Notes under the pieces: model-generated | Databases searched by the model: none | Told to the model about the DNA's origin: nothing | Seen by the model: the letters and a program-made list of their open reading frames with translations, nothing else | Assembly (NCBI GenBank): GCA_965249275.1 | Contig: CBDFLQ010000006.1 | Span: forward strand, 640,434 to 704,433 | DNA length: 64,000 nt | Reading direction: 5' to 3' | Source of the DNA: Dehalococcoidia bacterium | GTDB lineage: Bacteria > Chloroflexota > Dehalococcoidia > Plut-88900 | Shown here: in pieces, positions 1 through 64,000 of the stretch | How positions within the stretch are numbered: position 1 is the stretch's first letter | How the letters are laid out: every line of letters begins with the position of its first letter | Program-made: the position numbers and the translations under genes

Positions 1-281
1 TCTTTCAAACTCCCAACCGCGCTCACCGAGACGATATGGGTCACTCCCAGGGTCTTCAGTGCAAATATGTTGGCTCGGGCCGGTATCTCCGTGGGGCTGA
101 TGCGGTGTCCCTTGCCGTGCCGAGGTAAAAACGCCACCGGACGCCCTTCCAGCGTCCCGACGGTTATCGCATCGCTGGGATTGCCGAACGGAGTCTCGAC
201 GTTGACCTCTTCTCTATCGAGAAGGGCCTCCATATCGTAGAGCCCGCTGCCTCCGATGATCCCTATAGATGCTTCAGTCAT
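1..281 (-). CDS. mtnP: 5'-methylthioadenosine phosphorylase. The start codon is at 281-279; the 3' end of the gene lies outside the window.
   Basis: The reverse-strand translation reads [93 protein letters not shown]. This has the classic MTAP N-terminal motifs ([23 protein letters not shown]). It lies 20 nt downstream of mtnA on the same strand. Confidence 0.8.
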
Positions 282-301
282 ATTGAATTTCTATTGAATG
301 C

Positions 302-1336
302 TCAGGCCCCGGTGCCCGAAAGCAGTTTCAGGGCCTCACTATAGGGCGCCCGAGCGATACCGTTCTCCGTGATGATAGCCGCCACGTAGCGCGAAGGCGT
401 GACGTCGAAGGCCGGGTGGGCCGCTTTGACACCCTCGGGCGCCACCCAGATACCTGCGTATTCCAGCACCTCCCTTGGGTCCCGCTCCTCGATAGGGATG
501 TCGTCCCCGGTTGTGAGGCTCAGATCGAAAGTGCTTATCGGTGCTGCTACGTAAAACGGCACCGAGTTCTCCTTGGCGAGCACAGCTATGGAGTAAGTCC
601 CAATCTTGTTAGCCACGTCGCCGTTGGCCGCGATCCTGTCCGCCCCGACCACCACGCAGTCAACGTCCCCCGACTTCAGGAAGTGCCCTGCCATCGAGTC
701 GGTTATGAGCGTAACGTCTATCTCGTCCTGGGAAAGCTCCCATGCGGTGAGTCTTGCTCCCTGGAGGAAGGGCCGGGTCTCGGTGGCCAGCACCCGGACG
801 GGAGTCCCGGATTCTATGGCGGAGCGGATGACCCCCAACGCGGTACCGTACCCCGCCGTGGCGAGGGCCCCGGCGTTGCAGTGGGTCATCACCATGCCCC
901 CACCTTGAATCAATGCCGCCCCATGCGCCCCGATACGGCGGTTGATTGCCTCGTCTTCTCGGTGAATTGTGATTGCCTCAGCGATAAGGGCGTCCTTGAC
1001 GGCTTCCGGGCTGCACTGTCCGTCGAAGACTCTCTGCATCCGGTCTACGGCCCACCTGAGGTTTACTGCGGTGGGCCGGGAGGCGGCTATCTCATCACAC
1101 ACAGGGCCCAGGCGGGCTTTGAAATCAACCATGTCCTGCGAGTCTATGGCCCGGGCCCCGAGGGCCACCCCGTAAGCAGCCGCCACCCCTATGGCCGGAG
1201 CGCCCCGGACACGCATCTCCTTTATGGCCCGCGCTACCTCACGGTAGTCGTCCAGTTCAAGGTAGACCTCCTGACGCGGAAGCAGGGTCTGGTCGAGGAG
1301 TATGAGTTTGCCGTCTCGCCACTCGATGCTGTTCAT
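302..1336 (-). CDS. mtnA: S-methyl-5-thioribose-1-phosphate isomerase (eIF-2B alpha/beta/delta family)
   Basis: 344 aa. The N-terminus is [60 protein letters not shown], a typical MtnA signature. Forms a methionine-salvage pair with mtnP. Confidence 0.85.
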
Positions 1337-1452
1337 GTCGGCTCTATGGTATTCACGTGTTTGTGGCTTCGGCCCGTGGCTCGGGTGCAGCCGGTAGATT
1401 ATAGGTTAAGCAGGGCCTCAGTACCATTGCCGGGGGTCAGCCGACGGGCATT

Positions 1453-1461
1453 TGTTATAAT
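1453..1461 (+). promoter_or_regulatory. Extended -10 element TGtTATAAT upstream of prfA, followed by the motif CGGCTC
   Basis: The sequence ttgttataatcggctcc sits about 58 nt upstream of the prfA GTG start. The same TGnTATAATCGGCTC string recurs at 23522. Confidence 0.4.
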
Positions 1462-1518
1462 CGGCTCCAGAGCCCCCTGACCTCGGGGGGGTTTCCATGA
1501 ACAGACCGGGGAGATAGA

Positions 1519-2610
1519 GTGGAGAAGTTTGACCGTTTGGAAGAGATGGAGCAGCGGTTTCAGGAGATCGAACAACTCCTGTCCGACCCCGAAATAGCCA
1601 GGAATCCCCAGCGAATCCAGTCCCTCTCTCGGGAGCGCGCATCCATCCAGGACATTGTAACGACCTACCGGGAGTTCAAGGACGTGGGTCAGGAGCTTGA
1701 TGAAAGCCGGTCTATGCTCGACGACAACCTGGACGAGGAGATGAAGTCCTTCGTCAAGGAAGAGATGGCTACGCTGGAACAGCGGCACGGTCGACTTTCT
1801 AGGGAGATCATTGAGGCCCTGGTCACGGGAGACCTGCGGGACAGCAAGGACGTGATCATGGAGATCAGGGCGGGCGCGGGAGGAGACGAAGCCGCACTCT
1901 TCGCCTCCGACCTCTATCGCATGTACGTCCGCTACGCCCAGACCCTTGGATTTCACAGTGAAGTCCTGAACACCAACGACATAGGAATCGGCGGCCTCAA
2001 GGAGGTCGTTTTCGGAATCAAGGGCAAGGGCGCATTTGGGAAGTTCAAATACGAAAGTGGCGTTCACCGGGTCCAGCGTGTCCCCGTCACCGAGTCCTCA
2101 GGTCGCATCCACACCTCCACCGTAACCGTCGCCGTCATGTCCGAAATGGAAGAGGTGGATGTCACAATCGACCCCGACGACCTGAAGATCGACATTTTCC
2201 ATGCCGGGGGCCACGGGGGCCAGAACGTCAACAAGGTCGCCACTGCCGTCAGGATCACTCATCTCCCAAGCGGCCTTGTCGCGGTATGCCAGGATGAACG
2301 CTCTCAGCTCAAGAACAAGACCAAAGCCATGTCCGTCATCCGGGCCCGGCTCTACGACATCGAGCACCGGAAACAGCAGGCAGAGGTAGCCGAGGCCCGC
2401 CGCTCCCAGGTCGGAACGGGTGACCGCTCCGAGAAAGTGCGCACCTATAACTTCCCCCAGGACCGCATCACCGATCATCGCATCGGCCTTTCCCTTCACA
2501 ATCTGCCCAGGGTCCTGGAAGGCGAGATGGGAGAGCTGGTACAGGCGTTGTCCGACAAAGAACGGGAAGAGAACCTGGTCAGGGCCGGGATAGGTTCCGG
2601 GGGCGCATAG
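1519..2610 (+). CDS. prfA: Peptide chain release factor 1
   Basis: 363 aa with a GTG start. Contains the GGQ motif (HAGGHGGQNVNKV) and an N-terminal RF1 coiled-coil region. Confidence 0.9.
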   Translation: MEKFDRLEEMEQRFQEIEQLLSDPEIARNPQRIQSLSRERASIQDIVTTYREFKDVGQELDESRSMLDDNLDEEMKSFVKEEMATLEQRHGRLSREIIEALVTGDLRDSKDVIMEIRAGAGGDEAALFASDLYRMYVRYAQTLGFHSEVLNTNDIGIGGLKEVVFGIKGKGAFGKFKYESGVHRVQRVPVTESSGRIHTSTVTVAVMSEMEEVDVTIDPDDLKIDIFHAGGHGGQNVNKVATAVRITHLPSGLVAVCQDERSQLKNKTKAMSVIRARLYDIEHRKQQAEVAEARRSQVGTGDRSEKVRTYNFPQDRITDHRIGLSLHNLPRVLEGEMGELVQALSDKEREENLVRAGIGSGGA

Positions 2611-2611
2611 A

Positions 2612-3490
2612 GTGCGGGTCAGGGACGCCCTCAGGCAGGCTCGGGAGAAGCTGCGGGCGTCGGGGGTGGAGGATGCAGGATTCGAGGCGGAATATCTCTT
2701 GCGGTCAGCCCTCGGGTGCACCAGAGAAAGTCTCCTAATAGGCCTAGACTCCGACATCTCATCCTCAGACCAACTCCGCTTCGACTCGGTAATCGATCGG
2801 CGGGCTGCTGGCGAACCCTCGGCATATATCACAGACCATAAAGAGTTCTACGGACTCGACTTCAAGGTCGACTCCCGGGCCCTGATCCCCCGCCCCGAAA
2901 CCGAGCTTCTTGTGGAGCTTGCCCTGGAATTCGCCGCCCGACATACAAGCCGGGGAGAGGGCCTCAACATCGCCGACGTGGGAGTTGGGTGTGGGGCTAT
3001 TACAATCGTGCTGGCAATAAATCTACCGAGGGCGAGGCTAGTGGCTACGGACATCTCACCGGCGGCGCTGAAACTTGCAAGCGAGAACATATCCAGGCAT
3101 CGAGTCGAAGACCGTGTAACGCTGCTGGAGGGAGACCTGCTCCAACCCGTCTCCGGCCCAATCGACATCCTGGTCTCAAACCCGCCCTACATTAAGTTGG
3201 GTGATTTCTCGAGTTTGGCGAGGGAAATACGGGACCACGAGCCCCCAGCAGCCCTGGACGGCGGAGAGCACGGCTTGGCCGTCATCGAGCGGCTAATCCA
3301 TCAGGCTAAGGACAAGCTCAGGCCAGGCGGAGCCATGTTCGTAGAAATAGGCTGGGACCTGGGAGAACGAGCCCTGGCCCGCTCCTTGGAACTCTGGCCA
3401 GAGTCCAAAGTTTCCATCACACCCGACCTCGCCGGCCTCGACAGAGTCCTAACCCTTCGTTCGCCCATCGGCGTGGCGCAGCCCGCATAA
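2612..3490 (+). CDS. prmC: Release-factor glutamine N5-methyltransferase (HemK/PrmC)
   Basis: 292 aa with a GTG start 2 nt after the prfA stop. Contains an NPPY motif (VSNPPYI) and a SAM-binding motif (DVGVGCGAI). prfA-prmC is a conserved operon. Confidence 0.85.
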   Translation: MRVRDALRQAREKLRASGVEDAGFEAEYLLRSALGCTRESLLIGLDSDISSSDQLRFDSVIDRRAAGEPSAYITDHKEFYGLDFKVDSRALIPRPETELLVELALEFAARHTSRGEGLNIADVGVGCGAITIVLAINLPRARLVATDISPAALKLASENISRHRVEDRVTLLEGDLLQPVSGPIDILVSNPPYIKLGDFSSLAREIRDHEPPAALDGGEHGLAVIERLIHQAKDKLRPGGAMFVEIGWDLGERALARSLELWPESKVSITPDLAGLDRVLTLRSPIGVAQPA

Positions 3491-3497
3491 GGAACAC

Positions 3498-3899
3498 ATG
3501 AACATCTTCTTCGATGTCGATGACACCCTTATCGCCTTCGACGGCAGCCTGCGGCCCCACGTCTACGAGGTCTTCCAAAAACTCCTGGACGATGGGCACG
3601 ACATCTACATATGGTCGGGGGTAGGTCTGCGGTGGGAAATCATCGAACGGCACAAGCTGCGCCCCTACATCCAGGACTGCTTCGTCAAGCCCACCGCTAA
3701 CTACCGGAAAGCCCTGGAGATTCTCGGAATTCCCGTCCACCCCGACTTCTGCGTCGACGACCACCCGGAGCTGATCAAATCTCTCGGTGGGGAGGCCGTC
3801 AAGCCCTACTATTGGGCCGACACAAGAGACAAAGAGATGCTCCGTATTTACGATGCCATCACCGAGTTTGCGAAGGCCGACGGAAACGCAGCGCCTTGA
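3498..3899 (+). CDS. Small HAD-superfamily hydrolase-like protein
   Basis: 133 aa. Motif I DxD (FFDVDDTL) is at the N-terminus. An AAGGA ribosome-binding site precedes the ATG. Confidence 0.55.
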   Translation: MNIFFDVDDTLIAFDGSLRPHVYEVFQKLLDDGHDIYIWSGVGLRWEIIERHKLRPYIQDCFVKPTANYRKALEILGIPVHPDFCVDDHPELIKSLGGEAVKPYYWADTRDKEMLRIYDAITEFAKADGNAAP

Positions 3900-4016
3900 C
3901 CCAAAAGCCATTCGCGTAATGTCCGGCCTTATACCATCCAGCCATGCCGTCATTCCTGCGGAGGCAGGAATCCAGAAGGAACTGCTCCATAAACCGAGTA
4001 CAGGGAGGCCCGAGAA

Positions 4017-5156
4017 ATGCCAAGGATCATAGACGCGGACAGCCACACCGTTGAGCCCCCTGACCTGTGGGTCAAAAACCTTGAACCCGAGTACAGGCAT
4101 CGCGCAATGCGCATCGCCGTCGATGAGGATGGCCTGGAATACCTGGAGATCGACGGCAAGAAGCCAAAGGGCTACCTGATCTCGGGCGGGATGTTCGGAA
4201 GGCCGAGCGGCATCGGCAAGGACGTAAAGGACCTGCTGACTCCCGGAAAGATCACTTACCAAGAAGGTCTCGAGCCCGGCGCGGTTGATCCCATAGAACG
4301 CCTTAAAGTGCTGGACTCGGAAGGGATAGAGGCAACGGTGCTATACCCGACAATGGGCCTCGCCTGGGAAGCCGAATGCCCCGACTACAAGCTGGCCGCG
4401 GCCTACTGCCGGGTCTACAACGATTGGATACTGGACTTCTGCCGCCCCAACCCCGACAGGCTCATTCCCATCTCCCATGTCTCGGTATCCGACGCGGAGG
4501 AAGGCGCCAGGGAGCTTGAAAGGACCGCCAAGCTCGGAGCCCGCGGGGTCTTCCTTAGCGGCTACCCCATCAATGGCATTTCCTACGGAGACCCGCGCCA
4601 CGATCGATTCTGGAGCCTGGCACAAGAGTCCGATCTCCCGGTCTCCCTTCATATCGCTGCCACCCCTCGGCAAGTCTTCGACAACCTGTACACCGGCGGC
4701 GTCCCCGAAAACACCTGGTGGAACTTCCTCACCCTGGCCAACGACACATTCATCGGCTTCGCCAGCCTTTTCAAGGGCGCTGTCTTTGATCGATTCCCGG
4801 ATATCAAGGTAATCATCCTGGAGACAGGCGCAGGGTTCATGCCCTACTGGCTTGACCGGATGGACGAGTTCTACGAAAAGTTCGGGTTCGCCACGGGAAT
4901 GCAGATGAAGCCCAGCGACTACTTCTACAAACAATGCTGGATATCCCTTGAGCCCGACGACGAAATGGCCGTCGCCACCATCAACACCCTCGGCGCGGAC
5001 AGGTTCATCTGGGGCGCAGACTACCCGCACTCGGACGGGCTTTACGGCGCCGTGGACGTCCTGAAGAACAACATCAGCCCCCTGTCGGAAGCCGACCAGT
5101 CCAAGGTGCTGGGGGAGAACGCCATAGACCTTTACAACATAGGTCCTGTCTCGTGA
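4017..5156 (+). CDS. Amidohydrolase-2 (ACMSD/LigI-like, PF04909) family metal-dependent hydrolase
   Basis: 379 aa. The N-terminus IIDADSHTVEP and the WGADYPH-type C-terminus are typical of Amidohydro_2. A GGGAGG ribosome-binding site is present. Confidence 0.7.
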   Translation: MPRIIDADSHTVEPPDLWVKNLEPEYRHRAMRIAVDEDGLEYLEIDGKKPKGYLISGGMFGRPSGIGKDVKDLLTPGKITYQEGLEPGAVDPIERLKVLDSEGIEATVLYPTMGLAWEAECPDYKLAAAYCRVYNDWILDFCRPNPDRLIPISHVSVSDAEEGARELERTAKLGARGVFLSGYPINGISYGDPRHDRFWSLAQESDLPVSLHIAATPRQVFDNLYTGGVPENTWWNFLTLANDTFIGFASLFKGAVFDRFPDIKVIILETGAGFMPYWLDRMDEFYEKFGFATGMQMKPSDYFYKQCWISLEPDDEMAVATINTLGADRFIWGADYPHSDGLYGAVDVLKNNISPLSEADQSKVLGENAIDLYNIGPVS

Positions 5157-5169
5157 GTGGGGAGGATTT

Positions 5170-6504
5170 ATGGAATTCGCAATAGTCCTCGGCGTGATCC
5201 TGGGTGTGGCCGTCGGGGTAGTGATGGGCGCTATCGGCGTACAGCTAAAGACGGGCAACGCCAGGTCCAGGTTGGAGTCGGAGGCCGCTCTGGTCAGGCA
5301 GCGTCTGGAAATTGCCGAGCGGGACAATGAGGGACTGAGGGCGCGAGAGTCGGGGTTGCAGGAGGAGGTTACCGCTCGAAGCCTTGAAGCAGGTACCCTC
5401 CGAGCCCAGCTCGAAGCCACCAACAAGCGTTTCGAAGAGCAGATGAACCTCGAAGCGATCATGGCTGACAAGTTCAAGGCGCTCTCCGCAGAAGCGATCT
5501 CCGACAACAGTGACAAGTTCCTCAAGGATGCCAACGAAAAGATAGGGACACTGGTCAAACCCCTTTCTGAAGAGCTGAAGCGTATCGAGACCGACCGCGC
5601 CAAGTCTCAAGGTAGCCTCACACAACAAATCGAGACTTTAGCCCAGAACAATAAAGCCCTGGAACAGGAGGCCCGAAACCTGTCCACCGCACTCAAGAGG
5701 CCCGAGGTGCGCGGCGCATGGGGCGAGATTCAACTAAGGCGAGTAGTCGAACTCGCCGGCATGACGGACTACTGCGACTTCGAGGAACAGGTGTCGATAC
5801 CCGCGCTTAACGGCGGTCAAGACCGCCCCGACATGGTCGTCCGAATGCCCAACAATCGCACTATTGTCATCGACGCCAAGACCCCCATGAACGCCTACCT
5901 CAGCGCCACCGAGTCCGAAACCGAGGATGAAAGAGAAAAGGCCCTTGTAAAGCACTCTGGACAGGTCAAGGAACGAGCCAAGAACCTGTCTCAAAAAAAG
6001 TACTGGCAAGCCTTCGATAGGTCGCCCGACTTCGTGGTCATGTTCCTTCCCGGCGAATTCCTGCTGCAACCTGCCTTGGAAAGAGAGCCGGACCTGATGG
6101 ATTGGGCCATGCAGAACAAGGTGGTCATAGCTACCCCCAACACCCTGATGGCGCTGTTAAAGACCGTAGAGATGGGCTGGCGGGAAGTGCGTTTAGCCAG
6201 GGACGCGGAGGAGGTGGGCAAGCTGGGGAGGCAGATCCACGAAAGGCTCCAGACCTGGGCCGATCACATGGTAAAGATGGGCAATTCTCTGAATCAGACC
6301 GTCAGGCACTTCAACAGCGGGGTCGGGTCCCTGGAATCGAGGGTTCTCACCTCGGCCCGCAGATTCAAGGAACTGGGCGTCGCGTCGAGTCAGGAAATTC
6401 CCGAAATCCCGACCATAGACACCCAGGTAAGGGAATTAAACAGCATTCCGTCCCAATCGGGATTACCCAGCCTAACCGCAGGCCGGGAAGACGATCAAGA
6501 CTAA
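5170..6504 (+). CDS. rmuC: DNA recombination protein RmuC
   Basis: 444 aa. It has an N-terminal TM helix, a long coiled coil, and a C-terminal RmuC nuclease-like domain (VVMFLPGEFLL, IATPNTLMALLKTV). Confidence 0.75.
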   Translation: MEFAIVLGVILGVAVGVVMGAIGVQLKTGNARSRLESEAALVRQRLEIAERDNEGLRARESGLQEEVTARSLEAGTLRAQLEATNKRFEEQMNLEAIMADKFKALSAEAISDNSDKFLKDANEKIGTLVKPLSEELKRIETDRAKSQGSLTQQIETLAQNNKALEQEARNLSTALKRPEVRGAWGEIQLRRVVELAGMTDYCDFEEQVSIPALNGGQDRPDMVVRMPNNRTIVIDAKTPMNAYLSATESETEDEREKALVKHSGQVKERAKNLSQKKYWQAFDRSPDFVVMFLPGEFLLQPALEREPDLMDWAMQNKVVIATPNTLMALLKTVEMGWREVRLARDAEEVGKLGRQIHERLQTWADHMVKMGNSLNQTVRHFNSGVGSLESRVLTSARRFKELGVASSQEIPEIPTIDTQVRELNSIPSQSGLPSLTAGREDDQD

Positions 6505-6573
6505 TCCCCACCCCTATGGTGTAAACTAGCCGTCAACAGACCCCTCCAAGCCATCTATGAGAGGTAATTCGAC

Positions 6574-7389
6574 ATGACCGGTATATGGCCTGGCCCTACT
6601 CAGTGCACCGTCAACCTCGGCTTCGACATCGATGCCCAGAGCAACTGGATCGGCAGAGACCCGGCTTTGCGGGACAGGCCGGTAATGATGACCGCCGCCG
6701 ACTACGGCCCGAAAGTCGGCGTGCCGAGGATACTCAACCTGATGGATGAATACGGGCTCAAGGCTTCTTTCTTCATCCCCGGTTTCACTGCCGAGCAGTA
6801 CCCCGACCTCGTGAAGGAGATCCTGGCCAGGGGCCACGAGGTGGCGGGCCACGGCTACATGCACCGCCGGCCTGCAGAGCTAACACTGGAAGGGGAGATA
6901 GAAGACCTGGACCGGGGCCTCGAGGCACTGGAAAAGGCCGCAGGGCAAAAGATCACCGGCTACCGGGTCCCGGGCGGTGACGCCAGCAACCGCACAATGT
7001 CTCTCCTCGCAGAGCGGGGCATCATCTACGACTCCAGCCTGATGGACGACGACGCCCCTTATATGATCGAGACGACAAACGGCAACGTTCTTCAGATCCC
7101 CTTCCACTGGCTCCTCGACGACTTTCCCTACTACGCCTATGCTCCCGCGGTGGGCATGCGGGGCCCGGGCTGCAGTCCCGCCTCGGTGGCCCGGACATGG
7201 ATCGCCGAGTTCGACGGCCTCTACCAGGAGGGCCGCTGCATGATTCTGGTCATGCACCCGCAGGTCACAGGCCACCCCGGTCATCTGGCGGGCCTGGAAA
7301 CTACCATCAAGCACATGCTTACCAAGCCCAACGTCGCCATCACCACCGCCGGTGATATCGCCGAGCAGTGGCTGGCTAAGAACTCGTAG
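6574..7389 (+). CDS. Polysaccharide deacetylase (NodB-homology) family protein, copy 1 of 3
   Basis: 271 aa. NodB motifs are present (NLGFDIDA, HGYMH, FFIPG). Confidence 0.7.
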   Translation: MTGIWPGPTQCTVNLGFDIDAQSNWIGRDPALRDRPVMMTAADYGPKVGVPRILNLMDEYGLKASFFIPGFTAEQYPDLVKEILARGHEVAGHGYMHRRPAELTLEGEIEDLDRGLEALEKAAGQKITGYRVPGGDASNRTMSLLAERGIIYDSSLMDDDAPYMIETTNGNVLQIPFHWLLDDFPYYAYAPAVGMRGPGCSPASVARTWIAEFDGLYQEGRCMILVMHPQVTGHPGHLAGLETTIKHMLTKPNVAITTAGDIAEQWLAKNS

Positions 7390-8208
7390 ATGGCCGGTCT
7401 CTGGAAAGACGGAGTCCAATGCGCGGTCAACATCGGCTTCGACGTTGATGGCGTCAGCTCGTGGCTGGGGCGCGACGGTGATTTCGCCAACAGGCCGGTC
7501 GCCATGACAATGGGCGAATACGGGCCCAAGGTCGGCGTGCCCAGGATTCTGGACCTGTTGGAAGAATACGGAATTAAAGGCAGCTTCTTCGTCCCGGGCC
7601 ACACCGCCGAGAACCACCCGAACATCGTCCCGGACCTCCTTGAACGCGGCCACGAGGTCGCCCACCACGGTTACATCCACGAACGACCCGCCGCCTTGGA
7701 CGAATCCGAGGAGCGGCGAGCAATTGAGACAGGCCTCGAGATTCTTGAGCGGCAGGCAGGCTTCCGAATAAGAGGCTACCGCTCGCCGTCATGGGATATC
7801 AGCTTAAAAACTCTCGGTCTCTTGGTGGAATACGGCTTCTCATACGATTCCAGCCTCATGGACGACGACGCCCCTTACGTTCACGATGTGGACGGGTCTC
7901 GGTTGGTGGAGCTTCCCGTGCAATGGCACCTGGACGACTTCCCTTACTGGGGTTACGCCCCCGCCGCCGGAGTCCGAGGACCGCTCTCCAGCCCGGAGGC
8001 CGTGACCCGCACCTGGACCGCAGATTTCGACACCCTCTACCGGGAGGGCAGGTGCTACATTCTGACCCTTCACCCCCAAGTCTCGGGGCACCCGAGCAGA
8101 TTGTCGTGCCTGGAGCGTACCATTCAGCACATTATGTCCCACCCCAAGGTCGCATTCATGCGCTGCGACGAAATCGCCCAGCATTGGATCGAGCGGGGCC
8201 TTTCCTAG
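7390..8208 (+). CDS. Polysaccharide deacetylase family protein, copy 2 of 3
   Basis: 272 aa paralog of the gene at 6574. Its ATG start directly abuts the upstream stop. Confidence 0.7.
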   Translation: MAGLWKDGVQCAVNIGFDVDGVSSWLGRDGDFANRPVAMTMGEYGPKVGVPRILDLLEEYGIKGSFFVPGHTAENHPNIVPDLLERGHEVAHHGYIHERPAALDESEERRAIETGLEILERQAGFRIRGYRSPSWDISLKTLGLLVEYGFSYDSSLMDDDAPYVHDVDGSRLVELPVQWHLDDFPYWGYAPAAGVRGPLSSPEAVTRTWTADFDTLYREGRCYILTLHPQVSGHPSRLSCLERTIQHIMSHPKVAFMRCDEIAQHWIERGLS

Positions 8209-8238
8209 ACCCGATCCCCAAGCATCAGGAGGAACACC

Positions 8239-9048
8239 ATGGCAGGCATATGGCCCGGAGACACCCAGTGCGTAGTAACCCTGGGATTCGACATCGACGG
8301 CGTCAGTTCGTGGATTGGCAGAAACCCCGACTTCGCCAACAGGCCCGGCCTGCTTTCCATGGCCGAGTATGGGCCCAAGCGAGGCGTGCCTCGCATCCTG
8401 AAATTGCTGGACGACTACGATATCAAGGCCACTTTCTACATCCCAGGCTACGTCGCCGAGAACTATGAGGACATGGTGAGGGATATCGTGAAGCGGGGCC
8501 ACGAGGTCGGGCACCACGGCTACATGCACGAGGCACTGGGGACCATGCCGCTGGACCAGGAAACCGAAATCCTCGAAAGGGGCATGGCAATCCTCGAACG
8601 GATTACCGGCATGAAGACCCTCGGGTATAGGGCCCCGTTCTTCGACACCAGCCTGGACACCATACGTCTGCTGGCCGAGCACGGCTTCGCCTACGACACA
8701 AGCATGCACGACAGCGACGTCCCCTATATCCACGAAGTCAGCGGGAAGAAGCTGGTGGAAGTCCCGGTCAAGTGGGTGCTGGACGACTACGGGTACTTCG
8801 CATTCGTGCCCCAGGCGGGTATGAGATCGGCGATGCAGGACCCCCAGAGCGTCTACGAGACCTATGCCGCTGAGTTCGACGGCGCCTACAAGTACGGCAA
8901 CGTGATGACCATGACGCTGCACCCCCAGGCCAGCGGAAGGCCCGCGCGGCTCACGTCGGTAGAGCGGCTGATACAGTACGCCAAGTCCCACCCGAACGTG
9001 GAGTTCTGGCGAGGCATAGATATCGCAGAGTACTGGCTAGGGCGGTAA
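8239..9048 (+). CDS. Polysaccharide deacetylase family protein, copy 3 of 3
   Basis: 269 aa paralog with the same motif set (TLGFDIDG, HGYMH). Confidence 0.7.
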   Translation: MAGIWPGDTQCVVTLGFDIDGVSSWIGRNPDFANRPGLLSMAEYGPKRGVPRILKLLDDYDIKATFYIPGYVAENYEDMVRDIVKRGHEVGHHGYMHEALGTMPLDQETEILERGMAILERITGMKTLGYRAPFFDTSLDTIRLLAEHGFAYDTSMHDSDVPYIHEVSGKKLVEVPVKWVLDDYGYFAFVPQAGMRSAMQDPQSVYETYAAEFDGAYKYGNVMTMTLHPQASGRPARLTSVERLIQYAKSHPNVEFWRGIDIAEYWLGR

Positions 9049-9100
9049 ACAAGAGTCTTAGGGATCAGGGGCAGAATTAGATTATCCCCCCTCCTTTTCT

Positions 9101-9526
9101 CTAACTCCGTCTACTTCGCCTGGATGTTTCGCGATTGTCGTCCCTTGCAAAGTCGATGTCGGCCTGTGAGGGAATTCGAAAAGAGAATTTCGTATCGCCT
9201 TCTGGGTGTGTAATCGCAAAATCTCCAAGCCCTATGATGTCCATTCCGATAAGCACATCGTAGCCTCTCAAGTTGCCTAAAATTACGCGAAGGCCTTGAA
9301 ACTCCACCTCGCTGGGCAGCTTAACGTTGACGGCATAGGACGGCACATCCTCCGCAGATCCCTGTACGTGGTTGACCTTGCGCGTACCGATACTCCGTAG
9401 CACGCAAGCTTCGACCACTCTCTGAGAGATGACGCTGCCAGTGGCTCCTGTGTCCCACAGGGCGGTAAACTGAAACATCTGAGGTTGGGGGCCACTATCT
9501 CCCGGACTCCAGGAGTCGGAGAGCAT
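9101..9526 (-). CDS. Retropepsin-like (clan AA) aspartic protease
   Basis: 141 aa. Contains the D-T-G-A active-site motif (LWDTGATGSVIS) and a downstream hydrophobic-hydrophobic-G motif (VLIGMDII). The local region is low-GC. Confidence 0.6.
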   Translation of the reverse strand: MLSDSWSPGDSGPQPQMFQFTALWDTGATGSVISQRVVEACVLRSIGTRKVNHVQGSAEDVPSYAVNVKLPSEVEFQGLRVILGNLRGYDVLIGMDIIGLGDFAITHPEGDTKFSFRIPSQADIDFARDDNRETSRRSRRS

Positions 9527-9597
9527 ACAGACGGTTCTGAGCGACCGCGCCCGGTTTGGGGTAACGGTCGTAAAGCTGAACGAATGTACTTGGCGAG

Positions 9598-9858
9598 CTA
9601 TGGAGGAAACCCCGGTGAGTGAATGGTTACGGTGTAGTCGTCTTCACCTTCACTGACCCTTTGGACCATGAAAGTGCCGGGTTCGTGCTCTTTCCTGGTC
9701 TCCATGATTGCATCTAGCTCGGTGTCATATGTTCCGAGGACTTCGTGGTTCTTTAGTACGATGACCTTGCCGTCATACTTCTTCACGAAGTCGTCTTGGT
9801 TGTCTAGGTAATAGCGGAATTCGTTATTGACAGTTTCGATGTCCTTGGTGAGTGCCAT
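9598..9858 (-). CDS. Hypothetical small protein (86 aa) upstream of and co-oriented with the retropepsin-like gene
   Basis: Clean ORF with low-GC composition matching the downstream gene. Family not recognised. Confidence 0.4.
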   Translation of the reverse strand: MALTKDIETVNNEFRYYLDNQDDFVKKYDGKVIVLKNHEVLGTYDTELDAIMETRKEHEPGTFMVQRVSEGEDDYTVTIHSPGFPP

Positions 9859-9946
9859 GATATCGGCCTCCTGTTTGAATGGAGTATTGCACGCGGAAAA
9901 GTAAGATGCAAAGAATATGCTATATATTATAGCTCGTAACTATCAT

Positions 9947-10726
9947 TCAAGTCCCCGCCGACACATCCACTATCTGCCCAGTCATCCCGCTCGAGTCCTC
10001 GGAGGCGAAGAACACGGCGCACTGCGCCACCTCCTCGGGTGTGACCATACGGCGTAGCGACGCCCGGCTCTCCAGCCGGGCCCGCACCTCATCGTAAGTA
10101 CGCTCCGAGCTTCCGACGAAGGCGTTAATCACCCTCTCTATCCGGTCTCCCTCCGTGGCGCCGGGACAGATGCAGTTGACCCGTATATTGTCGGGCCCGA
10201 CCTCTTGGGCCAAAGTCAGAGTGAACCCGTGCATTCCCCACTTGGAGGTAACGTAAGAGCTCCGCTTGGGGGTCACCCTCTTACCCGCCATCGAAGAAAT
10301 GTTGATGATGTTCCCCGACTTCCGGGGCCGCATATCTTTCAAGGCCTCTCGGCTGCAGAGCATCGTACCCGTTATGTTAACTGCAAGAACCTGGTTCCAG
10401 TCTGCCAGGTCCATGTTGGAAACGTCCAGAAACTGCCCCGGAATCCCCGAGTTATTCACCAGCACGTCTATCCTCCCGAACTTGGCGATGGTCTTGTTCA
10501 CCATCGCAATGACCTGGTCCTCGTCGGCGATGTCCACGGTGATGGGCAAGCATTGTCGCCCCAAGCCCCTTATCTTTGCCGCCACCCGTTCCAGGTTGGC
10601 AGTGTTCCGGGAGGCTATCGCCACGTCGGCGCCCTCCCGAGCGAAGGCCAAGGCTATCGACTCCCCGATCCCCACACCTCCGCCCGTAACCAGGGCCTTT
10701 TTGTTTTCTAATCTTTGTCCTGCCAT
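9947..10726 (-). CDS. SDR-family oxidoreductase
   Basis: 259 aa. Has the TGGGVGIG Rossmann motif and a YxxxK catalytic region. Confidence 0.8.
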   Translation of the reverse strand: MAGQRLENKKALVTGGGVGIGESIALAFAREGADVAIASRNTANLERVAAKIRGLGRQCLPITVDIADEDQVIAMVNKTIAKFGRIDVLVNNSGIPGQFLDVSNMDLADWNQVLAVNITGTMLCSREALKDMRPRKSGNIINISSMAGKRVTPKRSSYVTSKWGMHGFTLTLAQEVGPDNIRVNCICPGATEGDRIERVINAFVGSSERTYDEVRARLESRASLRRMVTPEEVAQCAVFFASEDSSGMTGQIVDVSAGT

Positions 10727-10731
10727 AGTCC

Positions 10732-11907
10732 TTACCTGACCGTCTTGCTGCTTCGTAATATTGCGATTTCCTCGCCTGAGTAACCGACCTCGCCCAGCAC
10801 CTCTTCCGTATGCTGCCCCAGGCCCGGGGCAGCCTTCTCCGACACACCGGGAGTTTTCGAGAAGATCGCGGGAGCGCCCCGCAGGGTTATGGGTCCCAGG
10901 TCCGGAGAGTCGTAGTCCACACTTAGGCCATTCCTCTTCATTTGCGGGTCGTCGTAGAGGTCAGAGACCTGCTGCACTAGGGAGCATGGGACTCGTTCCT
11001 TCTCCAGCCTCGAAATCCACTCGTCCGATGGAGCGGAGGCGAAGGTCTGGGCCAAAGACTCGGATTGCGCCTCGTAGGCAGAAGCCCCGTTTTCCATAAC
11101 CCTTGCCTTGTCGCCAAGAGCCCTGCTCAGCCGCCCCCACTCCTCCCCCGACCTCACACCCAAAAAGATCCACCCATCGGAGGTCTTGTAGAGCCGATAA
11201 CCGGGGCTTTCCCCAACATAGTCCGCCTCCCGGGCCCCGTTCGCGCCGCTCCTAACTACCACGTACCTCCCCGACTGCGTTGCCATGCAGGCCCGCAGCA
11301 GCGAAGTTTCGACCTTCCGGCCTTTCCCAGTCCGCACTCGTGCCAACAGTCCCAGGGAAACTCCGTAAGCCCCCAGGCACGCTGCCCCGTAGTCGGAAAT
11401 CGCCAACACAAGGAAAACTGGCGGCCTGGACGTCCCTCCCTGGAAAGCCATAGCCCCACTCCGAGCCTGGAGCAAGGGGTCAAAGCCCGGTTTGCTCCTG
11501 TACGGCCCTTCCTGCCCATAGGCCGACACCGAACAGTACACGAGGCGGGGGTTTATCTTGCTGAGCGTCTCATAGTCCGCCCCTAACCTCCGTGCGACTC
11601 CCGGCCGGTAGTTCTCCACCACCACGTCCGCCTCTTCGACTAGCCGATAGAGCGCCCCCCGCCCCTCCTCTGTTTTGAGGTCGACACATATGCTCCTCTT
11701 GCCCCGATTCCAGTCCTGGAATGTCGGCCCGAGGCTGCGAAAAGGGTCGCCGGAGAGCGATTCAACCTTGATTACGCTGGCCCCGAAGTCAGCCAGGAGT
11801 CCGGGGCACAGCGCGCCCGCTATGTAGCTGGACAGGTCTACCACCTTGACGTTGGAAAACGGGGAGGTCAGCAAATCAACGCCCCCGATTTCACCAGCTT
11901 GGCACAC
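10732..11907 (-). CDS. Family III CoA-transferase (CaiB/BaiF)
   Basis: 391 aa with the N-terminal VKVVDLSSYIAGALCPGLLADFGASVIKVE signature. The annotated start is GTG; a TTG at 11874 is an alternative. Confidence 0.75.
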   Translation of the reverse strand: MCQAGEIGGVDLLTSPFSNVKVVDLSSYIAGALCPGLLADFGASVIKVESLSGDPFRSLGPTFQDWNRGKRSICVDLKTEEGRGALYRLVEEADVVVENYRPGVARRLGADYETLSKINPRLVYCSVSAYGQEGPYRSKPGFDPLLQARSGAMAFQGGTSRPPVFLVLAISDYGAACLGAYGVSLGLLARVRTGKGRKVETSLLRACMATQSGRYVVVRSGANGAREADYVGESPGYRLYKTSDGWIFLGVRSGEEWGRLSRALGDKARVMENGASAYEAQSESLAQTFASAPSDEWISRLEKERVPCSLVQQVSDLYDDPQMKRNGLSVDYDSPDLGPITLRGAPAIFSKTPGVSEKAAPGLGQHTEEVLGEVGYSGEEIAILRSSKTVR

Positions 11908-13040
11908 TCCGCCTCGTCATATCCCAGTCCCGACAGCACATCCATCCCGTGCTCCCCGAGCCCCGGCGCCGGAGCGGGCACAGAGCCGTTCAACCCGGAA
12001 ACCGTCACCGGCGGCCCAAGCTGGGTCATGACGCCGAGCATCGGGTCGTCAATCTGGACTAGGATGTTGTCGGAGAGGACCTGTGGATCGACCAGGAAGT
12101 CGTCACGAGAGTCGGCGGGGGCTGCAGGGACGTCGTGCTCATCGAAATACTGCACCCAGTATGCCTGCGGTTCCTTGCTGATCTTATCTCCAATGGTCTT
12201 CTTGACCGCCTCATGGTCTTCCGGCGTAAATGACCACGGTGCGTCCCGGAACCGAGGGTTGACCGTGAACTCTTCCATGTCCAGGGCAATGCAGAGCTTG
12301 CCCCAGAAAGTATCGTTGCCACAGGCGATGAAGATCCACTTGCCATCGCTGCACGGGTAGAGGCGGTAGGCGGGCTTCACACCAAGAGGGTCTCGCTCCG
12401 GCCCTTCAGGGTCCCCGAGGCCCGGGCCCCGGATGAAGCCACTGCCTTGCATAGTGACTGAGCCGTTGAGAAGAGGGACCTCCACCTTCTGCCCGATACC
12501 CTCGGTCTCCCGCACGTAAAGTGCCGAAGTTATTGCGTAGGCCGCAAGGAAGGCCGACCCACAGCTCGGGCCGGGCACGGTGCTGAATTCCGGCATGCCA
12601 GCAGGACCATTCTGGTTGCCCATAAGGGCTGAATAGGCAGCAACAACGCCGTCGTTGGCCGGTTTATCGGCGAGAGGACCCTCCTCGCCAAAGGGAGGAA
12701 TTGCGCAGTAGACGAGAAGCGGGTTCAGATAACTCAGCGATTCGTAGTCCACTCCGCGCTCACGAGCCTCGCGGGGCAGATAGTCTTCCACAACCACGTC
12801 CGCCGATTTAACAATTGCCTCGAATACGCCCCGGGCCCCTTCCACCGAGAAGTTGAGGCCCACGCTCCGCTTGCCACGGTTCCAGTGATGGAATGGCGCG
12901 TCGCCTCTCCAGTCAGGGGCGTCTGGAGTCTCCACCTTGATCACCGAGGCCCCCATATCTCCCAGCAGCATACAGGCGTAGGCCCCAGCCATGTCTCGGG
13001 AGAGGTCTACAACGGTGTAGCCGGAAAGGACGGATTCCAT
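11868..13040 (-). CDS. Family III CoA-transferase (CaiB/BaiF), tandem paralog
   Basis: Signature VVDLSRDMAGAYACMLLGDMGASVIKVE. The start was moved to the internal ATG at 13040 (MESVLSGYTVVDLS), which has GAGG upstream; the longer 13115 start adds a non-conserved extension. Confidence 0.75.
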   Translation of the reverse strand: MESVLSGYTVVDLSRDMAGAYACMLLGDMGASVIKVETPDAPDWRGDAPFHHWNRGKRSVGLNFSVEGARGVFEAIVKSADVVVEDYLPREARERGVDYESLSYLNPLLVYCAIPPFGEEGPLADKPANDGVVAAYSALMGNQNGPAGMPEFSTVPGPSCGSAFLAAYAITSALYVRETEGIGQKVEVPLLNGSVTMQGSGFIRGPGLGDPEGPERDPLGVKPAYRLYPCSDGKWIFIACGNDTFWGKLCIALDMEEFTVNPRFRDAPWSFTPEDHEAVKKTIGDKISKEPQAYWVQYFDEHDVPAAPADSRDDFLVDPQVLSDNILVQIDDPMLGVMTQLGPPVTVSGLNGSVPAPAPGLGEHGMDVLSGLGYDEAECAKLVKSGALIC

Positions 13041-13171
13041 ATTCAGGATGCCTCGGGGGGAGTGAGCAGAGCTAGTTGTTTCAATAGGAATTGCCGCACG
13101 AAAAACCGGAAGCATTGTGCCATTGCATTTCTCGGAGTGTCAACGCGAGACAGTAGAAGAGCCAGGGTGAG

Positions 13172-13177
13172 TATAAT
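13172..13177 (+). promoter_or_regulatory. TATAAT -10 hexamer about 20 nt upstream of the fpg start
   Basis: Sequence gagtataatgcc, followed by an AGGAGG ribosome-binding site (13185-13190) and a GTG start at 13198. Confidence 0.3.
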
Positions 13178-13197
13178 GCCCCCCAGGAGGACCCCCC

Positions 13198-14007
13198 GTG
13201 CCCGAGATTCCCGACCTCGACAACATCGTCGCATTCCTCAACGGCAAAATCCCCGGCGTGAGGATCGACTCAGTGGTGCCCCGCATCCCCATCGTCATCC
13301 GGTTCCCCACGTCCGATGACCTTGCCAAGAGGCTTGCAGGGCAGACCCTGTCCGGCGTCAGCCGTAGGGGCAAGTTCCTGCTTTTCAAGACGGAGTCGGG
13401 AGACACGCTGGCCGTAAACCCCATGCTCACAGGCCGCTTTCAGTACGTCGAGCCCGAAACGAAAACCCACGCCAAGACCTGTTTCACACTGAAGCTCGGC
13501 GATGGGATGGACCTCCGCTACCACGATATGCGGGTCATGGGAAAGGTCTACTGCGTCGGGCCGGGTGAGGAATCTATAATCCCCAATTTTGAGCGCATGG
13601 GCCCCGACGCCCTTGATCCCGACCTCACTCTCGAAGTCTTCAAAACCCGGCTCCGCCGTTTCACCGGCCAGATAAAGCGCATCCTGGTCACCGATACCTT
13701 CCTTGCCGGAATCGGCAACGCCTACTCTGATGAAATCCTCTTCGATGCGGGCATCTACCCCTTCCGGCGCAGGACCACCCTTAGTGACGAGGAAGTCGAG
13801 AACCTGTACAACAGTATGCACTCGGTGCTCGCAGAGGCCACGAGGGTTGTTGGCGAGAGTATGGACGGGCGGATTGATCTGAAGATTAGGGACTTCCTGA
13901 AGATTCACCGCAAGGGTGGTCAGGACTGCCCCAACTGCGGAGGCAGGATCGGCGAGGTTAAGGCCAATCAGCGGATGACCAACTTCTGCCGCACCTGCCA
14001 GAAGTAG
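13198..14007 (+). CDS. Fpg/Nei-family DNA glycosylase/AP lyase
   Basis: 269 aa with a GTG start. Pro2 and Glu3 follow the initiator (MPEIPD). The C-terminus carries the zinc-finger motif CPNCGGRIGEVKANQRMTNFCRTCQ. Confidence 0.8.
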   Translation: MPEIPDLDNIVAFLNGKIPGVRIDSVVPRIPIVIRFPTSDDLAKRLAGQTLSGVSRRGKFLLFKTESGDTLAVNPMLTGRFQYVEPETKTHAKTCFTLKLGDGMDLRYHDMRVMGKVYCVGPGEESIIPNFERMGPDALDPDLTLEVFKTRLRRFTGQIKRILVTDTFLAGIGNAYSDEILFDAGIYPFRRRTTLSDEEVENLYNSMHSVLAEATRVVGESMDGRIDLKIRDFLKIHRKGGQDCPNCGGRIGEVKANQRMTNFCRTCQK

Positions 14008-14020
14008 CCGCGGGATTGGG

Positions 14021-14971
14021 TCAGAGGCCCAGGGCCTGTTCTGCGTAGGCCCCCAGCATCCCCTCCTTCTCCTCGTTGGAGAGCAATGGCAGGGCCATGA
14101 CCTGCTCGATAGTACGGTCCAGGTCGTACCAGGGGAAGTCGGATCCCATTAGCACACGGGATGCGCCGATGTCCCGGATGAGTTGGGCGAACTCGTCTTC
14201 ACTTGGAGCGTTGGTGGCCCCGCCGACCCACTCGATGATCTCGCAGCAGTCGAAATAGGCATTGGGATAGGCCTCGGCAAGCTCCCGAGCCTGGCCCCAG
14301 GTCCCTCCCCCCATGTGGGCTATGACGACCTTGAGGTCGGGGAACGCTGCAAGCATGGATGCAAACGCTCGGGGCTCGGCATACCCCGCACCCAGTTTGT
14401 CCGGCCCCGAGTGGGCCACAATCGGCATCCCCATCTCCTGGCAGCCGCTGTAGGCGGGCCACATCCGCTCATCGCTCATGTTGAATCCCTGCGCGGGCCC
14501 GTGCAGCTTCACGCCCCGTGCCCCGTGCTCCTCGACCATCTCCCGCAGATGGGATGCACCCTCTTCCCCAGGCATTGCTATGGCGTCCAGTGCGATGTAA
14601 GGGAACAGGTTATCGTGGTCCCTGATCCGCTCGCACGCGCCGATGTTGAACTCCCTAAGATCGTCGGCATACCCTGCCTCAACCCCCCTGATCGCGGCTT
14701 CCCGCTCCGATGCCGACATCCTACCCGGCATCTTGGCGACGGCTCGTTCCATCACGCCCCTGGTCGAGAACAGGTTAACGACGACTGCCTTGTGGACACC
14801 CGCAGCCTCCATCGCCTCCAGGGTGTCGGCCAGATCACCGTCGTATTCGCTGAACTTGACCCCGGGCTTCTCGCCATATTCCCAGATGCCGTAGTCCCCT
14901 TTTTCAAAAGCGCCAATGGCCTTGGTTTCGTAAAGGTGAAGGTGAGCATCTATCTTGAGAACGTCTGCCAT
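14021..14971 (-). CDS. Amidohydrolase-2 family hydrolase
   Basis: Start placed at the ATG at 14971 (MADVLKIDAHLHLY), which has a GAGGAG ribosome-binding site. The metal-binding HxH sits at the N-terminus. The longer ORF start at 15040 is probably an artefact. Confidence 0.7.
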   Translation of the reverse strand: MADVLKIDAHLHLYETKAIGAFEKGDYGIWEYGEKPGVKFSEYDGDLADTLEAMEAAGVHKAVVVNLFSTRGVMERAVAKMPGRMSASEREAAIRGVEAGYADDLREFNIGACERIRDHDNLFPYIALDAIAMPGEEGASHLREMVEEHGARGVKLHGPAQGFNMSDERMWPAYSGCQEMGMPIVAHSGPDKLGAGYAEPRAFASMLAAFPDLKVVIAHMGGGTWGQARELAEAYPNAYFDCCEIIEWVGGATNAPSEDEFAQLIRDIGASRVLMGSDFPWYDLDRTIEQVMALPLLSNEEKEGMLGAYAEQALGL

Positions 14972-15036
14972 ATCTTGCGTCTCCTCTTCGAATGTTAGGC
15001 AACCTCTGAAGTAGCCATCGCACGCCCCTAACCATG

Positions 15037-15070
15037 TCATCCCGATGCCCCGCGATGAATCTAAGGCGCT
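15037..15070. repeat. Intergenic repeat, family B (tcatcccgatgccccgcgatgaatctaaggcgc). A second copy is at 22487-22520.
   Basis: Both copies share a near-identical approximately 30 nt string. Flanking sequence also shares related motifs (ttccgtcatcc, gagtcc.at, ccatcc) with copies near 20190 and 22560. Confidence 0.45.
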
Positions 15071-15251
15071 TGCCCTTAGCCTTGTCCCCTATCGCCTCCC
15101 ACAAAACACTCCTATTTCCGTCATCCCACCCCTGCGAGTCCCATCCACGGACTTGTTCAGACTGTTCTTAGCTATCCCTGTGAGTGAAGTCCGTTCCCCA
15201 CGGTGCAACGCACCCGCCTCCCCGACAAGCCGACCCTTGCCACCCCCTGGG

Positions 15252-15713
15252 CTACTCAGCTTTCCAAACCTGATGATGCATTTGATCATCTCGGAGTTTG
15301 GTGAATGCCACGCTTTCAATGGAAATCGCGAAGCAGTGGAACTCAGGCTCTTCAGGCCGGAACCCGATCGCCGCAAATACAGCATTACCGAACCGACGCC
15401 GCTCATCGAGATCAGTGATGTCCACTGCGTGCCCATATACCTTGAACTCTCCTTCACTGCCCTTGCGGTCGACAACCGTGCTGTGTACCACACAACGCGG
15501 GTCGCGCAGCAAGTCCAGTGCTTTGCGCGATTTCCACATCATGCCCAGATACAGGTTTCCATCGACGATGAACGGTTCCACGGGCGAAATGCGCGGCCAG
15601 CCATCCCGCCGGAGCGTCCCGACCAATGCCAGGCCCGTCCGAGCAAGCTGCGCCTCACCCAGCGCCGCCAGCTCCGGCTCCCGCTCGGCGAACTGCCCCC
15701 AAGTTACCGCCAT
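15252..15713 (-). CDS. Pyridoxamine 5'-phosphate oxidase-like (FMN/F420-binding split-barrel) family protein
   Basis: 153 aa. The pattern LATVGRDGWPRISPVEPFIVDGNLYLGMMWKSRKALDLLRDPRCVV is typical of the PNPOx-like fold. Confidence 0.6.
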   Translation of the reverse strand: MAVTWGQFAEREPELAALGEAQLARTGLALVGTLRRDGWPRISPVEPFIVDGNLYLGMMWKSRKALDLLRDPRCVVHSTVVDRKGSEGEFKVYGHAVDITDLDERRRFGNAVFAAIGFRPEEPEFHCFAISIESVAFTKLRDDQMHHQVWKAE

Positions 15714-15819
15714 TGACCTCTCATCTTCATTGCTTCTCTATAACGGAATACTACAGACGCACGTGCCCTGCAGCAAACACAACCCCGCCTCCACCTGCTC
15801 CCGAGACTCTGGATATGCT

Positions 15820-16647
15820 ATGGTGTCGCGGCAATCGAATCACACCGGCAATAACGATGAAGGGGGTCCTGCATTGGCATCATCCATAGACCTGAGCGGA
15901 CAGATTGCGATAGTAACCGGCGGTTCGAGGGGCATTGGAGGAGCAATAGCCTTAGGGCTCGCACGGTCTGGGGCCGACGTAACCATCGCCGACCTCCCCC
16001 AACGTCGAGAGGACAGCTCCAAGACCCTCGCCCGCATCGAAGAGGCAGGCGGCGGCGGCCAGGCCCTTGACGTGGATGTCACCGACCCCGACCAAATCCG
16101 AAATGCAGTCTCCCAGACCGTTGCTGAAAAAGGCCGCCTGGACATTATGGTCAACAACGCCGGGATCACAATTCGCGGCTCTGCCCTGGACCTCACCCCC
16201 GAGCAGTGGGACCGCCTCCACAATGTCAACCTCAGGGGAGTGTTCTTCGGTTGCCAGGCCGCCGCCCGAGAGATGATGAAGACGGGAGGGGGCAGGATCG
16301 TCAACACCGCCTCGGAGCTCGCCTTTGTCGTTCCCAGGAGCCATATCTCGGCCACTTACATTGCGAGCAAGCACGGGGTGGTCGGCCTGACCAAGTCCCT
16401 GGCCGTGGAATGGGCACAGCAAGGGATCCGCGTCAACGCCATCTCCCCAGGCCCGACCAACACTGACATGATGGCCTCAACAGTCAACGACCCCGAACGC
16501 CTCGCCGTTACGGTAGCCGAGATTCCCATCGGCAGAATGGTCGAACCCCAGGACCTCGTCGGCGCTGTCCTATTCTTGGCCAGCGACCTTTCAGCCATGG
16601 TCACAGGTCATGTCATCCTCGTGGACGGAGGCCGAATACTGGTCTAA
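15820..16647 (+). CDS. SDR-family oxidoreductase
   Basis: Only the last 276 codons of ORF 15298..16647 look coding (IAIVTGGSRGIGGAIALGLA, NNAGI, YIASKHGVVGL). The N-terminal extension would overlap the PNPOx gene on the opposite strand. The ATG at 15820 was chosen as start. Confidence 0.75.
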   Translation: MVSRQSNHTGNNDEGGPALASSIDLSGQIAIVTGGSRGIGGAIALGLARSGADVTIADLPQRREDSSKTLARIEEAGGGGQALDVDVTDPDQIRNAVSQTVAEKGRLDIMVNNAGITIRGSALDLTPEQWDRLHNVNLRGVFFGCQAAAREMMKTGGGRIVNTASELAFVVPRSHISATYIASKHGVVGLTKSLAVEWAQQGIRVNAISPGPTNTDMMASTVNDPERLAVTVAEIPIGRMVEPQDLVGAVLFLASDLSAMVTGHVILVDGGRILV

Positions 16648-16649
16648 TG

Positions 16650-16745
16650 CCGCGGGGCATTCCGCTCGCCCTGTCGTAGATCCGCCGAGGCGGGAGCGGA
16701 GTCGAAGGGTCTCAAGAACGGAATTGGGGTAGGGAGGCGTCCCGT
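16650..16745. repeat. Intergenic repeat, family A copy (…ccgctcgccctgtcg…gccgaggcgg…gtcgaagggtctcaagaacggaattgggg)
   Basis: The core gtcgaagggtc at 16701 recurs at 20263, 20357 and 22413. Flanking strings are shared with the 20295-20400 copy. Confidence 0.5.
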
Positions 16746-16969
16746 CCCCTCTCCATTGACGAAACCTTTGCATAACCTATGTTGGAGGGGTCGGGGCCGC
16801 TCGTGCTGAGGCTCTCGAAGTATGAGCGGAGGTGGAAGTCGTGTCATCAGGATAGAACAACACGTGCAAGCCGCCGTTACTCAAAGGTCGCTTGACGGAA
16901 GAGGGCTGGGTCGAAGATTCGCTGAGGAGACTGAGGGTGATCCGGCTTCGGCGCACATTTAAGCAAAGA

Positions 16970-18505
16970 TCACTCAGCTACTATCGGCTGAGCCACAATC
17001 CACAGGCTGACCACCGTGTAGCCGACCATCAACACCACCATCGGGTACTGGCTTCTTATCGCCGCCCGTGAGCCCATCTTCCTCATCGATATTACGTGGG
17101 CCACGTACACCGCAATCACGTGTCCGATGACTATCGCCCCTACCCCCACAAACCACACCAGCCGAGCGCTGACTACGGATATCTGCACCTGCCAGTCCGC
17201 TGTGCCGAACAGGTCCCAGCCCCACCCGAATGGGTCCGAAATCTCCTTGACGATTAGCTGTCCCTGGATAGCGAGAAACGAGAAGAAGTGGGCCACGTTA
17301 TAGGCCAGCGCTATGGGTATAAGCGATGGTATGTACGCCCGAGCCGTCTCGCCCGTCGATCCCCCCTCCCCCGACGCCAGGTTGGAAATTCGGCAGGTCA
17401 ACAGGTAGGCGCCCATGAAAACAAGGGGCGCTGCGACCAGGACAAGAGTGGTGTTCAAGTCATTGCGGTAGAACTGGACGCCGGTCAGGAAGTACTCCTT
17501 GACGCTTTGCCAGGCCTCGGTCTCCTTAAACCCGTCCAGGGTCACGGTGGACAGCGCCAGGACTATGAATAATACCTCTGAGGTTCGAACGGCCAGGGGG
17601 TATGCGAGCCCGGCGCCCGGGGGCCGAAGGTTCAACTCCCGAGCCCCTTTTGCCCTCTCGAAACAGTCGTAGCAGTTAACGCATTCCTCGCCCGACTCTT
17701 CACAGGTAAGCCCGCACTGGGCGCACCCCTGGGGGTCCGTGGCACATACCTCGGTCACGGCAAACTTGGAGAGGAAGCGGTAGAGAACGGCAAAGGCCTC
17801 GCCGTACTGAAGCCAGGTGTGCTTGCCGAACAGGAACATCCCGCCGAGAGTAACGACGGTGTAGAAGACAATCATTATCCCGATATGGGTCGGGGCGCCG
17901 GCGTGAACGTACACGTTTTCGATCCATGCAAAGCCGAAGAATAGGACGATTGCCGGCGTGACCCCGAGCTCTTCCGGATACCGGAACCCGAGCCCCAACC
18001 TCCGGCCACCCGTGAGCCTCGCGTAGAGGGTCGCTGCCCACTCAAATACGACCTGCCAGGGATTGAGCAGCGCCCACAGGTTCCCTACAAGCGAGAACAC
18101 GTAGCCCAACCCCACCCACCACCCCACCCAGATGAACGCCACCGAGAAATTCAGTATCGAGGCAGGGTTCCCCCAGAAGGCCGTCGCTATCAACAGTCCC
18201 AGCGTCGCGACGGAAATCAACCGCAGGAGGGTCAACGTCAGTACGTTCTCCAGCACGGCCCGGAAGCCCAGCAGTCGATAGAGGTTGAAACGGGCCACGC
18301 CCCGCGCGCCTGGCCTGCCCCGAAGGAACATCCCTACGACAACGAATGAGACCAGCACCGTGGCCCCGGCCCCGTACAGGTAGAGCCACAGGGGCACCGG
18401 AAGATCGTACCGCTCCCCAAACCCGTGGGCGTAGGCAAGGCCAGGCTGAAACAATACGAGGGCCGCGAAGAACAACCCGCCTAGCAACAGGACTCGCGCC
18501 ATCAA
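16970..18505 (-). CDS. Polytopic membrane protein (about 12 TM helices). It has a cleavable signal peptide, mature N-terminus HGFGERYDLP, and a 7-Cys loop (CATDPQGCAQCGLTCEESGEECVNCYDC).
   Basis: 511 aa. The signal peptide ends …GLAYA then HGF. There are many hydrophobic spans and a Cys-rich hydrophilic loop around residues 263-291. Last gene of a three-gene minus-strand operon. Confidence 0.6.
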   Translation of the reverse strand: MMARVLLLGGLFFAALVLFQPGLAYAHGFGERYDLPVPLWLYLYGAGATVLVSFVVVGMFLRGRPGARGVARFNLYRLLGFRAVLENVLTLTLLRLISVATLGLLIATAFWGNPASILNFSVAFIWVGWWVGLGYVFSLVGNLWALLNPWQVVFEWAATLYARLTGGRRLGLGFRYPEELGVTPAIVLFFGFAWIENVYVHAGAPTHIGIMIVFYTVVTLGGMFLFGKHTWLQYGEAFAVLYRFLSKFAVTEVCATDPQGCAQCGLTCEESGEECVNCYDCFERAKGARELNLRPPGAGLAYPLAVRTSEVLFIVLALSTVTLDGFKETEAWQSVKEYFLTGVQFYRNDLNTTLVLVAAPLVFMGAYLLTCRISNLASGEGGSTGETARAYIPSLIPIALAYNVAHFFSFLAIQGQLIVKEISDPFGWGWDLFGTADWQVQISVVSARLVWFVGVGAIVIGHVIAVYVAHVISMRKMGSRAAIRSQYPMVVLMVGYTVVSLWIVAQPIVAE

Positions 18506-18547
18506 GTTGCGCCCTCTACGTCATTGGCAGAGATAAGGACCTCAACT

Positions 18548-19324
18548 CTACCTCGGCAGGACTTCCAGGAATCCAATTACGGTCTCTTCAGGAGCGGCCA
18601 CAGTACCCTCGCCACCGCTATCGTCCATGCTGTCGTCATCCGACTCCCCACTCAAGGTCACCGTGGTCATGGCAACAGTGCTGTAGTAGCAATGCTCAGT
18701 GTCCGACAGTCTGACCATAATGTCGTGCTCACCCGCAGACTCCACCGATACCTTTGCCCCAGGTACCAGGTACATTCCTCGAAACTCTCCATCAACGTAG
18801 AGATGCCAGTGACCCTCGGCTACTTCCCTTTCGGTATCGGTCAAGGTCAACTCGAAGTTCTCCAAGACAACCCCGACTTCGATTTCGCCCACATCGCTCC
18901 CCGGCTCCGCTTTCACCTGTACGGTCGGGGGTTCGGCGCCCTCGGGCAGGGGGACAACGTCGGCACAACCCGAGAGATCAGTTGCGTCATGCGAATGCCC
19001 GCCGGCCGAGCCGGGATGCATCGCCATCGCAAACCGACCCTCCAGGTTGGCGACAAACTCCATCCTGGTGACCCCTTCCTGGCCTAGTTCGTCCTCGAGG
19101 TCATACCCGTGAAGATGAAGTGTCCCGGCTTCATCTGAGGTGATAAAGAGGACAACGGTGTCGCCATTCTTGACCCTGAACACCGTCGCCTCCTGTTCCA
19201 GTACCCTGTCCCTGATATCGAGGTTGAACTCCACCGTCTCGGGCGCCGACCCCGAGCAGGCTGCTATTAACAGCAACCCTACGGCGGCTAGCCCCACGAC
19301 CAGAAAGCTCACGCTTCTAAACAT
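18548..19324 (-). CDS. Lipoprotein with a cupredoxin-like N-domain (HLHGYD…AMAMH) and a second His-containing beta domain (GHWHLYVDGE); putative metal-binding.
   Basis: 258 aa. It has a lipobox (LLIAAC), a His/Met-rich spacer (MHPGSAGGHSHDA) and an acidic C-terminal tail. Its ATG overlaps the upstream gene's stop. Confidence 0.6.
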   Translation of the reverse strand: MFRSVSFLVVGLAAVGLLLIAACSGSAPETVEFNLDIRDRVLEQEATVFRVKNGDTVVLFITSDEAGTLHLHGYDLEDELGQEGVTRMEFVANLEGRFAMAMHPGSAGGHSHDATDLSGCADVVPLPEGAEPPTVQVKAEPGSDVGEIEVGVVLENFELTLTDTEREVAEGHWHLYVDGEFRGMYLVPGAKVSVESAGEHDIMVRLSDTEHCYYSTVAMTTVTLSGESDDDSMDDSGGEGTVAAPEETVIGFLEVLPR

Positions 19325-19950
19325 CAGTTCTTATCCTGCTCCAGAGTGTCAGTGTCAATAACGTCTGACCCGCCGTTTTGTTGCGCTTTCTTCCTGCGCC
19401 GGTCCCAGCGTCTCCACGCTTCCAGCATGGCCAACAGCAATGGAAAAGCCAGTACTACTATGAGTATTGCAAAAATCTTGCTGGCTGGGCCCCGGACCTC
19501 GAGAGGAAAACTCGCCTCGGCGGTACCGAGGGGCCCGTCGATGGAAAGTCCCAAGATCCAAAGGCCTTCCGCGTCCATGTCGACGTTTACGTCGTACAGA
19601 TCGGGGTTTACGGTAGACCTGTTGATGCTGAAGGAGTTTGGCTCCAGTCCCGATTCTTCAGGTGGAGTAACAGAGAGCGCAAGCGCCGCTCCGGTGATGA
19701 TTTCTCGAGTAGCTGGGTCAGAGATGCTGAAGGTGAAGTGGACCAGGCCCGCTGTGGGGTTGCCGGGGGTGGAGGTCACAACGACCTGATACCCCTCGAC
19801 CTGCTCTTCGAAGATGGTACTGGCATCGACACCCCCATTCGCCAAGGCCCGAGGAGCGACAACCACCATCAGCGCGCCGAAGATGACCAGGATGCCGATG
19901 AATAGGGGCGCAGCTCTAGGACTCACACGAAGATGGGAAGGGAAGAACAA
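19324..19950 (-). CDS. Secreted beta-sandwich protein with a C-terminal TM anchor and basic tail (architecture resembles YcnI/FixH/YtkA)
   Basis: 208 aa. It has an N-terminal signal peptide, a soluble domain of about 130 aa, and a C-terminal hydrophobic helix (IFAILIVVLAFPLLLAML) followed by RRWDRRRKK. First gene of the operon. Confidence 0.55.
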   Translation of the reverse strand: MFFPSHLRVSPRAAPLFIGILVIFGALMVVVAPRALANGGVDASTIFEEQVEGYQVVVTSTPGNPTAGLVHFTFSISDPATREIITGAALALSVTPPEESGLEPNSFSINRSTVNPDLYDVNVDMDAEGLWILGLSIDGPLGTAEASFPLEVRGPASKIFAILIVVLAFPLLLAMLEAWRRWDRRRKKAQQNGGSDVIDTDTLEQDKN

Positions 19951-19962
19951 ACCAGGTACCGG

Positions 19963-20127
19963 TTATCCGTCGCTCAAGCCCGATACAATTGTGATCTCTT
20001 CAAGGGCCTTGCGGCAGTCGGGGCAGCGGCGTGTCTTGTACATCCGGATCGTAGCGTCGATGTCCATGTATTCCTTGTCCCGCGGGACCTTGCTCCAGAT
20101 CACGTCGCAGGAATTGCAGATCAACAC
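19963..20127 (-). CDS. Candidate small zinc-ribbon protein (about 54 aa, GTG start) upstream of the envelope operon
   Basis: Hand translation gives VLICNSCDVIWSKVPRDKEYMDIDATIRMYKTRRCPDCRKALEEITIVSGLSDG, with a CxxC…CxxC pattern. It is not in the ORF track because it has no ATG start. Confidence 0.3.
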   Translation of the reverse strand: MLICNSCDVIWSKVPRDKEYMDIDATIRMYKTRRCPDCRKALEEITIVSGLSDG

Positions 20128-20179
20128 GTTGGCATTCGCTGAATATTAGCCTCCCTAGTCGGCCCCGCGTAACAACTAA

Positions 20180-20400
20180 TTTTATCACACCCCTTTCCGT
20201 CATCCTCGAGTCCGATTTGGGATCCATCTCAGCGGGCGGGGGGCCGTTCGCCCTGAGCGTAGTCGAAGGGTCTCAAGAACGGAATGGGGCGGGGATTCCG
20301 CTCGCCCTATCGAAGATGCGCCGTGGCGTGAGCGCGCTGTAAGTCCGCCGAGGCGGATCGAAGGGTCTCAAGACCGGAATGGGGCGGGCCTCCCCCCGAC
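20180..20400. repeat. Intergenic repeat family A, two tandem copies, plus family-B-related flank
   Basis: Core gtcgaagggtctcaagaacggaatggggcgggg at 20263 and atcgaagggtctcaagaccggaatggggcgggcc at 20357. The string gattccgctcgccctatcg…gccgaggcgg is shared with the 16650 copy. Confidence 0.5.
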
Positions 20401-20463
20401 GCGCGAAACACGGGCCCGAGCTAAGCTCGGGCCCGTGTCCCAAACTTTGTGCCGAAAGTGCCT

Positions 20464-22260
20464 CTAAGGACTGTACCCCGAACCCCCGGAGCCGCCCTCA
20501 TAGCTGGGCAGCGTATTCACAAGGTAGGCCAGCACGTAGTCGAAATCGTTGTACGAGTCCAAGTAGGACAGACCCGACCTGAAAGACTCCAACCGACTCT
20601 TTAGCGCCCTCAAATCACTGCCTATTAGCGATGCCCCTTCTGCCTCCACGTACGGCAGGCTGCCGTAGCTATCGGAGGCCAGGGCCACTATCGACCCGAA
20701 CCGCAGCAAGTCGTCACCCGAGTCGTCAAATCGGATGTCGTTGTAACCCCGAATCTCCGCGTCCTGCTGCCTCGTTTCCCCGCTGATGGGAGTGACCCAC
20801 CTGACATGCACGTCTCCCAGCCTGATGGGCTGTCCACTCGGGGCTCCGGCCCTGTGAGTCAGCCGTATTTCGTAGAAGACGGTTGTCGCAGTGCCGGATG
20901 GAATCTCCGCAAACTCCTTCCGGTTCTCCTCGAAGGCCTGGTCGGGGGCTATCCGATTCTCGTACCCGACAAGCCGCCACGAATCAACCGACGCAGGGTC
21001 CCACTCCACCTGGGCTCGAGTCTGGTCGGCAAAGGGAGTCGAGATTGTGGTCCAGTTATCCCGGCTGAACGTGGCCCGGGCCTGGCTTGCATCATCCAGA
21101 TACCTGTACCATCCGTTGCCATACTGCGCCAGCTGCTCCAGCAGGTAGTCGTTGTAGTTCTCGATACCCACCCCGATAGTGATAAGCCGCAGCGGATTGT
21201 TGCTTTGCCGGTCGTCCGCCGTCCGCAGGATTGCAAAGGGGTCCGTCGCATCCACGTTGGCAACGCCGTCCGACATCAGGATCACGTAGTTGTAGGAGTC
21301 GGGGCGGTCATACCGCATCCGGTCGGCGATGCGTACGCCCAGGTTAAGTCCGGCCTGCACGTTGGTGCTGTTGTTGGGCCGAAGATTCCCTATGGAATTG
21401 GAGACCGCTCGGTCATCTGGCCTCCGGCTTTCAACCGTGTACCGGCCGATGATGTCATCCGAAAATTGGACGACGGATATGCGATCATTACTCCCAAGGC
21501 TATTTCTTATCGAGTCCGCCGCCGCCCGAGCTATTTCCACCCGGTTCCCACTCGACATTGACCCCGAGGCATCCAGCACCAGTGTTACGTTGAGGGGCCT
21601 GTTATCATCCCTCACGTCCGGGGCCTGGAACGTTATCCGGGCCAGGTGCATCTCGCTCTGCAGCGGGTGCTCCACCAGCGCCGAGGAGATTGCAAAGCTG
21701 TTGTTGTCTCTCGGCCGCGCGTACTGGTAGTTGAAAGCGTTGACCCATTCTTCCGCTCTCACTGAGTCCGGGTCGACCTGGTATCCTTCCCTCGCCCAGT
21801 TCAGAGCAAGCTGGAACGACGTGCGGTCGGTGTCCAGGCTGAACGTGGAAGTTCTGTCCCGAGATGTCGCAACCAACGGGCTGCGCCGGTAGTCCTGGAA
21901 AGTTGTCGCCGCAGGCACGGCGGTCGGGAACGGCGCTTCTGCACTGTCTGCGCCTGAACGGGCCCATGCAAACGGGGTTGGTTCCGGCATCGCCGTCGCC
22001 CCTACAGAATAGGATGAAGAGCTATCTTGACCGGAGTCGGCGCTTTCGGCCATCGCTGTCGGCTCTGGCATCGCCATCGCCGGCACCGCAGTTGATGTGG
22101 CCCTCACCTCGTACGAATCCGAGTCGGGCGTATAGGAAGTACTATCTTGTCGCTCCCTCATCGCCCCGGGCGTTGCCGTCGCACCTTCTGCACAAGCGAA
22201 CCCCACTATCGCCACCACCATTGTCAAAATCAGGGCCATTGCTAAATGTCTAAACAGCAT
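20464..22260 (-). CDS. Secreted von Willebrand factor A (VWA) domain protein, YfbK-like
   Basis: 598 aa. It has a signal peptide, low-complexity Ala/Thr/Pro repeats, and a MIDAS motif (LVLDASGSMSSGNR). VWA-interacting N-terminal and DUF3520-like C-terminal regions flank the VWA domain. Confidence 0.75.
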   Translation of the reverse strand: MLFRHLAMALILTMVVAIVGFACAEGATATPGAMRERQDSTSYTPDSDSYEVRATSTAVPAMAMPEPTAMAESADSGQDSSSSYSVGATAMPEPTPFAWARSGADSAEAPFPTAVPAATTFQDYRRSPLVATSRDRTSTFSLDTDRTSFQLALNWAREGYQVDPDSVRAEEWVNAFNYQYARPRDNNSFAISSALVEHPLQSEMHLARITFQAPDVRDDNRPLNVTLVLDASGSMSSGNRVEIARAAADSIRNSLGSNDRISVVQFSDDIIGRYTVESRRPDDRAVSNSIGNLRPNNSTNVQAGLNLGVRIADRMRYDRPDSYNYVILMSDGVANVDATDPFAILRTADDRQSNNPLRLITIGVGIENYNDYLLEQLAQYGNGWYRYLDDASQARATFSRDNWTTISTPFADQTRAQVEWDPASVDSWRLVGYENRIAPDQAFEENRKEFAEIPSGTATTVFYEIRLTHRAGAPSGQPIRLGDVHVRWVTPISGETRQQDAEIRGYNDIRFDDSGDDLLRFGSIVALASDSYGSLPYVEAEGASLIGSDLRALKSRLESFRSGLSYLDSYNDFDYVLAYLVNTLPSYEGGSGGSGYSP

Positions 22261-22339
22261 TTCTCGGACCTCCTTCTGGTCGTGTATAGACTGTTAGACG
22301 TTTAGCCCTTGTCTTTTGTTCCCTTCCGCTCCCACCTCT

Positions 22340-22430
22340 CCATCCATCATTCTCGTGCCCCGACACGGGAATCCACTCCCCAGGCGCGGGGCCGCTCACC
22401 CTGAGCGACGAGTCGAAGGGTCGAGCGAGG
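22340..22430. repeat. Intergenic repeat family A, partial copy (ccgctcaccctgagcgacgagtcgaagggtc)
   Basis: Near-identical to 20244-20273 (ccgttcgccctgagcgtagtcgaagggtc). Confidence 0.45.
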
Positions 22431-22620
22431 GGTGGCCCACCTTTGCCAATCCGTCGCCTGTGCCACCCCACCCACCCCCTACCCCTCCCGATGCCCCGCG
22501 AGGGATCTAAAGCGCCCGCCTGCACAACACAGATGCCTATCCGACCATCCTTGTCCCTCTTCCACCCCCTTCATTCCCGACTCCGATCGGGAATCCATCC
22601 CCCTCCCCCCAGTACTGAAT

Positions 22621-22670
22621 TAGAGGCCCACGTGCGTGCTCTGCACGCACGTGGGCCTCTATTCTTATCT
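22621..22670 (+). terminator. Strong orphan intrinsic-terminator-like hairpin: 19-bp perfect stem with a 3-nt loop, followed by TTCTTATCT
   Basis: tagaggcccacgtgcgtgc-tct-gcacgcacgtgggcctcta is a perfect inverted repeat, then a U-rich tract. No annotated plus-strand gene lies upstream. It is followed by a second 12-bp GC palindrome (22667-22704). Confidence 0.45.
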
Positions 22671-22704
22671 CCCCCTCTCCCTTAATGGCCCTAAGGGAGA
22701 GGGG
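22667..22704. repeat. GC-rich perfect palindrome: tccccctctccc-ttaatggccctaa-gggagaggggga
   Basis: 12-bp arms, read directly from the sequence. Confidence 0.4.
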
Positions 22705-23521
22705 GATCAAGGGGGTGAGGGTTCCCCTGTGGGGCTGGGGCGGTGTCCCCCCAAGTGTGACACGACCCCCTTGACCCGATATGAACATTAGTGCTATTCT
22801 CCCCACCGTTCGAACACCACCCTAACTATCTCAAGGAGGAACCAAAAACCCAGGGAAGCCCACCCGACCCACCCGAGGACTCAACGTCCCAGCCCATCCC
22901 AAAGGGCGGCCCACGCGCCGCCCCACGGCTCAAGCGAAAGCCGCCATCTCCTCATCCATAGGTCCCGGCCCACCCTTCCCCAACCCTGGCGATGGAAGAC
23001 GCCTTGGATTCGTAAAACTGAAGACTCCACCACCTCTTACCAGGTGGTCGAGAGCAGGTCTCCTCTCTTGTGAGTGAGGAGGTCTGAAAAGACCCGACGC
23101 CACCGTGCGAAGCGGGCAGGGCGCTCATTAAGTGCCCACGCGGAGGGGCCGGACCGAGCCGAGAAGTCCTCGGTGTCCCCCGTGTCTAAGTCGTTTCCGC
23201 CGTCGCTCCCGGCTCCCGGACGCTTCGGCAATGTTTGAATTACTACTCCTGTGGGGCCTACAGCTGGACCCGGCCCCCTTAGGCTGCTCTAAAGCAGTAC
23301 AGCCAACCCACGTGTAGGAGCCGTGTCGGACCGCCCGCCCCGGTCGAGTCCATGCAGCAGTCGAGCAAATGGGGCAGCGGCAGGTGCGTCCCCACCCCGG
23401 GACGCCCGAATCCCCGCTGTATCGCAACAGGGGCACCTTCCAAAGAGCGTCTTCCATCGCCAACCCACCAACCAAAAAACCCAAAGCAGTCCCAACCCCC
23501 CACAACTGAATCCCCCACCCC

Positions 23522-23530
23522 TGCTATAAT
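23522..23530 (+). promoter_or_regulatory. Extended -10 promoter TGcTATAAT followed by CGGCTC, 30 nt upstream of the amidohydrolase gene
   Basis: Sequence ctgctataatcggctcatcccctcccccGGAGGccacacATG. A GGAGG ribosome-binding site lies 7 nt from the ATG. Confidence 0.45.
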
Positions 23531-23559
23531 CGGCTCATCCCCTCCCCCGGAGGCCACAC

Positions 23560-24645
23560 ATGAGACCGCCATTTCAGGTCATAGACTCCGACGGCCACAT
23601 CAACGAGCCCGAAGAGATCATCGCTACCTACTTGCCGCCTCCCTACGACGCCTATCTCCACGCCTGGAAGCCCAATGCAGAGGGCGCCATCCACTACAAC
23701 AACACCTTGGTGCCCAAGCAGCCCGGCATGGACCCCACCATGGGCGGCACCCTGGGCACGAACGGCCCTGCAGGTTTCCCCTTCCCATCCGACTGGCTTG
23801 CAATCATGGACGAGGCCGGAGTTGAGAAGACCTACCTCTATCCCACCGCCTTCCTTCCCTACTCCATGATGGTCGACCCCGAATACACCGTCGCCGTGAC
23901 CCGGGCCTACAACTCCTTCATCCACGATCACTGGCTGCAGGTCAACGACAGGTTCGGCGCGGTCGCCGTCATGCCCCTGCTGGACGCCGAGGAGTCCGCC
24001 AAAGAGCTGCGAAGGTCGGTGACAGAGCTCGGTTTTGCGGGGGCATTCACACCCGCCGTGGGCTACGGACTTATCGGCAGGAAGCAGAACCACCCCTTCT
24101 TCGCCGAGGCCCAGGACCTCGACACCACCGTCGCCATCCACGGCGGCCACGCTACGGCCGAATACATCCCCTACACCCGGTTCATCCAGCGCCACGCCGT
24201 AGGATTCCCGGTTTCGCAGATCATCCAGATGACCAGCCTCGCCCTGGAGGGAATCTTCGAGCTATTCCCCACCCTCCGCGTCGCCTTTCTTGAAGCCGGA
24301 TGCACATGGGTGCCCTACATGCTCGACCGGCTCGACGAGGAATGGGAGCTCCGCGGCAAGGTCGAGGCCCCCAACTGCAAGCGCGCTCCCAGCGAGTACC
24401 TACGCGGCAACAACGTATTCGTCCACCTTGAACCCGACGAGAAACTCCTCCCTCAGACCATCGACATCCTCGGCGACGACGCCCTGGTCTACGCCTCCGA
24501 CTGGCCTCACTGGGACAACGACTTCCCCAACAGCATCGACCACATCTGGGGTAGGGAAGACATCACAGAAGGTCAGAAACGGGCCATCCTCAGGGACAAT
24601 CCCCTCGCCATGTACGGCATCAGTGACTCGGAAGGAGGCGTTTAA
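23560..24645 (+). CDS. Amidohydrolase-2 family hydrolase
   Basis: 361 aa. N-terminus VIDSDGHINEP and C-terminus SDWPHWD. Confidence 0.7.
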   Translation: MRPPFQVIDSDGHINEPEEIIATYLPPPYDAYLHAWKPNAEGAIHYNNTLVPKQPGMDPTMGGTLGTNGPAGFPFPSDWLAIMDEAGVEKTYLYPTAFLPYSMMVDPEYTVAVTRAYNSFIHDHWLQVNDRFGAVAVMPLLDAEESAKELRRSVTELGFAGAFTPAVGYGLIGRKQNHPFFAEAQDLDTTVAIHGGHATAEYIPYTRFIQRHAVGFPVSQIIQMTSLALEGIFELFPTLRVAFLEAGCTWVPYMLDRLDEEWELRGKVEAPNCKRAPSEYLRGNNVFVHLEPDEKLLPQTIDILGDDALVYASDWPHWDNDFPNSIDHIWGREDITEGQKRAILRDNPLAMYGISDSEGGV

Positions 24646-25079
24646 TGCCTCGATTCCCCTCTCTGGAATGGTTCGAGGAAGTCCGCCAGGTCTTCAACAG
24701 CGACGACGCCTTTCAGACCGCCGGCGGCGGCTCCTGCGACGCCATCGTCGGGCTCAAGATAGAGAATGAAATCTACGTCATCGTCTTCGAAGGTTTCGAG
24801 TGTAGCTCTGTCAGTCTGGCGGGAGAGGACGATCTCTACGAGGCCGACTTCTACCTCGAAATGACCAGCGACGAGTGGTCGGAAATGATCCTGAATATCT
24901 CCGAACATGGCTCAGCAGACCTGGACCATTCCCTAAACAGCCTGGACCTCAACAAGTCCCCCGACAGCCTCGCCCACTCTCTGAACGAAGACGGGTACCG
25001 CCTGGACTTCTTCTTCCGCTACAACCAGACCTTCCAGTACTTCTTCGACGCCTCCTCCCGCGTCGACACGCAGTTCTAG
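24645..25079 (+). CDS. SCP2-like (sterol carrier protein 2 fold) small protein, translationally coupled via ATGA overlap to the amidohydrolase
   Basis: 144 aa. The pattern LEWFEEV…GG…IVGLKIENEIYVIVFEG…ADFYLEMTSDEWSEMI matches SCP2 topology. Start and stop overlap (TAATG). Confidence 0.4.
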   Translation: MPRFPSLEWFEEVRQVFNSDDAFQTAGGGSCDAIVGLKIENEIYVIVFEGFECSSVSLAGEDDLYEADFYLEMTSDEWSEMILNISEHGSADLDHSLNSLDLNKSPDSLAHSLNEDGYRLDFFFRYNQTFQYFFDASSRVDTQF

Positions 25080-25156
25080 TTCTTCCGCCAACCGTCCACC
25101 TGTCCGGCCCCGGAGACAGTATTCTTGCCTCTTAGCTGTCGCCTCGCTAAACTGTG

Positions 25157-25176
25157 CCTCACAGAACCTGTGAGGC
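25157..25176. promoter_or_regulatory. Candidate operator: inverted repeat cctcacag-aac-ctgtgagg immediately upstream of vapB copy 1
   Basis: Perfect 8-bp inverted repeat overlapping a putative GAGG ribosome-binding site and promoter region. RHH antitoxins typically autoregulate via such palindromes. Confidence 0.35.
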
Positions 25177-25183
25177 TGTGACC

Positions 25184-25465
25184 ATGAAAAACATCACCCT
25201 ATCCATCGATGAACACACCCATCGGCAGGCGCGTATAAGAGCTGCGGAGTTGGGCACTTCGGTGTCCGCTCTGGTCAGAAGCTACCTCCAGTCACTGATA
25301 GCCCAGCCCATTGAAAAACCCGTAGCCAATGGACAGGACACAGAGACTCCCCTTGAGCGTCAACAGCGTCTCAAAGACTTCTTCGAGGGATTCGACGCCA
25401 GAGGCAGAGGAGTATCCGAGATTCTCCCTCGCGAAGCCATCTACGACCGCAATGCGCTTCGTTGA
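25184..25465 (+). CDS. vapB: Ribbon-helix-helix (CopG/VapB-like) antitoxin, copy 1
   Basis: MKNITLSIDEHTHRQARIRAAELGTSVSALVRSYLQSL fits the beta-strand plus two helices of the RHH fold. The start was placed at the internal ATG, which has a GAGG ribosome-binding site. Confidence 0.65.
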   Translation: MKNITLSIDEHTHRQARIRAAELGTSVSALVRSYLQSLIAQPIEKPVANGQDTETPLERQQRLKDFFEGFDARGRGVSEILPREAIYDRNALR

Positions 25466-25484
25466 TACCAACCAGAAACTGTGA
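25452..25484 (+). pseudogene. Vestigial vapC 5' end (MRFVDTNQKL-stop), overlapping the end of vapB copy 1
   Basis: atgcgcttcgttgataccaac… is nearly identical to the intact vapC start at 25769 (atgcgtttcgttgataccaac). It terminates after 10 codons at the duplication junction. Confidence 0.5.
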
Positions 25485-25491
25485 GGCTGTG

Positions 25492-25782
25492 ACCATGAAA
25501 AACATCACCCTATCCATCGATGAACACACCCATCGCCAAGCTCGTATAAGAGCTGCGGAGCTGGGCACTTCAGTGTCGGCGCTCGTCAGAAGCTACCTCC
25601 AGTCACTGATAGCCGAGCCCGTGGAGGAGAAGGTGACTGAAGAGGAGTCGGAGACGCCCATCGAACGTCGGCGCAGACTCCTGAAAGGGGCAGTTGACTC
25701 TATTACCGCAAACGGAGGGGGATTGCGCATGTCAGAGAATCTCCCCCGAGATGCCCTCTATGACCGCAATGCGTTTCGTTGA
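25492..25782 (+). CDS. vapB: RHH (VapB-like) antitoxin, copy 2
   Basis: The N-terminal 40 aa are identical to copy 1; the C-terminal half diverges. The stop overlaps the vapC start by 14 nt. Confidence 0.65.
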   Translation, partial: TMKNITLSIDEHTHRQARIRAAELGTSVSALVRSYLQSLIAEPVEEKVTEEESETPIERRRRLLKGAVDSITANGGGLRMSENLPRDALYDRNAFR

Positions 25783-26182
25783 TACCAACGTCCTGCTCTA
25801 CGCCGCTTGTGCTCTATCCGAGGAGGCTAACAAGCGCCATCGCGCCATCGACCTCCTAAAGGAAGGTGACTTAGCGTTGTCCGTACAGGTAATTCAGGAG
25901 TTCTACTACCAGTCAACTCGGGTGAGTCGTCAGGCACACATAACTCACGAACAAGCCATAAATTTCATTGGGAGCATGGACACCTTTCCGGTACAGCCCA
26001 TTAATCTCGACATCTTCCATGCAGCAGTGTCGATCTCCCAACGCTTCCAGTTGTCATACTGGGACGGTGCAATCCTCGCCGCCGCCCGAGCCCTCCGCTG
26101 TGACGCCGTCTACTCTGAAGATATGAGCTCAGAGCAGGACTACGACGGCCTCCGAGTCATAAACCCGTTCACCGCCCCATAA
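25769..26182 (+). CDS. vapC: PIN-domain ribonuclease toxin VapC
   Basis: MRFVDTNVLLYA…, with conserved acidic residues (D5, E in QEFYYQ, D in WDGAILAAA, D near the C-terminus). The start was chosen at the ATG at 25769, inside the longer ORF 25694. Confidence 0.75.
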   Translation: MRFVDTNVLLYAACALSEEANKRHRAIDLLKEGDLALSVQVIQEFYYQSTRVSRQAHITHEQAINFIGSMDTFPVQPINLDIFHAAVSISQRFQLSYWDGAILAAARALRCDAVYSEDMSSEQDYDGLRVINPFTAP

Positions 26183-26260
26183 CCCTCCCTTGACCCCACC
26201 CCCCACCCCACCCTAAACTCCCCCAAAATCAAGCGTCCCTATCCTTCCGGAGGCACACCC

Positions 26261-27589
26261 ATGTCCACTAACGAGTCCAGAAAATACGTCATAATCGGCG
26301 CGGGAATTCACGGTCTCAGCACCGCGTGGCACCTGGCAATGGACCTCAAGAGCCGTGGCCAAGGCTCCGGCAGGGACATACTGGTCCTCGAAAAGAGCCA
26401 TGTCGGAGCGGGGGCTACAGGCGTAGCCTGCGGCAACGTCCGAAACTTCTACATGACCGAGGCCCTGCACCCCATCCTCAAGCACAGCGTCGACGTCTGG
26501 ATGCACGACCCAATCAACTTCGGGTTTCAGCAGGTGGGATACGTCTCCTGCGGCGAGGCCAACCAGACCCCCGACTTCGAGAAGATGCACAAGTCTCACA
26601 ATTCGGTGGACTACACTTCCAACCTGTACGTCGGCAAGGAGGCCCGAGACTTCCTCACGTCCATCTGGCCCGACTTCAAGACCGATGGCATAGACGTGGC
26701 CCTGGACGAACGTCTTAGCGGTTACGTCGGCACCCGAAACGTTCTCCGCGGTCTGGTGGAGAAATGTGAGCAACACGGGGTCGAGATTCGCACGGGCGTC
26801 GAGGTCACGGGCTACGACACCCGGGCAGGTAGCGTCAAGGCAGTAACCACAAACCAGGGCGAAATCGACTGCGACGCGGTCATCTGGGCCCTCGGCGCCT
26901 GGACTCCCAAGCACTGGGCCATGCTCGGCAAGCCCTCCCACATCGACTGCTCCTACTCGGACGGCTCCATAATCAACAAGGACATGTGGACCTTCTGGAG
27001 ACTCCGGGAAGGCGAGGTCTACTTCGACGAACCCTACGTAACTCCGGAGGGCAAGAATCCCCCCATCCTCCACATCGAGAAGATGAGCACCCCCGTCTAC
27101 GACGAGAGCACTGGCGAGATGCTCCGGGACTACCTGTACGTATACTTCAAGAACGCCAACGAACGGATGGAGAGCCCCGGCCTCCAGGGCGGCATCACAC
27201 CCGTCAAGATTGGCCCCGACGCCGTTGTAGACCCCTACGGCCACTCCAACGAGCTCTACCAGGCCGAGCCCGAGTTCGCCGACTACTTCTGCGCCGCAAT
27301 GGGCGCCACAATGTCCCGTTTCGAAGGCATCAGGTCGTCCTTCAAGCAACGGCCCAACGGCGGCATCGGCGCTTTCACGCCCGACAACCTGCCCGTCCTC
27401 GACTGGGTGGCCCCCAACGTCTACATGATCGAAGACAGCAACCACGGCTTCAAGATGATCGGGATAGGTAAGCTGGTATCCAAGCTCCTGATGGGTGAGG
27501 ATGTCCCGGACCTGAAACCCTTCGCCTTCAGCCGCTACGCCGAGGGCAAGACCTTCGGCAGCAACAACAGCCATTCGCCGTGGGTGTAG
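26261..27589 (+). CDS. FAD-dependent oxidoreductase (DAO family; sarcosine-oxidase-beta/amine oxidase-like)
   Basis: 442 aa. It has the N-terminal dinucleotide-binding motif KYVIIGAGIHGLSTAW and a DAO-family C-terminus. Confidence 0.7.
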   Translation: MSTNESRKYVIIGAGIHGLSTAWHLAMDLKSRGQGSGRDILVLEKSHVGAGATGVACGNVRNFYMTEALHPILKHSVDVWMHDPINFGFQQVGYVSCGEANQTPDFEKMHKSHNSVDYTSNLYVGKEARDFLTSIWPDFKTDGIDVALDERLSGYVGTRNVLRGLVEKCEQHGVEIRTGVEVTGYDTRAGSVKAVTTNQGEIDCDAVIWALGAWTPKHWAMLGKPSHIDCSYSDGSIINKDMWTFWRLREGEVYFDEPYVTPEGKNPPILHIEKMSTPVYDESTGEMLRDYLYVYFKNANERMESPGLQGGITPVKIGPDAVVDPYGHSNELYQAEPEFADYFCAAMGATMSRFEGIRSSFKQRPNGGIGAFTPDNLPVLDWVAPNVYMIEDSNHGFKMIGIGKLVSKLLMGEDVPDLKPFAFSRYAEGKTFGSNNSHSPWV

Positions 27590-28530
27590 ACGGTCTACAG
27601 GCCCGATTGGACTCGGGACCCGTCCTGATATTGGACGGCGCAGTCGGCACTGAGCTCGAAAAAATGGGTGTGCCCATGCACGGGCAAGTCTGGTGTGCCT
27701 CTGCGCTGGACACCCATCCCGGCATCGTCCGCCAACTCCATGAGGACTACATCAACGCTGGCGCCGACATCATAACGTCCAACTCCTACGCGTCCTCGCC
27801 TCACAATCTGGAGTCCGCGGGCCTCGGGGACCGGGCCGTAGAACTGAATGCCCTGTCCATCAAGCTGGTCAGGGATGCAATCGCCAACACCGCTCCCGGC
27901 AGGCCCATATGGGTTGCCGGTTCCATGTCCAGCTTCGGGGTATACGCCTTCAGCCGGAGGGGACGCAGCCTTTTGCCGTTCCCCGTGCTTGAAGAGAGCT
28001 ACCGACTTCAGGCCCACGCTTTGGCAGATGCCGGCGCTGACTTCCTCCTCCTCGAAATGATTCGAGAGGCGGAACACGGCTCAGCACTCCTGAGAGCGGC
28101 CCTTGAGACCGGGCTCCCGGTGTGGGTCGGGCTCAGTTGCAGCCTTACCCCTGAGGGTGAAGTCCACATGCTCTCGGAGGTTGAGCCAACTGCACCCTCA
28201 GAGCTCGACTTCCTGGAAACCCTCGACGAGGTGATGTCAGTCGGCGGTTCCCTGCTGGCCGTAATGCACAGCGATGTGCCCTGCATCAGCCCCGCGCTGA
28301 GGGCTGCGCGCTCAAGTTGGAAAGGCCCCCTCGCCGCCTACGCCAACTCCGGCACCTATTTCATGGCATCCGGTTCCGACTTCGGGAAGGTCGTTCCCCC
28401 GGATACCTACCTGCAGCATGTGCAAGAGTGGGTAGACCTCGGCGCCCGAGTCGTAGGGGGCTGCTGCGGTGTGGGTAGGGAGCACATCCGCCTAATCAGC
28501 GAGGCTTTCGGCAGCGCATCGGTGAAATAG
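27580..28530 (+). CDS. Homocysteine S-methyltransferase family protein (Pfam S-methyl_trans)
   Basis: 316 aa with a GTG start overlapping the upstream stop. Contains LDGAVGTELE near the N-terminus, a Zn-binding GGCCG motif near the C-terminus, and NSY. Confidence 0.7.
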   Translation: MGVDGLQARLDSGPVLILDGAVGTELEKMGVPMHGQVWCASALDTHPGIVRQLHEDYINAGADIITSNSYASSPHNLESAGLGDRAVELNALSIKLVRDAIANTAPGRPIWVAGSMSSFGVYAFSRRGRSLLPFPVLEESYRLQAHALADAGADFLLLEMIREAEHGSALLRAALETGLPVWVGLSCSLTPEGEVHMLSEVEPTAPSELDFLETLDEVMSVGGSLLAVMHSDVPCISPALRAARSSWKGPLAAYANSGTYFMASGSDFGKVVPPDTYLQHVQEWVDLGARVVGGCCGVGREHIRLISEAFGSASVK

Positions 28531-28724
28531 TCAAAATCGCGGCGACTCCACGAAGCGCAACTCCGTGCGCCGCGGGTAGTTTCCCAGGTGAAGTGGTTGT
28601 TTGTACAATTGCTGTTCCGAATGATCTGTCATACTGATAGCAAGACAGCCGTTTTATTGCGGTAGTTGTGATTCCAAGGCCTGCCGTTACCCGCTGTTAG
28701 GCAGGAATGTTTGGGGGGTGAGCA

Positions 28725-29417
28725 ATGATAGCAAACACACTAGAACCAAAATCTTGCCCTACTTTTGACGGCATTTACGATATCCCTGAGGCGGCAAGAT
28801 ACCTAAAGGCCGCTACGCACGGAGACTCGATTTACCCGGTGAGTCCTGCCAAATTGATACGGTGGATTCGACGCGGGCTTGCATCTCTAGAACTTGTCGA
28901 TTTGTCTGGGCTTGAGCTGCTAATTGCTTTTGAGGACTTAGTCTCCATGCGTGTCATCGCTGCACTTAGAGCTGCGAGTGTTAGCTGGCCAGAAATATAC
29001 AAGACTGAGAACTGGCTGCGCGCCGAGACTGGTGTACAGCGACCATTTGCTACTGAACTAATATGGACTGGTCAAGGGCAGGTTTTCACCGAATGGACCG
29101 GCCGCTTGCTTTCCGCAAGTCGGCATGGTCAGTTAGCACTTGAATTACTGCGTAAATACCTAATCCCAGTGCATGGCCTAATCTTCGATGACTCATCCTT
29201 GGTTGCTACTTCTTGGGAGCCCGTATCAGGTGTAATACTTGAACCTAGAGTGCAATTCGGCACCCCGTGTATCAAAGGCACTCGCATCCCCACACGTACT
29301 ATCTCCGGCATGGTAGAGGCAGGCGACACGGTCAGATGGATCACTGCCGCATATGACCTTTCATCGAACGAGGTGCAGGCAGCTTGTGATTGGGAATCTC
29401 GAATCCGATCCGTATAG
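28725..29417 (+). CDS. HTH (excisionase-like) plus C-terminal DUF433 domain protein; putative antitoxin partner
   Basis: 230 aa. The N-terminus IYDIPEAARYL…LIRWIRRGL is HTH-like. The C-terminus GTPCIKGTRIPTRTISGMVEAGDTVRWITAAYDLSSNEVQAACDW matches the DUF433 pattern (GTRIPV…G.S.EEIL). Located in a low-GC islet. Confidence 0.5.
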   Translation: MIANTLEPKSCPTFDGIYDIPEAARYLKAATHGDSIYPVSPAKLIRWIRRGLASLELVDLSGLELLIAFEDLVSMRVIAALRAASVSWPEIYKTENWLRAETGVQRPFATELIWTGQGQVFTEWTGRLLSASRHGQLALELLRKYLIPVHGLIFDDSSLVATSWEPVSGVILEPRVQFGTPCIKGTRIPTRTISGMVEAGDTVRWITAAYDLSSNEVQAACDWESRIRSV

Positions 29418-29814
29418 CCAACGATTTCTGCTAGATGAGTCTTTAGTGCCTGTCGTAGCAAGAGCGCTTGAACTTGTAGGATATGCATTCGTTGACGCTG
29501 CCAGCGCCATGGGACGTAAGGGTGCCACCGACCCCGAAATTATCAAGTGGTGCAGAGACTACAATGCCGTTTGGGTCCATACCGATGATCGTGCCAAGAA
29601 ACAACACAAAGTCTTATTGGAAACCAATGCCATAAGGACCCTGTGGGTCTACAGAAGCGGCGGTAAAATGAGTGGCAAAGAACAATTACGCATTTTGTCG
29701 TTTGTTCTACCCAAACTTATAAGGAACTTTCAGGCTCGCCCCACGGATCGACACTACAGGGCAAACTCTGCCAATGAACAGGCCAAGATAAGCTTACGTC
29801 CGTTCCAGCTTTAG
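29386..29814 (+). CDS. DUF5615 (PIN-like, Mut7-C-like) family protein; putative toxin partner of the DUF433 protein
   Basis: QRFLLDESLVPVVARALELVGY… is the typical N-terminus for DUF5615 (…FLLDENL…). A GTG start at 29386 is proposed; ORF 29353 carries an N-terminal extension that overlaps the upstream gene. Confidence 0.5.
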   Translation: MIGNLESDPYSQRFLLDESLVPVVARALELVGYAFVDAASAMGRKGATDPEIIKWCRDYNAVWVHTDDRAKKQHKVLLETNAIRTLWVYRSGGKMSGKEQLRILSFVLPKLIRNFQARPTDRHYRANSANEQAKISLRPFQL

Positions 29815-29872
29815 CACTCAGCAAGCTTGGTTTTAGTCTTTTCAAGAACATCTGCATGACCGCAGTGCCCCC

Positions 29873-30685
29873 CTATCCCACCCCCCAGTCGATCCCATTA
29901 CGCAGAATCTGCACGTACTCCTCGACATCCCAGCTGGCCCTGAACGCAGCTGGCATCGACGCCGGGTCCTCGACAGTTTCGTCGAAGGCGTGGTTGGTCT
30001 GGCTGGCAGGAGAGTGGCAGTGTCCCAGCGCAACGTAGGCCACTCCGCCCTTGCCTATGTCCCTTGTATATCCCATGACCCGGGTCTTCCCGTCGGCCTG
30101 AAGTGACGTATCTTCGTCGTAGACAAACCCGTAGCCAGAGTGGTCCGGTCCCAACTCCGCCGACAGAATCACGTCGGTCTCATTCGGGTGCTGCACCTCG
30201 ATCATGTACGGTTCGTCGATTGTCATGAAGGAAGAGGGGAGCCCGCGTGTCAAAGGGTTGTCCGCCCCCGACACGTCCACGCGGAATCTCCGCGTCTGCG
30301 GGTGGCTGATGAAAAAGCTGCCGAGAGTGTCGTGGTGCTCGGTTTTGACCATGCGCCTTCGGGTCTCTCCCTCCACGCGCTTAGCCTTGCCTCCGCTGGT
30401 CCCGTGCAACCCGACCCACCGGCCCCCGTCCTCCATCCACCGCCGCACCAACTGGTTCTGATCACCGTCCAGGTGGGGCCCGGCAGTATAGGTGAGCATT
30501 AAGGCAGTGCCCGGGAGCCAGCGATGGATGTCGGTAAAGTCGTTGCCGACCGTAGCCTGCACACCCCTCTCTTCCAGCAACTCCAGGAGCCGGATACGGG
30601 CATAGTCCATGTCGTGTCCCGCCAACGCCCCAACCGGATAGCCCCCGGTAATCATGTGCACACGGCCCGGCTGAACTTCTCTCAT
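29873..30685 (-). CDS. ThuA-like (type-1 glutamine amidotransferase-like, trehalose-utilisation ThuA family) protein
   Basis: ThuA-like N-terminal region (VHMITGGYPVGALAGHDMDYARIRLLELLEERGVQATV) and WVGLHGTSGG. The start was placed at the ATG at 30685, which has an AAGGAG ribosome-binding site. Confidence 0.65.
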   Translation of the reverse strand: MREVQPGRVHMITGGYPVGALAGHDMDYARIRLLELLEERGVQATVGNDFTDIHRWLPGTALMLTYTAGPHLDGDQNQLVRRWMEDGGRWVGLHGTSGGKAKRVEGETRRRMVKTEHHDTLGSFFISHPQTRRFRVDVSGADNPLTRGLPSSFMTIDEPYMIEVQHPNETDVILSAELGPDHSGYGFVYDEDTSLQADGKTRVMGYTRDIGKGGVAYVALGHCHSPASQTNHAFDETVEDPASMPAAFRASWDVEEYVQILRNGIDWGVG

Positions 30686-30731
30686 TTCTCGCTCCTTACA
30701 CACTCACTTCTCTACTATGGATACCGTTCAC

Positions 30732-30947
30732 TTAGTCGGCCTTATTCACGTCCGCAAGCTCTAAATTCGACTGTTTAAGAAGGTTGGCAATGGCAACTCG
30801 AAGATACGCTTCCATCCGGATGCCCCGACGCCTGTGTGCCAGTTCCTGGAACAGCTCTGTCAGCAACTCTTCATCGGTACGAGGTATGCCGTCCGACATG
30901 ACCCATTGAATAAGGGACATCAACTGCCCCTGAGTGTACTCGGTCAC
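30732..30947 (-). CDS. Hypothetical 71-aa protein (GTG start), upstream of and co-oriented with ThuA
   Basis: ORF only; no recognisable family. Kept at low confidence. Confidence 0.25.
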   Translation of the reverse strand: MTEYTQGQLMSLIQWVMSDGIPRTDEELLTELFQELAHRRRGIRMEAYLRVAIANLLKQSNLELADVNKAD

Positions 30948-31113
30948 AGTCAGGCCTTGCCGTACCGGGGGCCTCGGCCCCCGAGGAACGCCCTGTTTGA
31001 TTGCTGGATCAGGTTGTTCGGGACTAGCTGAAGTTGCGATGATGAAACCCCGGTCCTGAGCGTGTCTTCTGTTACTTTGGGTCAGATATCCAGATGCCCA
31101 CGCCCTCTTACCC

Positions 31114-33018
31114 CTAGTCTTCCAGCGTCGTGATGTCTCCGGGGTCGAGGCCCAACTCCCGTGCCTTGAGCAGCCGACGCATGATCTTGCCCGACCGCGT
31201 CTTAGGCAGCACGGGCGTGAAGTCGATCTCCGTCGGAACGGCTATCGGGCCCAGTTCCTTACGCACGTGGAGCTTCAACGCCTTAACCATTTCATCCGAT
31301 CCCGACTCCCCCGCCCTCAGCGTCACGAACCCCTTGATCTGCTCGCCCTTTATCTCATCCGGCTTCCCGATTACCGCCGCCTCAGCCACCGCCGGGTGCG
31401 ATACCAGCGCACTCTCCACCTCCGCAGAACCTATCCGGTGTCCGGCCACGTTCAGTACGTCGTCGGCCCGCCCGACCACCATGTAATAGTTCTCCGCGTC
31501 CCGCAGTGCCACGTCTCCCGAGAAGTAGACGCCGGGGATGGTGTTCCAGTCCTTGTCGTATCGTGACGCGTCACCGTAGACGGTGCGGAAGAAGCTGGGG
31601 AAGGGCCGTTTGATTACAAGAAATCCACCCTTGTCGGGCTCCGTGATCGGCACGCCCTCCCTGTCCACAATATCCATCTCGACCCCCGGCAGCGGCCTCC
31701 CGACTCGGCCCGGCTTCACTTTCATGATCGGCATGGTCCCCAGGCACGGGCCGCCCGTCTCCGTCTGCCACCAGTTATCGACGATATAGCCCCACTCTCC
31801 ATTCCCGCACAGGTGCTCGTAGGCCCACTTCTGGGCCTCGGGGTTCAGGGGTTCGCCGGCACAGGTCAGCAGGCGAAGGGAGCGAAGGTCGTAGTTTTTG
31901 GCATAGTGCTCGCCGTAGCGCATCAACATCCTTAACACGGTGGGAGCGGTGAACATGACGTTGACGCCATATTTTTCGATGACGTTGTAGAAGGCGCCGG
32001 GGTCTGGGTAGTCGGGTGCCCCTTCCTTGAACACCGTAGTCGCCCCGTACAGAAGCGGCGCATACACGATGTAGCTGTGCCCCACAACCCACCCGATGTC
32101 CGACGTGCACCAGTAGACGTCGTCCTCTTTCATGTCCCAGAAGGCCCGGAAGTGGTAATACGTCCCGACCATGAAACCGCCGTGTACGTGGAGCACACCC
32201 TTGGGCTTCCCCGTAGTGCCGCTTGTGTAGAGGATGAAAAGGGGGTCTTCGGCGTTCATCACCTCGGGTTCGCAGTCGACACCCCCGCTGGCCAGAAGCT
32301 CATCGAAGTCGACCTCTTTCTCCATCAGGGGTGTGTCCTTCGTCTCCCGACGCCACACCACGATGTGCTTCAGATGGTCGATGTCTTTCGATGCTTCGTC
32401 GCTTATGCCTTTGAGGTCGACGGGCTTGCCACGCCTGTATCCGAAGTCCGCGGTTATCACTACCTTAGCCTCTGCATCTAGAATTCTCTGACGCAGCGCC
32501 CCGACGCTGAATCCCGCGTACACCACGCTATGCACCGCCCCAATCCGGGCGCAGGCCAGCATGGATATCGCTCCCTCGGAAGTCAGTGGCATGTATATGA
32601 TCACCTTGTCGCCCTTCCCGACCCCCAGGCTCCTCAGCCCATTGGCCATCCGGTTGACCAACTGGGCAAGCCGCCCGTAGGTGAGCACCTTCTCCGACCC
32701 GTCCTCCCCTATCCACACGAAGGCCGCCTTATTTTTGCGGCCGTCTTTCAGATGCCGGTCCAGGCAGTTGTAAGTTATGTTGCATTCGCCGTCCGGGAAC
32801 CACTTGAAGTTGGGGTAGTCCCATTCGAAAACCCGGGTCCAGGGTTTGTACCAGTCCAGCTCCGACGCCACCTCCGACCAGAACCCCTCAGGGTCTTCCG
32901 TGGAGCGTTTGTACTCGCTTTCGTAGTCCTGAATGTTGGCGTTTTCAACCAGCCAGGCAGGCGGCTCTATCTCGCTCGTCTCCTGCAGCAGATGGTCGAT
33001 CTGTCTTTGCTCTACCAC
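31114..33018 (-). CDS. acs: Acetyl-CoA synthetase (AMP-forming); a propionyl-CoA synthetase cannot be excluded
   Basis: 634 aa. The N-terminal region (…YKRSTEDPEGFWSEVASELDWYKPWTRVFEW…) and the motifs YTSGTTGKPKG and …GDVALRDAENYYMVVGRADDV are characteristic of Acs. Confidence 0.85.
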   Translation of the reverse strand: MVEQRQIDHLLQETSEIEPPAWLVENANIQDYESEYKRSTEDPEGFWSEVASELDWYKPWTRVFEWDYPNFKWFPDGECNITYNCLDRHLKDGRKNKAAFVWIGEDGSEKVLTYGRLAQLVNRMANGLRSLGVGKGDKVIIYMPLTSEGAISMLACARIGAVHSVVYAGFSVGALRQRILDAEAKVVITADFGYRRGKPVDLKGISDEASKDIDHLKHIVVWRRETKDTPLMEKEVDFDELLASGGVDCEPEVMNAEDPLFILYTSGTTGKPKGVLHVHGGFMVGTYYHFRAFWDMKEDDVYWCTSDIGWVVGHSYIVYAPLLYGATTVFKEGAPDYPDPGAFYNVIEKYGVNVMFTAPTVLRMLMRYGEHYAKNYDLRSLRLLTCAGEPLNPEAQKWAYEHLCGNGEWGYIVDNWWQTETGGPCLGTMPIMKVKPGRVGRPLPGVEMDIVDREGVPITEPDKGGFLVIKRPFPSFFRTVYGDASRYDKDWNTIPGVYFSGDVALRDAENYYMVVGRADDVLNVAGHRIGSAEVESALVSHPAVAEAAVIGKPDEIKGEQIKGFVTLRAGESGSDEMVKALKLHVRKELGPIAVPTEIDFTPVLPKTRSGKIMRRLLKARELGLDPGDITTLED

Positions 33019-33183
33019 AATCTCTCTCCCGTTCAGGCAGGATTAAAAGGGCCTTAAAAAGGCCGCAAAAGAGTCCGTGACATGTTAGCAGTTATCAGAG
33101 GTGCGCGAAACGGGCAGGACTACCGCCCCCCGCCCCACTACTGCTAATATGTCCCCGCAACCCAACAAATCCAGGAGACCGTA

Positions 33184-34140
33184 ATGACCAATAAAAACAT
33201 AGGAATTGTTAACGTACCCGGCGACCCCCGAGCTATCGTGGACGGCATCAAGGAACTCGAAAATGCCGGAATCCCCGCCATCTGGCTCACCACCGGCGCC
33301 CCCGGAGCCGACGCCCTTACCATCTTCTCCGCCGCCGCTGCCATCACTGACACCATAAAGATGGGCACTGCCATAACCCCCACCTGGGGCCAGCACCCGG
33401 TCTATTCCGTCCAACAGATCCAGGTCATCGCCAACCTGGCGCCCGGCAGGCTCCGGTTCGGAGTAGGGCCAAGCGGCAAGGGCGGGATGATCAAGACCTA
33501 CGGCGCCGACTTCCGGCAGCCCGTGACGAACATGCGGGAGTACATCCAGGTAGCCAAGTCGCTGCTTCAGAATGGAGAGGTCAATTTCGATGGAAGCCAG
33601 TACCGGGCCCGAGCCAGGATCAGCCCCTCCATACCAGACGTCCCGGTCATCGGCTCGGCCTTGGGCACGGGTGCATTCCGAGCCTGCGGAGAGGTCGCCG
33701 ACGGTGCGATAAGCTGGCTCTGCCCGCCTCCCTACCTCAAGAACTACGCCAGCCCAGCTCTCGAAGAAGGGGCCCGCAACGCAGGCCGCCCCACCCCACC
33801 CCTCTTCGCCCATTTCGTCACCTGCCTTCACGAAGACATCGACGAAGTGCGCGCCGCCGTCCGGCAGGACTTCACCTACTTCGCCTCCGCCGAGTTCTAC
33901 ATCAACATGTTCGCAGCCGCCGGGTTCCCGGGAATCAGCAGTGAGAGCGGCCTTTCGGACGAACTGATCGACTCCTTTACTTTCTACGGCGACCAGAACG
34001 CCATCGCATCCAGTATCCAAGGGCTATTTGATGACGGTGCCGACGAAGTCTACGCATCCATCGTCACCCCGGGCCCCGACGCCACAGCTTCCAGGCAGCG
34101 CACCGTCGCCGCCCTCAGCGAGATCAACAAGAGCCTATAG
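33184..34140 (+). CDS. LLM-class F420-dependent oxidoreductase
   Basis: 318 aa. The luciferase-like TIM-barrel pattern is present (IWLTTGAPGADALTIFSAAAAITDTIKMGTAITPT, LRFGVGPS). Confidence 0.75.
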   Translation: MTNKNIGIVNVPGDPRAIVDGIKELENAGIPAIWLTTGAPGADALTIFSAAAAITDTIKMGTAITPTWGQHPVYSVQQIQVIANLAPGRLRFGVGPSGKGGMIKTYGADFRQPVTNMREYIQVAKSLLQNGEVNFDGSQYRARARISPSIPDVPVIGSALGTGAFRACGEVADGAISWLCPPPYLKNYASPALEEGARNAGRPTPPLFAHFVTCLHEDIDEVRAAVRQDFTYFASAEFYINMFAAAGFPGISSESGLSDELIDSFTFYGDQNAIASSIQGLFDDGADEVYASIVTPGPDATASRQRTVAALSEINKSL

Positions 34141-34203
34141 ACGAGCCCGGTCAGATAACAGGCGGGAGTCGGGAGCCTAATCCACAGAGGAAGGAGGCAT
34201 CTC

Positions 34204-35859
34204 ATGGCCGAATCACCCATGAACATGCAGGACTACGAAGAGACCTACGCCTCCTTCCGACTGGACGTGCCGGAGTTCTACAACTTCGCCTTCGACGTGG
34301 TCGACAAGTGGGCCGAGGACCGCACCAAGCTCGCCCTTCTGACTATCGATTCCGAAGGCGAAACCGCCGAGCACCACACCTTCTGGGACCTGAAAGTGCA
34401 GTCCAACCGGTTCGCCAACATCCTCCGGGCCCAGGGTATTAAGAAAGGCGACCGTGCCTTCCTCATGCTCCCACGCAACCCCGAGTGGTACGTCGCGCTT
34501 CTCGGAATGATCAAGCTCGGGGTGCTGCCGATGCCCGCTACCACTATGTGCACCCCCAAGGACATCGAGTACCGGATCAACGCCTCCGACGCCGCCATAG
34601 TCATAACGGACGTCGAGAACGCTTCGAAGGTAGACCAGGTCGCCGGACAATGCCCTTCTCTCAAGTGCCTGATGACCACCCGCGGCAGTAGGACCGGCTG
34701 GCTCTCCTATGACGACGAGATGGCCCAGGCCTCACCTTATCTCGAAGATGTCAAGCCCACCCGCAGTGACGACCCGCTCATGGTCTATTTCACCTCCGGC
34801 ACCGTGGGCTACCCCAAGATGGTTCTCCACACCCAGGCTTCATACGGAATTGCCCACGTCATCACCGCCAAGTTCTGGCACGACCTCCGCTCCACCGACA
34901 TGCAGTGGACCATCTCCGACACCGGGTGGGCCAAGACCGCATATGGCAAGCTCTTCGGTCAGTGGACCCAGGGGGCGGCGGTAGTCCAGCATGACGCCAA
35001 GGGCCGCTTCGACCCCAAGGTGACCCTCAACATCCTCGGCAAGTTCGGCATCACCTCCTTCTGCGCCCCGCCGACGGTCTATCGCCTCCTGGTCCTCGAA
35101 GACCTGCAGAAGTACGACCTGTCCGGCCTGCGGCACTGCACCAGCGCCGGCGAGCCGCTTAACCCGGAGGTCATCAAGCAGTGGCAGGACGGCACGGGCC
35201 TCACCATCTACGACGGATATGGTCAGACCGAGTCGGTCCTTCTCGTCGGCAACTACCGGTGCATGCCCGTCATCCCCGGCTCGATGGGCAAGCCGACGCC
35301 CGGCTTCCTGGTTTCCATTGTCAACGAAGAGGGTGTCGAGCTTCCGACTGGAGAGGAAGGCCAAATAGCCGTGCGCGTCAAACCGGAACGACCCGTCGGG
35401 CTGTTCCGGGAGTACTGGCGCAACGAAGAGACCACCCGGGGCGTCTTCCTGGGAGACTGGTACTACACCGGAGACAAGGCCTACAAGGACGAGAACGGAT
35501 ACTACTATTTCGTAGGTCGGGCCGACGATGTGATAATCTCCGCCGGTTACCGCATCGGCCCCTTTGAGGTCGAGAGTGCGCTTATAGAGCATCCGGCAGT
35601 CGCAGAATCCGCGGTCGTGGCCAGTCCTCACCCCGTGCGCGGCGATATAGTCAAAGCCTTCGTAATCCTGAGCCCCGGCCACATCCCCTCCGACGAGCTG
35701 GTAATCAGCCTCCAGGACCACGTCAAGCAGTCCACCGCTCCCTATAAATATCCTCGTGAAATAGAGTTCGTCACCGAGCTTCCCAAGACCATCAGCGGCA
35801 AAATCCGCCGCGTCGAGCTCCGGCAACGTGAGCTCCAGCGCTATGCCAAAGATGCCTAG
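34204..35859 (+). CDS. AMP-binding acyl-CoA synthetase (medium-chain or aromatic acid-CoA ligase-like)
   Basis: 551 aa. Motifs FTSGTVGYPKMVLH, YGQTE, GDWYYTGDKAYKDENGYYYFVGRADD, and a C-terminal PKTISGKIRR. Confidence 0.8.
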   Translation: MAESPMNMQDYEETYASFRLDVPEFYNFAFDVVDKWAEDRTKLALLTIDSEGETAEHHTFWDLKVQSNRFANILRAQGIKKGDRAFLMLPRNPEWYVALLGMIKLGVLPMPATTMCTPKDIEYRINASDAAIVITDVENASKVDQVAGQCPSLKCLMTTRGSRTGWLSYDDEMAQASPYLEDVKPTRSDDPLMVYFTSGTVGYPKMVLHTQASYGIAHVITAKFWHDLRSTDMQWTISDTGWAKTAYGKLFGQWTQGAAVVQHDAKGRFDPKVTLNILGKFGITSFCAPPTVYRLLVLEDLQKYDLSGLRHCTSAGEPLNPEVIKQWQDGTGLTIYDGYGQTESVLLVGNYRCMPVIPGSMGKPTPGFLVSIVNEEGVELPTGEEGQIAVRVKPERPVGLFREYWRNEETTRGVFLGDWYYTGDKAYKDENGYYYFVGRADDVIISAGYRIGPFEVESALIEHPAVAESAVVASPHPVRGDIVKAFVILSPGHIPSDELVISLQDHVKQSTAPYKYPREIEFVTELPKTISGKIRRVELRQRELQRYAKDA

Positions 35860-35907
35860 CCTTCTAAATTGGCCCTATAGTCTCTTCGTGCAAGCCGGGA
35901 GAACAAC

Positions 35908-37155
35908 ATGACCTCCGACACCAGTCCCCTAGTGCCCGAGACTTTCGGCCCTCTCCAGGGCGTCAAGATCCTGTCCAGCGGCACCATCATTGCGCAGCCC
36001 TTCGCCGCCCTTCTCGCCGCCGAAATGGGCGCGGAGGTCATCCAGATAGAGCGCCCCGGCCAGGGAGACCTCGTGTGGCGCAACCTGGAATTCCCCATCG
36101 AAGGGCCCGGCGGGGCAAAGGTAGCCAGTGCATGGGTGCAGGAACGGCGCAACATGTTCCACGTCTCCCTGGACCTGTCACAGCCCAGGGGCAAGGAACT
36201 CTTTCTTCAGCTCGCCGCCCGGTCCGACATCTGGATGGAGTCCTCCAAGCCCGGCGCCTACCAGAAGTGGGGCCTGGACGACGAAACCGTTCTGAAGGCC
36301 AACCCGAAGCTCGTCATATGTCATGTGTCGGGCTATGGCCAAGAGGGTCATCCCGACTACCTAGGCCGCGCTTCCTATGACTTCGTTGGCCAGGGCTTCG
36401 GAGGCATGATGCACCTCACCGGATTCCCGGAACCCGAGCCTCCCGTCCGTGCCGTCCCCTGGACCGCCGACTACATCACCGCCGGCTTCTGTCTCTGGTC
36501 TTCCCTCGCTGGATACATCCACGCCCAGCGCACAGGGCAGGGGCAGGTTATCGACCTCGCCCAGTACGAGGCCATCCACAAGACCCTCGCAGGGACTATG
36601 GTCGCCTACTACGAGATGGGTCTGAACCGAGGCCGCTCCGGCAACAAGGCCGGCCTCTTCCAGCCATACGACGTGTTCCATGCCAAGGACGGCTGGGTCA
36701 TCATCGCCGCCGTGGGCACTCCCTACGACCGCGTGTGCGGCGTGCTGGGCCTCGACCCGAAAGAAGAGAAGTGGCAGAAGGCCCACCAGGGTGTCTACAC
36801 CCCCGAGGGCCTGGAGTTCGACGCCATCCTCCGCGCCTGGGCAGAAGAACGCACCGTCCAGCAGATAGTCGACACTATGAACGAGGCCCAGGTCGCTGCC
36901 TGTCCAATCATGACCCCCGAGGACACAGCCAAAGACCCTCACTACGAGTTGCGGGACATGCACGTGGAGTGGGAAGACGTTCAACTTGGCCGCAAGGTCA
37001 AGGGCACGGGGGTCGTGCCCAAATTCTCGGAGACGCCGGGCAAGATCTGGCGTGGGTCCGTGGGTCTGGGCCACGACAACGAGCTCATCTTCTCCAAGCT
37101 GCTGGACCTCAGTTCCGATGAAATTGCGGCCCTAAAACAGGAAGGTATAACTTAG
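35908..37155 (+). CDS. Family III CoA-transferase (CaiB/BaiF)
   Basis: 415 aa, with the N-terminal signature GVKILSSGTIIAQPFAALLAAEMGAEVIQIERP. Confidence 0.75.
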   Translation: MTSDTSPLVPETFGPLQGVKILSSGTIIAQPFAALLAAEMGAEVIQIERPGQGDLVWRNLEFPIEGPGGAKVASAWVQERRNMFHVSLDLSQPRGKELFLQLAARSDIWMESSKPGAYQKWGLDDETVLKANPKLVICHVSGYGQEGHPDYLGRASYDFVGQGFGGMMHLTGFPEPEPPVRAVPWTADYITAGFCLWSSLAGYIHAQRTGQGQVIDLAQYEAIHKTLAGTMVAYYEMGLNRGRSGNKAGLFQPYDVFHAKDGWVIIAAVGTPYDRVCGVLGLDPKEEKWQKAHQGVYTPEGLEFDAILRAWAEERTVQQIVDTMNEAQVAACPIMTPEDTAKDPHYELRDMHVEWEDVQLGRKVKGTGVVPKFSETPGKIWRGSVGLGHDNELIFSKLLDLSSDEIAALKQEGIT

Positions 37156-37163
37156 GACTTACC

Positions 37164-37925
37164 ATGCCGGACGCCACCCGACTCGACAATCAAGTTGCCA
37201 TAGTCACCGGCGCCGCCCGAGGCATAGGCCGGGGCATCGCCCTCGTCCTCGCCGAGGCCGGAGCTTCTATAGTCATCGGTGACCTTTTGGACTCCTCGGA
37301 GACCGTTCGCTTAGTTGAAGACCTCGAGGGAAAGGCTGTCTCCATGCAGATGGACACCAGCCGCCCTCAGGACGCTCAGGCCCTAGTAGACCTTGCCCTT
37401 AACACCTTCGGACGGCTGGACATTCTGGTCAACGACGCCGGCATCGACGCTCCAGACGGAAACGCCTGGGACCTCCCCGACGAGCAGTGGACGCGGGTCA
37501 TAGACGTGAATCTGAGCGGCGTCTTCTACTGCTCCAAGGCCGCCCTCCAACCCATGCTCAAAGCAGGCCAGGGCGCCATCGTCAACATCAGCTCCCAGTC
37601 GGCGCGCATCGGCTCCCAGGGCATGTCCCCCGCTTACAACACTTCAAAAGCGGGAGTGCTCGGCCTGACCATGGCCTTCTCCGCCCAAGTGGCCGACAAA
37701 GGAGTGCGGGTCAATGCGGTAACCCCCGGCCTCGTGCGTTCCAAAGAGTTTGGCTGGTCGAAAGAAGAGGACGATGGGAAGACCGCCGAATACCCCCTGG
37801 GCCTCGGAGCGCCGAAGGACATCGGCGAAGCGGTCAGATATCTGGCCAGCCCCGCGTCCCGATGGGTATCGGGGACTGCATTGCACATCTCGGGCGGATA
37901 TCAAAAAGGTTCTAGCTGGTTCTAG
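37164..37925 (+). CDS. SDR-family oxidoreductase
   Basis: 253 aa. Motifs VAIVTGAARGIGRGIA, NDAGI, YNTSKAG. Confidence 0.8.
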   Translation: MPDATRLDNQVAIVTGAARGIGRGIALVLAEAGASIVIGDLLDSSETVRLVEDLEGKAVSMQMDTSRPQDAQALVDLALNTFGRLDILVNDAGIDAPDGNAWDLPDEQWTRVIDVNLSGVFYCSKAALQPMLKAGQGAIVNISSQSARIGSQGMSPAYNTSKAGVLGLTMAFSAQVADKGVRVNAVTPGLVRSKEFGWSKEEDDGKTAEYPLGLGAPKDIGEAVRYLASPASRWVSGTALHISGGYQKGSSWF

Positions 37926-37954
37926 CCACTCCACACCACCAAGGAAATCACACC

Positions 37955-38929
37955 ATGACAACCTCGTTCCCTAGCAAGGACTCACTCCGCATCTGCTTCG
38001 CCCACGTCGCCTACGCCCTCTCCGAAACCCTCCAAAAGCGCAACACCGGTATCTCCAGCTTCCAGGTATGGGACGCTGACTCCCTCAAAGCCCGCTCCGA
38101 CTATGATGTTCTTGTAATCTCCGGACTCTGGAACAACGACATCCTGGCCACCGCCTCCTACCTCCGCTTCCTACAGTCCATAGGCGCGGGCTACGACCAG
38201 TTCCCGCTTGACGAGCTCCGCAGCCGGGGTATCCGACTAGCCAACGCCAGCGGCGTCAACAAGAACGCCGTCAGCGAGCACACCTTCTCCCTCATCCTGT
38301 CCCTGACCCGACACCTGAAGTCGGGAGCCAAGCACCAGCGGGACCACTTCTGGCGGGGCATGATCTCCGAGATTCCGAAACGGGAAGACGAGCTTGCGGG
38401 GAAGACAATGGGAATCGTCGGGATGGGGGCTATCGGGTCCCGGGTTGCCAAAATAGCCAAGGCTTTCGACATGACGGTGCTCGCCACCAAGCGAAACCCC
38501 GCCACCGCCCAGGGCCCCGCCGACAAGGTCGTCACCCCTGATCGAGTTGACGAACTCCTCTCCGAATCCGACTTTCTCGTGCTCACCTGCTCCCTGAACG
38601 ACCAAACCCGCGGCCTCATCAACGCCGACTCCCTCTCCCGCATGAAGCCCACAGCCTGTCTCATCAACATGGCCCGGGGTGGGTGTGTCGACGAAGGAGC
38701 CTTGGTGGACGCCCTGAATAGCGGCGTTATCGCCGGCGCAGGTCTGGACGTCGTTGACCAGGAACCCCTCCCCGACGATAGTCCCTTGTGGGACATGGAC
38801 AACGTGGTCCTCACTCCCCACACCGGCGGCGAGACCCAGGCCTACGAGGACAACGTCATCGACATCCTCCTCGAAAACGTCAACCGCCTCACCTCCGGCC
38901 AATCCAACCTCTTCAATCAAGTCCTTTAG
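37955..38929 (+). CDS. D-isomer-specific 2-hydroxyacid dehydrogenase family protein
   Basis: 324 aa with an NAD-binding motif (GIVGMGAIGSRVAKIAKAFDMTV) and a catalytic His region (LTPHTGG). Confidence 0.75.
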   Translation: MTTSFPSKDSLRICFAHVAYALSETLQKRNTGISSFQVWDADSLKARSDYDVLVISGLWNNDILATASYLRFLQSIGAGYDQFPLDELRSRGIRLANASGVNKNAVSEHTFSLILSLTRHLKSGAKHQRDHFWRGMISEIPKREDELAGKTMGIVGMGAIGSRVAKIAKAFDMTVLATKRNPATAQGPADKVVTPDRVDELLSESDFLVLTCSLNDQTRGLINADSLSRMKPTACLINMARGGCVDEGALVDALNSGVIAGAGLDVVDQEPLPDDSPLWDMDNVVLTPHTGGETQAYEDNVIDILLENVNRLTSGQSNLFNQVL

Positions 38930-38951
38930 CGTCCAACTGACCCAAAAGACA

Positions 38952-38988
38952 ATCGGGGCGTCGGCTTTGCCGACGCCCCGATTTTTTC
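38952..38988. terminator. Bidirectional rho-independent terminator between convergent genes
   Basis: atcggggcgtcgg-ctttg-ccgacgccccgat (13-bp stem) followed by TTTTTT on the plus strand. On the minus strand it is followed by uugucuuuu. Confidence 0.6.
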
Positions 38989-39011
38989 CTAAGAAGAGTG
39001 TCGTTCCTGGG

Positions 39012-39626
39012 TTACTGGACAGGCGAGAAGGCGGACGGGAGCATGAATTTGGTATTCATCCCAACAATGTGTCCTCCAATGGCCGGAGGCCAGTCTCCCG
39101 CTGCCACGGCCGCCGCCCGGGTCTCGGTCCGGTGGTTCATGTCGTTGTAGGGCCAGATGTGGATTAGCTTGTTGAGCAGGCCCATGTCCGTCGAACCGGC
39201 GAAGAACACGTCCGAATGCTTCCGTCTGTCCGGCAGCTTGGCCCTGAACGCTTCCATAATCTCCGGCATGGAGCCGGGCGTGGCGTCGTAGTAGCGCATT
39301 TCGTAGAGAGGGCCGTAGTTGCCGGGCTCTATCGGCTTCTGGAATGGTCCGGGCACGACAATCTCGCTCTCCATCTTGACTATCAGGTGGCTGCCCTTGG
39401 GGGGCCAGTTGGGATTCGCTGCAGCGGCGGCCCGAATCTCTGACCTCTGCTGCACGTCTTCATAGCCCCATACGTGAATAACCTGGTTCAGTGGCCCGAC
39501 CTCCGTGTGCCAGAAAGCAGCAAGCTTTGAATACTTCTCCCGATGGGGAAGTGCCTCGCCAAAGATTTCTTCGAACTTGGGGACACCCCCGGGCTTCAGG
39601 GTATAGGTGCGGAATTCGTAGATCAT
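39012..39626 (-). CDS. NIPSNAP-family protein (two NIPSNAP repeats), copy 1
   Basis: 204 aa. MIYEFRTYTLKPG… and a second internal repeat (LYEMRYYDATPG…). Confidence 0.65.
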   Translation of the reverse strand: MIYEFRTYTLKPGGVPKFEEIFGEALPHREKYSKLAAFWHTEVGPLNQVIHVWGYEDVQQRSEIRAAAAANPNWPPKGSHLIVKMESEIVVPGPFQKPIEPGNYGPLYEMRYYDATPGSMPEIMEAFRAKLPDRRKHSDVFFAGSTDMGLLNKLIHIWPYNDMNHRTETRAAAVAAGDWPPAIGGHIVGMNTKFMLPSAFSPVQ

Positions 39627-39756
39627 TTTCTCCTCCAGAACGTTAGGCTAACGACACAGTACGCTGGTAGTTTATCAGAGAGGAATGTAACCGGGCCGAG
39701 GGCCGTATCCTAGGTCCGACTCTTCTTCGATAATGCTTAGAAGCTTCGTCCAAACC

Positions 39757-40374
39757 CTAATGTGCAGGCGAGAAGGAGGATGGCACCATGATCTTGTTGT
39801 TCATGGTAACAAGGAACTTCCCTGTCGCCGGGGGCCAGTCCCCCGCCGCGACCGACGCCGCCCGGGTCTCGGATCGGTGATTCAGGTCGTTGTAGGGCCA
39901 AATGTGAATCAGCTTATTCAGCGACCCCATATCCGTGTACCCGCAGAAGAACAGCGGCGAATACTTCAGCCTTCCGGGAAGTTTGGCGCCCCAGATATCC
40001 ATGATCTCGGGCATGGATCCGGGCAGGGTGTCGTAGTAGCGCATCTCGTATACGTGGCCGTAGTTGCCGGGCTCTATAGGCTTCTGAAATGGCGCGGGGA
40101 TGACGATCTCGGTCTCCATCTTCACGATATATGCGTCGTCGCCTGCTGGAGGCCAGTTCGGGTCTGCGGCAGCAGCGGCCCGGACCTCGGCCCTGTGCTT
40201 CATGTCGTCGTAGCCCCAGACGTGGATGATCTGGTTCAGAGGCCCGATATCCGTGTGCCAGCAGGCAGTGAGCTTGGAATACTTCTCCCTGTGGGGCAGG
40301 GCATTGGCGAAACTCTCCTCGAACTTGCCCATGCTTCCGACGGTCAAGGTGTACGTGCGAAATTCGTAGATCAT
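39757..40374 (-). CDS. NIPSNAP-family protein, tandem paralog copy 2
   Basis: 205 aa, roughly 65% identical by eye to copy 1 with the same internal duplication. Confidence 0.65.
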   Translation of the reverse strand: MIYEFRTYTLTVGSMGKFEESFANALPHREKYSKLTACWHTDIGPLNQIIHVWGYDDMKHRAEVRAAAAADPNWPPAGDDAYIVKMETEIVIPAPFQKPIEPGNYGHVYEMRYYDTLPGSMPEIMDIWGAKLPGRLKYSPLFFCGYTDMGSLNKLIHIWPYNDLNHRSETRAASVAAGDWPPATGKFLVTMNNKIMVPSSFSPAH

Positions 40375-40488
40375 GGTTTCCTCCAGGGTGATTCGATAGA
40401 GACGCGTGACATGGGGAGTTTATCAGAAGGTGGCCTGGCTGGGCGGGTGGTAGAATCCGAGAATACGTAGCTAGTTTGGGAGAGATAT

Positions 40489-41259
40489 ATGTCCAAAGAC
40501 CTGTTTGACCTATCGGGTAGGGTGGCCATCGTTACTGGGGCGTCCTCGGGGCTGGGGGTGACATTCGCCGAGACCCTCGCCGAGGCAGGGGCCGACGTCG
40601 TCATCTGCGCTCGTCGCCTGGAGAAGCTTGAGGAGACGGGTCGTAAGGTGCGGGAGCTCAGTGCCAGGTGCCTCGTCGTCCAGACAGATGTCACCAAGGG
40701 CGAGCAGGTCGACAACCTCGTCGAACGCACTGTGGAGACCTTCGGCAAGATCGACATCCTTGTAAACAACGCCGGAGCCTTCTTCAAGGGCTCCAAAATC
40801 GCCGAAGACCTGGACTTCAATGCGGTACAAAAGGTGATGGAGGCGAACCTGACCAGCGCGGCCCTCTGCTCTCACCGTGCCGGACTGAAGATGCTCGACC
40901 AGGGCTACGGGCGGATCATCAACATCGCGTCGGTGCTGGGGGTGGTCGGGGGAGTGCCCGAGGACTACTCCTACGCGTATTCCATCTCGAAGCACGGGAT
41001 GGTGGGGCTGACCAAGGCCCTCGCCCTGCAATGGGCTAAGAAGGGGATCACAGCCAACGCCATCGGCCCCGCCTATTTCGAGACCGAGTTGACAGAGTTC
41101 CTCTCCGACGAGTTTGCCGGTCTCGCCGAACGCACGCCCATGGGCCGCATGGGCAAGCCCCAGGAACTCAAGACCGCACTGCTCTTCCTCGCCGCCGAGA
41201 CCTCCAGTTACATCACCGGCCAGACCATCCTAGTAGACGGCGGCTGGACGGTCTGGTAG
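40489..41259 (+). CDS. SDR-family oxidoreductase (FabG / gluconate-5-dehydrogenase-like)
   Basis: 256 aa. Motifs VAIVTGASSGLG, NNAGA, YSISKHGMVGLTKALA. Confidence 0.8.
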   Translation: MSKDLFDLSGRVAIVTGASSGLGVTFAETLAEAGADVVICARRLEKLEETGRKVRELSARCLVVQTDVTKGEQVDNLVERTVETFGKIDILVNNAGAFFKGSKIAEDLDFNAVQKVMEANLTSAALCSHRAGLKMLDQGYGRIINIASVLGVVGGVPEDYSYAYSISKHGMVGLTKALALQWAKKGITANAIGPAYFETELTEFLSDEFAGLAERTPMGRMGKPQELKTALLFLAAETSSYITGQTILVDGGWTVW

Positions 41260-41312
41260 GGGGAGATTACGGTGAAGCGGGACCGGAACACACCGGTTAG
41301 ATAGAACCTTCA

Positions 41313-41579
41313 CTAAAGGCGAGAGTTGACCAGAGCTCTCGACTCGTGTTCGAGAACGGCCTCCACCTGCCATCTCTCGACACCCGGGAACCACTCAAGA
41401 AAGTCATTCACAGAGGCTCCAGCCATCAGATTCTCAAAAAGGGCGTGTACCGGCACCCGAGTACCGCGGAATACCCAAGCCCCGCTGACCTTACCGCTGT
41501 GCCGCTCGACGGCAGCGCAAGATCCCCAATAATCGTTGGCAATTGCGTGAGTGGGCATTGTTTCATCGCCGTTCTTCAT
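41313..41579 (-). CDS. DUF433-domain small protein (solo)
   Basis: GAWVFRGTRVPVHALFENLMAGASVNDFLEWFPGVERWQVEAVLEH matches the DUF433 consensus. Start uncertain: ORF start 41636 is TTG, and in-frame ATGs are at 41627, 41579 and 41558. Confidence 0.45.
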   Translation of the reverse strand: MKNGDETMPTHAIANDYWGSCAAVERHSGKVSGAWVFRGTRVPVHALFENLMAGASVNDFLEWFPGVERWQVEAVLEHESRALVNSRL

Positions 41580-41717
41580 AAGACGATTATAGGTCGGTAA
41601 ATTTGCCAGGGTCAACGAAGTGCCCATGGCATGCAACTGGCATAAAGCCCGTTACAAAGAGGGTGGCCCCGTCTAGCGGTGGGGCCACCCTTCTTTATTT
41701 CTTATTAGAATGAGGCC

Positions 41718-42887
41718 CTACTGCCTAGGCAACCCCAGCCCCCGAGTTGCGATGATATTCATCTGTATCTCGTTGGTGCCGCCGGCTATGGTGCTGGAAC
41801 GGGAGAACAGGTAGTTCTTCTCGATAAAGCCCTTTAGAGGCGCGTGCTTCGAGCCTTCCGTTAGCTGCCCGTGCAACCCGAGCACCTGCATTGCGGTGTC
41901 GAAGGCACGCTGCTCGGTGGAGGAGCCGCACAGCTTGTCTATCGAGGCCTCTTTGTTCGGCACCTCTCCCTTGCTCTGGATGTGGACCACCTGGTAGGAG
42001 AGCATGTAGGCGATCTCCACCTCGATGGCCATCTCCGCCAGCTTGTTGCGTACCACCGGATGCTGGATCAGGGGCTTGCCCCCCACCATGGTTTCCGAGG
42101 CGAACTTCACCGTTTCGTCAAGGCAGCGCCGCGCCGACGCCGAGTGTGAAAGTGAGGACCGCTCAAAATCCAGCAACGTCATGCCCGCATACCAGCCCCG
42201 GTTGATCTCCCCTACCACGTTCTCCTTCGGAATACGCACGTTGTCGAAGAAAGTCTCGTTGAAGGGGTGCCCGCCCGACATATCGATGATGGGTCGGACT
42301 GATACCCCAGGCGTCTTCATGTCGGCGAGAAACATGGTGATTCCCCGGTGCTTGGGAGCCTCGGGGTCGGTACGAGCCAGCAGCAGTACCCAGTCCGAGT
42401 AGTGAGCCTGGCTGGTCCATATCTTCTGACCGTTTATCACCCACTCGTCGCCTTCGAGCACCGCCCGTGTCCCGAGCGAAGCCAGATCGGACCCCGACTC
42501 GGGCTCCGAGTAGCCCTGGCACCAGACCACCTCGCCGCGTGCGATCCCGCTCAAGTGTTGCTTCTTCTGCTCCTCCGTGCCGTGGACCATGATGGCCGGG
42601 CCTATGTAGCCTATGCCCTCGCCGTCGCGGCCGGGAGCATAGGCGTAGGACCATTCATCTGTGAAGATGGCCTGCTGCATGTGGGTCGCGCCCCCACCGC
42701 CGTACTCCTTCGGCCAGGAGAGTGCGAGCCAGCCCTGGTCGGCCAGCTTCTTGCGCATGGTCTTCTCCTCATCCCACCACTCCTCACTCCCCTCTACGGC
42801 GAATGTATCGTCGGCCCACTCCTTGGCGAGGAAGTCCTTAACCTCTTGCCTAAAGTCCTGCTCTTCTGCTGTGAATTGGTATTTCAT
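41718..42887 (-). CDS. Acyl-CoA dehydrogenase
   Basis: 389 aa. ACAD N-terminal, middle (WCQGYSEPESGSDLASLGTRA) and C-terminal domains are present. A hairpin at 41669-41700 may serve as its terminator. Confidence 0.8.
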   Translation of the reverse strand: MKYQFTAEEQDFRQEVKDFLAKEWADDTFAVEGSEEWWDEEKTMRKKLADQGWLALSWPKEYGGGGATHMQQAIFTDEWSYAYAPGRDGEGIGYIGPAIMVHGTEEQKKQHLSGIARGEVVWCQGYSEPESGSDLASLGTRAVLEGDEWVINGQKIWTSQAHYSDWVLLLARTDPEAPKHRGITMFLADMKTPGVSVRPIIDMSGGHPFNETFFDNVRIPKENVVGEINRGWYAGMTLLDFERSSLSHSASARRCLDETVKFASETMVGGKPLIQHPVVRNKLAEMAIEVEIAYMLSYQVVHIQSKGEVPNKEASIDKLCGSSTEQRAFDTAMQVLGLHGQLTEGSKHAPLKGFIEKNYLFSRSSTIAGGTNEIQMNIIATRGLGLPRQ

Positions 42888-42992
42888 GGTTCCCCCCTTG
42901 GACCGGCTGCCCTTTAACCCGTAACGCCTCCCATAGTATCATCGAATCCTCATTCATTCGACCAGCCAAGGAGCCTCGCCCTAATAGTCATT

Positions 42993-44288
42993 ATGAGACT
43001 TGAACTAGCCAACTACCCCGTGAAACAAATCATCCTGGGAGACGAGACCCGGTACCTGGACGGCGATCTCCACGTCAATCCCGACGAAGTCCGTGACATG
43101 ATGTTCGACGAAGAATTCTTCGAAGACATTTCAGTCCACGTTGCCCACCCCGGAGACTCGACTCGCATCATTCACGTCGTGGATGTGATTGAGCCCAGGC
43201 ATAAGCAGTCGGGTACTGGGTGTGTATTCCCTGGTGTGCTTGGCCCACCCGCGCAGGTCGGCAACGGACGAACGGCACGGCTGAGCGGAATGGCCGTCGT
43301 ATCAACTTCGACCCCTGCTGCGGGTGAGGGCTATTACTGGAGAGAAGCGATAATGGACATGTCGGGGCCGGGGACCCGGTATTCCCCCTTCTCCGAAAAT
43401 GCCAATCTGGTCCTGGAGTTATCCCCCAAGGACCCGGGCCCCGAGATTCCTGCGGAAGACGTAGAAATGATCAACACCATCCGAGGGTCGATATACAGCC
43501 AGAGGTTGAATCTGGCGCTCAGGAAAGCCCAGATGGGGCTGGCATCCTATCTCGCTGAAACGGTCTCGGGCTCCGCTCCGGCTTCCGTAGATACCTACGA
43601 GCTAACGGAGGTTGACCCGGGCCTGCCCAAAGTGGCCTACGCCTGTCAGGTAATGGGAGAAACACTCTACGGAGTCACGATAGGTTGGCAGCCGACCTTG
43701 CTCCACCCGAACGAGCTTATGGACGGCGCCATCTACCGTCCCTTCAATACCCCCGGCGCAGTAAGGACGACCATTTACCATCATCAGAACAATTCATTGA
43801 TGAATGACTTGTACCAACGGCACGGCAAGGACCTCAATTTTCTGGGCGTTCTCCTGGTGCCCGCGGGGCCAGAAAAGCTGAGCGAAAAGGAGCTGGGCAC
43901 GGGTTACGCCACCAAACTCCTCAAAATGTTGGACGCGGACGGTGTGGTCATCTCATGGATGGGTGGGGGGCACCTGGCAGTCGACCCCATGCTACTCATA
44001 AGAAACTGTGAACAGGCCGGGATTAGTGCATCACTCCTGAGTCCCGAGATGGCCCGCACTCCCGACGACTCGGGCTTCGTTTACTTCGCACAAGAGGCCG
44101 AGGCCATTGTCAGCACCGGCAACTACGAAGAACAGGTCACTCTCCCGGCCGTGGATCGTGTCATTGGCGGAGAATCGATCTTTGTGTCTGACGATGATCC
44201 AAAGGAAGAATTGACCATCCACATCACCCAGATCCTCGGGGCTACCCAAACATTTGGTCTGGGTAGACTGTCCGGGACTGCCTATTGA
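42993..44288 (+). CDS. Glycine/sarcosine/betaine reductase component-B proprotein family (GrdE/GrdG/GrdI-like, Pfam Gly_reductase), copy 1
   Basis: 431 aa. MRLELANYPVK…AHPGDSTRIIHVVDVIEPRHKQSGTGCVFPG…IMDMSGPGTRYSPFS…TTIYHHQNN resembles the GrdE-family conserved blocks as recalled (MRLE…ARPGESVRI…VIEPR.K..G…FPG…IDMSGEG.KY.PFS…TYHHLNN). Confidence 0.55.
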   Translation: MRLELANYPVKQIILGDETRYLDGDLHVNPDEVRDMMFDEEFFEDISVHVAHPGDSTRIIHVVDVIEPRHKQSGTGCVFPGVLGPPAQVGNGRTARLSGMAVVSTSTPAAGEGYYWREAIMDMSGPGTRYSPFSENANLVLELSPKDPGPEIPAEDVEMINTIRGSIYSQRLNLALRKAQMGLASYLAETVSGSAPASVDTYELTEVDPGLPKVAYACQVMGETLYGVTIGWQPTLLHPNELMDGAIYRPFNTPGAVRTTIYHHQNNSLMNDLYQRHGKDLNFLGVLLVPAGPEKLSEKELGTGYATKLLKMLDADGVVISWMGGGHLAVDPMLLIRNCEQAGISASLLSPEMARTPDDSGFVYFAQEAEAIVSTGNYEEQVTLPAVDRVIGGESIFVSDDDPKEELTIHITQILGATQTFGLGRLSGTAY

Positions 44289-44456
44289 GGGGCATGGGTA
44301 AGCTTCAACCGGGGGATCGGGTTTGATTCAGGTATTCCCAGGGCCTACGTCAGAGATATCGGCGCCAGCGCTCTCGGGCATGGGGTCGGGTGGAGTAGGT
44401 AAAGTGGGATTCCTCGGCACTACGACAAGCCTGGGCACGCTCCCCGAATTCCCATT

Positions 44457-45752
44457 ATGAAACTGGAGATTGCTAACTTCCCAGTAGAGCGCATCATCCT
44501 AGGAGACGAGACCCGGTACACCGACGGCGACCTACGGGTCAGCCCAGAGGCCGTTCGCTCCCGGATGTTCGACGGAGAGTTCTTCGACGACATTTCAGTC
44601 CACGTATCCCATCCCGGAGACTCGACCCGCCTCATCCATATCGTGGATGTAGTGGAGCCTCGATACAAGCAGTCGGGACCCGGGTGCGTTTTCCCAGGCG
44701 TCCTTGGGCCTCCGGTGCAGGTTGGAACCGGAAGAACGGCCCGGCTCAACGGCATGGCCGTAGTATCTACGTCCGGACCCGCCGCCGGAGAGAGCCAATA
44801 CTGGCGCGAGGCCATCCTCGACATGTCGGGGCCGGGGGCCCGGTATTCCCACTTCTCACAAACGGCCAACCTCGTCGTGGAGATGTCTCCCAAGGACCCG
44901 GGGCCCGAGACCCCGCCGGAAGACATCGAGACCCTGAACACGCTGCGGGGATCCGTTCACAGCCAGAGGATGAACGTGGCGCTGAGGAAAGCGCAAATAG
45001 CTCTCGCCTCGTATCTCGCCGAGACGGTCTCGGGCTTCTCGCCTGTCTCTGTAGATACATATGAGCTTACGGAAGTTGACTTCTCACTCCCGAAGGTAGT
45101 CTACGGTTGTCAGGTGGTGAGGGACCTGATCTACGGTATCCCCCCAGGATGGCAGCCGACCCTGCTTCACCCGAACGAGCTGATGGATGGCGCCGTCTTC
45201 CGTCTCTCCAATTACCTCGCCTCAGCTAGGACTACCATCTACGATCAGCAGAACCATCCCCTGGTAGAGGACCTGTATCAACGTCATGGCATTGACCTGA
45301 ATTTCCTGGGTGTGCTCCTGATTCCGGCGGGAGACGAAAAGCTGAGCGAGAAAGAGCTTTCCGCGGGGTACGCAGCCAAGCTTCTCAGGATGTTAGGGGC
45401 GAACGGGATCGTCCTTTCTTGGATGGGTGGAGGTCACCTGGCTATCGATCCCATGCTCTTGATTAGGAACTGCGCAAGGGCCGGTATAGGCACTTCGCTG
45501 CTGAGCCCCGAGATGGCCCGCACTCCCGACGACACCGGTTTCGTCTATTTCGCCCCCGAGGCGGAGGCAATCGTGAGTACGGGCAACTTCGAAGAGCAAG
45601 TCGTTTTGCCGCGTGTCGACCGAGTCATAGGCGGGAAAGCGCTTCTCATGTCCGGTGACGACTCACAGGGGGAGCTAACCGTTCGCATCGGGCAGATTCT
45701 CGGGGCCACCCATACCCTCGGGAAGGGCAAATTGTCCGGGATTGCATATTAA
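44457..45752 (+). CDS. GrdE-like proprotein-family protein, tandem paralog copy 2
   Basis: 431 aa, roughly 60% identical to copy 1 along the whole length. Confidence 0.55.
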   Translation: MKLEIANFPVERIILGDETRYTDGDLRVSPEAVRSRMFDGEFFDDISVHVSHPGDSTRLIHIVDVVEPRYKQSGPGCVFPGVLGPPVQVGTGRTARLNGMAVVSTSGPAAGESQYWREAILDMSGPGARYSHFSQTANLVVEMSPKDPGPETPPEDIETLNTLRGSVHSQRMNVALRKAQIALASYLAETVSGFSPVSVDTYELTEVDFSLPKVVYGCQVVRDLIYGIPPGWQPTLLHPNELMDGAVFRLSNYLASARTTIYDQQNHPLVEDLYQRHGIDLNFLGVLLIPAGDEKLSEKELSAGYAAKLLRMLGANGIVLSWMGGGHLAIDPMLLIRNCARAGIGTSLLSPEMARTPDDTGFVYFAPEAEAIVSTGNFEEQVVLPRVDRVIGGKALLMSGDDSQGELTVRIGQILGATHTLGKGKLSGIAY

Positions 45753-45846
45753 GCAGTATGGAGTAATATCGACATGTGAATCGGGTAGAATAGGGCCTCC
45801 AGCCTATTCACCGGATATTTCGGAATAGCCATATACGGGGGAGACC

Positions 45847-48138
45847 ATGACCACCACAGACTACGAGCCCAATGTCGTACTTGCCACGGTAGAGTTTGAC
45901 ACCATCGGGACCCGGCCCATCAGGCACGACGGCGTGGACAAGGTCACGGGTCGCGCCCAATACGGCGCCGACTTCCAGGCCAGCGATCTGCTCCACGGCA
46001 AGATCCTTCGAAGCCCCCACGCCCACGCTCGCATCATCTCCATCGACACATCCAAGGCGGAGGCCTACTCGGGCGTCAAGGCCGTGGTCACCGCCGCCGA
46101 CTTCCCCGCTGGCGAACAAGTGGGACAGATGCAGATGGGCGAGATCAGCATGAGCCTCCGCTTCATGCGGGACAACGTCCTAGCCAGCAAGAAGGTGTTG
46201 TACCCTGGACACCCCATAGTCGGGGTAGCGGCGGTGAACGCCCACGTGGCCGAGGAAGCCGTTAATCTCATCGACGTCGAATATGAGGTCCTCGAACCCG
46301 TGCCCACAGTCCTGGACGCTATCAGGGAAGGCGCACCTCTCCTGCACGATGACCTGATGACCGAAGAATTCGGTCAGAAGACGGACAAGGTGAGCAACGT
46401 AGCCAGCCACTTCCAGCACACGATGGGAGACGTGGAAAAGGCATTAGCCGAAGCGGACTACGTGGTCGAGCGTGAGTTCGACACCAAGACCGTTCACCAG
46501 GGCTACATCGAGCTCCACAACGCCACCGCGTTCTGGAACCGGGATGGTCGGGTCACGATCTGGTGCAGCACCCAGGGCCCATTCGAGGTTCGGGACGCAA
46601 CTGCCGGCATCCTGGGGCTGGACGTATCGCAGGTCAACCTGGTGCCCATGGAGATAGGCGGCGGGTTCGGGGGCAAGTTTGAGCCCTACGGCGACCCCGT
46701 AGCCGCCCTCCTTTCCAAGAAAACAGGCCACCCCGTCAAGATAGTCATGACTCGCCTGGAAGAGATCGAGAGTACGGGCCCGACCCCCGGCTCCTACATC
46801 AAGGTCAAGATGGGCGCCACCAAAGAGGGTAAACTCGTCGCGGCGCAGGCCTACATGGCATACGAAGCGGGGGCCTACCCCGGCTCTCCCATAGGCGCCG
46901 GTGCCCTGTGCATCTTCGGCCCCTACGACATCCCCAACGTCCTGATCGACGGGCTGGATGTCGTGGTTAATAAACCGAAGACCGCTGCCTACCGGGCCCC
47001 GGGCGCTACCAACGCCTCCTTCGCCTCGGAGACTATAGTCGACGAACTGGCGGCCATGGTGGGCATGGACCCCATCGACTTCCGCATGAACAACGCCTCC
47101 AAAGAAGGGACCAGAAGGGCCGACAGCGTACCCCACCCCAAGGTCGGCTGCATCGAGGTGCTCCAGGCTATGAAGGACCACCCCCACTGGAACGCCCCTC
47201 TGGAGGGCGAGAACCGGGGACGGGGTGTGGGGCTCGGGTTCTGGATGAACTTCGGCGGTCCGGCCAGCTGCACGATCAAGGTCAACGCCGACGGCACCGT
47301 GGCCCTCCGGGAAGGCTCCCCCGACATCGGAGGCACAAGGACGACGATCGCCATGCAGGCCGCCGAGGCGCTGGGCATATCGGCGGAGAGCGTGGTGCCG
47401 GGTGTCGTGGACACCGACTCGGTGGGCTACACCAACGGCACGGGCGGCAGCAGCGTCACCTTCAAGCAGGGGTTGGCCGCTCACGAGGCGGCCCAGCACG
47501 TCAAGCAGCAGATGATTGCCCGTGCCGCGACCATCTGGGCCATTGAGCCCGATTCTATCAAGTTCGAAAAGGGTGTCTTATTTTCCGAATCTGACCCCGA
47601 GCTGAGGATGACCTTCGCTGAGCTCGCCTCCAAGATTGAGGAGACGGGCGAGCCGATTGTCGGAGTCGGCAATGTCCAGGCCACCAAGGCCGGAGCCTCA
47701 TTCGCCGGCTCCATCGCCGACGTGGAGGTCGACCCGGAGACCGGCAAAGTTAAAATCTTGCGCTTCACCATGATCCAGGACGTGGGCAAGGCCGTACACC
47801 CCAGCTACGTCGAGGGACAGCTGCAAGGCGGCGGCGCTCAGGGCATCGGGTGGGCGATGAACGAGGAGTACTTCCTCAACGATAAGGGCCAGGTCCTCAA
47901 CTCCAGCCTGCTGGACTACCGCCTCCCCACAAGCCTCGACCTCCCGATGATCGACACCGTAATCGTCGAGGTCCCGAACCCCGGCCACCCATTCGGTGTG
48001 CGGGGCGTCGGCGAGGCGAACATCATCCCGCCTGCCGGGGCCTTGGGCAACGCCATCGCCAACGCAATCGGCGTCAGGATGGCGAACCTGCCGATGAATC
48101 CGCCAGCGATACGGGAAGCCATCGGGCGCAAGGGCTAG
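45847..48138 (+). CDS. Xanthine dehydrogenase/aldehyde oxidase-family molybdopterin-binding large subunit. No small or medium subunit gene is adjacent.
   Basis: 763 aa. MoCo-binding signature blocks are present (GGGFGGK, TAAYRAPGATNASFA, GVGEANIIPPAGALGNAIANAIG). AYRAPG resembles the generic AYRGAG rather than the CoxL form-I VAYRCSFR motif. Confidence 0.8.
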   Translation: MTTTDYEPNVVLATVEFDTIGTRPIRHDGVDKVTGRAQYGADFQASDLLHGKILRSPHAHARIISIDTSKAEAYSGVKAVVTAADFPAGEQVGQMQMGEISMSLRFMRDNVLASKKVLYPGHPIVGVAAVNAHVAEEAVNLIDVEYEVLEPVPTVLDAIREGAPLLHDDLMTEEFGQKTDKVSNVASHFQHTMGDVEKALAEADYVVEREFDTKTVHQGYIELHNATAFWNRDGRVTIWCSTQGPFEVRDATAGILGLDVSQVNLVPMEIGGGFGGKFEPYGDPVAALLSKKTGHPVKIVMTRLEEIESTGPTPGSYIKVKMGATKEGKLVAAQAYMAYEAGAYPGSPIGAGALCIFGPYDIPNVLIDGLDVVVNKPKTAAYRAPGATNASFASETIVDELAAMVGMDPIDFRMNNASKEGTRRADSVPHPKVGCIEVLQAMKDHPHWNAPLEGENRGRGVGLGFWMNFGGPASCTIKVNADGTVALREGSPDIGGTRTTIAMQAAEALGISAESVVPGVVDTDSVGYTNGTGGSSVTFKQGLAAHEAAQHVKQQMIARAATIWAIEPDSIKFEKGVLFSESDPELRMTFAELASKIEETGEPIVGVGNVQATKAGASFAGSIADVEVDPETGKVKILRFTMIQDVGKAVHPSYVEGQLQGGGAQGIGWAMNEEYFLNDKGQVLNSSLLDYRLPTSLDLPMIDTVIVEVPNPGHPFGVRGVGEANIIPPAGALGNAIANAIGVRMANLPMNPPAIREAIGRKG

Positions 48139-48152
48139 GAACGGCAATCGTC

Positions 48153-49340
48153 ATGCGATTCGACAGCAACGTCTTCTACCACCCTCTGCAGGTCTACCCC
48201 GTGGACCGGATGCTGGACGAGTGGCGGCAGACTGTGAAGCTCTACGATCAGACCGGTTTCACCGGAGTTTGGATCGGGGAGCACCACTTCTGGCACTCGG
48301 GGTTCCACGTGGCTGCACCGAGCCCCGTGCAGGTATGCACCCACCTGGCCTCGATCACCGAGCGGCTGCGCGTCGCCCAGAGCGCCTGCATCCTCCCCGA
48401 CTACCACCCCATCCGGCTGGCCGAGGAGCTGGCCATGCTCGACCAGATGACCAAGGGTCGGCTAGACGTGGGCGTGGCACGGGGCACCAACAGCCCCGCC
48501 TGCATCCAGTTCAATATCGACGCCGACCGCCGCAACAAGGATCGCAACTACGCCCTGTTCAAGGAGACCCTGGAAATCATGATCAAGGCGTGGACCGAAG
48601 ACGCCCTGGTCCACGAAGGCGAGTTCTATACGTTCCCTGTGCCCGGCTGGACTGAGAAAGACCCTCGCATCTACACCGGCGACACTTCGCACTACGGCCC
48701 CAACGGGGAACTCATTGGGCTAGGGGTCGTGCCCAAGCCTTACCAGAAACCCCACCCCCCGATTTACCAGGCAGCGGACTCCACCGAGTCCTATAGGTTC
48801 GCTGCTGAAAAGGGAATTTCGGTCACGGGATTCGGGCGCACTCTCGAGGGGTTGCGGGAGGCGTGGACGGCCTACCGGGACACGGCGTCACGCGTGTCCG
48901 GTCGTGAGATACCGATGGGTGAGACAGCCAACGGCGACACCCTGAACATCATGAGGATGTTCTACATGGCCGAGACCCAGGAACAGGCCGAACAGGAAGC
49001 CCGCGAGGGCATCAACGCCCACTACGAGATCACCTTCGGGCTGAGCCGGAACTGGGGGCGCACCGGGGCAATTGCCAAGGGCGAGGAGATCAGCGCCGAG
49101 CAGATGAACATGGACTGGTTCGACTTCGCCATGTCCAAAGATGTCATCCTCGTCGGCACACCCGAGACCGTCGCCGAGAAAATTGAGAGGCTGCAAAACG
49201 AGCTTAACTGTAGGCACGTCACCCTCTGGCCCAACCCCTCCTTCCTCCCATTCGAAAAGGTGTACCACAGCCTGGTGCTCTTCGCCGAGCGGGTAATCCC
49301 CTACTTTGAAAAGAAGCGGGCACCTGCCCCTGTGGGATAA
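48153..49340 (+). CDS. LLM-class flavin-dependent oxidoreductase (luciferase-like monooxygenase)
   Basis: 395 aa. GVWIGEHHFWHSGF…LDQMTKGRLDVGVARG is typical of the LLM TIM-barrel. Confidence 0.75.
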   Translation: MRFDSNVFYHPLQVYPVDRMLDEWRQTVKLYDQTGFTGVWIGEHHFWHSGFHVAAPSPVQVCTHLASITERLRVAQSACILPDYHPIRLAEELAMLDQMTKGRLDVGVARGTNSPACIQFNIDADRRNKDRNYALFKETLEIMIKAWTEDALVHEGEFYTFPVPGWTEKDPRIYTGDTSHYGPNGELIGLGVVPKPYQKPHPPIYQAADSTESYRFAAEKGISVTGFGRTLEGLREAWTAYRDTASRVSGREIPMGETANGDTLNIMRMFYMAETQEQAEQEAREGINAHYEITFGLSRNWGRTGAIAKGEEISAEQMNMDWFDFAMSKDVILVGTPETVAEKIERLQNELNCRHVTLWPNPSFLPFEKVYHSLVLFAERVIPYFEKKRAPAPVG

Positions 49341-49412
49341 ACCTGCAAATCAACACCGCCAAATATTTGTTAGAGACAACTTAGAAAATCTGGAAAAGGG
49401 AGACCAAAGTTC

Positions 49413-50411
49413 ATGGCTGACGATCGAGTCCTGATAGTAGACGGAGCACAGCACCACAAGTGGACCCAAGAGACCTTTGAGGACATCCGCCAAGGCGACA
49501 TCAGCGCGGTCAACATCACGCTTGCCATCTGGGAAAACGCCCGCGAGACCCTCGCCGAGATCGGGCAATGGTACCGCCGCTTCGACCAGTTCTCGGACCT
49601 CATAATGCCCGTCTACACCTCGGACGACATTAGGGCTGCCTATAAGGCCAAGAAAACCGGAATACTCTTCGGCTTTCAGAACACCTCTCCCCTCGAAGAC
49701 AACATCGAGTTTGTAGCAGTCTTCGCCAAGCTCGGCGTCCGGGTTATGCAGCTCACCTATAACACTCAGAACCTGATCGGCTGCGGTTGCTACGAGCCCA
49801 ACGACAGCGGTCTCACCTACTTCGGAGCGGACGTGATCGCCGAGATGAACCGGCACGGCGTCGTCATTGACCTCTCCCACACCGGCGAACGGACTTCAAT
49901 GGACGCCATCGAGGCCTCTACGCAGCCGGTGGCCATCACCCACGCCAACCCGACCTGGTGGAAGGACGTCCAGCGCAACAAGTCGGATGACATGATGAGG
50001 GCCCTTGCTGAGAACGGCGGCGTGATGGGCCTGGGCACCTACCCAAACCTCTTCGCCCCCGATGGAACCCTGGAGCAGTTCTGCGACATGGTCGCCCGCA
50101 CCGTCGACTTCATGGGCATCGACCATGTGGGTCTCGGCAGCGACCACAACACAGGCTTCCTCCCCGACGAAAAGCGCTACTGGGCCCGTGGCCGCTGGTC
50201 GCGGGAAGTGCCAAAGTTCATGAGCGCCAAGGGCTTCCACAGCCCCAAGTGGCCCCAGGTCGACTGGCCCGAATGGTGTGAGAAACCCTCGGGCATCGGG
50301 CTCATCCCCAATGGCCTCCGGGAGCACGGCTTCAACAATGAAGAGGTCTCCAAGATCATGGGCGGCAACTACCTGCGGGTGTTCGACCAGGTATCCGCAG
50401 CCGCGAGCTAG
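49413..50411 (+). CDS. Membrane (renal) dipeptidase, peptidase family M19
   Basis: 332 aa. M19 blocks FGFQNTSPLE, VMQLTYNTQNLIGCGC, VVIDLSHTGERTSMDA and HVGLGSDHN are present. Confidence 0.75.
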   Translation: MADDRVLIVDGAQHHKWTQETFEDIRQGDISAVNITLAIWENARETLAEIGQWYRRFDQFSDLIMPVYTSDDIRAAYKAKKTGILFGFQNTSPLEDNIEFVAVFAKLGVRVMQLTYNTQNLIGCGCYEPNDSGLTYFGADVIAEMNRHGVVIDLSHTGERTSMDAIEASTQPVAITHANPTWWKDVQRNKSDDMMRALAENGGVMGLGTYPNLFAPDGTLEQFCDMVARTVDFMGIDHVGLGSDHNTGFLPDEKRYWARGRWSREVPKFMSAKGFHSPKWPQVDWPEWCEKPSGIGLIPNGLREHGFNNEEVSKIMGGNYLRVFDQVSAAAS

Positions 50412-50537
50412 CGGTTTTCGGGTGACGGTAGGTCAGGTAGGGAACGTGCCTGTCCACCGCGACCGGCGGGACTTCGTCATCCAGCCCGGTGACTCCGGCA
50501 AGCCGGAGGACTATCCGGTGAACCCAGCTTATCGAAA

Positions 50538-51608
50538 TTGACCTATCCAGGGGATGCTATGGCTGACAGTATTAGCTTGATGGCCCATTTAGTTCCACGA
50601 CTAACTATACAAGTCGAGAATGCCGCTACCGACGCATTGGCCTATATCCTGAACAACTCCACCCAGTGTATGCAGGCGTTGAACGACCTGCTCCAAGAAG
50701 ATGGCTTTGACATTAAGCCGGTTGCCAGGGTGGAAACCCAGGTAACCTACGAGGGTGGTTATCGGCCTGACATGGCAGGCTACGACAAGACCAATGTAGC
50801 ACGCCTCCTTGTCGAGGCGAAGTTCTGGACCGCACTCGATGAAGGCCAAGCCAGCGGTTACGCCCAACTGTTCGAACAACCCGGCCTGGCGGCACTCCTG
50901 TTCATCGGGCCCGAAATCAGAATTCCGACGCTGTGGGCTGAGATAGAGCGGCAGATGGCAAAGGAGAGCAGACTGGAACCCGTCGAATCACCTCCGGGAG
51001 TCCGGAGGGCCAGGGTGACTTGGACGGAACCGAGTGACACGGAACTACATTTAGTGCTGGTAAGCTGGGTCCGATTGCTTGACAGGATGGACGCTCTCGC
51101 TAACGGTGATGATGTCAAATCGGATATACGACAACTTCGAGGCCTCGCCCATGAGCAGGGCGATCAACTCTTCCTGCCGATTCGTTCCGAAGAGCTGAGC
51201 CCCAGCCTTGCGCGCCGTGTAGTTTGGTACAGGCGGCTTGTCGACGATACCGTCGATGCCCGAGGTGTCTCAGAAGGCTGGATGGATATCAAAGGCCTAC
51301 GTGCAACGGCGCAGTGGTTCGGGTACGGGCGGTGGATCCGCTTCTCCGGTGTGGAAAGTAATTTCTGGTTCGGAGTCAACCATGAACGGTGGGCTGGGAA
51401 CGGGGACACTCCTCTATGGCTCTCCGTTTCTGACAGGAATCATGTGAGCATGGATGAGATCGGCAGGGAACTAGGGGTGCGAATTCACAACGAGTGGGTC
51501 CCAATCCATCTCAAAACGGGCGTAGAGTACGACAAGGTCCTGGATGATGTGGTATCGCAGCTGAAGATGATAGCTAAGATTGCAGGGGTTCATCAAACCA
51601 GTGAGTAA
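50538..51608 (+). CDS. Hypothetical protein with an N-terminal PD-(D/E)XK nuclease-fold motif set; orphan, lower GC
   Basis: 356 aa. Residues about 66-96 read VETQVTYEGGYRPDMAGYDKTNVARLLVEAKFW, giving E…PD…EAK in canonical spacing. The C-terminal 230 aa are unrecognised. GC is about 55%, against about 63% in flanking genes. Confidence 0.45.
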   Translation: MTYPGDAMADSISLMAHLVPRLTIQVENAATDALAYILNNSTQCMQALNDLLQEDGFDIKPVARVETQVTYEGGYRPDMAGYDKTNVARLLVEAKFWTALDEGQASGYAQLFEQPGLAALLFIGPEIRIPTLWAEIERQMAKESRLEPVESPPGVRRARVTWTEPSDTELHLVLVSWVRLLDRMDALANGDDVKSDIRQLRGLAHEQGDQLFLPIRSEELSPSLARRVVWYRRLVDDTVDARGVSEGWMDIKGLRATAQWFGYGRWIRFSGVESNFWFGVNHERWAGNGDTPLWLSVSDRNHVSMDEIGRELGVRIHNEWVPIHLKTGVEYDKVLDDVVSQLKMIAKIAGVHQTSE

Positions 51609-51676
51609 CCGCCTACCGGATCGGGCCCCGGAGATTAGGCCCGTATGACATCTCTCCGTGAAGGAATCCCCATACC

Positions 51677-52852
51677 TTGAGGTTCGACGGCAACGTCTAC
51701 TACCACCTTCTCGAGCGGTACCCGCCCGACCTGCTGATGGAGGAGTGGCGGGAAGAGGCCACTCTCTTCGACCAGGCGGGCTTCACAACGATATGGATCG
51801 GGGAACAGCACTTCTGGATTGCGGCCCCCAATCCCATCCTCATCAATACGCACCTGGCGACTCACACCAGGCGGCTCAGGGTCGGGCAGAGCGCCTGCGT
51901 CCTCCCCGACTGGCATCCCATCCGCCTCGCCGAGGACCTTGCCCTCCTGGACAACATGACCCGCGGCAGGCTGGACGTCGGCATCGCCCGGGGCGTGAAC
52001 ACCTTGGCCGGGATCACCTTCAACGCCGACGCTGACCGCCGAGACCAGGCTCGGAACTACGCCCTGTTCAGCGAGACCCTGGACGTGCTAATCAAGGCCT
52101 GGACCGAGGTCGCTTTTGTTCATCAAGGCCGGTTCTACAACTTCCCTCCCTCGGGATGGAAAGAGCAAGGACCGCGTATATACTCGGACGATCCGGCGCA
52201 CTACGCGCCGGATGGCGAGATTATCGCCCTCCCCGTGCGCCCGAAGCCCTACCAGAAGCCCCACCCTCCCATCTGGCAGGCCGCCGACTCCACCGCCTCC
52301 TATGCCTTCGCCGCAGAACGAGGCCACGCTACTACCTGTCTCAGCCGCTCCTTCGAAGGTGTCAGGGAAGCCTGGAACACCTACAAGGAAACAGCTTCCC
52401 GCGTCTGGGGTCGGGATGTACCCATGGGCCGAAGCGCCGACGGCAAGACCCTCAACGTCATGCGCACCTGCTACGTCGCCGAGACCCAGGAGCAGGCAGA
52501 ACGCGAGGCCCGAGAAGGAATCAATCGCTGGTACGACGTTACGGTCGGGCTGAACGCCAGCCGGGGGAAGCAGTCGTGTGTAGCATCCTGGGAGACCTTG
52601 CAGGACCGGGACCTCAACGCCGAGTGGTTCGATTTCCTTATGGAGAAAGAGATCATCTGGGTCGGGTCTCCTGAGTACGTAGCCGAGAGAATCGACCACC
52701 TCCGCACCGAGCTTAACTGCGCCCACGTCACCATCTGGCCCAATCCAGTGGGCCTGCCCTATAAAAAAGTGATGCACAGCCTGGAACTCTTCGCCGACCG
52801 GGTCATCCCGATGGTTGAGTCACAGGAGCCCGTGCCCACAACGTCACAATAG
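51677..52852 (+). CDS. LLM-class flavin-dependent oxidoreductase, paralog of the gene at 48153
   Basis: 391 aa with the same block structure (TIWIGEQHFW…LDNMTRGRLDVGIARG). Confidence 0.75.
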   Translation: MRFDGNVYYHLLERYPPDLLMEEWREEATLFDQAGFTTIWIGEQHFWIAAPNPILINTHLATHTRRLRVGQSACVLPDWHPIRLAEDLALLDNMTRGRLDVGIARGVNTLAGITFNADADRRDQARNYALFSETLDVLIKAWTEVAFVHQGRFYNFPPSGWKEQGPRIYSDDPAHYAPDGEIIALPVRPKPYQKPHPPIWQAADSTASYAFAAERGHATTCLSRSFEGVREAWNTYKETASRVWGRDVPMGRSADGKTLNVMRTCYVAETQEQAEREAREGINRWYDVTVGLNASRGKQSCVASWETLQDRDLNAEWFDFLMEKEIIWVGSPEYVAERIDHLRTELNCAHVTIWPNPVGLPYKKVMHSLELFADRVIPMVESQEPVPTTSQ

Positions 52853-52874
52853 TCATAGCAAGAGGTATTGGGAA

Positions 52875-53816
52875 ATGAGCATGGGTACTATAGGCGTAGA
52901 GGTATCGGGGCGGAACGCAACCGAAATCGTCGGACAAATACAACGGCTCGAAGATCTGGGCGTCAAGGCTGCCTGGGCCACCTCGGGCGGGGACGCAGAC
53001 CCGATCACCTTGCTTGCCGTAGCGGCCGTGCAGACCGAGTCCATACTCCTCGGCACATCCATCGTCCCAACCTGGCCCCGCCACCCGATTACCACCGCCC
53101 AGCAGGCAAACGTGCTCGCCAATCTGGCTCCGGGTCGCTTCCGCCTCGGCATCGGGCCAAGCCACTACTCGGAAATGTACGAGCCCTTCCGTTTCAACTT
53201 TCGAAAGCCCCTTACCAACCTGCGGGAATACCTTCGAATCGTGAAACCCTTGATCCAAAAGGGCTCCGTAGACTTCGACGGTGAACAGTACCACGCACAC
53301 GTCGCCGCCTCTGATGCGTTCCCAGGCATGCCCGTCATGGCCTCGGCGCTAAGACCGAAATCCTTTCAGCTCTGCGGTGAGGAAGCCGATGGCGCTATCA
53401 GTTGGGTCTGCCCACTTGCTTACTTGCGAGACACAGCGCTCCCGGCCATGAGGGAAGCAGCCGAAGCCGCCGGACGCCCGACACCCCCGCTAATAGCTCA
53501 CGCTGTCGTCTCGGTCCACGAAAACTACGACGAAGTCAAAGAGGCTGCCCTGGAAGAGATGGCGTACTATCCCACAGCACCCTTCTACCAGCAGATGTTC
53601 GCACTGGCCGGGTACCCCGAGGCCGAGGAGCTTAATGGCTGGAGCGACCGGATGCTCAAGGAGATCGTGGTATCCGGCCCCGAGGATGAAGTCGCACCAA
53701 GGCTGGAACAGTTCTTCGACGCAGGCGCCGGAGAGGTGCTTGTCTCCATCATCCCCGCAGGCCCCGACAAGCGAGCCTCGTGGGAGCGGACGGCCAGACT
53801 CCTGGCGGGTCTTTAG
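52875..53816 (+). CDS. LLM-class F420-dependent oxidoreductase, paralog of the gene at 33184
   Basis: Start placed at the ATG at 52875 (MSMGTIG…), which has an AGAGG ribosome-binding site. RFRLGIGPS and an LLM C-terminus are present. Its stop overlaps the convergent M24 gene end by 4 nt. Confidence 0.75.
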   Translation: MSMGTIGVEVSGRNATEIVGQIQRLEDLGVKAAWATSGGDADPITLLAVAAVQTESILLGTSIVPTWPRHPITTAQQANVLANLAPGRFRLGIGPSHYSEMYEPFRFNFRKPLTNLREYLRIVKPLIQKGSVDFDGEQYHAHVAASDAFPGMPVMASALRPKSFQLCGEEADGAISWVCPLAYLRDTALPAMREAAEAAGRPTPPLIAHAVVSVHENYDEVKEAALEEMAYYPTAPFYQQMFALAGYPEAEELNGWSDRMLKEIVVSGPEDEVAPRLEQFFDAGAGEVLVSIIPAGPDKRASWERTARLLAGL

Positions 53817-54997
53817 TCTTCCCAGTAGGGCGTGTAGCCGGCCGTGGTGAGTCGGTCAAGGCCCGTGGCCGTAACCTGGTACATGTCCTCGACTTTGACG
53901 ACTACTGTTTCCCCGTTCACCTCCACCGAGGTCTCAGGCTCCAGGCAGATCACCATCCCCTCTTCAAGCTGCGCGTCAACCATCATCATGTCCGGGCGAT
54001 AGATGATGGGAAGCTCGCAGGCCCGGAGCCCGGTCCCATGGCCCAGGGAGTAGGGCGTAGTCGGGTAGCCGGACTTTGCCAGCAGGTCGTTGACCGTACG
54101 GTCCAGGTGGGAGACTCGGACGCCGGGCTTGGCCTCGGCCTCCGTGGCCCGGTGAGATTCCATCAGCACCTTCCAGGCCTTCTGCACGAGCGCGGGAGGC
54201 TCACCCACGAAACCCGTCCTGCACATGTCGGAGCCGTACCCGCCTTTTACGTAGCACCCCCAGTCGAACGCCATCGTTCCGCCTTCCTCCATCTTGCTCC
54301 CCCTCGGGAACCAGCCGGCCGTAAGCTGGCTTTCACCCTTGATGCAAACGTTATGGGTGATGAATTCGGCGCCTTGGGCACGCATCGTGCCGTCAATGGC
54401 GGAAAGCACCTCAAAGTCCAGCGCTCCCTCCTGCATCGCCTCCAGTCCAGCGTCCCCTCCCATAGATGCAATCTCCGCGCTGGAGCGGATCAGCTTGATC
54501 TCCTCCGAGTGCTTCACCTGCCGAGCCATGGCCAGCGGCATATAGGCGTCCAAGAAAGTGGCCTCCGACATCATCCGTTTCATCCCGTCCCACAGCTGGA
54601 ACGGCATCGCGTCGACCCCCACCCGCCGTGCCCCGAGGCTCCGTAGCTTGCGCGAAAGAATATCGACCCAGATCTCGGCCTGGGTGATACTGGACACCCA
54701 TGAGGGCGTCGGTACGAACTCCTTGATCCAGGGCAGGTCGGGCATCGGCTTGTCTACCACCCGGTCGACATAGGGAATGTAGAGGTAAGCCTCGCCTTCC
54801 TGCGTCACAATTGCCGCGAACCAGTCGTAGGATTCGCAGATCAGGAAGACACCGAAGTCCGTGGCATAGCGGATGTTATCGTGGCCCATGAGGACGAGGG
54901 CGTCAACGTTGGCGTCCTTCATCACCTGGGCGACCCTCTCGGTGCGGTACTTGCGAAGGCCGTCCCAATCGATATCCGGGTAAGAGTACATGCTCAC
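53813..54997 (-). CDS. M24-family metallopeptidase (creatinase/prolidase-like, Xaa-Pro dipeptidase/aminopeptidase)
   Basis: 394 aa. It has a creatinase-type N-terminal domain and a pita-bread C-domain with metal ligands (DWGCYVKGGYGSDMCRT, HGTGLRACE, EPETS). Confidence 0.75.
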   Translation of the reverse strand: MSMYSYPDIDWDGLRKYRTERVAQVMKDANVDALVLMGHDNIRYATDFGVFLICESYDWFAAIVTQEGEAYLYIPYVDRVVDKPMPDLPWIKEFVPTPSWVSSITQAEIWVDILSRKLRSLGARRVGVDAMPFQLWDGMKRMMSEATFLDAYMPLAMARQVKHSEEIKLIRSSAEIASMGGDAGLEAMQEGALDFEVLSAIDGTMRAQGAEFITHNVCIKGESQLTAGWFPRGSKMEEGGTMAFDWGCYVKGGYGSDMCRTGFVGEPPALVQKAWKVLMESHRATEAEAKPGVRVSHLDRTVNDLLAKSGYPTTPYSLGHGTGLRACELPIIYRPDMMMVDAQLEEGMVICLEPETSVEVNGETVVVKVEDMYQVTATGLDRLTTAGYTPYWED

Positions 54998-55115
54998 CTC
55001 CCGCCAAGTCTTTCTGCCGCTATTCTATGGCTTTTCGACGCCGGAGGGCTAGGCGCGCGGTGATACACTAGCCCCCGAGACCGGTGCGATACCAAAAGCG
55101 CTAAGGAGCATCCAA

Positions 55116-56120
55116 TTGAGCATGGAGGAGCGGGCCCAGAGCATCTACAACGACGCCATCGCCATCGATGGGCTGAACATCAGCAACTGGGAGAGCCCGG
55201 CTGTTTATCAAAGCCTGAGCAACGGCAACCTCACGGCCATCAACGCCACCATCGCCGTCTGGGAGGGTTTCGAGGAGACCATGGACCACGTGGCAGGCTG
55301 GAAGCGCCGTTTCCGAGAGATGCCCGACACCCTCTCCCAGGTCCGGTCGGTGGACGACATATTGCGCGCCAAGGATGAGGGCAAGGTGGGGATAATCCTC
55401 GGGTTTCAGAACGCCTCACCCATCGAGAACAAGCTCGACAGGCTGGAGCTCTTTCACGACTTGGGAGTAAGGGTGATTCAGGTCACATATAACGAAAGAA
55501 ACCTGCTCGGCAACGGCTGCTGGGAACGCACAGACGAGGGTCTTAGCAACTTTGGGGAAGACGCCGTGCGGGAGATGAACCGGCTGGGCATACTCATTGA
55601 CCTCTCCCACGTCGGGGACCGGACCACCCTGGAAACGGCAGAGTTGTCGGATAAGCCGGTTTCGGCCACCCACGCCAATGCCCGCTCCCACTTCGAGCAC
55701 GTCCGCAACAAGACCGACGATGCGCTAAAGCTCATCGCCGAGAAGGGTGGCGTTGTCGGGGCCAACGCGTTCCCGCCCTTCCTGCCCAAGAGCTTCGAGT
55801 CGACCCTATCCGACTACGTGGACGCAATAGACGACCTCGTGGACAGAATAGGAATCGACCACGTTGCCATTGGCACCGACTACACCCAGGACCAATCCAA
55901 CTCCTTCTTCGATTGGCTGTTCTCGCAGCAGGGCACCAAGATTCGTCCCCGCCCCGTTCCCTACCCCTCGCCCCTCCTACACCCCAAGGGCATGGAAACT
56001 CCCGACCGCTTCTCCAACATCGCGCTTGAGCTTCTGAACCGCGGCTACGGCGAAGAGGACATCAGGAAGGTACTGGGTGGTAACTGGGTACGCCTGCTGC
56101 GGGAAGTGTGGGCTGATTAA
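55116..56120 (+). CDS. M19 dipeptidase, paralog of the gene at 49413
   Basis: 334 aa with the same M19 blocks (LGFQNASPIE, VIQVTYNERNLLGNGC, ILIDLSHVGDRTTLE, HVAIGTDY). Confidence 0.75.
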   Translation: MSMEERAQSIYNDAIAIDGLNISNWESPAVYQSLSNGNLTAINATIAVWEGFEETMDHVAGWKRRFREMPDTLSQVRSVDDILRAKDEGKVGIILGFQNASPIENKLDRLELFHDLGVRVIQVTYNERNLLGNGCWERTDEGLSNFGEDAVREMNRLGILIDLSHVGDRTTLETAELSDKPVSATHANARSHFEHVRNKTDDALKLIAEKGGVVGANAFPPFLPKSFESTLSDYVDAIDDLVDRIGIDHVAIGTDYTQDQSNSFFDWLFSQQGTKIRPRPVPYPSPLLHPKGMETPDRFSNIALELLNRGYGEEDIRKVLGGNWVRLLREVWAD

Positions 56121-56290
56121 GCCATAATCGCCGGGCGTGACGCGTTTCGGGCCCCAGGGTCCGCTGACACGGACCGCGAAGGGGATTAGGCCCAGATGAT
56201 GTACTGCCGCCGAGCCAGGCGCAGGCGACGGCGGCAATCTAGTCCGAATCGGTAAATAAGCCGGTACTATACCTCTTAGGCGGTCCACAT

Positions 56291-57520
56291 TTGAACCAAA
56301 ACGCTCCACCCACCGGGCGGCGCTTGCTCGTGATCGGCTCCCTGACCTCGGGCCACGCCATCAGCTTCTCCACGATAATCACCATTGGGCTGCTGCTACC
56401 CTATATTGCCTCAGACCTGGACCTGTCTCCCTTGGAACAGGGTGTGCTGGGCGCCTCGGCAACCCTGGCGGTTCTCTTCCTGAACATACCAACGGCCTGG
56501 ATTGCATCCCGATACCGGCCCTGGAGAGTCGCTAGCCTGGGGTTGATGATCGTGGCCGGGTTCACGTTGTTGCAAGGCTGGGCCCCGGGCTTCGTTCTCC
56601 TCCTCTTGGGAAGGTTCGGCATGTCCATTGCCTTTGCCCAAACTGAGGCCGCTACCGCCTTGTTGGTGCAGCAATGGTCGACCCGCAGGCAGGTTGCCCC
56701 GACTAACGGCATGATGATCTCCGGCGGAGACATAGTAATCGGCATCGCATTGCTGATGACGCCTTATCTCATCGATTGGCTGGGCGGATGGCGAAACGTC
56801 ATGTACATGTGGGCGGGCCTTAGCTTTCTCGCCGCGGCCTCCTGGATGGTGCTGGGAGGAGAACGGCAGACCCCCGATTACGTCGAGCGGTTCCGTTCTC
56901 AACAGGGAAACCCTCTTGCCAGCATTGTCAAATACAAGGAGCTTTGGATCTTGGGCGTGGGTATGGCGGGTGGGTTGGCCATGGAGAGCGCTTACACCAT
57001 ATTCTGGCCGACCTTCGCACAGCAGGAAATGTCGGTCGACCCAAAGATTGTCGGGCTTGGGATGGGCTTGTACATGTTCGCCGCCGCTCCCGCCGAGCTG
57101 CTTGTCGTGTCCCTGCGCTTTCTTCAGAACAGGCAACTGACAGTGATGGCGGTGACCGGGGTGGTGACGATGGGCACACACATGGCCTTACTCTTCACCG
57201 GGTCGGAGGTACTGATAGTCCTCATCAACATATTCCGTGGGTTTTCCATCTGCTACTTCCCGGTAATCGTCACTATGGTCTACCAGTTGCCCGGCATCCG
57301 GCCCCGAGAAGTGGCCATAGGACTGGCTTTCATCTACACCGTGATGAACGCGGGCTCAGCCATAGGGCCCCTGATCGTCGGCGGTATCGTGCAGGTAACT
57401 GGCGATCTGCAGATGGCCCTCTTCGTCACAACGCTGCTCCCCTTGTCTCTCGTAATGTCAGCCTTGCTGCTGAAACCGAGGATCGGCCGCCACTTAAGCG
57501 AGGAATCCGCGTTGACGTAG
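56291..57520 (+). CDS. MFS transporter
   Basis: 409 aa with about 12 predicted TM spans. The ORF begins at TTG and the true start is uncertain. Confidence 0.7.
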   Translation: MNQNAPPTGRRLLVIGSLTSGHAISFSTIITIGLLLPYIASDLDLSPLEQGVLGASATLAVLFLNIPTAWIASRYRPWRVASLGLMIVAGFTLLQGWAPGFVLLLLGRFGMSIAFAQTEAATALLVQQWSTRRQVAPTNGMMISGGDIVIGIALLMTPYLIDWLGGWRNVMYMWAGLSFLAAASWMVLGGERQTPDYVERFRSQQGNPLASIVKYKELWILGVGMAGGLAMESAYTIFWPTFAQQEMSVDPKIVGLGMGLYMFAAAPAELLVVSLRFLQNRQLTVMAVTGVVTMGTHMALLFTGSEVLIVLINIFRGFSICYFPVIVTMVYQLPGIRPREVAIGLAFIYTVMNAGSAIGPLIVGGIVQVTGDLQMALFVTTLLPLSLVMSALLLKPRIGRHLSEESALT

Positions 57521-57599
57521 GTGAGCCGGGGCAATTCCGCTCCCGTGCGTGGTATAGTCACCCCTCTGACCCACCCATTTTCGCTTTCGGAGGCGCGCC

Positions 57600-57998
57600 A
57601 TGAATGATATCGACAAAGTGCTGGAAACGTGCAAGACCGTCGCCGTGGTGGGCCTCTCCCCCCGCCCCGAACGGGATAGCAACGGCGTAGCGGCATACAT
57701 TCAGGAGCATGGGTACAGGATAATACCTGTGAATCCCGCTACCCAGGAGATTCTCGGAGAGAAATGCTACCCTGACCTCGCCTCCATCCCGGAACCCGTG
57801 GACGTGGTCGACATCTTCCGCCGCTCCGAAGAGGTGCCAACCATCGTCGCCGATGCCATCAAGATCGGGGCCCGGGCCGTATGGATGCAGAAGGGCGTGA
57901 TCAGCGAAGAAGGCGCCTCGGCAGCGCGGGCCGCAGGCCTCACGGTAGTCATGAACGAATGCATTGAATGCGAAGTGCGGGCTCGGGCGGGGGGATGA
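57600..57998 (+). CDS. CoA-binding domain protein (YccU/YneT-like, CoA_binding_2)
   Basis: 132 aa. KTVAVVGLSPRPERDSNGVAAYIQEHGYRIIPVNP and the following …VDVVDIFRRSE… region are typical. Confidence 0.65.
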   Translation: MNDIDKVLETCKTVAVVGLSPRPERDSNGVAAYIQEHGYRIIPVNPATQEILGEKCYPDLASIPEPVDVVDIFRRSEEVPTIVADAIKIGARAVWMQKGVISEEGASAARAAGLTVVMNECIECEVRARAGG

Positions 57999-58027
57999 AT
58001 TGTCGGCAGGTAGGCTTTGCTATAATC

Positions 58028-58036
58028 CTGACTGGG
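58028..58036 (+). promoter_or_regulatory. Extended -10 promoter TGcTATAAT, 42 nt upstream of the 58078 gene
   Basis: Sequence ggctttgctataatcctg. Confidence 0.4.
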
Positions 58037-58077
58037 AATTGGTGCCGGGTGCCTCTGATTAAGGTAGCGAGGTAATT

Positions 58078-58650
58078 ATGCCAAAAGTAATGTTTGACAA
58101 CACTGAGTTTGACAGCTTCCACGAAGCGGTATGTGCCGCTCTATTCGAAAGGTATGGATGGAAATGGGAAAAACCCAGGAAAGCATTGGCGGGATGGTTC
58201 CCTGATTTTCTTCTAAAGGGCGATTCTACCGTATACGTTGAATGTAAAGGGAGTGTTCAATGGGACGAGATTCAATCGCTACCATTGCAAAAATACGAAG
58301 ACGCAATAGGCGGACAACCGTGTGAAGTTCTTCTGATTCTTCAGTCCCCACGGAGGGAGAAGAACACAAGGGGTTTTGTGAATAGCTTCCTTGGGTATCT
58401 ATACGATGGGGATACTTGGTCGTATGCCGCCCTTGGTAGGTGGTCAGGAAGCGTAGGATTTTGCCACAATGCTAACGGTTGGAAAGACCGCATGTCTGGG
58501 CAAAATATCCATGGCTCAATAGGAGATGGGCAAAGACCTGACGTCGATCGGGACTGGCGTGCTGCAACCCATCTAGTGAACGGCAAACGGGTTTCTTTCT
58601 TCAAGCGGGACGTTGATTCAGACATAGAGGAGTGGGAACTCCCCTCTTAG
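58078..58650 (+). CDS. Small orphan protein with a PD-(D/E)XK-like motif set, in a low-GC islet
   Basis: 190 aa. HEAVCAALFERYGW … FPDFLL … VYVECKG gives E…PD…ExK in canonical order and spacing. GC is about 45-48%. Confidence 0.4.
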   Translation: MPKVMFDNTEFDSFHEAVCAALFERYGWKWEKPRKALAGWFPDFLLKGDSTVYVECKGSVQWDEIQSLPLQKYEDAIGGQPCEVLLILQSPRREKNTRGFVNSFLGYLYDGDTWSYAALGRWSGSVGFCHNANGWKDRMSGQNIHGSIGDGQRPDVDRDWRAATHLVNGKRVSFFKRDVDSDIEEWELPS

Positions 58651-58668
58651 TCATCTAATTCGTTTCTA

Positions 58669-58872
58669 TCACTTCGGCAGCCCTCGCTCATCGTACAAAA
58701 AGTCCCCGTGTTCAACAGCCGACGGACCATCGCACAACTGTGCGGCGCAGCGTTGCCCTATCTCGTGTAACTCCTGGATTCGGGCTTCAACGATTCTCTG
58801 ACGCTCCATACTCTCCTTGTGTCCAACCTCACAAGGGGTCTCTTCATTATTCGCTTCAAAACTCACGGGCAT
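58669..58872 (-). CDS. Hypothetical small ORF (67 aa from the ATG at 58872), convergent with the 58078 gene
   Basis: ORF only, in the same low-GC islet. Carries three Cys residues. Confidence 0.2.
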   Translation of the reverse strand: MPVSFEANNEETPCEVGHKESMERQRIVEARIQELHEIGQRCAAQLCDGPSAVEHGDFLYDERGLPK

Positions 58873-59041
58873 TTCTCCAAAGTCCAAGCTTTCTAGGCAA
58901 GTCTACTAGATTCTCCAGATTCCCGTTGGACACTATTCGAGTATTTTATGGGCGTTAACCCCACCCCCCAATTGACACCACCACCCCGCTAAAGGTATGT
59001 TTTGTGCCGTTTCCGGCCCGTGCCCCGGGGACGACCTAGCC

Positions 59042-60703
59042 ATGCCTCAAGTAGACGTCATATTCCACAACGGCCCGATTTTAACCGTCGACGCACAGGA
59101 CACGGTCTCCGGGGCCGCGGCGGTGATTGGCAACAAGATCTCCGCCGTAGGTCATGCGGAAGAAGTGCTGGCGTCCAAGGGTGATGGTACCCTCGTCGTA
59201 GACTTGGCCGGGCGAGCCCTCGTCCCCGGCTTCAACGACGCCCACACCCACCTGGAACTCACGAGCCTGGGCCTCGGGCTCGCCGTCAGTTGCCACACCC
59301 CACCCCACGAGAGTATTAAGGACATCCTCACCACCCTGAGTGAGCACGCCGCGGGTGTGCCCAAAGGCGACTGGATCATCGCCCAGGGCAGCCTCTTTCA
59401 GGACATGCGCCTCCGGGAAAAGCGCTACCCCGACCGGCACGATCTGGACCGCGTCAGCGTCGATCATCCCATCCTGTTCAAGACCAGCTACCACATGGTG
59501 ATAGTCAACAGTAAGGTGTTGGAGATCGCAGGTATAACCTCGGATACCCCCGACCCCCAGGGCGGCATCATCGAAAGAGACTCCTCCGGCGAGCCCACGG
59601 GCCGCATGAAGGACATGTATCACCGGCTCCCAGTCCCTATGCCCGACTACGAAACGGTCAAGGACGCCATCCGACGCACCGTCCACGACCGTTTCCTGGC
59701 CAACGGCGTCACCACCGTCCAGGAGATGTCCGAGACCGTGTCGGGCCTCGGGGCCATGCGGGAGCTCATAGACTCCGGCGAGATGCCCCTCAGACTGAGC
59801 GTCTATATCCACGTGCCCGGCACCCTGCCTCTGGACAACGTGCTGAATAACGAGATCGGAGACTTCGAATTCGACGACGCGTGGCTCAGGCTCGGCGGGG
59901 TCAAGTTGTTCATTGACGGCGGGTTTTCCGCAAGGGCCGCCGCCCTCCGGGACCCCTACGAAGGCTACCCCGACATCACCGGCAAGCTCGGATACGAGGA
60001 CCGGGAGCTCAGGAGGATCGTGCGCAAGGTGCACCGGGCCGGACTCCAGCTGCGCATGCATACCAACGGCGACCGAGCCATCAAGCAGCTCATTGATGCC
60101 TTCGAGACGGTGTTCGGAATTCCGGCGGGTGTCGGAGAGGACTGGCCCTACCGACACCGCGCCGAGCACGTAGGCAACGTTCTCCTACGCGACGACCTGA
60201 CCATCTCGCGGCTGGCAAGCGCCAAGATTCTGCCGGTACCCAACCCTGCATTCATCTACAGCGTCGCCGAGTTTGTTGCCCCATATCTCGGCCCGGAGCG
60301 GAGCCATCCATCCTTCCGATTCAGGACCCTTTTGGACGCCGGGTTCCGAGTTCCGGGCAGCTCGGACTGCACGGGCACCGACCCGTGGCTCGTCAACCCC
60401 ATGTTCGGCATCTGGTGCATGGTCAACCGTCGCACCTACTCCGGAGACCTGTTGGAACCCGAGGAAAAGGTCTCCGTCGCCGAGGCCATACGCATTTACA
60501 CCTACAATTCCGCCTACGCCGAATTCCAGGAAGAGGTCAAAGGGTCCATCGAGGAAGGGAAGCTGGCCGACCTCGTGGTGCTTGACCGTGACCCGATCAC
60601 CGCGCCGGAAGAGACGTTGAAGGACATACGCGTCGACCAAACATGGGTAGACGGCAAGCTAGTTTTCAGTAGAGACCCGAATGAGGAGAGCAGCAATGGG
60701 TGA
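59042..60703 (+). CDS. Amidohydrolase-3 (PF07969) family metal-dependent hydrolase
   Basis: About 553 aa. The N-terminal HxH (FNDAHTHLE) and an Amidohydro_3 C-terminus are present. An upstream in-frame ATG at 58997 is an alternative start. Confidence 0.7.
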   Translation: MPQVDVIFHNGPILTVDAQDTVSGAAAVIGNKISAVGHAEEVLASKGDGTLVVDLAGRALVPGFNDAHTHLELTSLGLGLAVSCHTPPHESIKDILTTLSEHAAGVPKGDWIIAQGSLFQDMRLREKRYPDRHDLDRVSVDHPILFKTSYHMVIVNSKVLEIAGITSDTPDPQGGIIERDSSGEPTGRMKDMYHRLPVPMPDYETVKDAIRRTVHDRFLANGVTTVQEMSETVSGLGAMRELIDSGEMPLRLSVYIHVPGTLPLDNVLNNEIGDFEFDDAWLRLGGVKLFIDGGFSARAAALRDPYEGYPDITGKLGYEDRELRRIVRKVHRAGLQLRMHTNGDRAIKQLIDAFETVFGIPAGVGEDWPYRHRAEHVGNVLLRDDLTISRLASAKILPVPNPAFIYSVAEFVAPYLGPERSHPSFRFRTLLDAGFRVPGSSDCTGTDPWLVNPMFGIWCMVNRRTYSGDLLEPEEKVSVAEAIRIYTYNSAYAEFQEEVKGSIEEGKLADLVVLDRDPITAPEETLKDIRVDQTWVDGKLVFSRDPNEESSNG

Positions 60704-61118
60704 TCAAGAGGAACGAGGCCCCAACCACATCAAGAACTATGCGCTCGGACCCATGCAGCCCTACGGCAACTATCCCCAATCTCTACTGGACACGTTCAGA
60801 GTTAAATCGCTCCTGAGCCCCGGCGCTCACCTAAAGACAGAGGACGCCCACGCCGGCCTGCTCGAAATAGCCCCGGGCACCGACTACGCGGCTCACACTC
60901 ACGCTTGGCCCGAGGCCTACTTTATCATCAAAGGGACCGCGGATTGCGTCTGGGGCGAGGACTCGTTCACCGCAGGCCCCGGCACCATGATTTACGGCGG
61001 GCCCTTTACATCCCACGCCATGGTCATCACCAGTGAAGAACCTCTCCTGACCCTCATTTTCAGCTGGGCCCCGGGCGGCGACAGAAGTGTCTTCGATGAA
61101 GATGGAAAACTAATCTAA
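60696..61118 (+). CDS. Cupin-domain protein
   Basis: About 140 aa. HTHAWPEAYFIIKGTADCVWGE is a cupin motif 1. An ATGGGTGA overlap couples it to the upstream amidohydrolase. Confidence 0.6.
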   Translation: MGDQEERGPNHIKNYALGPMQPYGNYPQSLLDTFRVKSLLSPGAHLKTEDAHAGLLEIAPGTDYAAHTHAWPEAYFIIKGTADCVWGEDSFTAGPGTMIYGGPFTSHAMVITSEEPLLTLIFSWAPGGDRSVFDEDGKLI

Positions 61119-61142
61119 CCAACCTGGAAAAGTAATCGACAA

Positions 61143-62162
61143 ATGAAATTCAGCTACTACCTGCCCTGCTACTACACGGACAAGTCCAAACCCGCTTCCG
61201 AGCTCTACTCCGAGGCCGAATACCAGGCCCAATACGCCGAAGAACTCGGTTACGACGCCATCGTCATACCCGAGCACTATTTCATGAACTACCTGGCCTG
61301 CCCGAACTTGCTTATGTTCGCGGTCAGGATCTCGCAGCTGGTGAAGCTGCGGATCATGTCGGCGGTCATACCCATCCCCTTGTACCATCCGCTTAGGCTT
61401 GCCCAGGACATCGCCTTCGCCGACGTGCTGTCGGGAGGCAGGCTGGAGATCGGTCTGGGACGCGGGGCCTTCGTCCACGAGTTTGAGCGGCTGCAGATAC
61501 CCCGTGACCAGAACCGGGCAATGTTCAACGAATGCCTCGAAATCATGATCAAGGCCTGGACCTCGGAGAATGACTTCTCATACGAGGGAGACTTCTGGCA
61601 ATTCCCGGAGACTACCGTCCTCCCCCGACCCCTCCAGCAGCCCCACCCCCCGATCTGGATGTCGGGCCAGTCCGACCTCTCGGTCCAGTACGCCGTGTCC
61701 CACGGTTACAAGCTGATGAATACCCCATTGCGGAGCGGGTTCGAGGCACTGGAGGAAACCTACGAGGTCTACTCAGATGCGCTCGAAGAGCGGGGCAGAA
61801 CGGAAGAGGAGTGCCCACTCCTGATTCTTCGTAACGCCTTCGTCTCCGAGGACAAGGATGTCCTCGAACGGCAGGCTCAGAACCTGCACCTTAACCACCA
61901 GCAATTCGTGACCGTGTACACAGGCCCGAGCGTCGTAAAGGAAGGCATGATTGAGCCGCAGAACGTCCCCTACGAGCCGTGGGAGGTGTTTGACAACGTC
62001 ATAAGCGGCACTCCCGACGAGGCGATTCAGAAGGTCGAGCAGTACCGAGACCTGGGGATCAAGTATCTCTGCGTGAACATGGGCTTTGGCGGCAGCCACG
62101 AGGAAGTGATGGAATCCATGCGCCTCTTCTCAGAACAGGTGATGCCCCACTTCCCGGACTAA
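61143..62162 (+). CDS. LLM-class flavin-dependent oxidoreductase
   Basis: 339 aa. DAIVIPEHYFMNYLACPNLLMF…GRLEIGLGRGAFVHE is LLM-like. Confidence 0.75.
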   Translation: MKFSYYLPCYYTDKSKPASELYSEAEYQAQYAEELGYDAIVIPEHYFMNYLACPNLLMFAVRISQLVKLRIMSAVIPIPLYHPLRLAQDIAFADVLSGGRLEIGLGRGAFVHEFERLQIPRDQNRAMFNECLEIMIKAWTSENDFSYEGDFWQFPETTVLPRPLQQPHPPIWMSGQSDLSVQYAVSHGYKLMNTPLRSGFEALEETYEVYSDALEERGRTEEECPLLILRNAFVSEDKDVLERQAQNLHLNHQQFVTVYTGPSVVKEGMIEPQNVPYEPWEVFDNVISGTPDEAIQKVEQYRDLGIKYLCVNMGFGGSHEEVMESMRLFSEQVMPHFPD

Positions 62163-62540
62163 GCTCTGTTAACTCCCAGACCCAACCGCCTAAGGGCACA
62201 ATCCCATTATTTCGCATACGCCCTGTTCGATCCACAAAGCAAAATGCTTGGGTCGAGCTGAACGACCGGCGCAAGAGGCCCGACGCTCTCCTCGGTAACT
62301 CCGTAGGCGATGGGGAAGGTGAGTTCCTCTTCTTCAGCCATCCGAGCCGCCGTCTCACGGTCCTCTATCGTCGCCCCGATTACTCATATTCCCAGCTGGT
62401 CCAACTCCTCGCGGCTTCTCTCGTAGGAGGCTAACTACATCCTGCTTTAGGTTCACCTCTCGCCCATATAGAACAGCAGGGCAATCTAAACTCCAAATCA
62501 AGGCCCCAGAACCGGAATGAAATCCCAATATCAACACAAC

Positions 62541-62567
62541 TTGGTAATGAGGCTGGTCGTGTATAAT
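62541..62567 (+). promoter_or_regulatory. Candidate sigma70-type promoter (TTGGTA-N15-TATAAT) upstream of the grdB-like gene
   Basis: Sequence cttggtaatgaggctggtcgtgtataatgcc. A GAGGGA ribosome-binding site lies about 9 nt upstream of the ATG at 62609. Confidence 0.35.
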
Positions 62568-62608
62568 GCCAACCGGAAGCCGAGCCCCGGAATGGGTGTA
62601 TTTCAAGC

Positions 62609-63937
62609 GTGACGAGGGAGCAGGCCATGACAAATTTGAAGGTAGTCCACTATCTGAACCAGTTCTTCGCCGGTGTGGGTGGTGAAGAGAAGGCCGACGT
62701 TGGCCCCGGAGCCCGGGAAGGCGCAGTCGGACCCGGCATGGCGCTGAACCAGGCCCTTGGAGACGCCGGTGAGGTCATCGGCACCGTCTACTGCGGCGAC
62801 AACCACATCTCCGAAAACCCCGAAACGGCGACCCAGGAGGTCGTCGAGCTTATATCTCAGTTCAAACCCGATATCGTGATTGCCGGGCCGGGATTCGGCT
62901 CCGGACGGTACGGATTGGCCTGTGGTCAGGTATGCCTGGCAGTTAAAGAGAATCTCAAAATCCCTGCCCTTACCGGCGTCCACAAGGAGAGCCCCGCTGC
63001 CGAGACCTACAAGGGTAAAGTCCTGATGGCCTCCACCAAGGACTCGGCTGCCGGTATGGTCGAGGCAATGACTGTAATCGCACGGCTCGCCTCCAAGCTG
63101 GCCGACAAAGAAGAGTTGGGTCCGGCCATGGAAGAAGGCTACCTACCCACCGGACGACGCGTTAACCGATTCTCCGACAAGACTGCTGCGGAGCGGGCGG
63201 TGGACATGTTGATGCGCAAGCTCCGTGGCGAAGACCCGAAGACCGAATGGCCCCTCCCCAAGTACGAGCAAGTTGCTCCCGCTGCGGCCCTCGCCAGTGC
63301 CGGGAACGCCACCATAGCCATCGTCACAGAGGGCGGAATCGTACACCGTGGAAACCCAGAGAAGCTGGAATCGGGCTGGGCCACCAAGTGGGTCAAGTTC
63401 GACACGGCGGAAGAGCCGGAGATGACCCCCGACAAGTTCCAGAGTATCCACGGCGGTTTCGACACCACCACCGCCAGCGCCGAGCCCAACCGCATGGTTC
63501 CACTGGATGCCGCCCGCGAGATGGAGTCCGAGGGGACAATCGGCAAGCTGCACGACTACGTCTACAGCACCACGGGCAACATGGGGCCAATTGCCAGCTT
63601 TAAGCAGTTCGGGGAGGAGATAGCCGCCGAGCTAACCTCGGCGGGCGTCCAGGGAGTGATTCTAACCGCAACCTGAGGCACCGGAACGCGTAGCGGCGCT
63701 ACGCTTCAGAAAGAGCTTGAGAGGGCTGGCCTCCCGACCGCTCTCGTAACCACCCTGTTCAATCTCGCAGAGGGAGTCGGGGCCAGCCGTATCGTCAAAG
63801 GCAAGGCTATCCCACACCCTCTCGGAGACCCGAGCCAGACCTACGAGGGCGAAAAGCAACTGCGTAAGGAGATGCTGAAGAAGGCCCTGGAGGCCCTGGA
63901 GACCGAGGTCGCATCCCCCACGGTTTTCACTACCTAG
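62609..63937 (+). CDS. Glycine/sarcosine/betaine/D-proline reductase selenoprotein B family (GrdB/GrdF/GrdH-like). The in-frame TGA at 63674-63676 is read as selenocysteine (residue 356 of 442).
   Basis: The N-terminus KVVHYLNQFFAGVGGEEKADVGPGAREGAVGPGMA matches the GrdB-family start as recalled. Translation continues in frame after the TGA for 86 codons of clearly protein-like sequence (UGTGTRSGATLQKELERAGLPTALVTT…IPHPLGDP…) to the TAG at 63935-63937. A hairpin begins 11 nt after the TGA. Confidence 0.6.
63688..63704 (+). promoter_or_regulatory. Candidate bacterial SECIS hairpin (gcgtagc-GGC-gctacgc) beginning 11 nt downstream of the UGA
   Basis: 7-bp perfect stem with a 3-nt G-containing apical loop at the position expected for a bSECIS. 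Confidence 0.4.
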
Positions 63938-64000
63938 CAACTACATCTGTATGACTACCCAATCCCCCGCATTCACAAGCAACGGCCAGGACTCACCACC

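Follow-up and report, generated by a model that had tools for sequence, protein, structure and literature searches.

On the minus strand of the 64,000-nt window (the whole stretch of DNA that was analysed) lies a pair of co-oriented genes, at 9598..9858 and 9101..9526, both confirmed in the list of open reading frames, which encode a small protein of 86 aa and a retropepsin-like aspartic protease annotated at 141 aa. The features of the locus, all on the minus strand, are as follows.

9859..9946: upstream intergenic region, AT-rich, the probable promoter region (from sequence)
9919-9933: TATAAT within the palindrome GCTATAATATATAGC (sequence and palindrome search)
9867..9872: Shine-Dalgarno AGGAGG, 8 nt 5' of the ATG of the small gene (direct reading)
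9598..9858: small partner gene, 86 aa, acidic, DUF5678-like, including its TAG stop at 9600-9598 (ORF, homologues and fold)
9598..9601: 'ATAG' overlap of the small gene's TAG with the putative ATA start of the protease, in the -1 frame
9101..9601: retropepsin-like aspartic protease, probably ~166 codons from ATA 9601-9599; annotated as 141 aa from ATG 9526
9440..9457: catalytic loop W-D-T-G-A-T, residues 24-29 in 141-aa numbering (invariant in alignment A2; DTGA in Ddi1)
9239..9253: L-I-G-M-D, residues 92-96, the hydrophobic-hydrophobic-Gly motif (alignment A2; LIGLD in Ddi1)
9104..9148: C-terminal tail ARDDNRETSRRSRRS (alignment A2)

A first-pass annotation had described the pair as a low-GC islet in surroundings of ~63% GC. 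The dip is real, as the pair and its intergenic regions come to 50.6% GC against 59.6% for the window, but the figure for the surroundings was slightly high, the flanks being at 59.8-60.3%. In 300-nt windows the GC fraction reaches a minimum of 0.46-0.49 over the pair compared with 0.57-0.64 in the flanks, and GC3 is 0.59-0.63 in the pair and 0.73-0.83 in neighbouring genes. The placement of the pair between a deacetylase array and CoA-transferase genes was correctly described, with three PF01522 deacetylase genes on one side and an SDR gene and two CoA-transferase III genes on the other (the latter read from collinear relatives that are ~90% identical). No convincing direct or inverted repeats flank the pair as insertion scars, there is no tRNA within 25 kb of it and no Rfam match at the locus, and a strict scan of the locus for sigma-70 promoters and terminators returned nothing at consensus stringency. 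The palindrome GCTATAATATATAGC was considered as an autoregulatory operator and set aside; it occurs in the close clade only and is imperfect in one member of it (L013), and no palindrome common to the whole family was found upstream of the pair.

The protease and its small partner

The protease passes the cut-offs of PF13975 (gag-asp_proteas; 35.2 bits, cut-off 28.2) and PF13650 (Asp_protease_2; 27.2 bits, cut-off 24.3). Two other family models put forward at first pass do not apply, as TIGR03698 (clan_AA_DTGF), whose cut-off is 57.35 bits, gives 18.5 bits with the annotated protein and 17.9 with the 166-aa form, and TIGR02281 (clan_AA_DTGA) gives no match. The D-T-G-A loop and the downstream hydrophobic-hydrophobic-Gly motif were rightly recognised: WDTGAT and LIGMD align with DTGA and LIGLD of yeast Ddi1, the catalytic aspartate included. 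WDTGA is kept in 127 of 128 distinct protease homologues and LIGMD or a close variant in 127 of 128 as well, and alignment A2 shows little or no variation at G94, M95 and D96. The AF2 model (pLDDT 84.7) resembles, at a Foldseek probability of 1.0, the proteases of EIAV, XMRV and FIV, Ddi1 and APRc (5c9f), with RloA2 (9g59) also among the matches; the best sequence match among solved structures is Ddi1 (E = 0.008). Membership of clan AA is borne out by the Pfam scores, the Ddi1 alignment and the retropepsin model together.

Neither protein of the pair has a signal peptide or membrane segment. The protease is a cytoplasmic, single-domain retropepsin, and it presumably forms a homodimer in which two D-T-G-A loops would make up one active site. 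The subfamily carries an N-terminal extension of its own (xSFTT...C.VS.AW) and a C-terminal motif, FSFRIPSQADIDF. Where the protease in the window ends in ARDDNRETSRRSRRS, other members of the family end in a SEC-C zinc motif (28) or in a strongly basic stretch (39), with 36 tails of other kinds and a median net charge of +5, and PF02810 is annotated on many of the homologues. With a dN/dS of 0.08-0.33 the gene is under purifying selection. The family had been called rare in bacteria, which it is not: it comprises 883 clusters at 90% identity, with at least 574 matches among species-representative genomes, and the protease has hundreds to thousands of relatives.

The small protein is acidic and lacks a hydrophobic segment, as had been noted (pI 4.56, net charge -9). 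Its homologues number 34 at close range and 4158 by profile, and the family forms 2067 clusters at 50% identity. PF18929 (DUF5678) is matched by 23 of 54 aligned relatives, at best with E = 2.3e-7, and precomputed PF18929 annotations are also present among the homologues; the window's own protein falls under the cut-off (13.2 bits against 23.2, E = 0.079). The PF18929 model covers 49 positions, a beta-hairpin and helix core only, beyond which the small protein adds N-terminal helices and a conserved tail. The predicted structure is alpha-alpha-beta-beta-alpha-beta followed by this conserved, low-confidence C-terminal tail, whose motif is Y-T-x-T-[FI]-H-S-[RP]-V. A search of BFVD with the model recovered DUF5678 proteins of pandoraviruses, and also uncharacterised phage proteins (probability 1.0, TM ~0.6). 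As modelled, then, the small protein shares a DUF5678-like fold and its conserved tail is unstructured. The DUF5678 range extends from phages to pandoraviruses.

The small gene, too, is under purifying selection (dN/dS 0.08-0.26). Profile and fold searches found no DNA-binding family or fold in the small protein, nor did it have PDB matches by sequence or by fold. Its search against PHROGs gave noise only, neither protein of the pair being recognised there, and both proteins were without a match in PADLOC-DB v2 at E <= 1.

The gene junction and the protease start

Several features of the junction point to a protease that begins upstream of its annotated start. ATG 9526 is without a Shine-Dalgarno comparable to the AGGAGG of the small gene. 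The protease frame and the family homology run a further 25 codons upstream, to ATA 9601-9599, the family profile aligning from profile position 3 upstream of ATG 9526, and this extension behaves as coding sequence (pN<pS in 98% of pairs). After the in-frame stop at 9646-9644, the first ATG, GTG or TTG that the protease frame offers is ATG 9526 itself. The true start probably lies ~25 codons upstream of the annotated ATG 9526, which would give a product of ~166 aa.

The same arrangement recurs elsewhere in the family. Twenty-seven loci are without a canonical protease start, and 26 of these carry ATA (21) or GTA (5) over a TAG or TAA stop, at the junction where other loci have ATGA, TTGA or GTGA. 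The base preceding the stop is A in 21 of 26 cases, with 16.5% expected. Because A or G is selected directly before the stop, an NTA start codon is indicated, and from these comparative patterns initiation of the protease at AUA is probable. Family-wide, overlaps or gaps of <= 30 nt prevail between the small gene and the protease (ATGA 23, TAATG 14, ATG with a gap of 0-30 nt 66), and a strong Shine-Dalgarno precedes the first gene only. At one locus (L069) the small protein and the protease form a natural in-frame fusion, so covalent linkage of the pair is tolerated. An ATA- or GTA-start overlap would explain truncated or missed gene calls for the protease, and the ATAG/ATAA class may offer a clean comparative case of non-AUG re-initiation.

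Pairing, spread and local history

The upstream partner had been proposed from a single locus, and it is found throughout the family, a decisive result against the objection that homologous proteases elsewhere might lack the small gene. The small gene lies directly upstream of the protease in 80 of 80 loci from species-representative genomes, in Chloroflexota, Bacteroidota, Proteobacteria, Nitrospirota, Verrucomicrobiota, Gemmatimonadota, CPR and other phyla, and in 79 of 80 viral contigs from IMG/VR. A protease without a detectable partner thus occurs once in 160 loci. When loci were found through the small gene instead (n = 80), 64 had the protease, 7 were cut by a contig end and 9 had the small gene alone, so that solo small genes make up 9 of the 73 loci with enough contig to tell. 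In three species-representative genomes (L015, L019 and L080) the protease is split and the small gene intact. The two genes of the cassette are almost never apart. Family-wide mean identity is 41% for the small protein and 48% for the protease core, and their divergences correlate (r = 0.49). A faster-diverging small partner with correlated divergence is the typical pattern of antitoxin and toxin. Within the local Dehalococcoidia clade the small protein is the better conserved of the two.

A link to phages had been suspected, and at the level of the family it holds, with the pair present in phages and prophages and scattered across phyla. In addition to the matches in species-representative genomes, 200 viral contigs carry the family, and the pair is present in a genuine Leptospira LE1-type phage. 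Carriers that are in culture include Tenacibaculum adriaticum DSM 18961 (L067) and Aquimarina sp. 2201CG1-2-11 (L088), besides the Leptospira LE1-type phages (L274). One prophage family has it in an immunity setting, flanked by an HTH_3 gene and an S24 repressor; a cI-like gene is a neighbour in 4 loci, and further settings include a phage replication module and housekeeping loci. No conserved third gene was found beside the pair, the largest cluster of neighbours reaching 12 of 205 loci. Some genomes have several copies or tandem pairs, and the GC content of the pair is drawn toward ~50% irrespective of that of the host. A tblastn search of PLSDB plasmids gave no match; absence from plasmids is unusual for classical addiction modules. 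The cassette belongs to a large, horizontally spreading family.

The local history is a different one. Horizontal acquisition had been proposed for the pair at this locus, and while the family is mobile the insertion here is not a recent one, since all the related Dehalococcoidia genomes that were examined have the pair at this very site. Among these relatives dS of the protease ranges from 1.2 to saturated, compared with 0.16-0.46 in the flanks. Positive selection was considered as the reason why the protease has diverged further than the flanks in two of them (L014 and L015) and rejected; with a dN/dS of 0.16 and a dS from 1.2 to saturated, the cause is allele replacement. Judged from these comparisons, the cassette is old at its site between the SDR and deacetylase genes, and its alleles are exchanged independently of the flanks.

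Function and relation to known systems

There is reason to think that the pair is a type II toxin-antitoxin or abortive-infection-like module in which the small protein restrains the protease, and this is the reading that we tentatively prefer. A toxin-antitoxin-like nature had been raised at first pass, and the gene order, the stop/start overlap, the asymmetry of orphans and the scattered contexts are consistent with it. The small protein would be overproduced from its strong ribosome-binding site, and only a little of the protease would arise, through termination-coupled re-initiation where the stop and start codons overlap, here from a weak AUA. Binding of the small protein would hold the protease inactive, possibly (and this is speculative) with the Y-T-x-T-[FI]-H-S-[RP]-V tail occupying the substrate cleft or joining the terminal beta-sheet at which the protease dimerises. 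Loss, titration or degradation of the partner, for example when a phage infects the cell or the element is lost, would free the protease to cleave cellular or phage proteins, and the basic or SEC-C tail might steer it to nucleic acid or ribosomes. In this Dehalococcoidia lineage the cassette is a long-standing resident, and recombination swaps its alleles. Autoregulation of the classical type II kind is not evident, because there is neither a recognisable DNA-binding domain nor a conserved operator.

An obligate heteromeric protease with a non-toxic physiological role is possible, though we consider it unlikely. The small protein would then be a cofactor, chaperone or substrate adaptor, such as a prodomain-like partner that acts in trans in folding, dimerisation or targeting, and the outcome would be regulated proteolysis for the host or the phage. 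Strict co-occurrence and translational coupling would suit subunits of fixed stoichiometry equally well, as would a stable locus under purifying selection in Dehalococcoidia, a small protein that is highly conserved, tail included, the natural fusion at L069, and the want of an evident DNA-binding domain or operator. The patchy spread across phyla, among neighbours that are unrelated and in phages or prophages, is not what such an enzyme should display, however, and neither are multiple and tandem copies, alleles that swap independently of the flanks, solo small genes where solo proteases are essentially absent, or the seemingly deliberate weak translation of the protease from ATA and GTA starts. 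The fusion at L069 counts against a toxin-antitoxin reading, as do the lack of recognition by PADLOC and PHROGs and the lack of a PLSDB plasmid match. The stable single site and the better-conserved small protein of the local clade would also suit a housekeeping heteromeric enzyme.

It is distinctly improbable that the small protein is instead a dedicated substrate or precursor, cleavage of whose tail releases or activates a product or acts as a switch, for instance between lysis and lysogeny beside CI-like repressors. The conserved tail is predicted to be unstructured, as a cleavage site would be, and the prophage family with the pair beside an S24 repressor in an immunity setting, together with the 4 loci with a cI-like neighbour, provides the setting in which such a switch might operate. 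Most loci, however, lie outside prophage immunity regions, the small protein has a folded, conserved body rather than the leader and variable-core layout of peptide precursors, and solo small genes persist where there is no protease to act on them.

Gag-Pro-like recoding at the start-less loci, with the protease made only as a fusion, by -1 frameshift or by read-through where the two frames coincide, and self-cleavage afterwards as in retroviruses, was rejected as very improbable. In its favour, 26 of the 27 start-less loci have the protease in frame -1 of the small ORF, the -1 frame stays open through the final 15 codons of the window's small gene, where there is a GGGG run, and an in-frame fusion exists at L069. 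Against it, all three relative frames are used family-wide with ordinary ATG, GTG or TTG starts at most loci, the -1 frame in L021, L023 and L024 is open for just 5-7 codons before the stop and without an X-XXY-YYZ slippery site, the selection for A or G ahead of the stop suggests an NTA start codon, and genes of retroelements, reverse transcriptase and integrase among them, do not recur as neighbours.

The protease shares its D-T-G-A loop, its hydrophobic-hydrophobic-Gly motif and its retropepsin fold with the prokaryotic single-domain clan AA peptidases of PF13975 and PF13650. Those families are silent on function and partners, whereas the protease described here has its own N-terminal extension, the FSFRIPSQADIDF motif, a basic or SEC-C tail in the family and an obligate upstream partner. 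A survey from 2009 found that little was known of such peptidases (PMC2642776). Our literature search found no published work on the pair. To our knowledge the bacterial retropepsins described so far are a handful of envelope or secreted enzymes, and what is added here is a large cytoplasmic family with a near-obligate partner and the behaviour of a mobile element.

Two of the retropepsin-type enzymes already described are APRc of Rickettsia and RloA of Pseudomonas (PMC4140852, PMC11957051); APRc works on the cell surface (PMC8649778), and secretion or a periplasmic location is described for the Rlo enzymes (PMC11957051; title of 9g59). The fold is the same, but the protease of the pair lacks a signal peptide or membrane segment, has a small partner and is found on mobile elements. 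Ddi1 carries ubiquitin-like and UBA domains and is part of the ubiquitin-proteasome system. It has the fold and catalytic motifs in common with the protease here, which is without those domains. Retroviral gag-pro also shares the protease fold, and its protease ORF likewise lies in the -1 frame and overlaps the end of the upstream ORF; unlike gag-pro, the pair has neither retroelement genes nor a slippery heptamer and uses three frames family-wide, and the comparison favours re-initiation over frameshifting for synthesis of the protease. If the small protein does restrain the protease, protease inhibition or an antitoxin role would be the first function assigned to DUF5678, and the pair would be a simple two-protein system for the natural inhibition of a retropepsin dimer, which may bear on the design of inhibitors of viral proteases.

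The closest likeness in organisation is to type II toxin-antitoxin and abortive-infection systems, with which the pair shares two small co-oriented genes, a stop/start overlap, a presumed antidote encoded first, a scattered mobile spread, multiple copies, orphan antidotes and a faster-evolving first gene. It differs from them in being without a recognisable DNA-binding antitoxin domain or a PADLOC match. We know of no described toxin-antitoxin or PADLOC system with an aspartic protease as effector, and should the pair be a toxin-antitoxin or defence module, aspartic proteases would join the effectors of bacterial conflict systems. Whether it amounts to a new class of such modules is rather more doubtful; that class would combine a cytoplasmic retropepsin effector, a DUF5678 protein as restraint and a dose set by re-initiation, from AUA or GUA in some lineages.

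A low-GC gene pair and its history at the locus

In this Dehalococcoidia (Chloroflexota) sequence the span 9050-9946 is occupied by two minus-strand ORFs, a small gene and a retropepsin-like protease gene downstream of it:

9598..9858, minus strand, small gene, 86 aa
9101..9526, minus strand, protease ORF as annotated, 141 aa

The compositional dip that the first-pass annotation described at this two-gene islet is confirmed: the pair with its spacers has 50.6% GC against 59.6% for the window and 59.8-60.3% for the flanks, 300-nt windows over it fall to 0.46-0.49 against 0.57-0.64 on both sides, and its GC3 is 0.59-0.63 against 0.73-0.83 for adjoining genes. Judging from collinear relatives (~90% identical), three tandem PF01522 deacetylase genes lie on one side, and an SDR gene and two family-III CoA-transferase genes on the other. 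The deacetylase genes (6574-9048, plus strand) are polysaccharide-deacetylase paralogues of 269-272 aa with ~64-70% mutual DNA identity, and the trio is kept in related genomes. No tRNA was found within 25 kb of the pair, no Rfam match at it and no flanking repeats marking an insertion around it.

A recent insertion is ruled out for this locus, since the pair sits at the same site in every related Dehalococcoidia contig. The best related record, the MAG OZ244800.1, encodes a protease 96% identical to that of the window. The cassette evolves out of step with its flanks. Identity to two syntenic loci (L014 and L015) is 87-96% over the flanks, 84-86% in the small gene and 65-74% in the protease. 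Protease dS in these comparisons lies between 1.2 and saturation, as opposed to a flank dS of 0.16-0.46, which indicates replacement by an old allele; positive selection on the protease is ruled out by the same dS together with a dN/dS of ~0.16. The reverse is seen against two other loci (L013 and L004; pair dS 0.02-0.11, flanks 0.2-0.64), suggesting that one allele recently spread. In the syntenic comparison with L014 and L015, allele exchange has a local hotspot in the cassette (9101-9858). Purifying selection acts on both genes throughout (dN/dS 0.08-0.33), with the catalytic site intact. Family-wide, divergence is faster in the small protein (mean identity 41%) than in the protease core (48%), and the divergences of the two proteins correlate (r = 0.49).

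The protease and its small partner

Profile searches with the 141-aa protease only partly bore out the families first proposed for it: it passes PF13975 (35.2 bits, cut-off 28.2) and PF13650 (27.2 bits, cut-off 24.3), falls far under the cut-off of TIGR03698 (18.5 bits, cut-off 57.35) and has no TIGR02281 match. By these scores it is a member of the Pfam clan AA families and not of TIGR03698 or TIGR02281. The assignment as a retropepsin-like protease with a catalytic Asp holds. A 51-homologue profile leads to yeast Ddi1 among solved structures, with DTGA aligned to DTGA and the LIGMD of the window to LIGLD of Ddi1, and W-D-T-G-A shows no variation in the homologue alignment and is carried by 127 of 128 distinct homologues. 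The AlphaFold model (pLDDT 84.7) matches EIAV protease, Rickettsia APRc, Ddi1 and the XMRV and FIV proteases with probability 1.0. The subfamily is marked by an N-terminal extension (xSFTT...L...C.VS.AW.P), by a FSFRIPSQADIDF motif and by a C-terminal tail, which in most members is strongly basic or a SEC-C zinc motif and in the window is only weakly basic. Prokaryotic single-domain clan AA peptidases are little known (2009 survey, PMC2642776). The bacterial retropepsins studied are envelope or secreted proteins (PMC8649778, PMC11957051), whereas the window protease has neither signal peptide nor membrane segment and is thus set apart from them.

The small protein is acidic (pI 4.56) and soluble. 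A single-sequence search returned 34 relatives. With a profile, 4158 clusters were obtained at 90% identity, and exhaustive searching gave 2067 at the 50% level, almost all of which are stand-alone proteins of ~80 residues. At family level it belongs to the DUF5678 fold family: the DUF5678 model is matched by 23 of 54 aligned relatives (the window protein scores 13.2 bits, cut-off 23.2), and the predicted structure (two helices, beta-hairpin, helix, strand; pLDDT 72) matches pandoravirus DUF5678 proteins and uncharacterised phage proteins at TM ~0.6. The PDB held no match by sequence or by fold. The BFVD matches A0A2U7UG46 and A0A2U7UD66 are the pandoravirus proteins, a fold likeness to DUF5678 proteins of giant viruses. 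Conservation extends to the final 14-16 residues (Y-T-x-T-[FI]-H-S-[RP]-V-x-F/P), although these are modelled at pLDDT <50, a pattern typical of segments that fold only on a partner; this tail is loosely like the N-terminal xFTTx motif of the protease itself. Tandem forms occur, namely a duplicated 181-aa small protein in the representative library (P0246) and two tandem homologues upstream of one protease (L047, 3347-3929).

Translation across the junction

The alignment of the family profile to the protease begins at profile position 3, which falls 19 codons before ATG 9526, and an in-frame peptide I-ARQVHSFSFTTVTPNRARSLRTVC directly precedes MLSDSW. From the upstream stop (9646-9644) to 9526 the protease frame contains no ATG, GTG or TTG; the sole near-cognate codon is ATA 9601-9599 (minus strand), which overlaps the TAG of the small gene as ATAG (9598-9601). 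A perfect AGGAGG stands 8 nt before the ATG of the small gene, and nothing comparable precedes ATG 9526.

Junction classes between small gene and protease across the family
Class: loci
ATG within 0-30 nt: 66
No canonical start: 27
ATGA overlap: 23
TTG: 22
TAATG: 14
GTG: 13

The TTG and GTG classes include several TTGA or GTGA overlaps. Among loci without a canonical start, the protease lies in the -1 frame in 26 of 27, and these 26 have ATA (21) or GTA (5) over a TAG/TAA stop, as in the window; L014, L016-L019, L021, L023, L024, L030, L036, L037, L039, L045 and L046 are among the loci of this kind. At 21 of these 26 loci the base before the stop is A, and at the other 5 it is G; in the rest of these genes, A occupies 16.5% of four-fold sites (binomial P ~1e-12, uncorrected for relatedness). 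In this class the N-terminal extension is a coding sequence: it is stop-free, keeps the conserved motifs and has pN<pS in 98% of pairs. We infer that ATGA turned into ATAA or ATAG during evolution, and that weak re-initiation at an AUA or GUA codon, once translation of the partner has terminated, may now produce the protease. We consider a -1 frameshift fusion far less probable, there being no slippery heptamer and all three frames being used family-wide. The lack of a canonical start, with ATA or GTA over the partner's stop in its place, explains why these proteases appear in public annotation at differing lengths (173, 141, 125, 119 or 79 aa) or go uncalled. In one Dehalococcoidia MAG (L069, OZ220748.1, 3428-4375) the two proteins are fused in frame in a single ORF, the stop codon having become Gln (...HSRVMSL-Q-MPGPFAFT...); this is either a natural fusion or an assembly error.

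Distribution and proposed function

Among 185,579 species-representative genomes scanned there are at least 574 protease relatives, and the best 80 of these all have a small-protein homologue immediately upstream on the same strand; of 200 relatives in IMG/VR, the partner is present in 79 of the best 80. Conservation of the pairing, the absence of which would have been the chief refutation of the first-pass proposal, is therefore established as near-obligate adjacency in a coupled arrangement. The 80 genomic loci span Chloroflexota, Bacteroidota, Gamma- and Betaproteobacteria, Nitrospirota, Verrucomicrobiota, Gemmatimonadota, Planctomycetota, a CPR bacterium, a Clostridia MAG and an archaeal MAG. 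When 80 metagenomic loci were found via the small gene, the protease was present in 64, the contig ended too early in 7, and the small gene was solo or beside a degraded protease remnant in 9; in three representative genomes (L015, L019, L080) the protease is split and the small gene intact. The protease essentially never occurs without its partner, whereas the partner is sometimes solo.

The pair is mobile, and the suspected phage association is borne out by the IMG/VR relatives, by cultured Leptospira LE1-type phages, in which the genes overlap as TAATG, and by a prophage immunity region. In Leptospira phage LbrZ_5399 (L274, KF114879.1, 3639-4432) the pair is convergent with the portal gene, and its 183-aa protease ORF, with the TAATG overlap, is unannotated in GenBank. 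In the prophage-like element (L093-L100, contigs with P0095) a SEC-C-tailed pair is flanked by an HTH_3 gene on one side and an S24 (CI/LexA-like) repressor on the other, with a HEPN_Cthe2314 or type I restriction HSDR_N gene downstream, a setting that looks like an immunity or defence cluster. Other pairs follow phage replication genes or sit among housekeeping genes, and some genomes have two or more copies. There is no conserved third gene; the top neighbour cluster occurs at 12 of 205 distinct loci and mirrors lineage synteny. Two loci (L024, at 6920-7610 on its minus strand, and L025) carry, ~3 kb from the main pair, another one that shares its architecture but is far more distant in sequence, an 88-aa protein with a 161-aa VDTGA protease just under the PF13975 cut-off and with a weak TIGR03698 match, which suggests a wider superfamily. 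MAGs labelled 'uncultured archaeon' (L054) and 'Clostridia bacterium' (L057) have identical DNA across the pair junction and nearly identical upstream sequence, which indicates that transfer was very recent or that one of the two MAGs is misbinned or mislabelled.

It is quite possible, and is our tentative preference, that the pair is a module like toxin-antitoxin or abortive-infection systems, in which the small protein would hold the protease in check and the freed protease would be the output. The conserved tail might, speculatively, sit in the protease cleft, or alternatively mimic the terminal strand and so block dimerisation. Against this stand the stable chromosomal position within the Dehalococcoidia clade, the failure to find a DNA-binding domain or conserved operator, and searches of PADLOC, PHROGs and PLSDB plasmids that gave no match for the pair. 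The main rival, a physiological heteromeric protease with the partner as required cofactor, is rather unlikely, and a protease-substrate pair is improbable. Gag-Pro-like recoding is very improbable given the arguments against a frameshift fusion and a possible frameshift window of only 5-7 codons in three loci (L021, L023, L024).

Literature searches turned up nothing on this small-protein/retropepsin pair; cultured carriers exist, so that direct tests are possible. The arrangement would work as a type II toxin-antitoxin module does, which makes the pair at most a putative member of that class, and the toxin-antitoxin-like reading would make it a conflict-type module of two genes whose effector belongs to a previously undescribed class.

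Follow-up and report, generated by a model that had tools for sequence, protein, structure and literature searches.

A four-gene operon in the window (the whole 64,000-nucleotide stretch of DNA analysed) is likely to encode a module that handles copper at the membrane, and its polytopic gene 4 product most probably transports or delivers copper along a pathway that has not been described before. This reading rests on comparative genomics only, without metal-binding or expression data, and both mechanism and direction are inferred. The module would be tethered to the membrane of a monoderm (Dehalococcoidia) envelope.

The first-pass annotation had placed four minus-strand genes between positions 16970 and 20127, with position 19324 serving as both stop and start, and all four open reading frames were recovered there (Table 1). 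Base 19324 is common to the TGA stop of gene 2 and the ATG start of gene 3; the gaps between genes 1 and 2 and between genes 3 and 4 are 12 and 42 nt. GAGGG lies upstream of the gene 4 start, for which an alternative ATG exists one codon further in, at 18502. The motifs that had been singled out (HLHGYD, AMAMH, GHWHLYVDGE, AYA/HGFGERYDLP with the slash marking cleavage, and a Cys-rich loop) were each found in the translations.

Table 1. Coordinates of the genes and of the features discussed in the text, numbered from the first letter of the window.
Feature	Positions	Strand	Basis or remark
Gene 1	19963-20127	-	54 aa, ORF list
Gene 2	19324-19950	-	208 aa, ORF list
Gene 2, YtkA-like domain (aa 49-133)	19552-19806	-	Pfam match coordinates
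Gene 2, C-terminal TM anchor (~aa 156-178)	19417-19485	-	Read from translation; kept in homologues
Gene 3	18548-19324	-	258 aa, ORF list
Gene 3, H70-L-H72 of HLHGYD	19109-19117	-	Aligns with 'slHvHGlD' HxH of two-domain laccases; both His invariant
Gene 3, H172-W-H174 of GHWHLYVDG, DUF4399-like insert	18803-18811	-	G171, H172 and H174 invariant
Gene 4	16970-18505	-	511 aa, ORF list
Gene 4, signal peptide (aa 1-26, ends AYA)	18428-18505	-	Family residues at -1 and -3
Gene 4, His27 codon, predicted mature N-terminus (HGFGERYDLPVPL)	18425-18427	-	Invariant in subfamily alignment A1; 95% of 127 diverse representatives
Gene 4, Cys-rich loop (aa 254-281)	17663-17746	-	Predicted cytoplasmic; subfamily-specific
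Gene 4, His406 codon, mid-membrane TM8	17288-17290	-	97% of 127 representatives; AF2 helix 384-423
Gene 4, His462 to His470, TM9	17096-17122	-	94% and 95% of 127 representatives; AF2 helix 447-476

Gene 1, originally called a zinc-ribbon ORF, is present and conserved. Its product is a cytoplasmic protein with a zinc-ribbon-like CxxC...CxxC pattern and no signal peptide; Pfam and NCBIfam searches gave only sub-threshold zinc-ribbon matches. Copies in four related loci (L001, L004, L005 and L006) are 70-93% identical, substitutions between relatives concentrate at third codon positions, and the gene is under purifying selection. Because only 12 homologous clusters, all 71-94% identical, were found among 5.8 billion proteins, gene 1 is restricted to close relatives. 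Across 84 genome loci the order of the genes is maintained. The recurrence of the genes in one order in relatives, together with the third-position substitutions in gene 1, shows that the four ORFs are genuine genes and not chance ORFs.

The gene 4 family is very large: more than 2,284 homologues and 6,486 clusters at 50% identity were found, at least 593 species genomes carry it, and it is labelled "hypothetical" in every source. The first-pass annotation could assign the protein to no known transporter family, and this held. No Pfam family was matched by the protein or by 55 diverse relatives, the protein itself matched nothing in NCBIfam, and PDB sequence and fold searches returned no relative. 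Comparison with CopD by hhalign revealed no profile similarity (probability 1.3%), no internal repeat was detectable, and the fold resembles no transporter fold. Homology to a non-metal transporter, which would have refuted a metal-related reading, was not found.

Twelve TM segments had been proposed for this protein, and that count failed: hydropathy, the helices of the AF2 model (pLDDT 77, pTM 0.78) and the positive-inside rule predict a cleaved signal peptide and ~10 TM helices, with both termini of the mature protein on the outside. All C-terminal fusions in the family are extracytoplasmic (SodC, YtkA or solute-binding-protein-like), in agreement with the predicted C-out topology. At the cleavage site, -1 is Ala in 108/118 family members and -3 is Ala or Val in 99/118. 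AxA/H is a textbook signal-peptidase site. The claim that the mature protein begins with His stands as a prediction, His27 being kept in 95% of the 127 representatives. Residues 19-37 of the AF2 model have pLDDT <50, so that any closeness between His27 and the intramembrane His is untested. The family-wide invariants are H27, H406, H462, H470, E196, D324 and D424, of which the acidic residues sit at the outer face and H406, H462 and H470 are membrane-embedded; Met223 and Met493 are also conserved.

The reported 7-Cys loop was confirmed only in part. The window protein has 7 Cys; its subfamily keeps 6, as CxxCxxxC-x6-CxxCxxC. In alignment A1, C261, C264, C268 and C278 never vary, and C275 and C281 hardly do. 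Across the family the loop region is without Cys in 75 of the 127 representatives, and the whole loop is missing in ~60%. Its side of the membrane had been left open; the topology check predicts it to be cytoplasmic, and K and R are abundant in the sequence on either side of it. The sole likeness of the loop was a non-significant one to eL40, a zinc-ribbon protein (E=0.68). Two known types of system share some of these features. NikM/CbiM and HupE/UreJ are polytopic permeases whose processed N-terminus (amine plus His) forms part of the metal site, but gene 4 has no sequence, Pfam or fold similarity to them, and differs in its N-terminal motif HGFGxRYDLP and in having no ECF partners. FixG/CcoG-FixH, a lead of the first-pass annotation, combines a cytoplasmic Cys-rich metal site with an anchored beta-sandwich of the FixH/YtkA class; gene 4, however, has no Fer4 or FixG Pfam match, its Cys are spaced differently, and most family members do without the loop.

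The gene 3 product is a lipoprotein in which a DUF4399-like domain is inserted before the last strand of a cupredoxin-like domain. Its initial description as a cupredoxin-like lipoprotein with two beta domains is confirmed. Lipobox Cys23 is invariant (32/32 sequences), and the AF2 model (pLDDT 84) contains two beta domains with a returning C-terminal strand (248-256). Foldseek ranked multicopper oxidases and Cu nitrite reductases highest (E from 3e-6), with Fet3p also among its hits; the family profile matches nitrosocyanin (1.4e-4) and two-domain laccases, and Pfam searches with the 32 homologues matched Cupredoxin_1 (13), Cu-oxidase_2 (12) and DUF4399 (9). H70, H72, H103, H172, H174 and H211 are invariant in the 32-sequence alignment and H112 nearly so. 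In the profile alignments HLHGYD falls on the laccase HxHG, and H103 on nitrosocyanin His98, a copper ligand. The cupredoxin domain has no type-1 Cys but a three-His site, HxHGYD...H. It thus shares the fold of laccases, Cu nitrite reductases and nitrosocyanin, but differs in lacking both the type-1 Cys and the full four-HxH set of the trinuclear cluster, in being a single domain interrupted by the insert, in its lipid anchor, and in its constant pairing with a gene 4-type membrane protein. The linkers (GSAGGHSHDATD and GESDDDSMDDSGGEG in the window) are low-complexity and variable, with His, Asp and Gly and, in relatives, some Met; the description of a His/Met-rich linker failed to this extent.

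These features raise the alternative that gene 4 is a redox protein or enzyme and not a transporter, either a histidine-brace copper oxidoreductase embedded in the membrane or a bis-His haem electron carrier, with the cupredoxin-like protein and, in relatives, a cytochrome c domain as redox partners, and the cytoplasmic Cys6 loop holding an Fe-S cluster as in the cupric reductase CcoG. In its favour are the N-terminal His, which is characteristic of the copper sites of LPMO and PmoB (PMC10952591), the three conserved intramembrane His, the six-Cys cytoplasmic loop of the subfamily, the resemblance of the gene 3 partner to multicopper oxidases, and a neighbouring CopCD fused to a cytochrome c domain (below). 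Against it, the loop is absent from ~60% of the family, and the spacing of its Cys departs from the ferredoxin pattern CxxCxxCxxxCP; gene 3 lacks the type-1 Cys that a blue-copper electron carrier needs; three TM His are too few for two bis-His haems; the fold is unlike cytochromes b, PmoC or oxidases; and no substrate-related neighbours recur. We consider this alternative unlikely.

Gene 2 encodes a divergent YtkA/CtaK-like extracytoplasmic beta-sandwich with a C-terminal membrane anchor. The original description, a secreted beta-sandwich with a C-terminal TM helix and a basic tail in the architecture of the YcnI/FixH/YtkA classes, held, with the YtkA match just below cut-off: the protein scores 24.3 bits (E=4.9e-5) against Pfam PF13115, whose cut-off is 25.9 bits, and 13 of 35 homologues match the family. 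The gene 2 family profile also matches PDB 9ll2, a 'Copper resistance protein' (E=5.5e-4), and a homologue is present in 68/84 related loci. The signal peptide ends ALA/NG, and the basic tail RRWDRRRKK directly follows the TM anchor. H71 (in GxxH), within the YtkA-like domain, is the sole conserved His; H71, G129 and W131 are nearly invariant. The product lacks the Met-rich motif of 9ll2, its nearest solved relative. A single conserved His and the absence of a 9ll2-type Met-rich motif count against the copper-handling explanation.

YtkA is CtaK, a lipoprotein for CuA assembly, and the architecture of YcnJ is CopC-CopD-YtkA (PMC13344008, PMC9145763). Gene 2 resembles the CtaK/PCuAC-Sco system for CuA assembly in its YtkA-like fold tethered to the outer face of the membrane, and some gene 4 family loci adjoin COX2/COX1. 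The product differs in scoring below the Pfam cut-off, in being anchored by a TM helix instead of lipid and in not keeping the CtaK His/Met ligand set (PMC9145763); the operon also has no Sco gene.

Gene neighbourhoods were compared across the 84 loci, where the commonest orders are His-YtkA-Cup-M (25) and YtkA-Cup-M (11). Of the 64 loci of the divergent Cys-less subfamily that have enough upstream sequence, 46 carry the cupredoxin gene immediately before the membrane gene (median gap 6 nt). The core conserved across lineages is a small Cys-less cupredoxin-like gene directly upstream of a ~10-TM gene. To this the window lineage adds the YtkA/CtaK-like anchored beta-sandwich and the small cytoplasmic CxxC protein, whose counterparts in relatives are a YtkA-like gene, a His-rich anchored protein, or a CopC-CopD-cytochrome c fusion. 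The last is in the cluster in 19/84 loci, mostly directly before the membrane gene. COX2/COX1 lie beside 4 loci, and a secreted beta-propeller with weak SBP56-family matches is divergently encoded in 17. One gene 4 relative is fused to Cu/Zn superoxide dismutase (Sod_Cu, E=6.6e-34) and one to a YtkA domain; a further fusion is to a family-5 solute-binding-like domain (PDB 7fi3, E=1.2e-7). The surroundings of the window operon itself showed neither a copper-responsive regulator nor a cuproenzyme gene. Loss of the motifs and of gene order in relatives would have refuted the proposed module; the His motifs and gene order are kept, the Cys motif in a subfamily only.

The copper link is well supported by the YtkA-like and cupredoxin/multicopper oxidase-like partners, the CopC-CopD-cytochrome c fusion in the cluster, the Sod_Cu and YtkA fusions and the COX2/COX1 adjacency. 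The initial suggestion of a module for the trafficking or redox chemistry of a metal, probably copper, outside the CopCD, Nos and Sco/Cox systems is to this degree borne out by comparative genomics. Another metal (Ni, Zn, Co or Fe) could instead be handled, the copper associations being incidental, for example by an EfeUOB- or Fet3/Ftr1-like iron cupredoxin and permease or a NikM-like N-terminal-His nickel site. Cupredoxin_1 is also the type of the EfeO N-terminal domain, and family-5 solute-binding proteins include nickel binders. Fet3p is among the gene 3 matches, a ZnuA/ABC-3 system lies upstream in one related locus (L003), and His-rich sites suit Ni or Zn too, which counts against the copper reading. 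All the specific associations, however, involve copper proteins (CopC-CopD, Sod_Cu, YtkA/CtaK, COX2), gene 4 lacks RExxE iron motifs, and enzymes or regulators for Ni, Co or Zn are absent from the neighbours in the recurrent clusters. Another metal is unlikely.

By analogy, the copper module would functionally parallel CopC-CopD/YcnJ-YcnI without homology. Both would have a tethered extracytoplasmic Cu(II) binder, an N-terminal His that is freed when the signal peptide is cut off, and a polytopic membrane partner in which an intramembrane His is essential. Both are associated with a YtkA domain (as in Bacillus subtilis YcnJ), both would help to supply haem-copper oxidases (PMC13344008, PMC12362106), and CopC-CopD itself occurs in related clusters. 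Gene 4 is, however, non-homologous to CopD; the N-terminal His is on the membrane protein and not on a CopC domain; and the place of CopC or YcnI as soluble partner is taken by a cupredoxin-like protein with three His.

The best overall explanation, which we judge as likely to be wrong as right, is a tethered copper-handling module with an inward relay to the cytoplasmic face. The tethered His-rich extracytoplasmic proteins would capture Cu(II) and hand it to the gene 4 N-terminal His exposed by signal-peptide cleavage, His27 forming a histidine-brace-type site with the outer-face E196, D324 and D424. Copper would then be relayed through His406/His462/His470 (with Met223 and Met493) to the cytoplasmic face, where the Cys6 loop, in the subfamily having one, would accept Cu(I), as may the gene 1 protein. 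Copper imported or held in this way would ultimately serve extracytoplasmic cuproenzymes. The family-wide invariants, the AxA/H cleavage site and the extracytoplasmic C-terminal fusions are transport-like features that speak for this relay. Counting against it are the missing type-1 Cys of gene 3, the lack of a regulator or cuproenzyme gene beside the window operon, the poorly modelled His27 region, and the absence from gene 4 of an internal repeat or a resemblance to any transporter fold.

A possible alternative is outward delivery in a cuproenzyme-maturation module. The gene 4 protein would pass cytoplasmic or membrane-held Cu to the cupredoxin-like and YtkA-like chaperones, which would metallate a haem-copper oxidase, SodC or the SBP56-like propeller, a role analogous to CcoI/CopA2 with SenC/PccA or Sco with CtaK. 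The superoxide dismutase fusion, the COX2/COX1 adjacency, the divergent propeller and the CuA assembly function of YtkA/CtaK support it. Neither the SodC fusion nor the COX adjacency discriminates between import and outward delivery. The occurrence of gene 4 in one cluster with the putative importer CopCD argues that it does something non-redundant; this suggests a complementary and not a duplicate function and counts against the inward relay. Against outward delivery, an N-terminal His and clusters of His typify sites that capture Cu(II), not those for Cu(I) export, known exporters relying on Cys and Met; the solute-binding-like fusion points to uptake, gene 4 has no energy-coupling domain, and no cuproenzyme gene adjoins the window operon. 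On balance the inward direction is preferred, by a narrow margin. If the copper reading is true, the locus would represent a copper module built around a previously undescribed family of polytopic membrane proteins.

The four genes of the operon are real and conserved (Table). The first-pass annotation, made from the sequence alone, had placed four co-oriented minus-strand ORFs here; its coordinates held exactly, and the sequence motifs that it quoted were all found in the operon products. Base 19324 is common to the stop codon of gene 2 and the ATG of gene 3, and at the other two junctions the genes stand 12 nt and 42 nt apart. The start of gene 4 is ambiguous: a TTG at 18505 is followed directly by an ATG at 18502, with GAGGG upstream, and the protein may begin one codon later, at the ATG; P0001, its nearest database relative, has 510 residues. 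GC content is ∼60% and even throughout the window. An 88%-identical relative keeps the same four genes, their order and the flanking genes, and relatives at ∼50% identity retain a tandem of ∼190-aa, 135–155-aa and ∼515-aa genes. Gene 1, encoding a CxxC...CxxC protein, is 70–93% identical among four relatives, with DNA differences falling mostly at third codon positions. It is lineage-restricted, a search of 5.8 billion proteins having recovered only 12 clusters (each ≥71% identical), and its only Pfam and NCBIfam matches are sub-threshold zinc-ribbon models. An Rfam scan of positions 15500–24000 gave no match, and a promoter and terminator scan was uninformative.

Coordinates of the operon, flanking features and associated genes (L-numbers denote loci of relatives; other positions are those of the window)
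Feature	Position	Strand	Type or source
Gene 1, 54 aa	19963-20127	minus	ORF
Gene 2, 208 aa	19324-19950	minus	ORF
Gene 3, 258 aa	18548-19324	minus	ORF
Gene 4, 511 aa	16970-18505	minus	ORF
VWA/YfbK_C gene, 598 aa	20464-22260	minus	
Dispersed intergenic repeat	16655-16728 and 20255-20384		
His-rich protein, ∼138 aa	e.g. L002:4468-4860, L066:700-1116		
CopC-CopD-C-terminal cytochrome c fusion	L053:2550-4838, L028:2683-4938, L018:2675-4990		Dehalococcoidia
Secreted beta-propeller, ∼390 aa	L087:4303-5475 (-), L094:2350-3528, L080:3124-4305, + 14 more loci		
Secreted protein, 257–380 aa	L053:1726-2499, L049:579-1685, L077:1335-2474		
Gene 4 relatives with ∼380-aa C-terminal domain	L056:4950-7739, L072:4923-7646		Rokubacteria and Methylomirabilis

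The operon is flanked by a dispersed intergenic repeat of ∼75–95 nt, present in one copy downstream of gene 4 and in two adjacent copies, 95 nt apart, upstream of gene 1. Its core (minus strand), CCCATTCCGKTCTTGAGACCCTTCGA, gave 3 matches at ≤3 mismatches against 0 expected; it has no Rfam match and is possibly REP- or MITE-like. The upstream gene encodes a protein whose N-terminus resembles that of a lipoprotein and which contains vWF_A, VWA and YfbK_C domains. It was considered as a fifth core member and rejected: a 336-nt repeat-bearing spacer separates it from the operon, and its synteny does not extend beyond the closest relatives (L001, L005 and L006). In L011 and L012 it lies on the other side, and it probably falls outside the module.

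Gene 4 belongs to an unnamed, very widespread family without a detectable relative. More than 2,284 homologues were matched among 8,000 scored candidates, and the family comprises 6,486 clusters at 50% identity, 1,528 of them at E≤1e-30. It is carried by at least 593 species genomes, the majority from the marine Dehalococcoidia/SAR202 group and the remainder including some Rokubacteria, Methylomirabilis and Trueperaceae and one gammaproteobacterium, and is named "hypothetical protein" in every source. Gene 4 has no Pfam or NCBIfam match, and 55 diverse relatives are likewise without a Pfam match. A sequence-profile search of the PDB returned nothing significant, and Foldseek comparison of the AF2 model with the PDB found no fold relative, the model showing no structural similarity to solved transporter folds (MFS, APC/LeuT, RND, CDF, ClC and others). 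Secondary transporters typically have an internal 5+5 repeat, and none is detectable here at the sequence level. A diverged CopD (PF05425) was considered and rejected: hhalign against the CopC-CopD-cytochrome c neighbours gave a probability of 1.3%, and Pfam detected no CopD homology in 56 diverse members. No publication on the family was found in the literature searched.

Alignment of 127 diverse gene 4 representatives identified His27, His406, His462 and His470, together with Glu196, Asp324 and Asp424, as conserved at ≥94%, a level shared by Asn119, Arg294 and several Trp, Pro and Gly residues; Met223 and Met493 are conserved at 85–92% in the family. His27, present in 95% of the representatives, is preceded by a textbook signal-peptidase site, with Ala at -1 in 108/118 and Ala or Val at -3 in 99/118, and the predicted mature protein therefore starts with H-G/A-F-G. 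His would thus be the first mature residue, as in the histidine-brace proteins CopC, YcnI, LPMO and PmoB; this is inferred from sequence alone, and cleavage has not been demonstrated. A histidine brace would bind Cu through the N-terminal amine and imidazole together with a second His; segment 19–37 of the AF2 model has a pLDDT below 50, and there are no metal data.

The first-pass annotation had proposed 12 transmembrane helices for gene 4, which did not hold. Ten hydrophobic segments follow the signal peptide in the hydropathy profile, and K+R counts per loop alternate as expected across the family, indicating about 10 helices. On this basis both termini of the mature protein and loops 2-3, 4-5, 6-7 and 8-9 are predicted to lie outside, and loops 1-2, 3-4, 5-6, 7-8 and 9-10 inside. 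Natural C-terminal fusions agree: gene 4 relatives are fused to Cu/Zn superoxide dismutase (E=6.6e-34), to YtkA and, in Rokubacteria and Methylomirabilis (including P0124, P0125 and P0214), to a ∼380-aa family-5 solute-binding-like domain (PDB 7fi3 match, E=1.2e-7). An outside C-terminus is supported because all three fused domains are extracytoplasmic. Other relatives (P0123 and P0152) carry C-terminal TPR repeats.

A Cys-rich loop had also been noted in gene 4 at first pass, and its side of the membrane questioned. The Cys residues sit in the long K/R-rich 5-6 loop, which the topology prediction places in the cytoplasm. Its conservation is partial: six Cys are kept as CxxCxxxC-x6-CxxCxxC in the window's subfamily, and the region is without any Cys in 75/127 representatives. 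We conclude that the Cys loop is an accessory insertion and not the functional core of gene 4. A ferredoxin-type [4Fe-4S] reading is unsupported, since the spacing is not CxxCxxCxxxCP, there is no Fer4 match, and the loop is absent from most of the family; its sole similarity, to the zinc-ribbon protein eL40, is non-significant (E=0.68).

The product of gene 3 meets the criterion for a bacterial lipoprotein, with a signal peptide, a lipobox (...LLLIAAC|SGS) and a +1 Cys, C23, that is invariant in 32/32 sequences. Among the same sequences H70, H72, H103, H172, H174 and H211 are invariant and H112 nearly so. The AF2 model (pLDDT 84) contains two beta-sandwich domains, with the conserved C-terminal strand (GFLEVxPR) going back to the first domain. 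Foldseek returned multicopper oxidases and copper nitrite reductases as top matches (E=3e-6 to 1e-4), and the family profile matched nitrosocyanin (E=1.4e-4) and two-domain laccases, whose "slHvHGlD" aligns to HLHGYD. From the model, Foldseek and family profile, we conclude that gene 3 has the cupredoxin beta-sandwich fold. The window protein itself falls below the Pfam cut-off for the cupredoxin models (Cupredoxin_1 PF13473/multicopper-oxidase), matching only Cu-oxidase_2 at E=0.025; Cupredoxin_1, Cu-oxidase_2 and DUF4399 are matched by 13/32, 12/32 and 9/32 relatives, respectively. The DUF4399 (PF14347) match of the window protein is weak (E=0.13), the best among the nine matching homologues being 6.8e-5. 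Within the GHxH...D motif G171, H172 and H174 are invariant and D178 and G179 nearly so. Single-domain relatives of 120–150 aa retain HxHGYD...GRF...H...LxYLEIxP, from which it follows that the DUF4399-like domain (GHWHLYVDG) has been inserted ahead of the final strand of the cupredoxin. The type-1 copper ligand set (His, Cys, His, Met/Gln) is not met, as the only conserved Cys is the lipobox Cys23 and what is conserved instead is H70, H72 and H103 (plus H112); in the nitrosocyanin alignment H103 falls at copper ligand His98, and the position of ligand Cys95 is occupied by Ala. We regard the gene 3 product, for which there are no metal-binding data, as a Cys-less cupredoxin that carries a three-His site, and not as a blue-copper electron carrier.

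The gene 2 product, with a signal peptide that ends in ALA|NG, a domain spanning residues 49–133, a hydrophobic helix at ∼156–178 and a basic tail, fits the description of a membrane-tethered extracytoplasmic beta-sandwich. It scores 24.3 bits against Pfam YtkA PF13115 (E=4.9e-5), just under the 25.9 cut-off, and 13/35 homologues match YtkA at E≤0.01 (best 1.1e-6); it is a divergent relative of YtkA and not a scored member. The YtkA protein of B. subtilis is the CuA-assembly lipoprotein CtaK, and the copper importer YcnJ is built as CopC-CopD-YtkA (PMC13344008, PMC9145763). The gene 2 family profile matches PDB 9ll2, "Copper resistance protein" (E=5.5e-4). H71 is the only conserved His (compare the copper ligand His118 of CtaK), and the Met-rich MPEMPGMPAM of 9ll2, the closest relative with a solved structure, aligns to a Met-free segment.

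Gene neighbourhoods were counted in 84 genome loci and, separately, in 85 metagenome loci of a divergent Cys-less subfamily. The genome loci contain a YtkA-like gene in 68/84 and a cupredoxin-like gene in 65/84. A fourth family of ∼138 aa, absent from the window, is the first operon gene in 42/84; it has an N-terminal TM helix, DHHFAERxPxHxH, additional stretches rich in His, and PPxKPP(Q/R) at its C-terminus, and no Pfam match. The commonest gene orders are His-rich, YtkA-like, cupredoxin-like, membrane gene (25 loci) and the same without the His-rich gene (11 loci), and in the window's sub-lineage the 54-aa gene takes the place of the His-rich gene. A cupredoxin-like gene lies directly upstream (median gap 6 nt) in 46 of the 64 Cys-less subfamily loci with enough upstream sequence, and the cupredoxin-membrane gene pair is therefore the family-wide core. 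This pairing is undescribed in the literature searched; the kind of system, extracytoplasmic copper binders with a membrane protein, is known.

A gene of ∼750–800 aa lies within the cluster in 19/84 loci, mostly directly before the membrane gene, and the three copies scanned are fusions of CopC (1e-20), CopD (1e-17) and cytochrome c (1e-11). The presence of a haem domain on CopCD, the putative copper importer, suggests coupling between transport and Cu(II)/Cu(I) redox chemistry. COX2 and COX1 adjoin the family locus in 4 loci, and the superoxide dismutase (SodC) fusion locus has a cupredoxin gene upstream as well. In 17 loci a secreted beta-propeller of ∼390 aa with paired-His motifs is encoded beside the cupredoxin and membrane gene pair, in divergent orientation. 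It gives recurrent weak matches to SBP56 (best E=5.6e-6, below cut-off), the family of copper-dependent methanethiol oxidase, and could be a client cuproenzyme.

CopCD-containing loci also encode, between the YtkA-like gene and CopCD, a secreted protein of 257–380 aa whose predicted mature N-terminus is again His (A|HE/HD/HG..VVGFxNEPAYEG). The protein is without a Pfam match and clustered with the cupredoxin-like family, its true relationship remaining unresolved; a YcnI-like identity is possible.

Because every informative association is with copper proteins, the operon is likely to be a copper-handling module, although there are no metal data. To this extent the first-pass suggestion of a metal, perhaps copper, module not matching CopCD held, and gene 4 is not CopD. 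The extracytoplasmic parts are all tethered to the membrane, which is what a monoderm envelope would lead one to expect. We infer, and have not shown, that Cu(II) would be captured by the tethered His-rich proteins and passed to the gene 4 protein at its N-terminal His and its outer-face carboxylates. Intramembrane His and Met residues would relay the copper to the cytoplasmic face, where the six-Cys loop, when present, and possibly also the 54-aa CxxC protein, may accept it. Such a module would work like CopC-CopD/YcnJ-YcnI, but the gene 4 protein is not of that family. The main rival is movement in the opposite direction, with copper delivered to envelope cuproenzymes; the SodC fusion, the adjacent COX genes and the co-occurring CopCD are all consistent with it. 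Two alternatives, that the metal is not copper and that the gene 4 protein acts in redox chemistry or as an enzyme, are less likely than outward delivery. A bolder reading, which we consider unlikely, is that the gene 4 family is a membrane-integral histidine-brace copper protein in which His27 folds onto His406/His462/His470 to form a copper centre, with the Cys-less cupredoxin-like protein as its dedicated partner. This centre would gate a new class of copper permease or, in the boldest version, perform redox chemistry in the membrane.

Bacterial copper import and the routing of copper to envelope cuproenzymes are poorly understood, and to our knowledge no routes have been characterised beyond CopCD/YcnJ, CcoA and a few chaperones. 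Neighbours and fusions tie the gene 4 family to CopCD, CtaK-like domains, Cu/Zn superoxide dismutase and cytochrome oxidase, and His27, His406, His462 and His470 are positions for directly testable mutants. Should the gene 4 protein prove to be a copper permease or insertase whose N-terminal His site is built in, models of copper homeostasis would gain a new component, and the protein would serve as a marker of copper acquisition in abundant uncultured bacteria of ocean and soil.

Follow-up and report, generated by a model that had tools for sequence, protein, structure and literature searches.

Two adjacent genes in the window, which is the whole 64,000-nucleotide stretch of Dehalococcoidia DNA analysed here, raise the question of what a GrdE-like protein does when the cysteine that gives rise to the pyruvoyl cofactor is missing, and whether such a protein still belongs to a selenium-dependent reductase. 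Possession of Grd-type selenoenzymes is taken to mark out strict anaerobes that ferment amino acids. An earlier note, made from the sequence of the window, had described the two genes as tandem GrdE-like paralogues and had placed a GrdB-like selenoprotein farther downstream.

The tandem pair and the pyruvoyl-cysteine position

The two genes and the loops that correspond to the GrdE processing site are located as follows.

42993-44288, + strand: copy 1 (c1), ORF of 431 aa, GrdE family (PF09338), with Asn252 where canonical members have the pyruvoyl Cys
44457-45752, + strand: copy 2 (c2), ORF of 431 aa, tandem paralogue of c1 and likewise with Asn252
43734-43784, + strand: c1 loop, residues 248-264 (YRPFNTPGAVRTTIYHH), counterpart of the GrdE cleavage/pyruvoyl site; Asn252 codon at 43746-43748
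45198-45248, + strand: c2 loop, residues 248-264 (FRLSNYLASARTTIYDQ); Asn252 codon at 45210-45212

Both products are full-length members of the PF09338 Gly_reductase superfamily, with profile scores of 308.4 bits for c1 (residues 1-423 of 431) and 293.9 bits for c2 (1-425 of 431) against a gathering cut-off of 22.2 bits, and the family membership proposed earlier is thereby borne out from end to end. The two 431-aa proteins are 74% identical without a gap, and the sequence blocks quoted for them are present. Their scores on the GrdG equivalog (221 bits for c1 and 186 for c2; cut-off 780) and the FarE equivalog (131 and 113 bits; cut-off 675) are so far below the cut-offs that the substrate class of neither can be transferred to them. 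PrdA gave a weak partial match (29 and 17 bits for c1 and c2; cut-off 700), and the PrdD model TIGR04482 gave weak N-terminal matches (E = 1.7e-4 and 2.3e-3, respectively). No GrdI-specific match was returned from NCBIfam, whose models for the GrdE-like family are GrdG and FarE only; none of the family representatives reached either cut-off, and these models gave no link between loop motifs and named functions.

The register of the site was anchored on the experimentally mapped pyruvoyl peptide of C. difficile, CVSACDKNPSYVHINNGVVEDLYAR (PMC9908766 supplement). A 41-aa bait, padded from the published 25-aa peptide, yielded four short canonical GrdE fragments, which fixed the motif, lent further support to the register and led to a canonical but frameshifted operon in the related locus L005. 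Searches with tblastn, a MAFFT alignment of 133 sequences and HHalign agree in setting Asn252 opposite the pyruvoyl Cys in both copies, and the HHalign comparison with Cys-bearing representatives (34% identity over 411 columns) has a probability of 100% and no gap at the site loop. Residues 252-255, N-T-P-G in c1 (codons 43746-43757) and N-Y-L-A in c2 (45210-45221), line up with the C-V-S-A of canonical GrdE. These tetrapeptides had been reported exactly, but the counterpart of the Cys is Asn252 and not the Thr or Tyr that follows, and it lies 7 residues upstream of the TTIY block instead of the 10-15 given before. Thr253 of c1 was considered as the Cys equivalent and rejected, as the three alignment methods, in an ungapped register, place Asn252 there. 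The second Cys of CVSAC is Ala256 in c1 and Ser256 in c2, and the only Cys residues of the two proteins, at positions 77, 218 and 339, are not near the loop. Since Asn occupies the Cys position in both, neither c1 nor c2 can use the canonical pyruvoyl route, a consequence that the earlier note had drawn for "copy 2 at least".

Cysteine loss, processing and divergence of the copies

Loss of the Cys is the usual state in this family and not an exception. Among 130 representatives of the family, no more than 8 have the pyruvoyl Cys, and GrdI and FarE have been published as Cys-less non-proproteins (PMC10838667), so that the rarity implied at first does not hold. The neofunctionalisation suggested for the pair may have taken place, but the missing Cys can be explained without it. 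The same count is a warning against the default annotation of PF09338 proteins as "glycine reductase proproteins". Asn at this position is a minority state (5/130), Tyr and Phe being common, and it does not vary across the clade alignment of 14 sequences, which was the one used for the genome scan, the 57-sequence alignment being too diverse for that purpose.

Self-processing might instead persist at a non-canonical residue, by serinolysis at Ser256 in c2, by an N-to-O shift at Thr253 in c1 or by succinimide-type cleavage at Asn252, leaving two chains with a carbonyl cofactor or none. The invariance of Asn252 is consistent with such cleavage, as are the Ser or Cys at column 256, the canonical second Cys, in 49 of the 130 representatives, the Ser256 found throughout the c2 clade, and the Asn-Gly and Asn-Pro at 252-253 in two further paralogue types of these genomes, A and C. 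The loop is also confidently ordered in the AF2 model of c1 (pLDDT about 90 at the loop, with an overall pLDDT of 92 and a pTM of 0.92). However, c1 has Ala256 in most species, paralogue type B has Met at 252, the mapped pyruvoyl residue of C. difficile is the first Cys and not the second (PMC9908766), and the Cys-less members described in the literature are not considered proproteins (PMC10838667). Persistent processing of this kind is, in our judgement, improbable.

The second copy is an old tandem duplicate of the first, forming a sister clade to c1 in the phylogeny, with a dS between the two above 1.2. Both copies are under purifying selection, as dN/dS among orthologues is 0.12 for c1 and 0.17-0.23 for c2. 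Orthologues of c1 occupy the same syntenic position in at least 10 Dehalococcoidia genomes, and their identity of 75-86%, compared with 90-96% for the neighbouring genes, points to a faster evolution of c1.

According to another reading, c2 is a redundant duplicate drifting to loss, has no distinct function, and only c1 matters. L001, L002/L016, L014 and L015 have no c2, L011 has one interrupted by a ~1-kb insertion, and L012 has a partial one; a decayed c2 was looked for in the L001 gap and none was found. The dN/dS of c2 is somewhat above that of c1, and one family-conserved residue is altered (E340A). Against redundancy, five species that together cover the whole clade have an uninterrupted c2 ORF, with a dN/dS that does not exceed 0.23 and a dS above 1.2 relative to c1, and c2 retains 75 of the 76 family-conserved columns. 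Moreover, the differences fixed between the c1 and c2 clades are not randomly placed but concentrated: 5 of 17 fall within residues 248-264, the loop that corresponds to the pyruvoyl site (hypergeometric P = 2.4e-4). We give redundancy little credence.

The selenoprotein gene cluster and the gene neighbourhoods

The downstream selenoprotein gene and the genes that flank the pair are the following.

62627-63937, + strand: GrdB-family selenoprotein gene, 436 codons in read-through translation, with an in-frame TGA (Sec) at codon 350 (63674-63676)
63688-63704, + strand: candidate SECIS hairpin GCGUAGC-GGC-GCUACGC, 7 bp, 12 nt after the UGA
63951-64000, + strand: grdC, first 16 codons (MTTQSPAFTSNGQDSP), ATG at 63951, cut by the window end
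41718-42887, - strand: acyl-CoA dehydrogenase (Pfam), divergent neighbour of c1, conserved synteny
45847-48138, + strand: XDH/CODH-family molybdopterin-binding subunit (Pfam), downstream of c2, conserved synteny

The GrdB-like selenoprotein, noted before at 17 kb downstream, lies 16.9 kb from c2. It matches PF07355 (452 bits) and, over its full length, TIGR01918 (509 bits; cut-off 65), falls under the GrdB, GrdF and GrdH equivalog cut-offs, and keeps its likeness to canonical GrdB beyond the TGA. The redox motif of canonical GrdB is UxxCxxC, and the motif here, TAT-U-GTGTRSG, is without the CxxC after Sec; U-GTGTRSG occurs in the window and in L021, L030 and L032, and U-GTCTRCG in L008. Five orthologues keep the candidate SECIS hairpin, of which 2 base pairs have changed in a compensatory way in L008, but the hairpin overlaps coding constraint, and its fold alone is not significant against shuffles.

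This gene heads a grdB-grdC-grdA cluster that crosses the window end, leaving GrdA outside the window, and that is complete in the orthologous locus L030. The start of the window's grdC matches the N-terminus of the L030 GrdC (MTTQSPAFISNGQG). Against the NF040746 equivalog (cut-off 450) the L030 protein reaches 668 bits, and the next gene in L030 is a grdA that contains Sec and whose product carries CFV-U-TAAGAMDL. L030 is the syntenic locus, 88-93% identical at the DNA level, and its GrdB, 97% identical to that of the window, served as the orthologue, the GrdB product of the window itself having given no exact match. With the cluster in place, the dispersed Grd-like system suggested by the earlier note is better supported than expected. 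A tblastx search of the window and of 669 kb of related loci gave no match for GrdD, thioredoxin or thioredoxin reductase, and no tRNA, tRNA-Sec included, was found within the window.

The gene pair and grdB are in separate transcription units, and a promoter and terminator scan around c1 and c2 gave results no better than shuffles. The acyl-CoA dehydrogenase and the XDH-family Mo subunit, named as flanking genes from the start, are both confirmed by Pfam, and no Fe-S or FAD subunit gene adjoins the latter. As a separate observation, these Dehalococcoidia genomes are rich in luciferase-like monooxygenases, and in relatives the grd cluster has next to it genes for O2-dependent kinds of enzyme, a fatty-acid desaturase among them.

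The conserved flanks raise the possibility that c1 and c2 work without GrdB, as neofunctionalised enzymes or binding proteins of an organic-acid catabolic island, with the neighbouring acyl-CoA dehydrogenase, Mo-hydroxylase subunit, SDRs and CoA-transferases as partners and the proximity of grdBCA incidental. The adjacency of acyl-CoA dehydrogenase and c1 holds even in L018, where the c1-like gene is 61% identical, the Mo subunit is syntenic in L001-L004 and L013-L017, and at least 10 genomes show the order acyl-CoA dehydrogenase-c1(-c2)-Mo subunit. E-like paralogues number 4-5 per genome, against a single grdBCA cluster and one orphan GrdB-like gene, and in 9 genomes no GrdB lies within 10 kb of the triple cluster of types A, B and C, which in the window's lineage sits elsewhere in the genome. 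On the other hand, every characterised PF09338 member pairs with a B-type selenoprotein (PMC9908766, PMC10838667). Cys-less E-like genes, which do not adjoin grdB in the window, do so in L021 (E'-E''-GrdB-GrdC-GrdA, contiguous), in L032 (E(A)-E(B)-FMNO-E(C)-GrdB-GrdC-GrdA, contiguous) and in L008, E-like genes and GrdB being together in L008/L009. In addition, c1 and c2 yielded no other catalytic motif or cofactor site, and the PDB offers no structural relative that would point to another activity. We regard a GrdB-independent function as possible but doubtful.

Proposed role and comparison with known systems

With moderate confidence, and from sequence comparison, c1 and c2 are taken to be E-type subunits, unprocessed and without a pyruvoyl group, in a selenium-dependent "protein B" of the glycine-reductase type. 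They would stay single-chain like GrdI and FarE and help GrdB to bind a substituted acetate whose leaving group, presumably a quaternary amine, a sulfonium or a halide, would need no Schiff-base activation. The Sec of GrdB might then attack the alpha-carbon, and the carboxymethyl group would be passed to the Sec of GrdA and on to GrdC. Most likely, c2 would provide an altered substrate specificity or form a heteromer with c1, and it is dispensable, given its loss or disruption in several relatives. Several points speak against the proposed role: the 16.9 kb between the pair and grdB, the conserved neighbours of the pair, which encode an acyl-CoA dehydrogenase and a Mo-hydroxylase subunit and do not belong to the grd set, the searches for GrdD and thioredoxin genes that gave no match, the low FarE and GrdG scores, and the faster evolution of c1. 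Thr253 of c1 and Ser256 of c2 are, moreover, potential nucleophiles. As well, the E-like genes beside grdB in L032 are of types A, B and C, and the partner of the window's GrdB may therefore be one of these and not c1 or c2.

A more far-reaching proposal, which we consider rather unlikely, is that the Asn-type E paralogues (c1, c2, A, B and C) are interchangeable specificity subunits on one CxxC-less, GrdD-less Sec-GrdB/GrdC/GrdA core, which would give oxygen-adapted marine Dehalococcoidia a selenium-dependent, reductive C-N, C-S or C-halogen cleavage of several substituted acetates, such as betaines, sulfonio-acetates and haloacetates. In its more radical variant, the conserved Asn252 may drive a succinimide-type self-cleavage that replaces cysteinolysis.

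Similar to GrdE, GrdG and PrdA, c1 and c2 have the VIEPR.K, FPG, IDMSGPG, HPNE..DGA and TY.HQNN blocks. They differ from GrdE in the pyruvoyl-precursor Cys, which is C242 in C. difficile GrdE and Asn252 here, and in the second Cys of CVSAC, replaced by Ala in c1 and Ser in c2. Unlike the genes of GrdE, GrdG and PrdA, those of c1 and c2 are not next to grdB or grdA, and their host is an aerobe-like Dehalococcoidia bacterium and not a Stickland fermenter. The uncleaved PrdA-like proteins PrdD and PrdE of the prd operon are likewise PF09338-related and have no cleavage Cys; however, each corresponds to a part of PrdA (the PrdD profile has 246 positions), whereas c1 and c2 are full-length and GrdE-like, and no prd genes occur here.

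In the predicted lack of processing, the likeness is to GrdI of betaine reductase, as given in its published description, and to FarE of fluoroacetate reductase; both lack the two conserved processing cysteines, as c1 and c2 do, and for this reason are not proproteins (PMC10838667). Their systems also feed GrdA and GrdC, and FarB, like the GrdB-like protein of the window, is without CxxC after Sec. In contrast to these systems, the Cys position in c1 and c2 holds Asn and not the common Tyr or Phe, the E genes are multiplied (4-5 per genome) and lie apart from grdB, no farA antiporter or farC radical-SAM genes are neighbours, and the GrdD and thioredoxin genes were not found nearby. Marine surveys of betaine reductase genes make no mention of Chloroflexi. 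Cys-less E subunits are already known from betaine and fluoroacetate reductases, and here they are part of an unstudied selenium-dependent reductase gene set, in which a grdB-grdC-grdA core is combined with expanded Cys-less E subunits and a CxxC-less GrdB in marine-type Dehalococcoidia. If active, the set would give an abundant marine lineage an unrecognised, selenium-dependent way of reductively cleaving osmolyte-like or halogenated acetates.

The tandem GrdE-family pair and its missing cysteines

The earlier note had described a GrdE-like gene pair without the pyruvoyl-forming cysteine, an observation that is confirmed here by alignment for both copies, and its interpretation is supported in part. 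The two genes are as follows.

42993-44288, + strand: copy 1, ORF of 431 codons
44457-45752, + strand: copy 2, ORF of 431 codons, adjoining copy 1

The copies, which are 74% identical without gaps, are members of the PF09338 superfamily and fall outside every named equivalog, because they score far under all substrate-specific NCBIfam models (copy 1/copy 2: GrdG, 221/186 bits, cut-off 780; FarE, 131/113 bits, cut-off 675; PrdA, 29/17 bits, cut-off 700). As the earlier note had stated, they are flanked by an acyl-CoA dehydrogenase (ACAD) gene and by an XDH-family Mo subunit gene. The ACAD gene is on the opposite strand, and no Fe-S or FAD subunit gene adjoins the Mo subunit gene. The window also carries many luciferase-like monooxygenases, NIPSNAP proteins, SDRs, family III CoA-transferases, amidohydrolases, and M19/M24 peptidases. 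Tandem NIPSNAP paralogues (39012-39626 and 39757-40374, - strand, 204 and 205 aa) are kept in all syntenic loci, and a small DUF433 gene (41313-41636, - strand) lies between SDR and ACAD in the window and related loci L003 and L004 and is missing in L001 and L002. As well, a ~311-nt tandem duplication (25162-25789, 86-92% identical) doubles a small antitoxin-like ORF, beginning MKNITLSIDEHTHRQARIRAAELG, upstream of a 162-aa ORF.

The C. difficile GrdE peptide that carries the pyruvoyl group and is labelled by the hydrazine probe comprises residues 242-266 (CVSACDKNPSYVHINNGVVEDLYAR), and the pyruvoyl group derives from the first Cys of this peptide (PMC9908766 and supplement). Canonical fragments retrieved with this peptide read DGAIVSGN followed by CVSACDKNPTYVHLNN, and the distance from DGA to NN is 24 residues in these fragments and in both copies alike; therefore, the loop alignment needs no gap. 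Three alignments, namely tblastn of copy 1 against canonical grdE, MAFFT L-INS-i of 133 sequences, and HHalign profile-profile comparison with seven Cys-bearing representatives (probability 100%), agree that Asn252 of both copies is opposite Cys242 of C. difficile GrdE, and that the second Cys of CVSAC is opposite Ala256 in copy 1 and Ser256 in copy 2. The 4-mers NTPG and NYLA singled out previously are residues 252-255 and were placed correctly, but it is the Asn, and not the next Thr or Tyr, that corresponds to the Cys, and the distance from this position to the TTIY block is 7 residues instead of 10-15. Since Asn252 occupies the Cys position and neither protein sequence has a Cys near the loop (residues 248-264), canonical cysteinolysis to pyruvoyl would be impossible for both copies, judging from their sequences. 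Cryptic processing at Ser256, Thr253, or Asn252, all at or close to the aligned site, is improbable; Ser256 occurs in copy 2, Thr253 in copy 1, and both copies probably stay uncleaved.

The AlphaFold2 model of copy 1 is confident (pLDDT 92, pTM 0.92) with an ordered loop 248-260. Because solved structures share only generic alpha/beta domains with it, functional assignment gains nothing from structure.

Duplication and selection

In a neighbor-joining tree, copies 1 and 2 form sister clades in which the same species order is repeated, so the duplication is older than the sampled species, consistent with a dS above 1.2 between the copies. Copy 2 is intact in the window, L003, L004, L010, L013, and L017, and absent from L001 (where no remnant is left), L002/L016, L014, and L015; it is split by a ~1 kb insertion in L011 (11465-13872) and gives only a partial match in L012 (11749-12324). 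This patchy retention would suit a duplicate in decay, a reading that we consider unlikely: dN/dS values of ~0.12 for copy 1 and 0.17-0.23 for copy 2 show purifying selection on both, and copy 2 keeps 75 of 76 family-conserved columns. The copies differ at 17 positions that are fixed within each clade, five of which (Y248F, T253Y, G255A, H263D, and H264Q) fall in residues 248-264 round the cleavage-equivalent site (P = 2.4e-4). The rate of evolution of copy 1 is several times that of the adjoining genes: it is 75-86% identical across genomes versus 90-96% for the flanking ACAD, Mo subunit, SDR, NIPSNAP, and M19 genes (window vs L013-L017).

The selenoprotein GrdB core and its neighbourhoods

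The GrdB-like selenoprotein gene reported downstream of the pair is real.

62627-63937: GrdB-like gene, PF07355 452 bits, TIGR01918 509 bits

Homology with canonical GrdB goes on past its in-frame TGA (63674-63676), and the product scores under the GrdB, GrdF, and GrdH equivalog cut-offs. A candidate 7-bp hairpin, 12 nt 3' of the UGA, is kept in five orthologues with two compensatory changes. The Sec motif, TAT-U-GTGTRSG, lacks both Cys of the canonical UxxCxxC. The final 50 nt of the window (63951-64000; 16 codons of grdC) encode MTTQSPAFTSNGQDSP, which matches the start of the gene after grdB in the syntenic locus L030 (DNA 88-93% and GrdB 97% identical to the window). This L030 gene encodes a genuine GrdC (NF040746, 668 bits; cut-off 450), followed by a GrdA selenoprotein with CFV-U-TAAGAMDL and then by two EutA/arylmalonate-decarboxylase-like genes (L030 11325-13350); thus, grdB-grdC-grdA starts inside the window and continues past its end. 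Searches of the window and of 669 kb of related loci gave no homologue of GrdD, thioredoxin, or thioredoxin reductase.

Just upstream of grdB, a DMSP-lyase-like cupin gene (PF16867, E = 4.6e-10; 60681-61118, L030 8064-8486), an amidohydrolase gene, and a luciferase-like gene are conserved in synteny with L030, and may point to substrates of the sulfonium or betaine type. A homocysteine S-methyltransferase (PF02574, BHMT/MmuM family; 27580-28530) and a creatinase/prolidase-like M24 peptidase (53813-54997) would both fit a metabolism of the betaine, sarcosine, or creatine type in the organism.

The hosts compared are Dehalococcoidia (Chloroflexota) MAG chromosomes of ~3.0-3.4 Mb; for one GrdB homologue, 62% identical, the source gives the label SAR202. 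Each genome sampled has 4-5 Cys-less E-like (GrdE-family) genes in two loci, one window-type (ACAD, copy 1 with or without copy 2, Mo subunit) and one separate triple cluster with paralogues A (FNGPASIRE), B (FMGPAGSRD), and C (FNPPACGRE) beside an MFS transporter and DXS. A ParD/PIN toxin-antitoxin pair is conserved between the second and third cluster genes in two genomes (L006 7265-8004, L007 10681-11417). In other relatives, E-like genes directly adjoin the core, as in L021 (E'-E''-GrdB-GrdC-GrdA) and L032 (MFS-E(A)-E(B)-FMNO-E(C)-GrdB-GrdC-GrdA), the latter order being probably ancestral, and in L008/L009 a Cys-less E-like gene lies 1.2 kb from a Sec-GrdB that retains CxxC. Taken together, these layouts tie the Cys-less E clade to the GrdB/GrdC/GrdA core. 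In the window's lineage, the ancestral grdB neighbours were probably the A/B/C paralogues and not copies 1 and 2. The conserved ACAD and Mo-subunit neighbours would fit a role of the pair independent of GrdB and tied to those neighbours, which we regard as rather doubtful given the linkage of the clade to the core.

Genomes bearing copy 1 also have an orphan second GrdB-like gene (54% identical) without Grd neighbours. The one in L031 (10001-11056, chromosome of L011/L025) is truncated at the Sec position; its neighbours are two Zn-dependent alcohol dehydrogenases and an amine oxidase, and GrdA, GrdC, and E-like genes are all absent within 10 kb of it.

Proposed role and comparison with known systems

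The best-supported reading, which we favor by a modest measure, is that copies 1 and 2 are E subunits of the GrdI/FarE kind that stay unprocessed. Together with the CxxC-less Sec-GrdB, presumably their physical partner, and with GrdA and GrdC, they would act on a substituted acetate for which Schiff-base activation is not needed; copy 2 might be a specificity variant or heteromer partner. For Cys-less members of the family, the established chemistry of these enzymes provides a rationale: substrates without Schiff-base ability, such as a quaternary amine or fluoroacetate, need no carbonyl cofactor.

Absence of the pyruvoyl Cys is not unusual for the family. Searched exhaustively with HMMER, 1.84 billion cluster representatives yielded 1049 family clusters, and among the 130 full-length representatives nearest copy 1 the pyruvoyl column is dominated by Tyr (55) and Phe (13), with Cys in only 8 and Asn in a minority of 5. 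Family members also include a fusion of an N-terminal thioredoxin TrxA domain to a Cys-bearing GrdE (P0192, 546 aa) and unusually long proteins with C-terminal extensions (P0179 and P0247, 789/798 aa; P0224, 621 aa).

Cys-less, non-proprotein family members, namely GrdI and FarE, are already in the literature, and FarB has no CxxC after Sec (PMC10838667), a feature shared by the window GrdB. Cys-less E subunits of Grd-type selenoenzymes are therefore known already, and what is new here is their unexpected lineage and unusual paralogue expansion.
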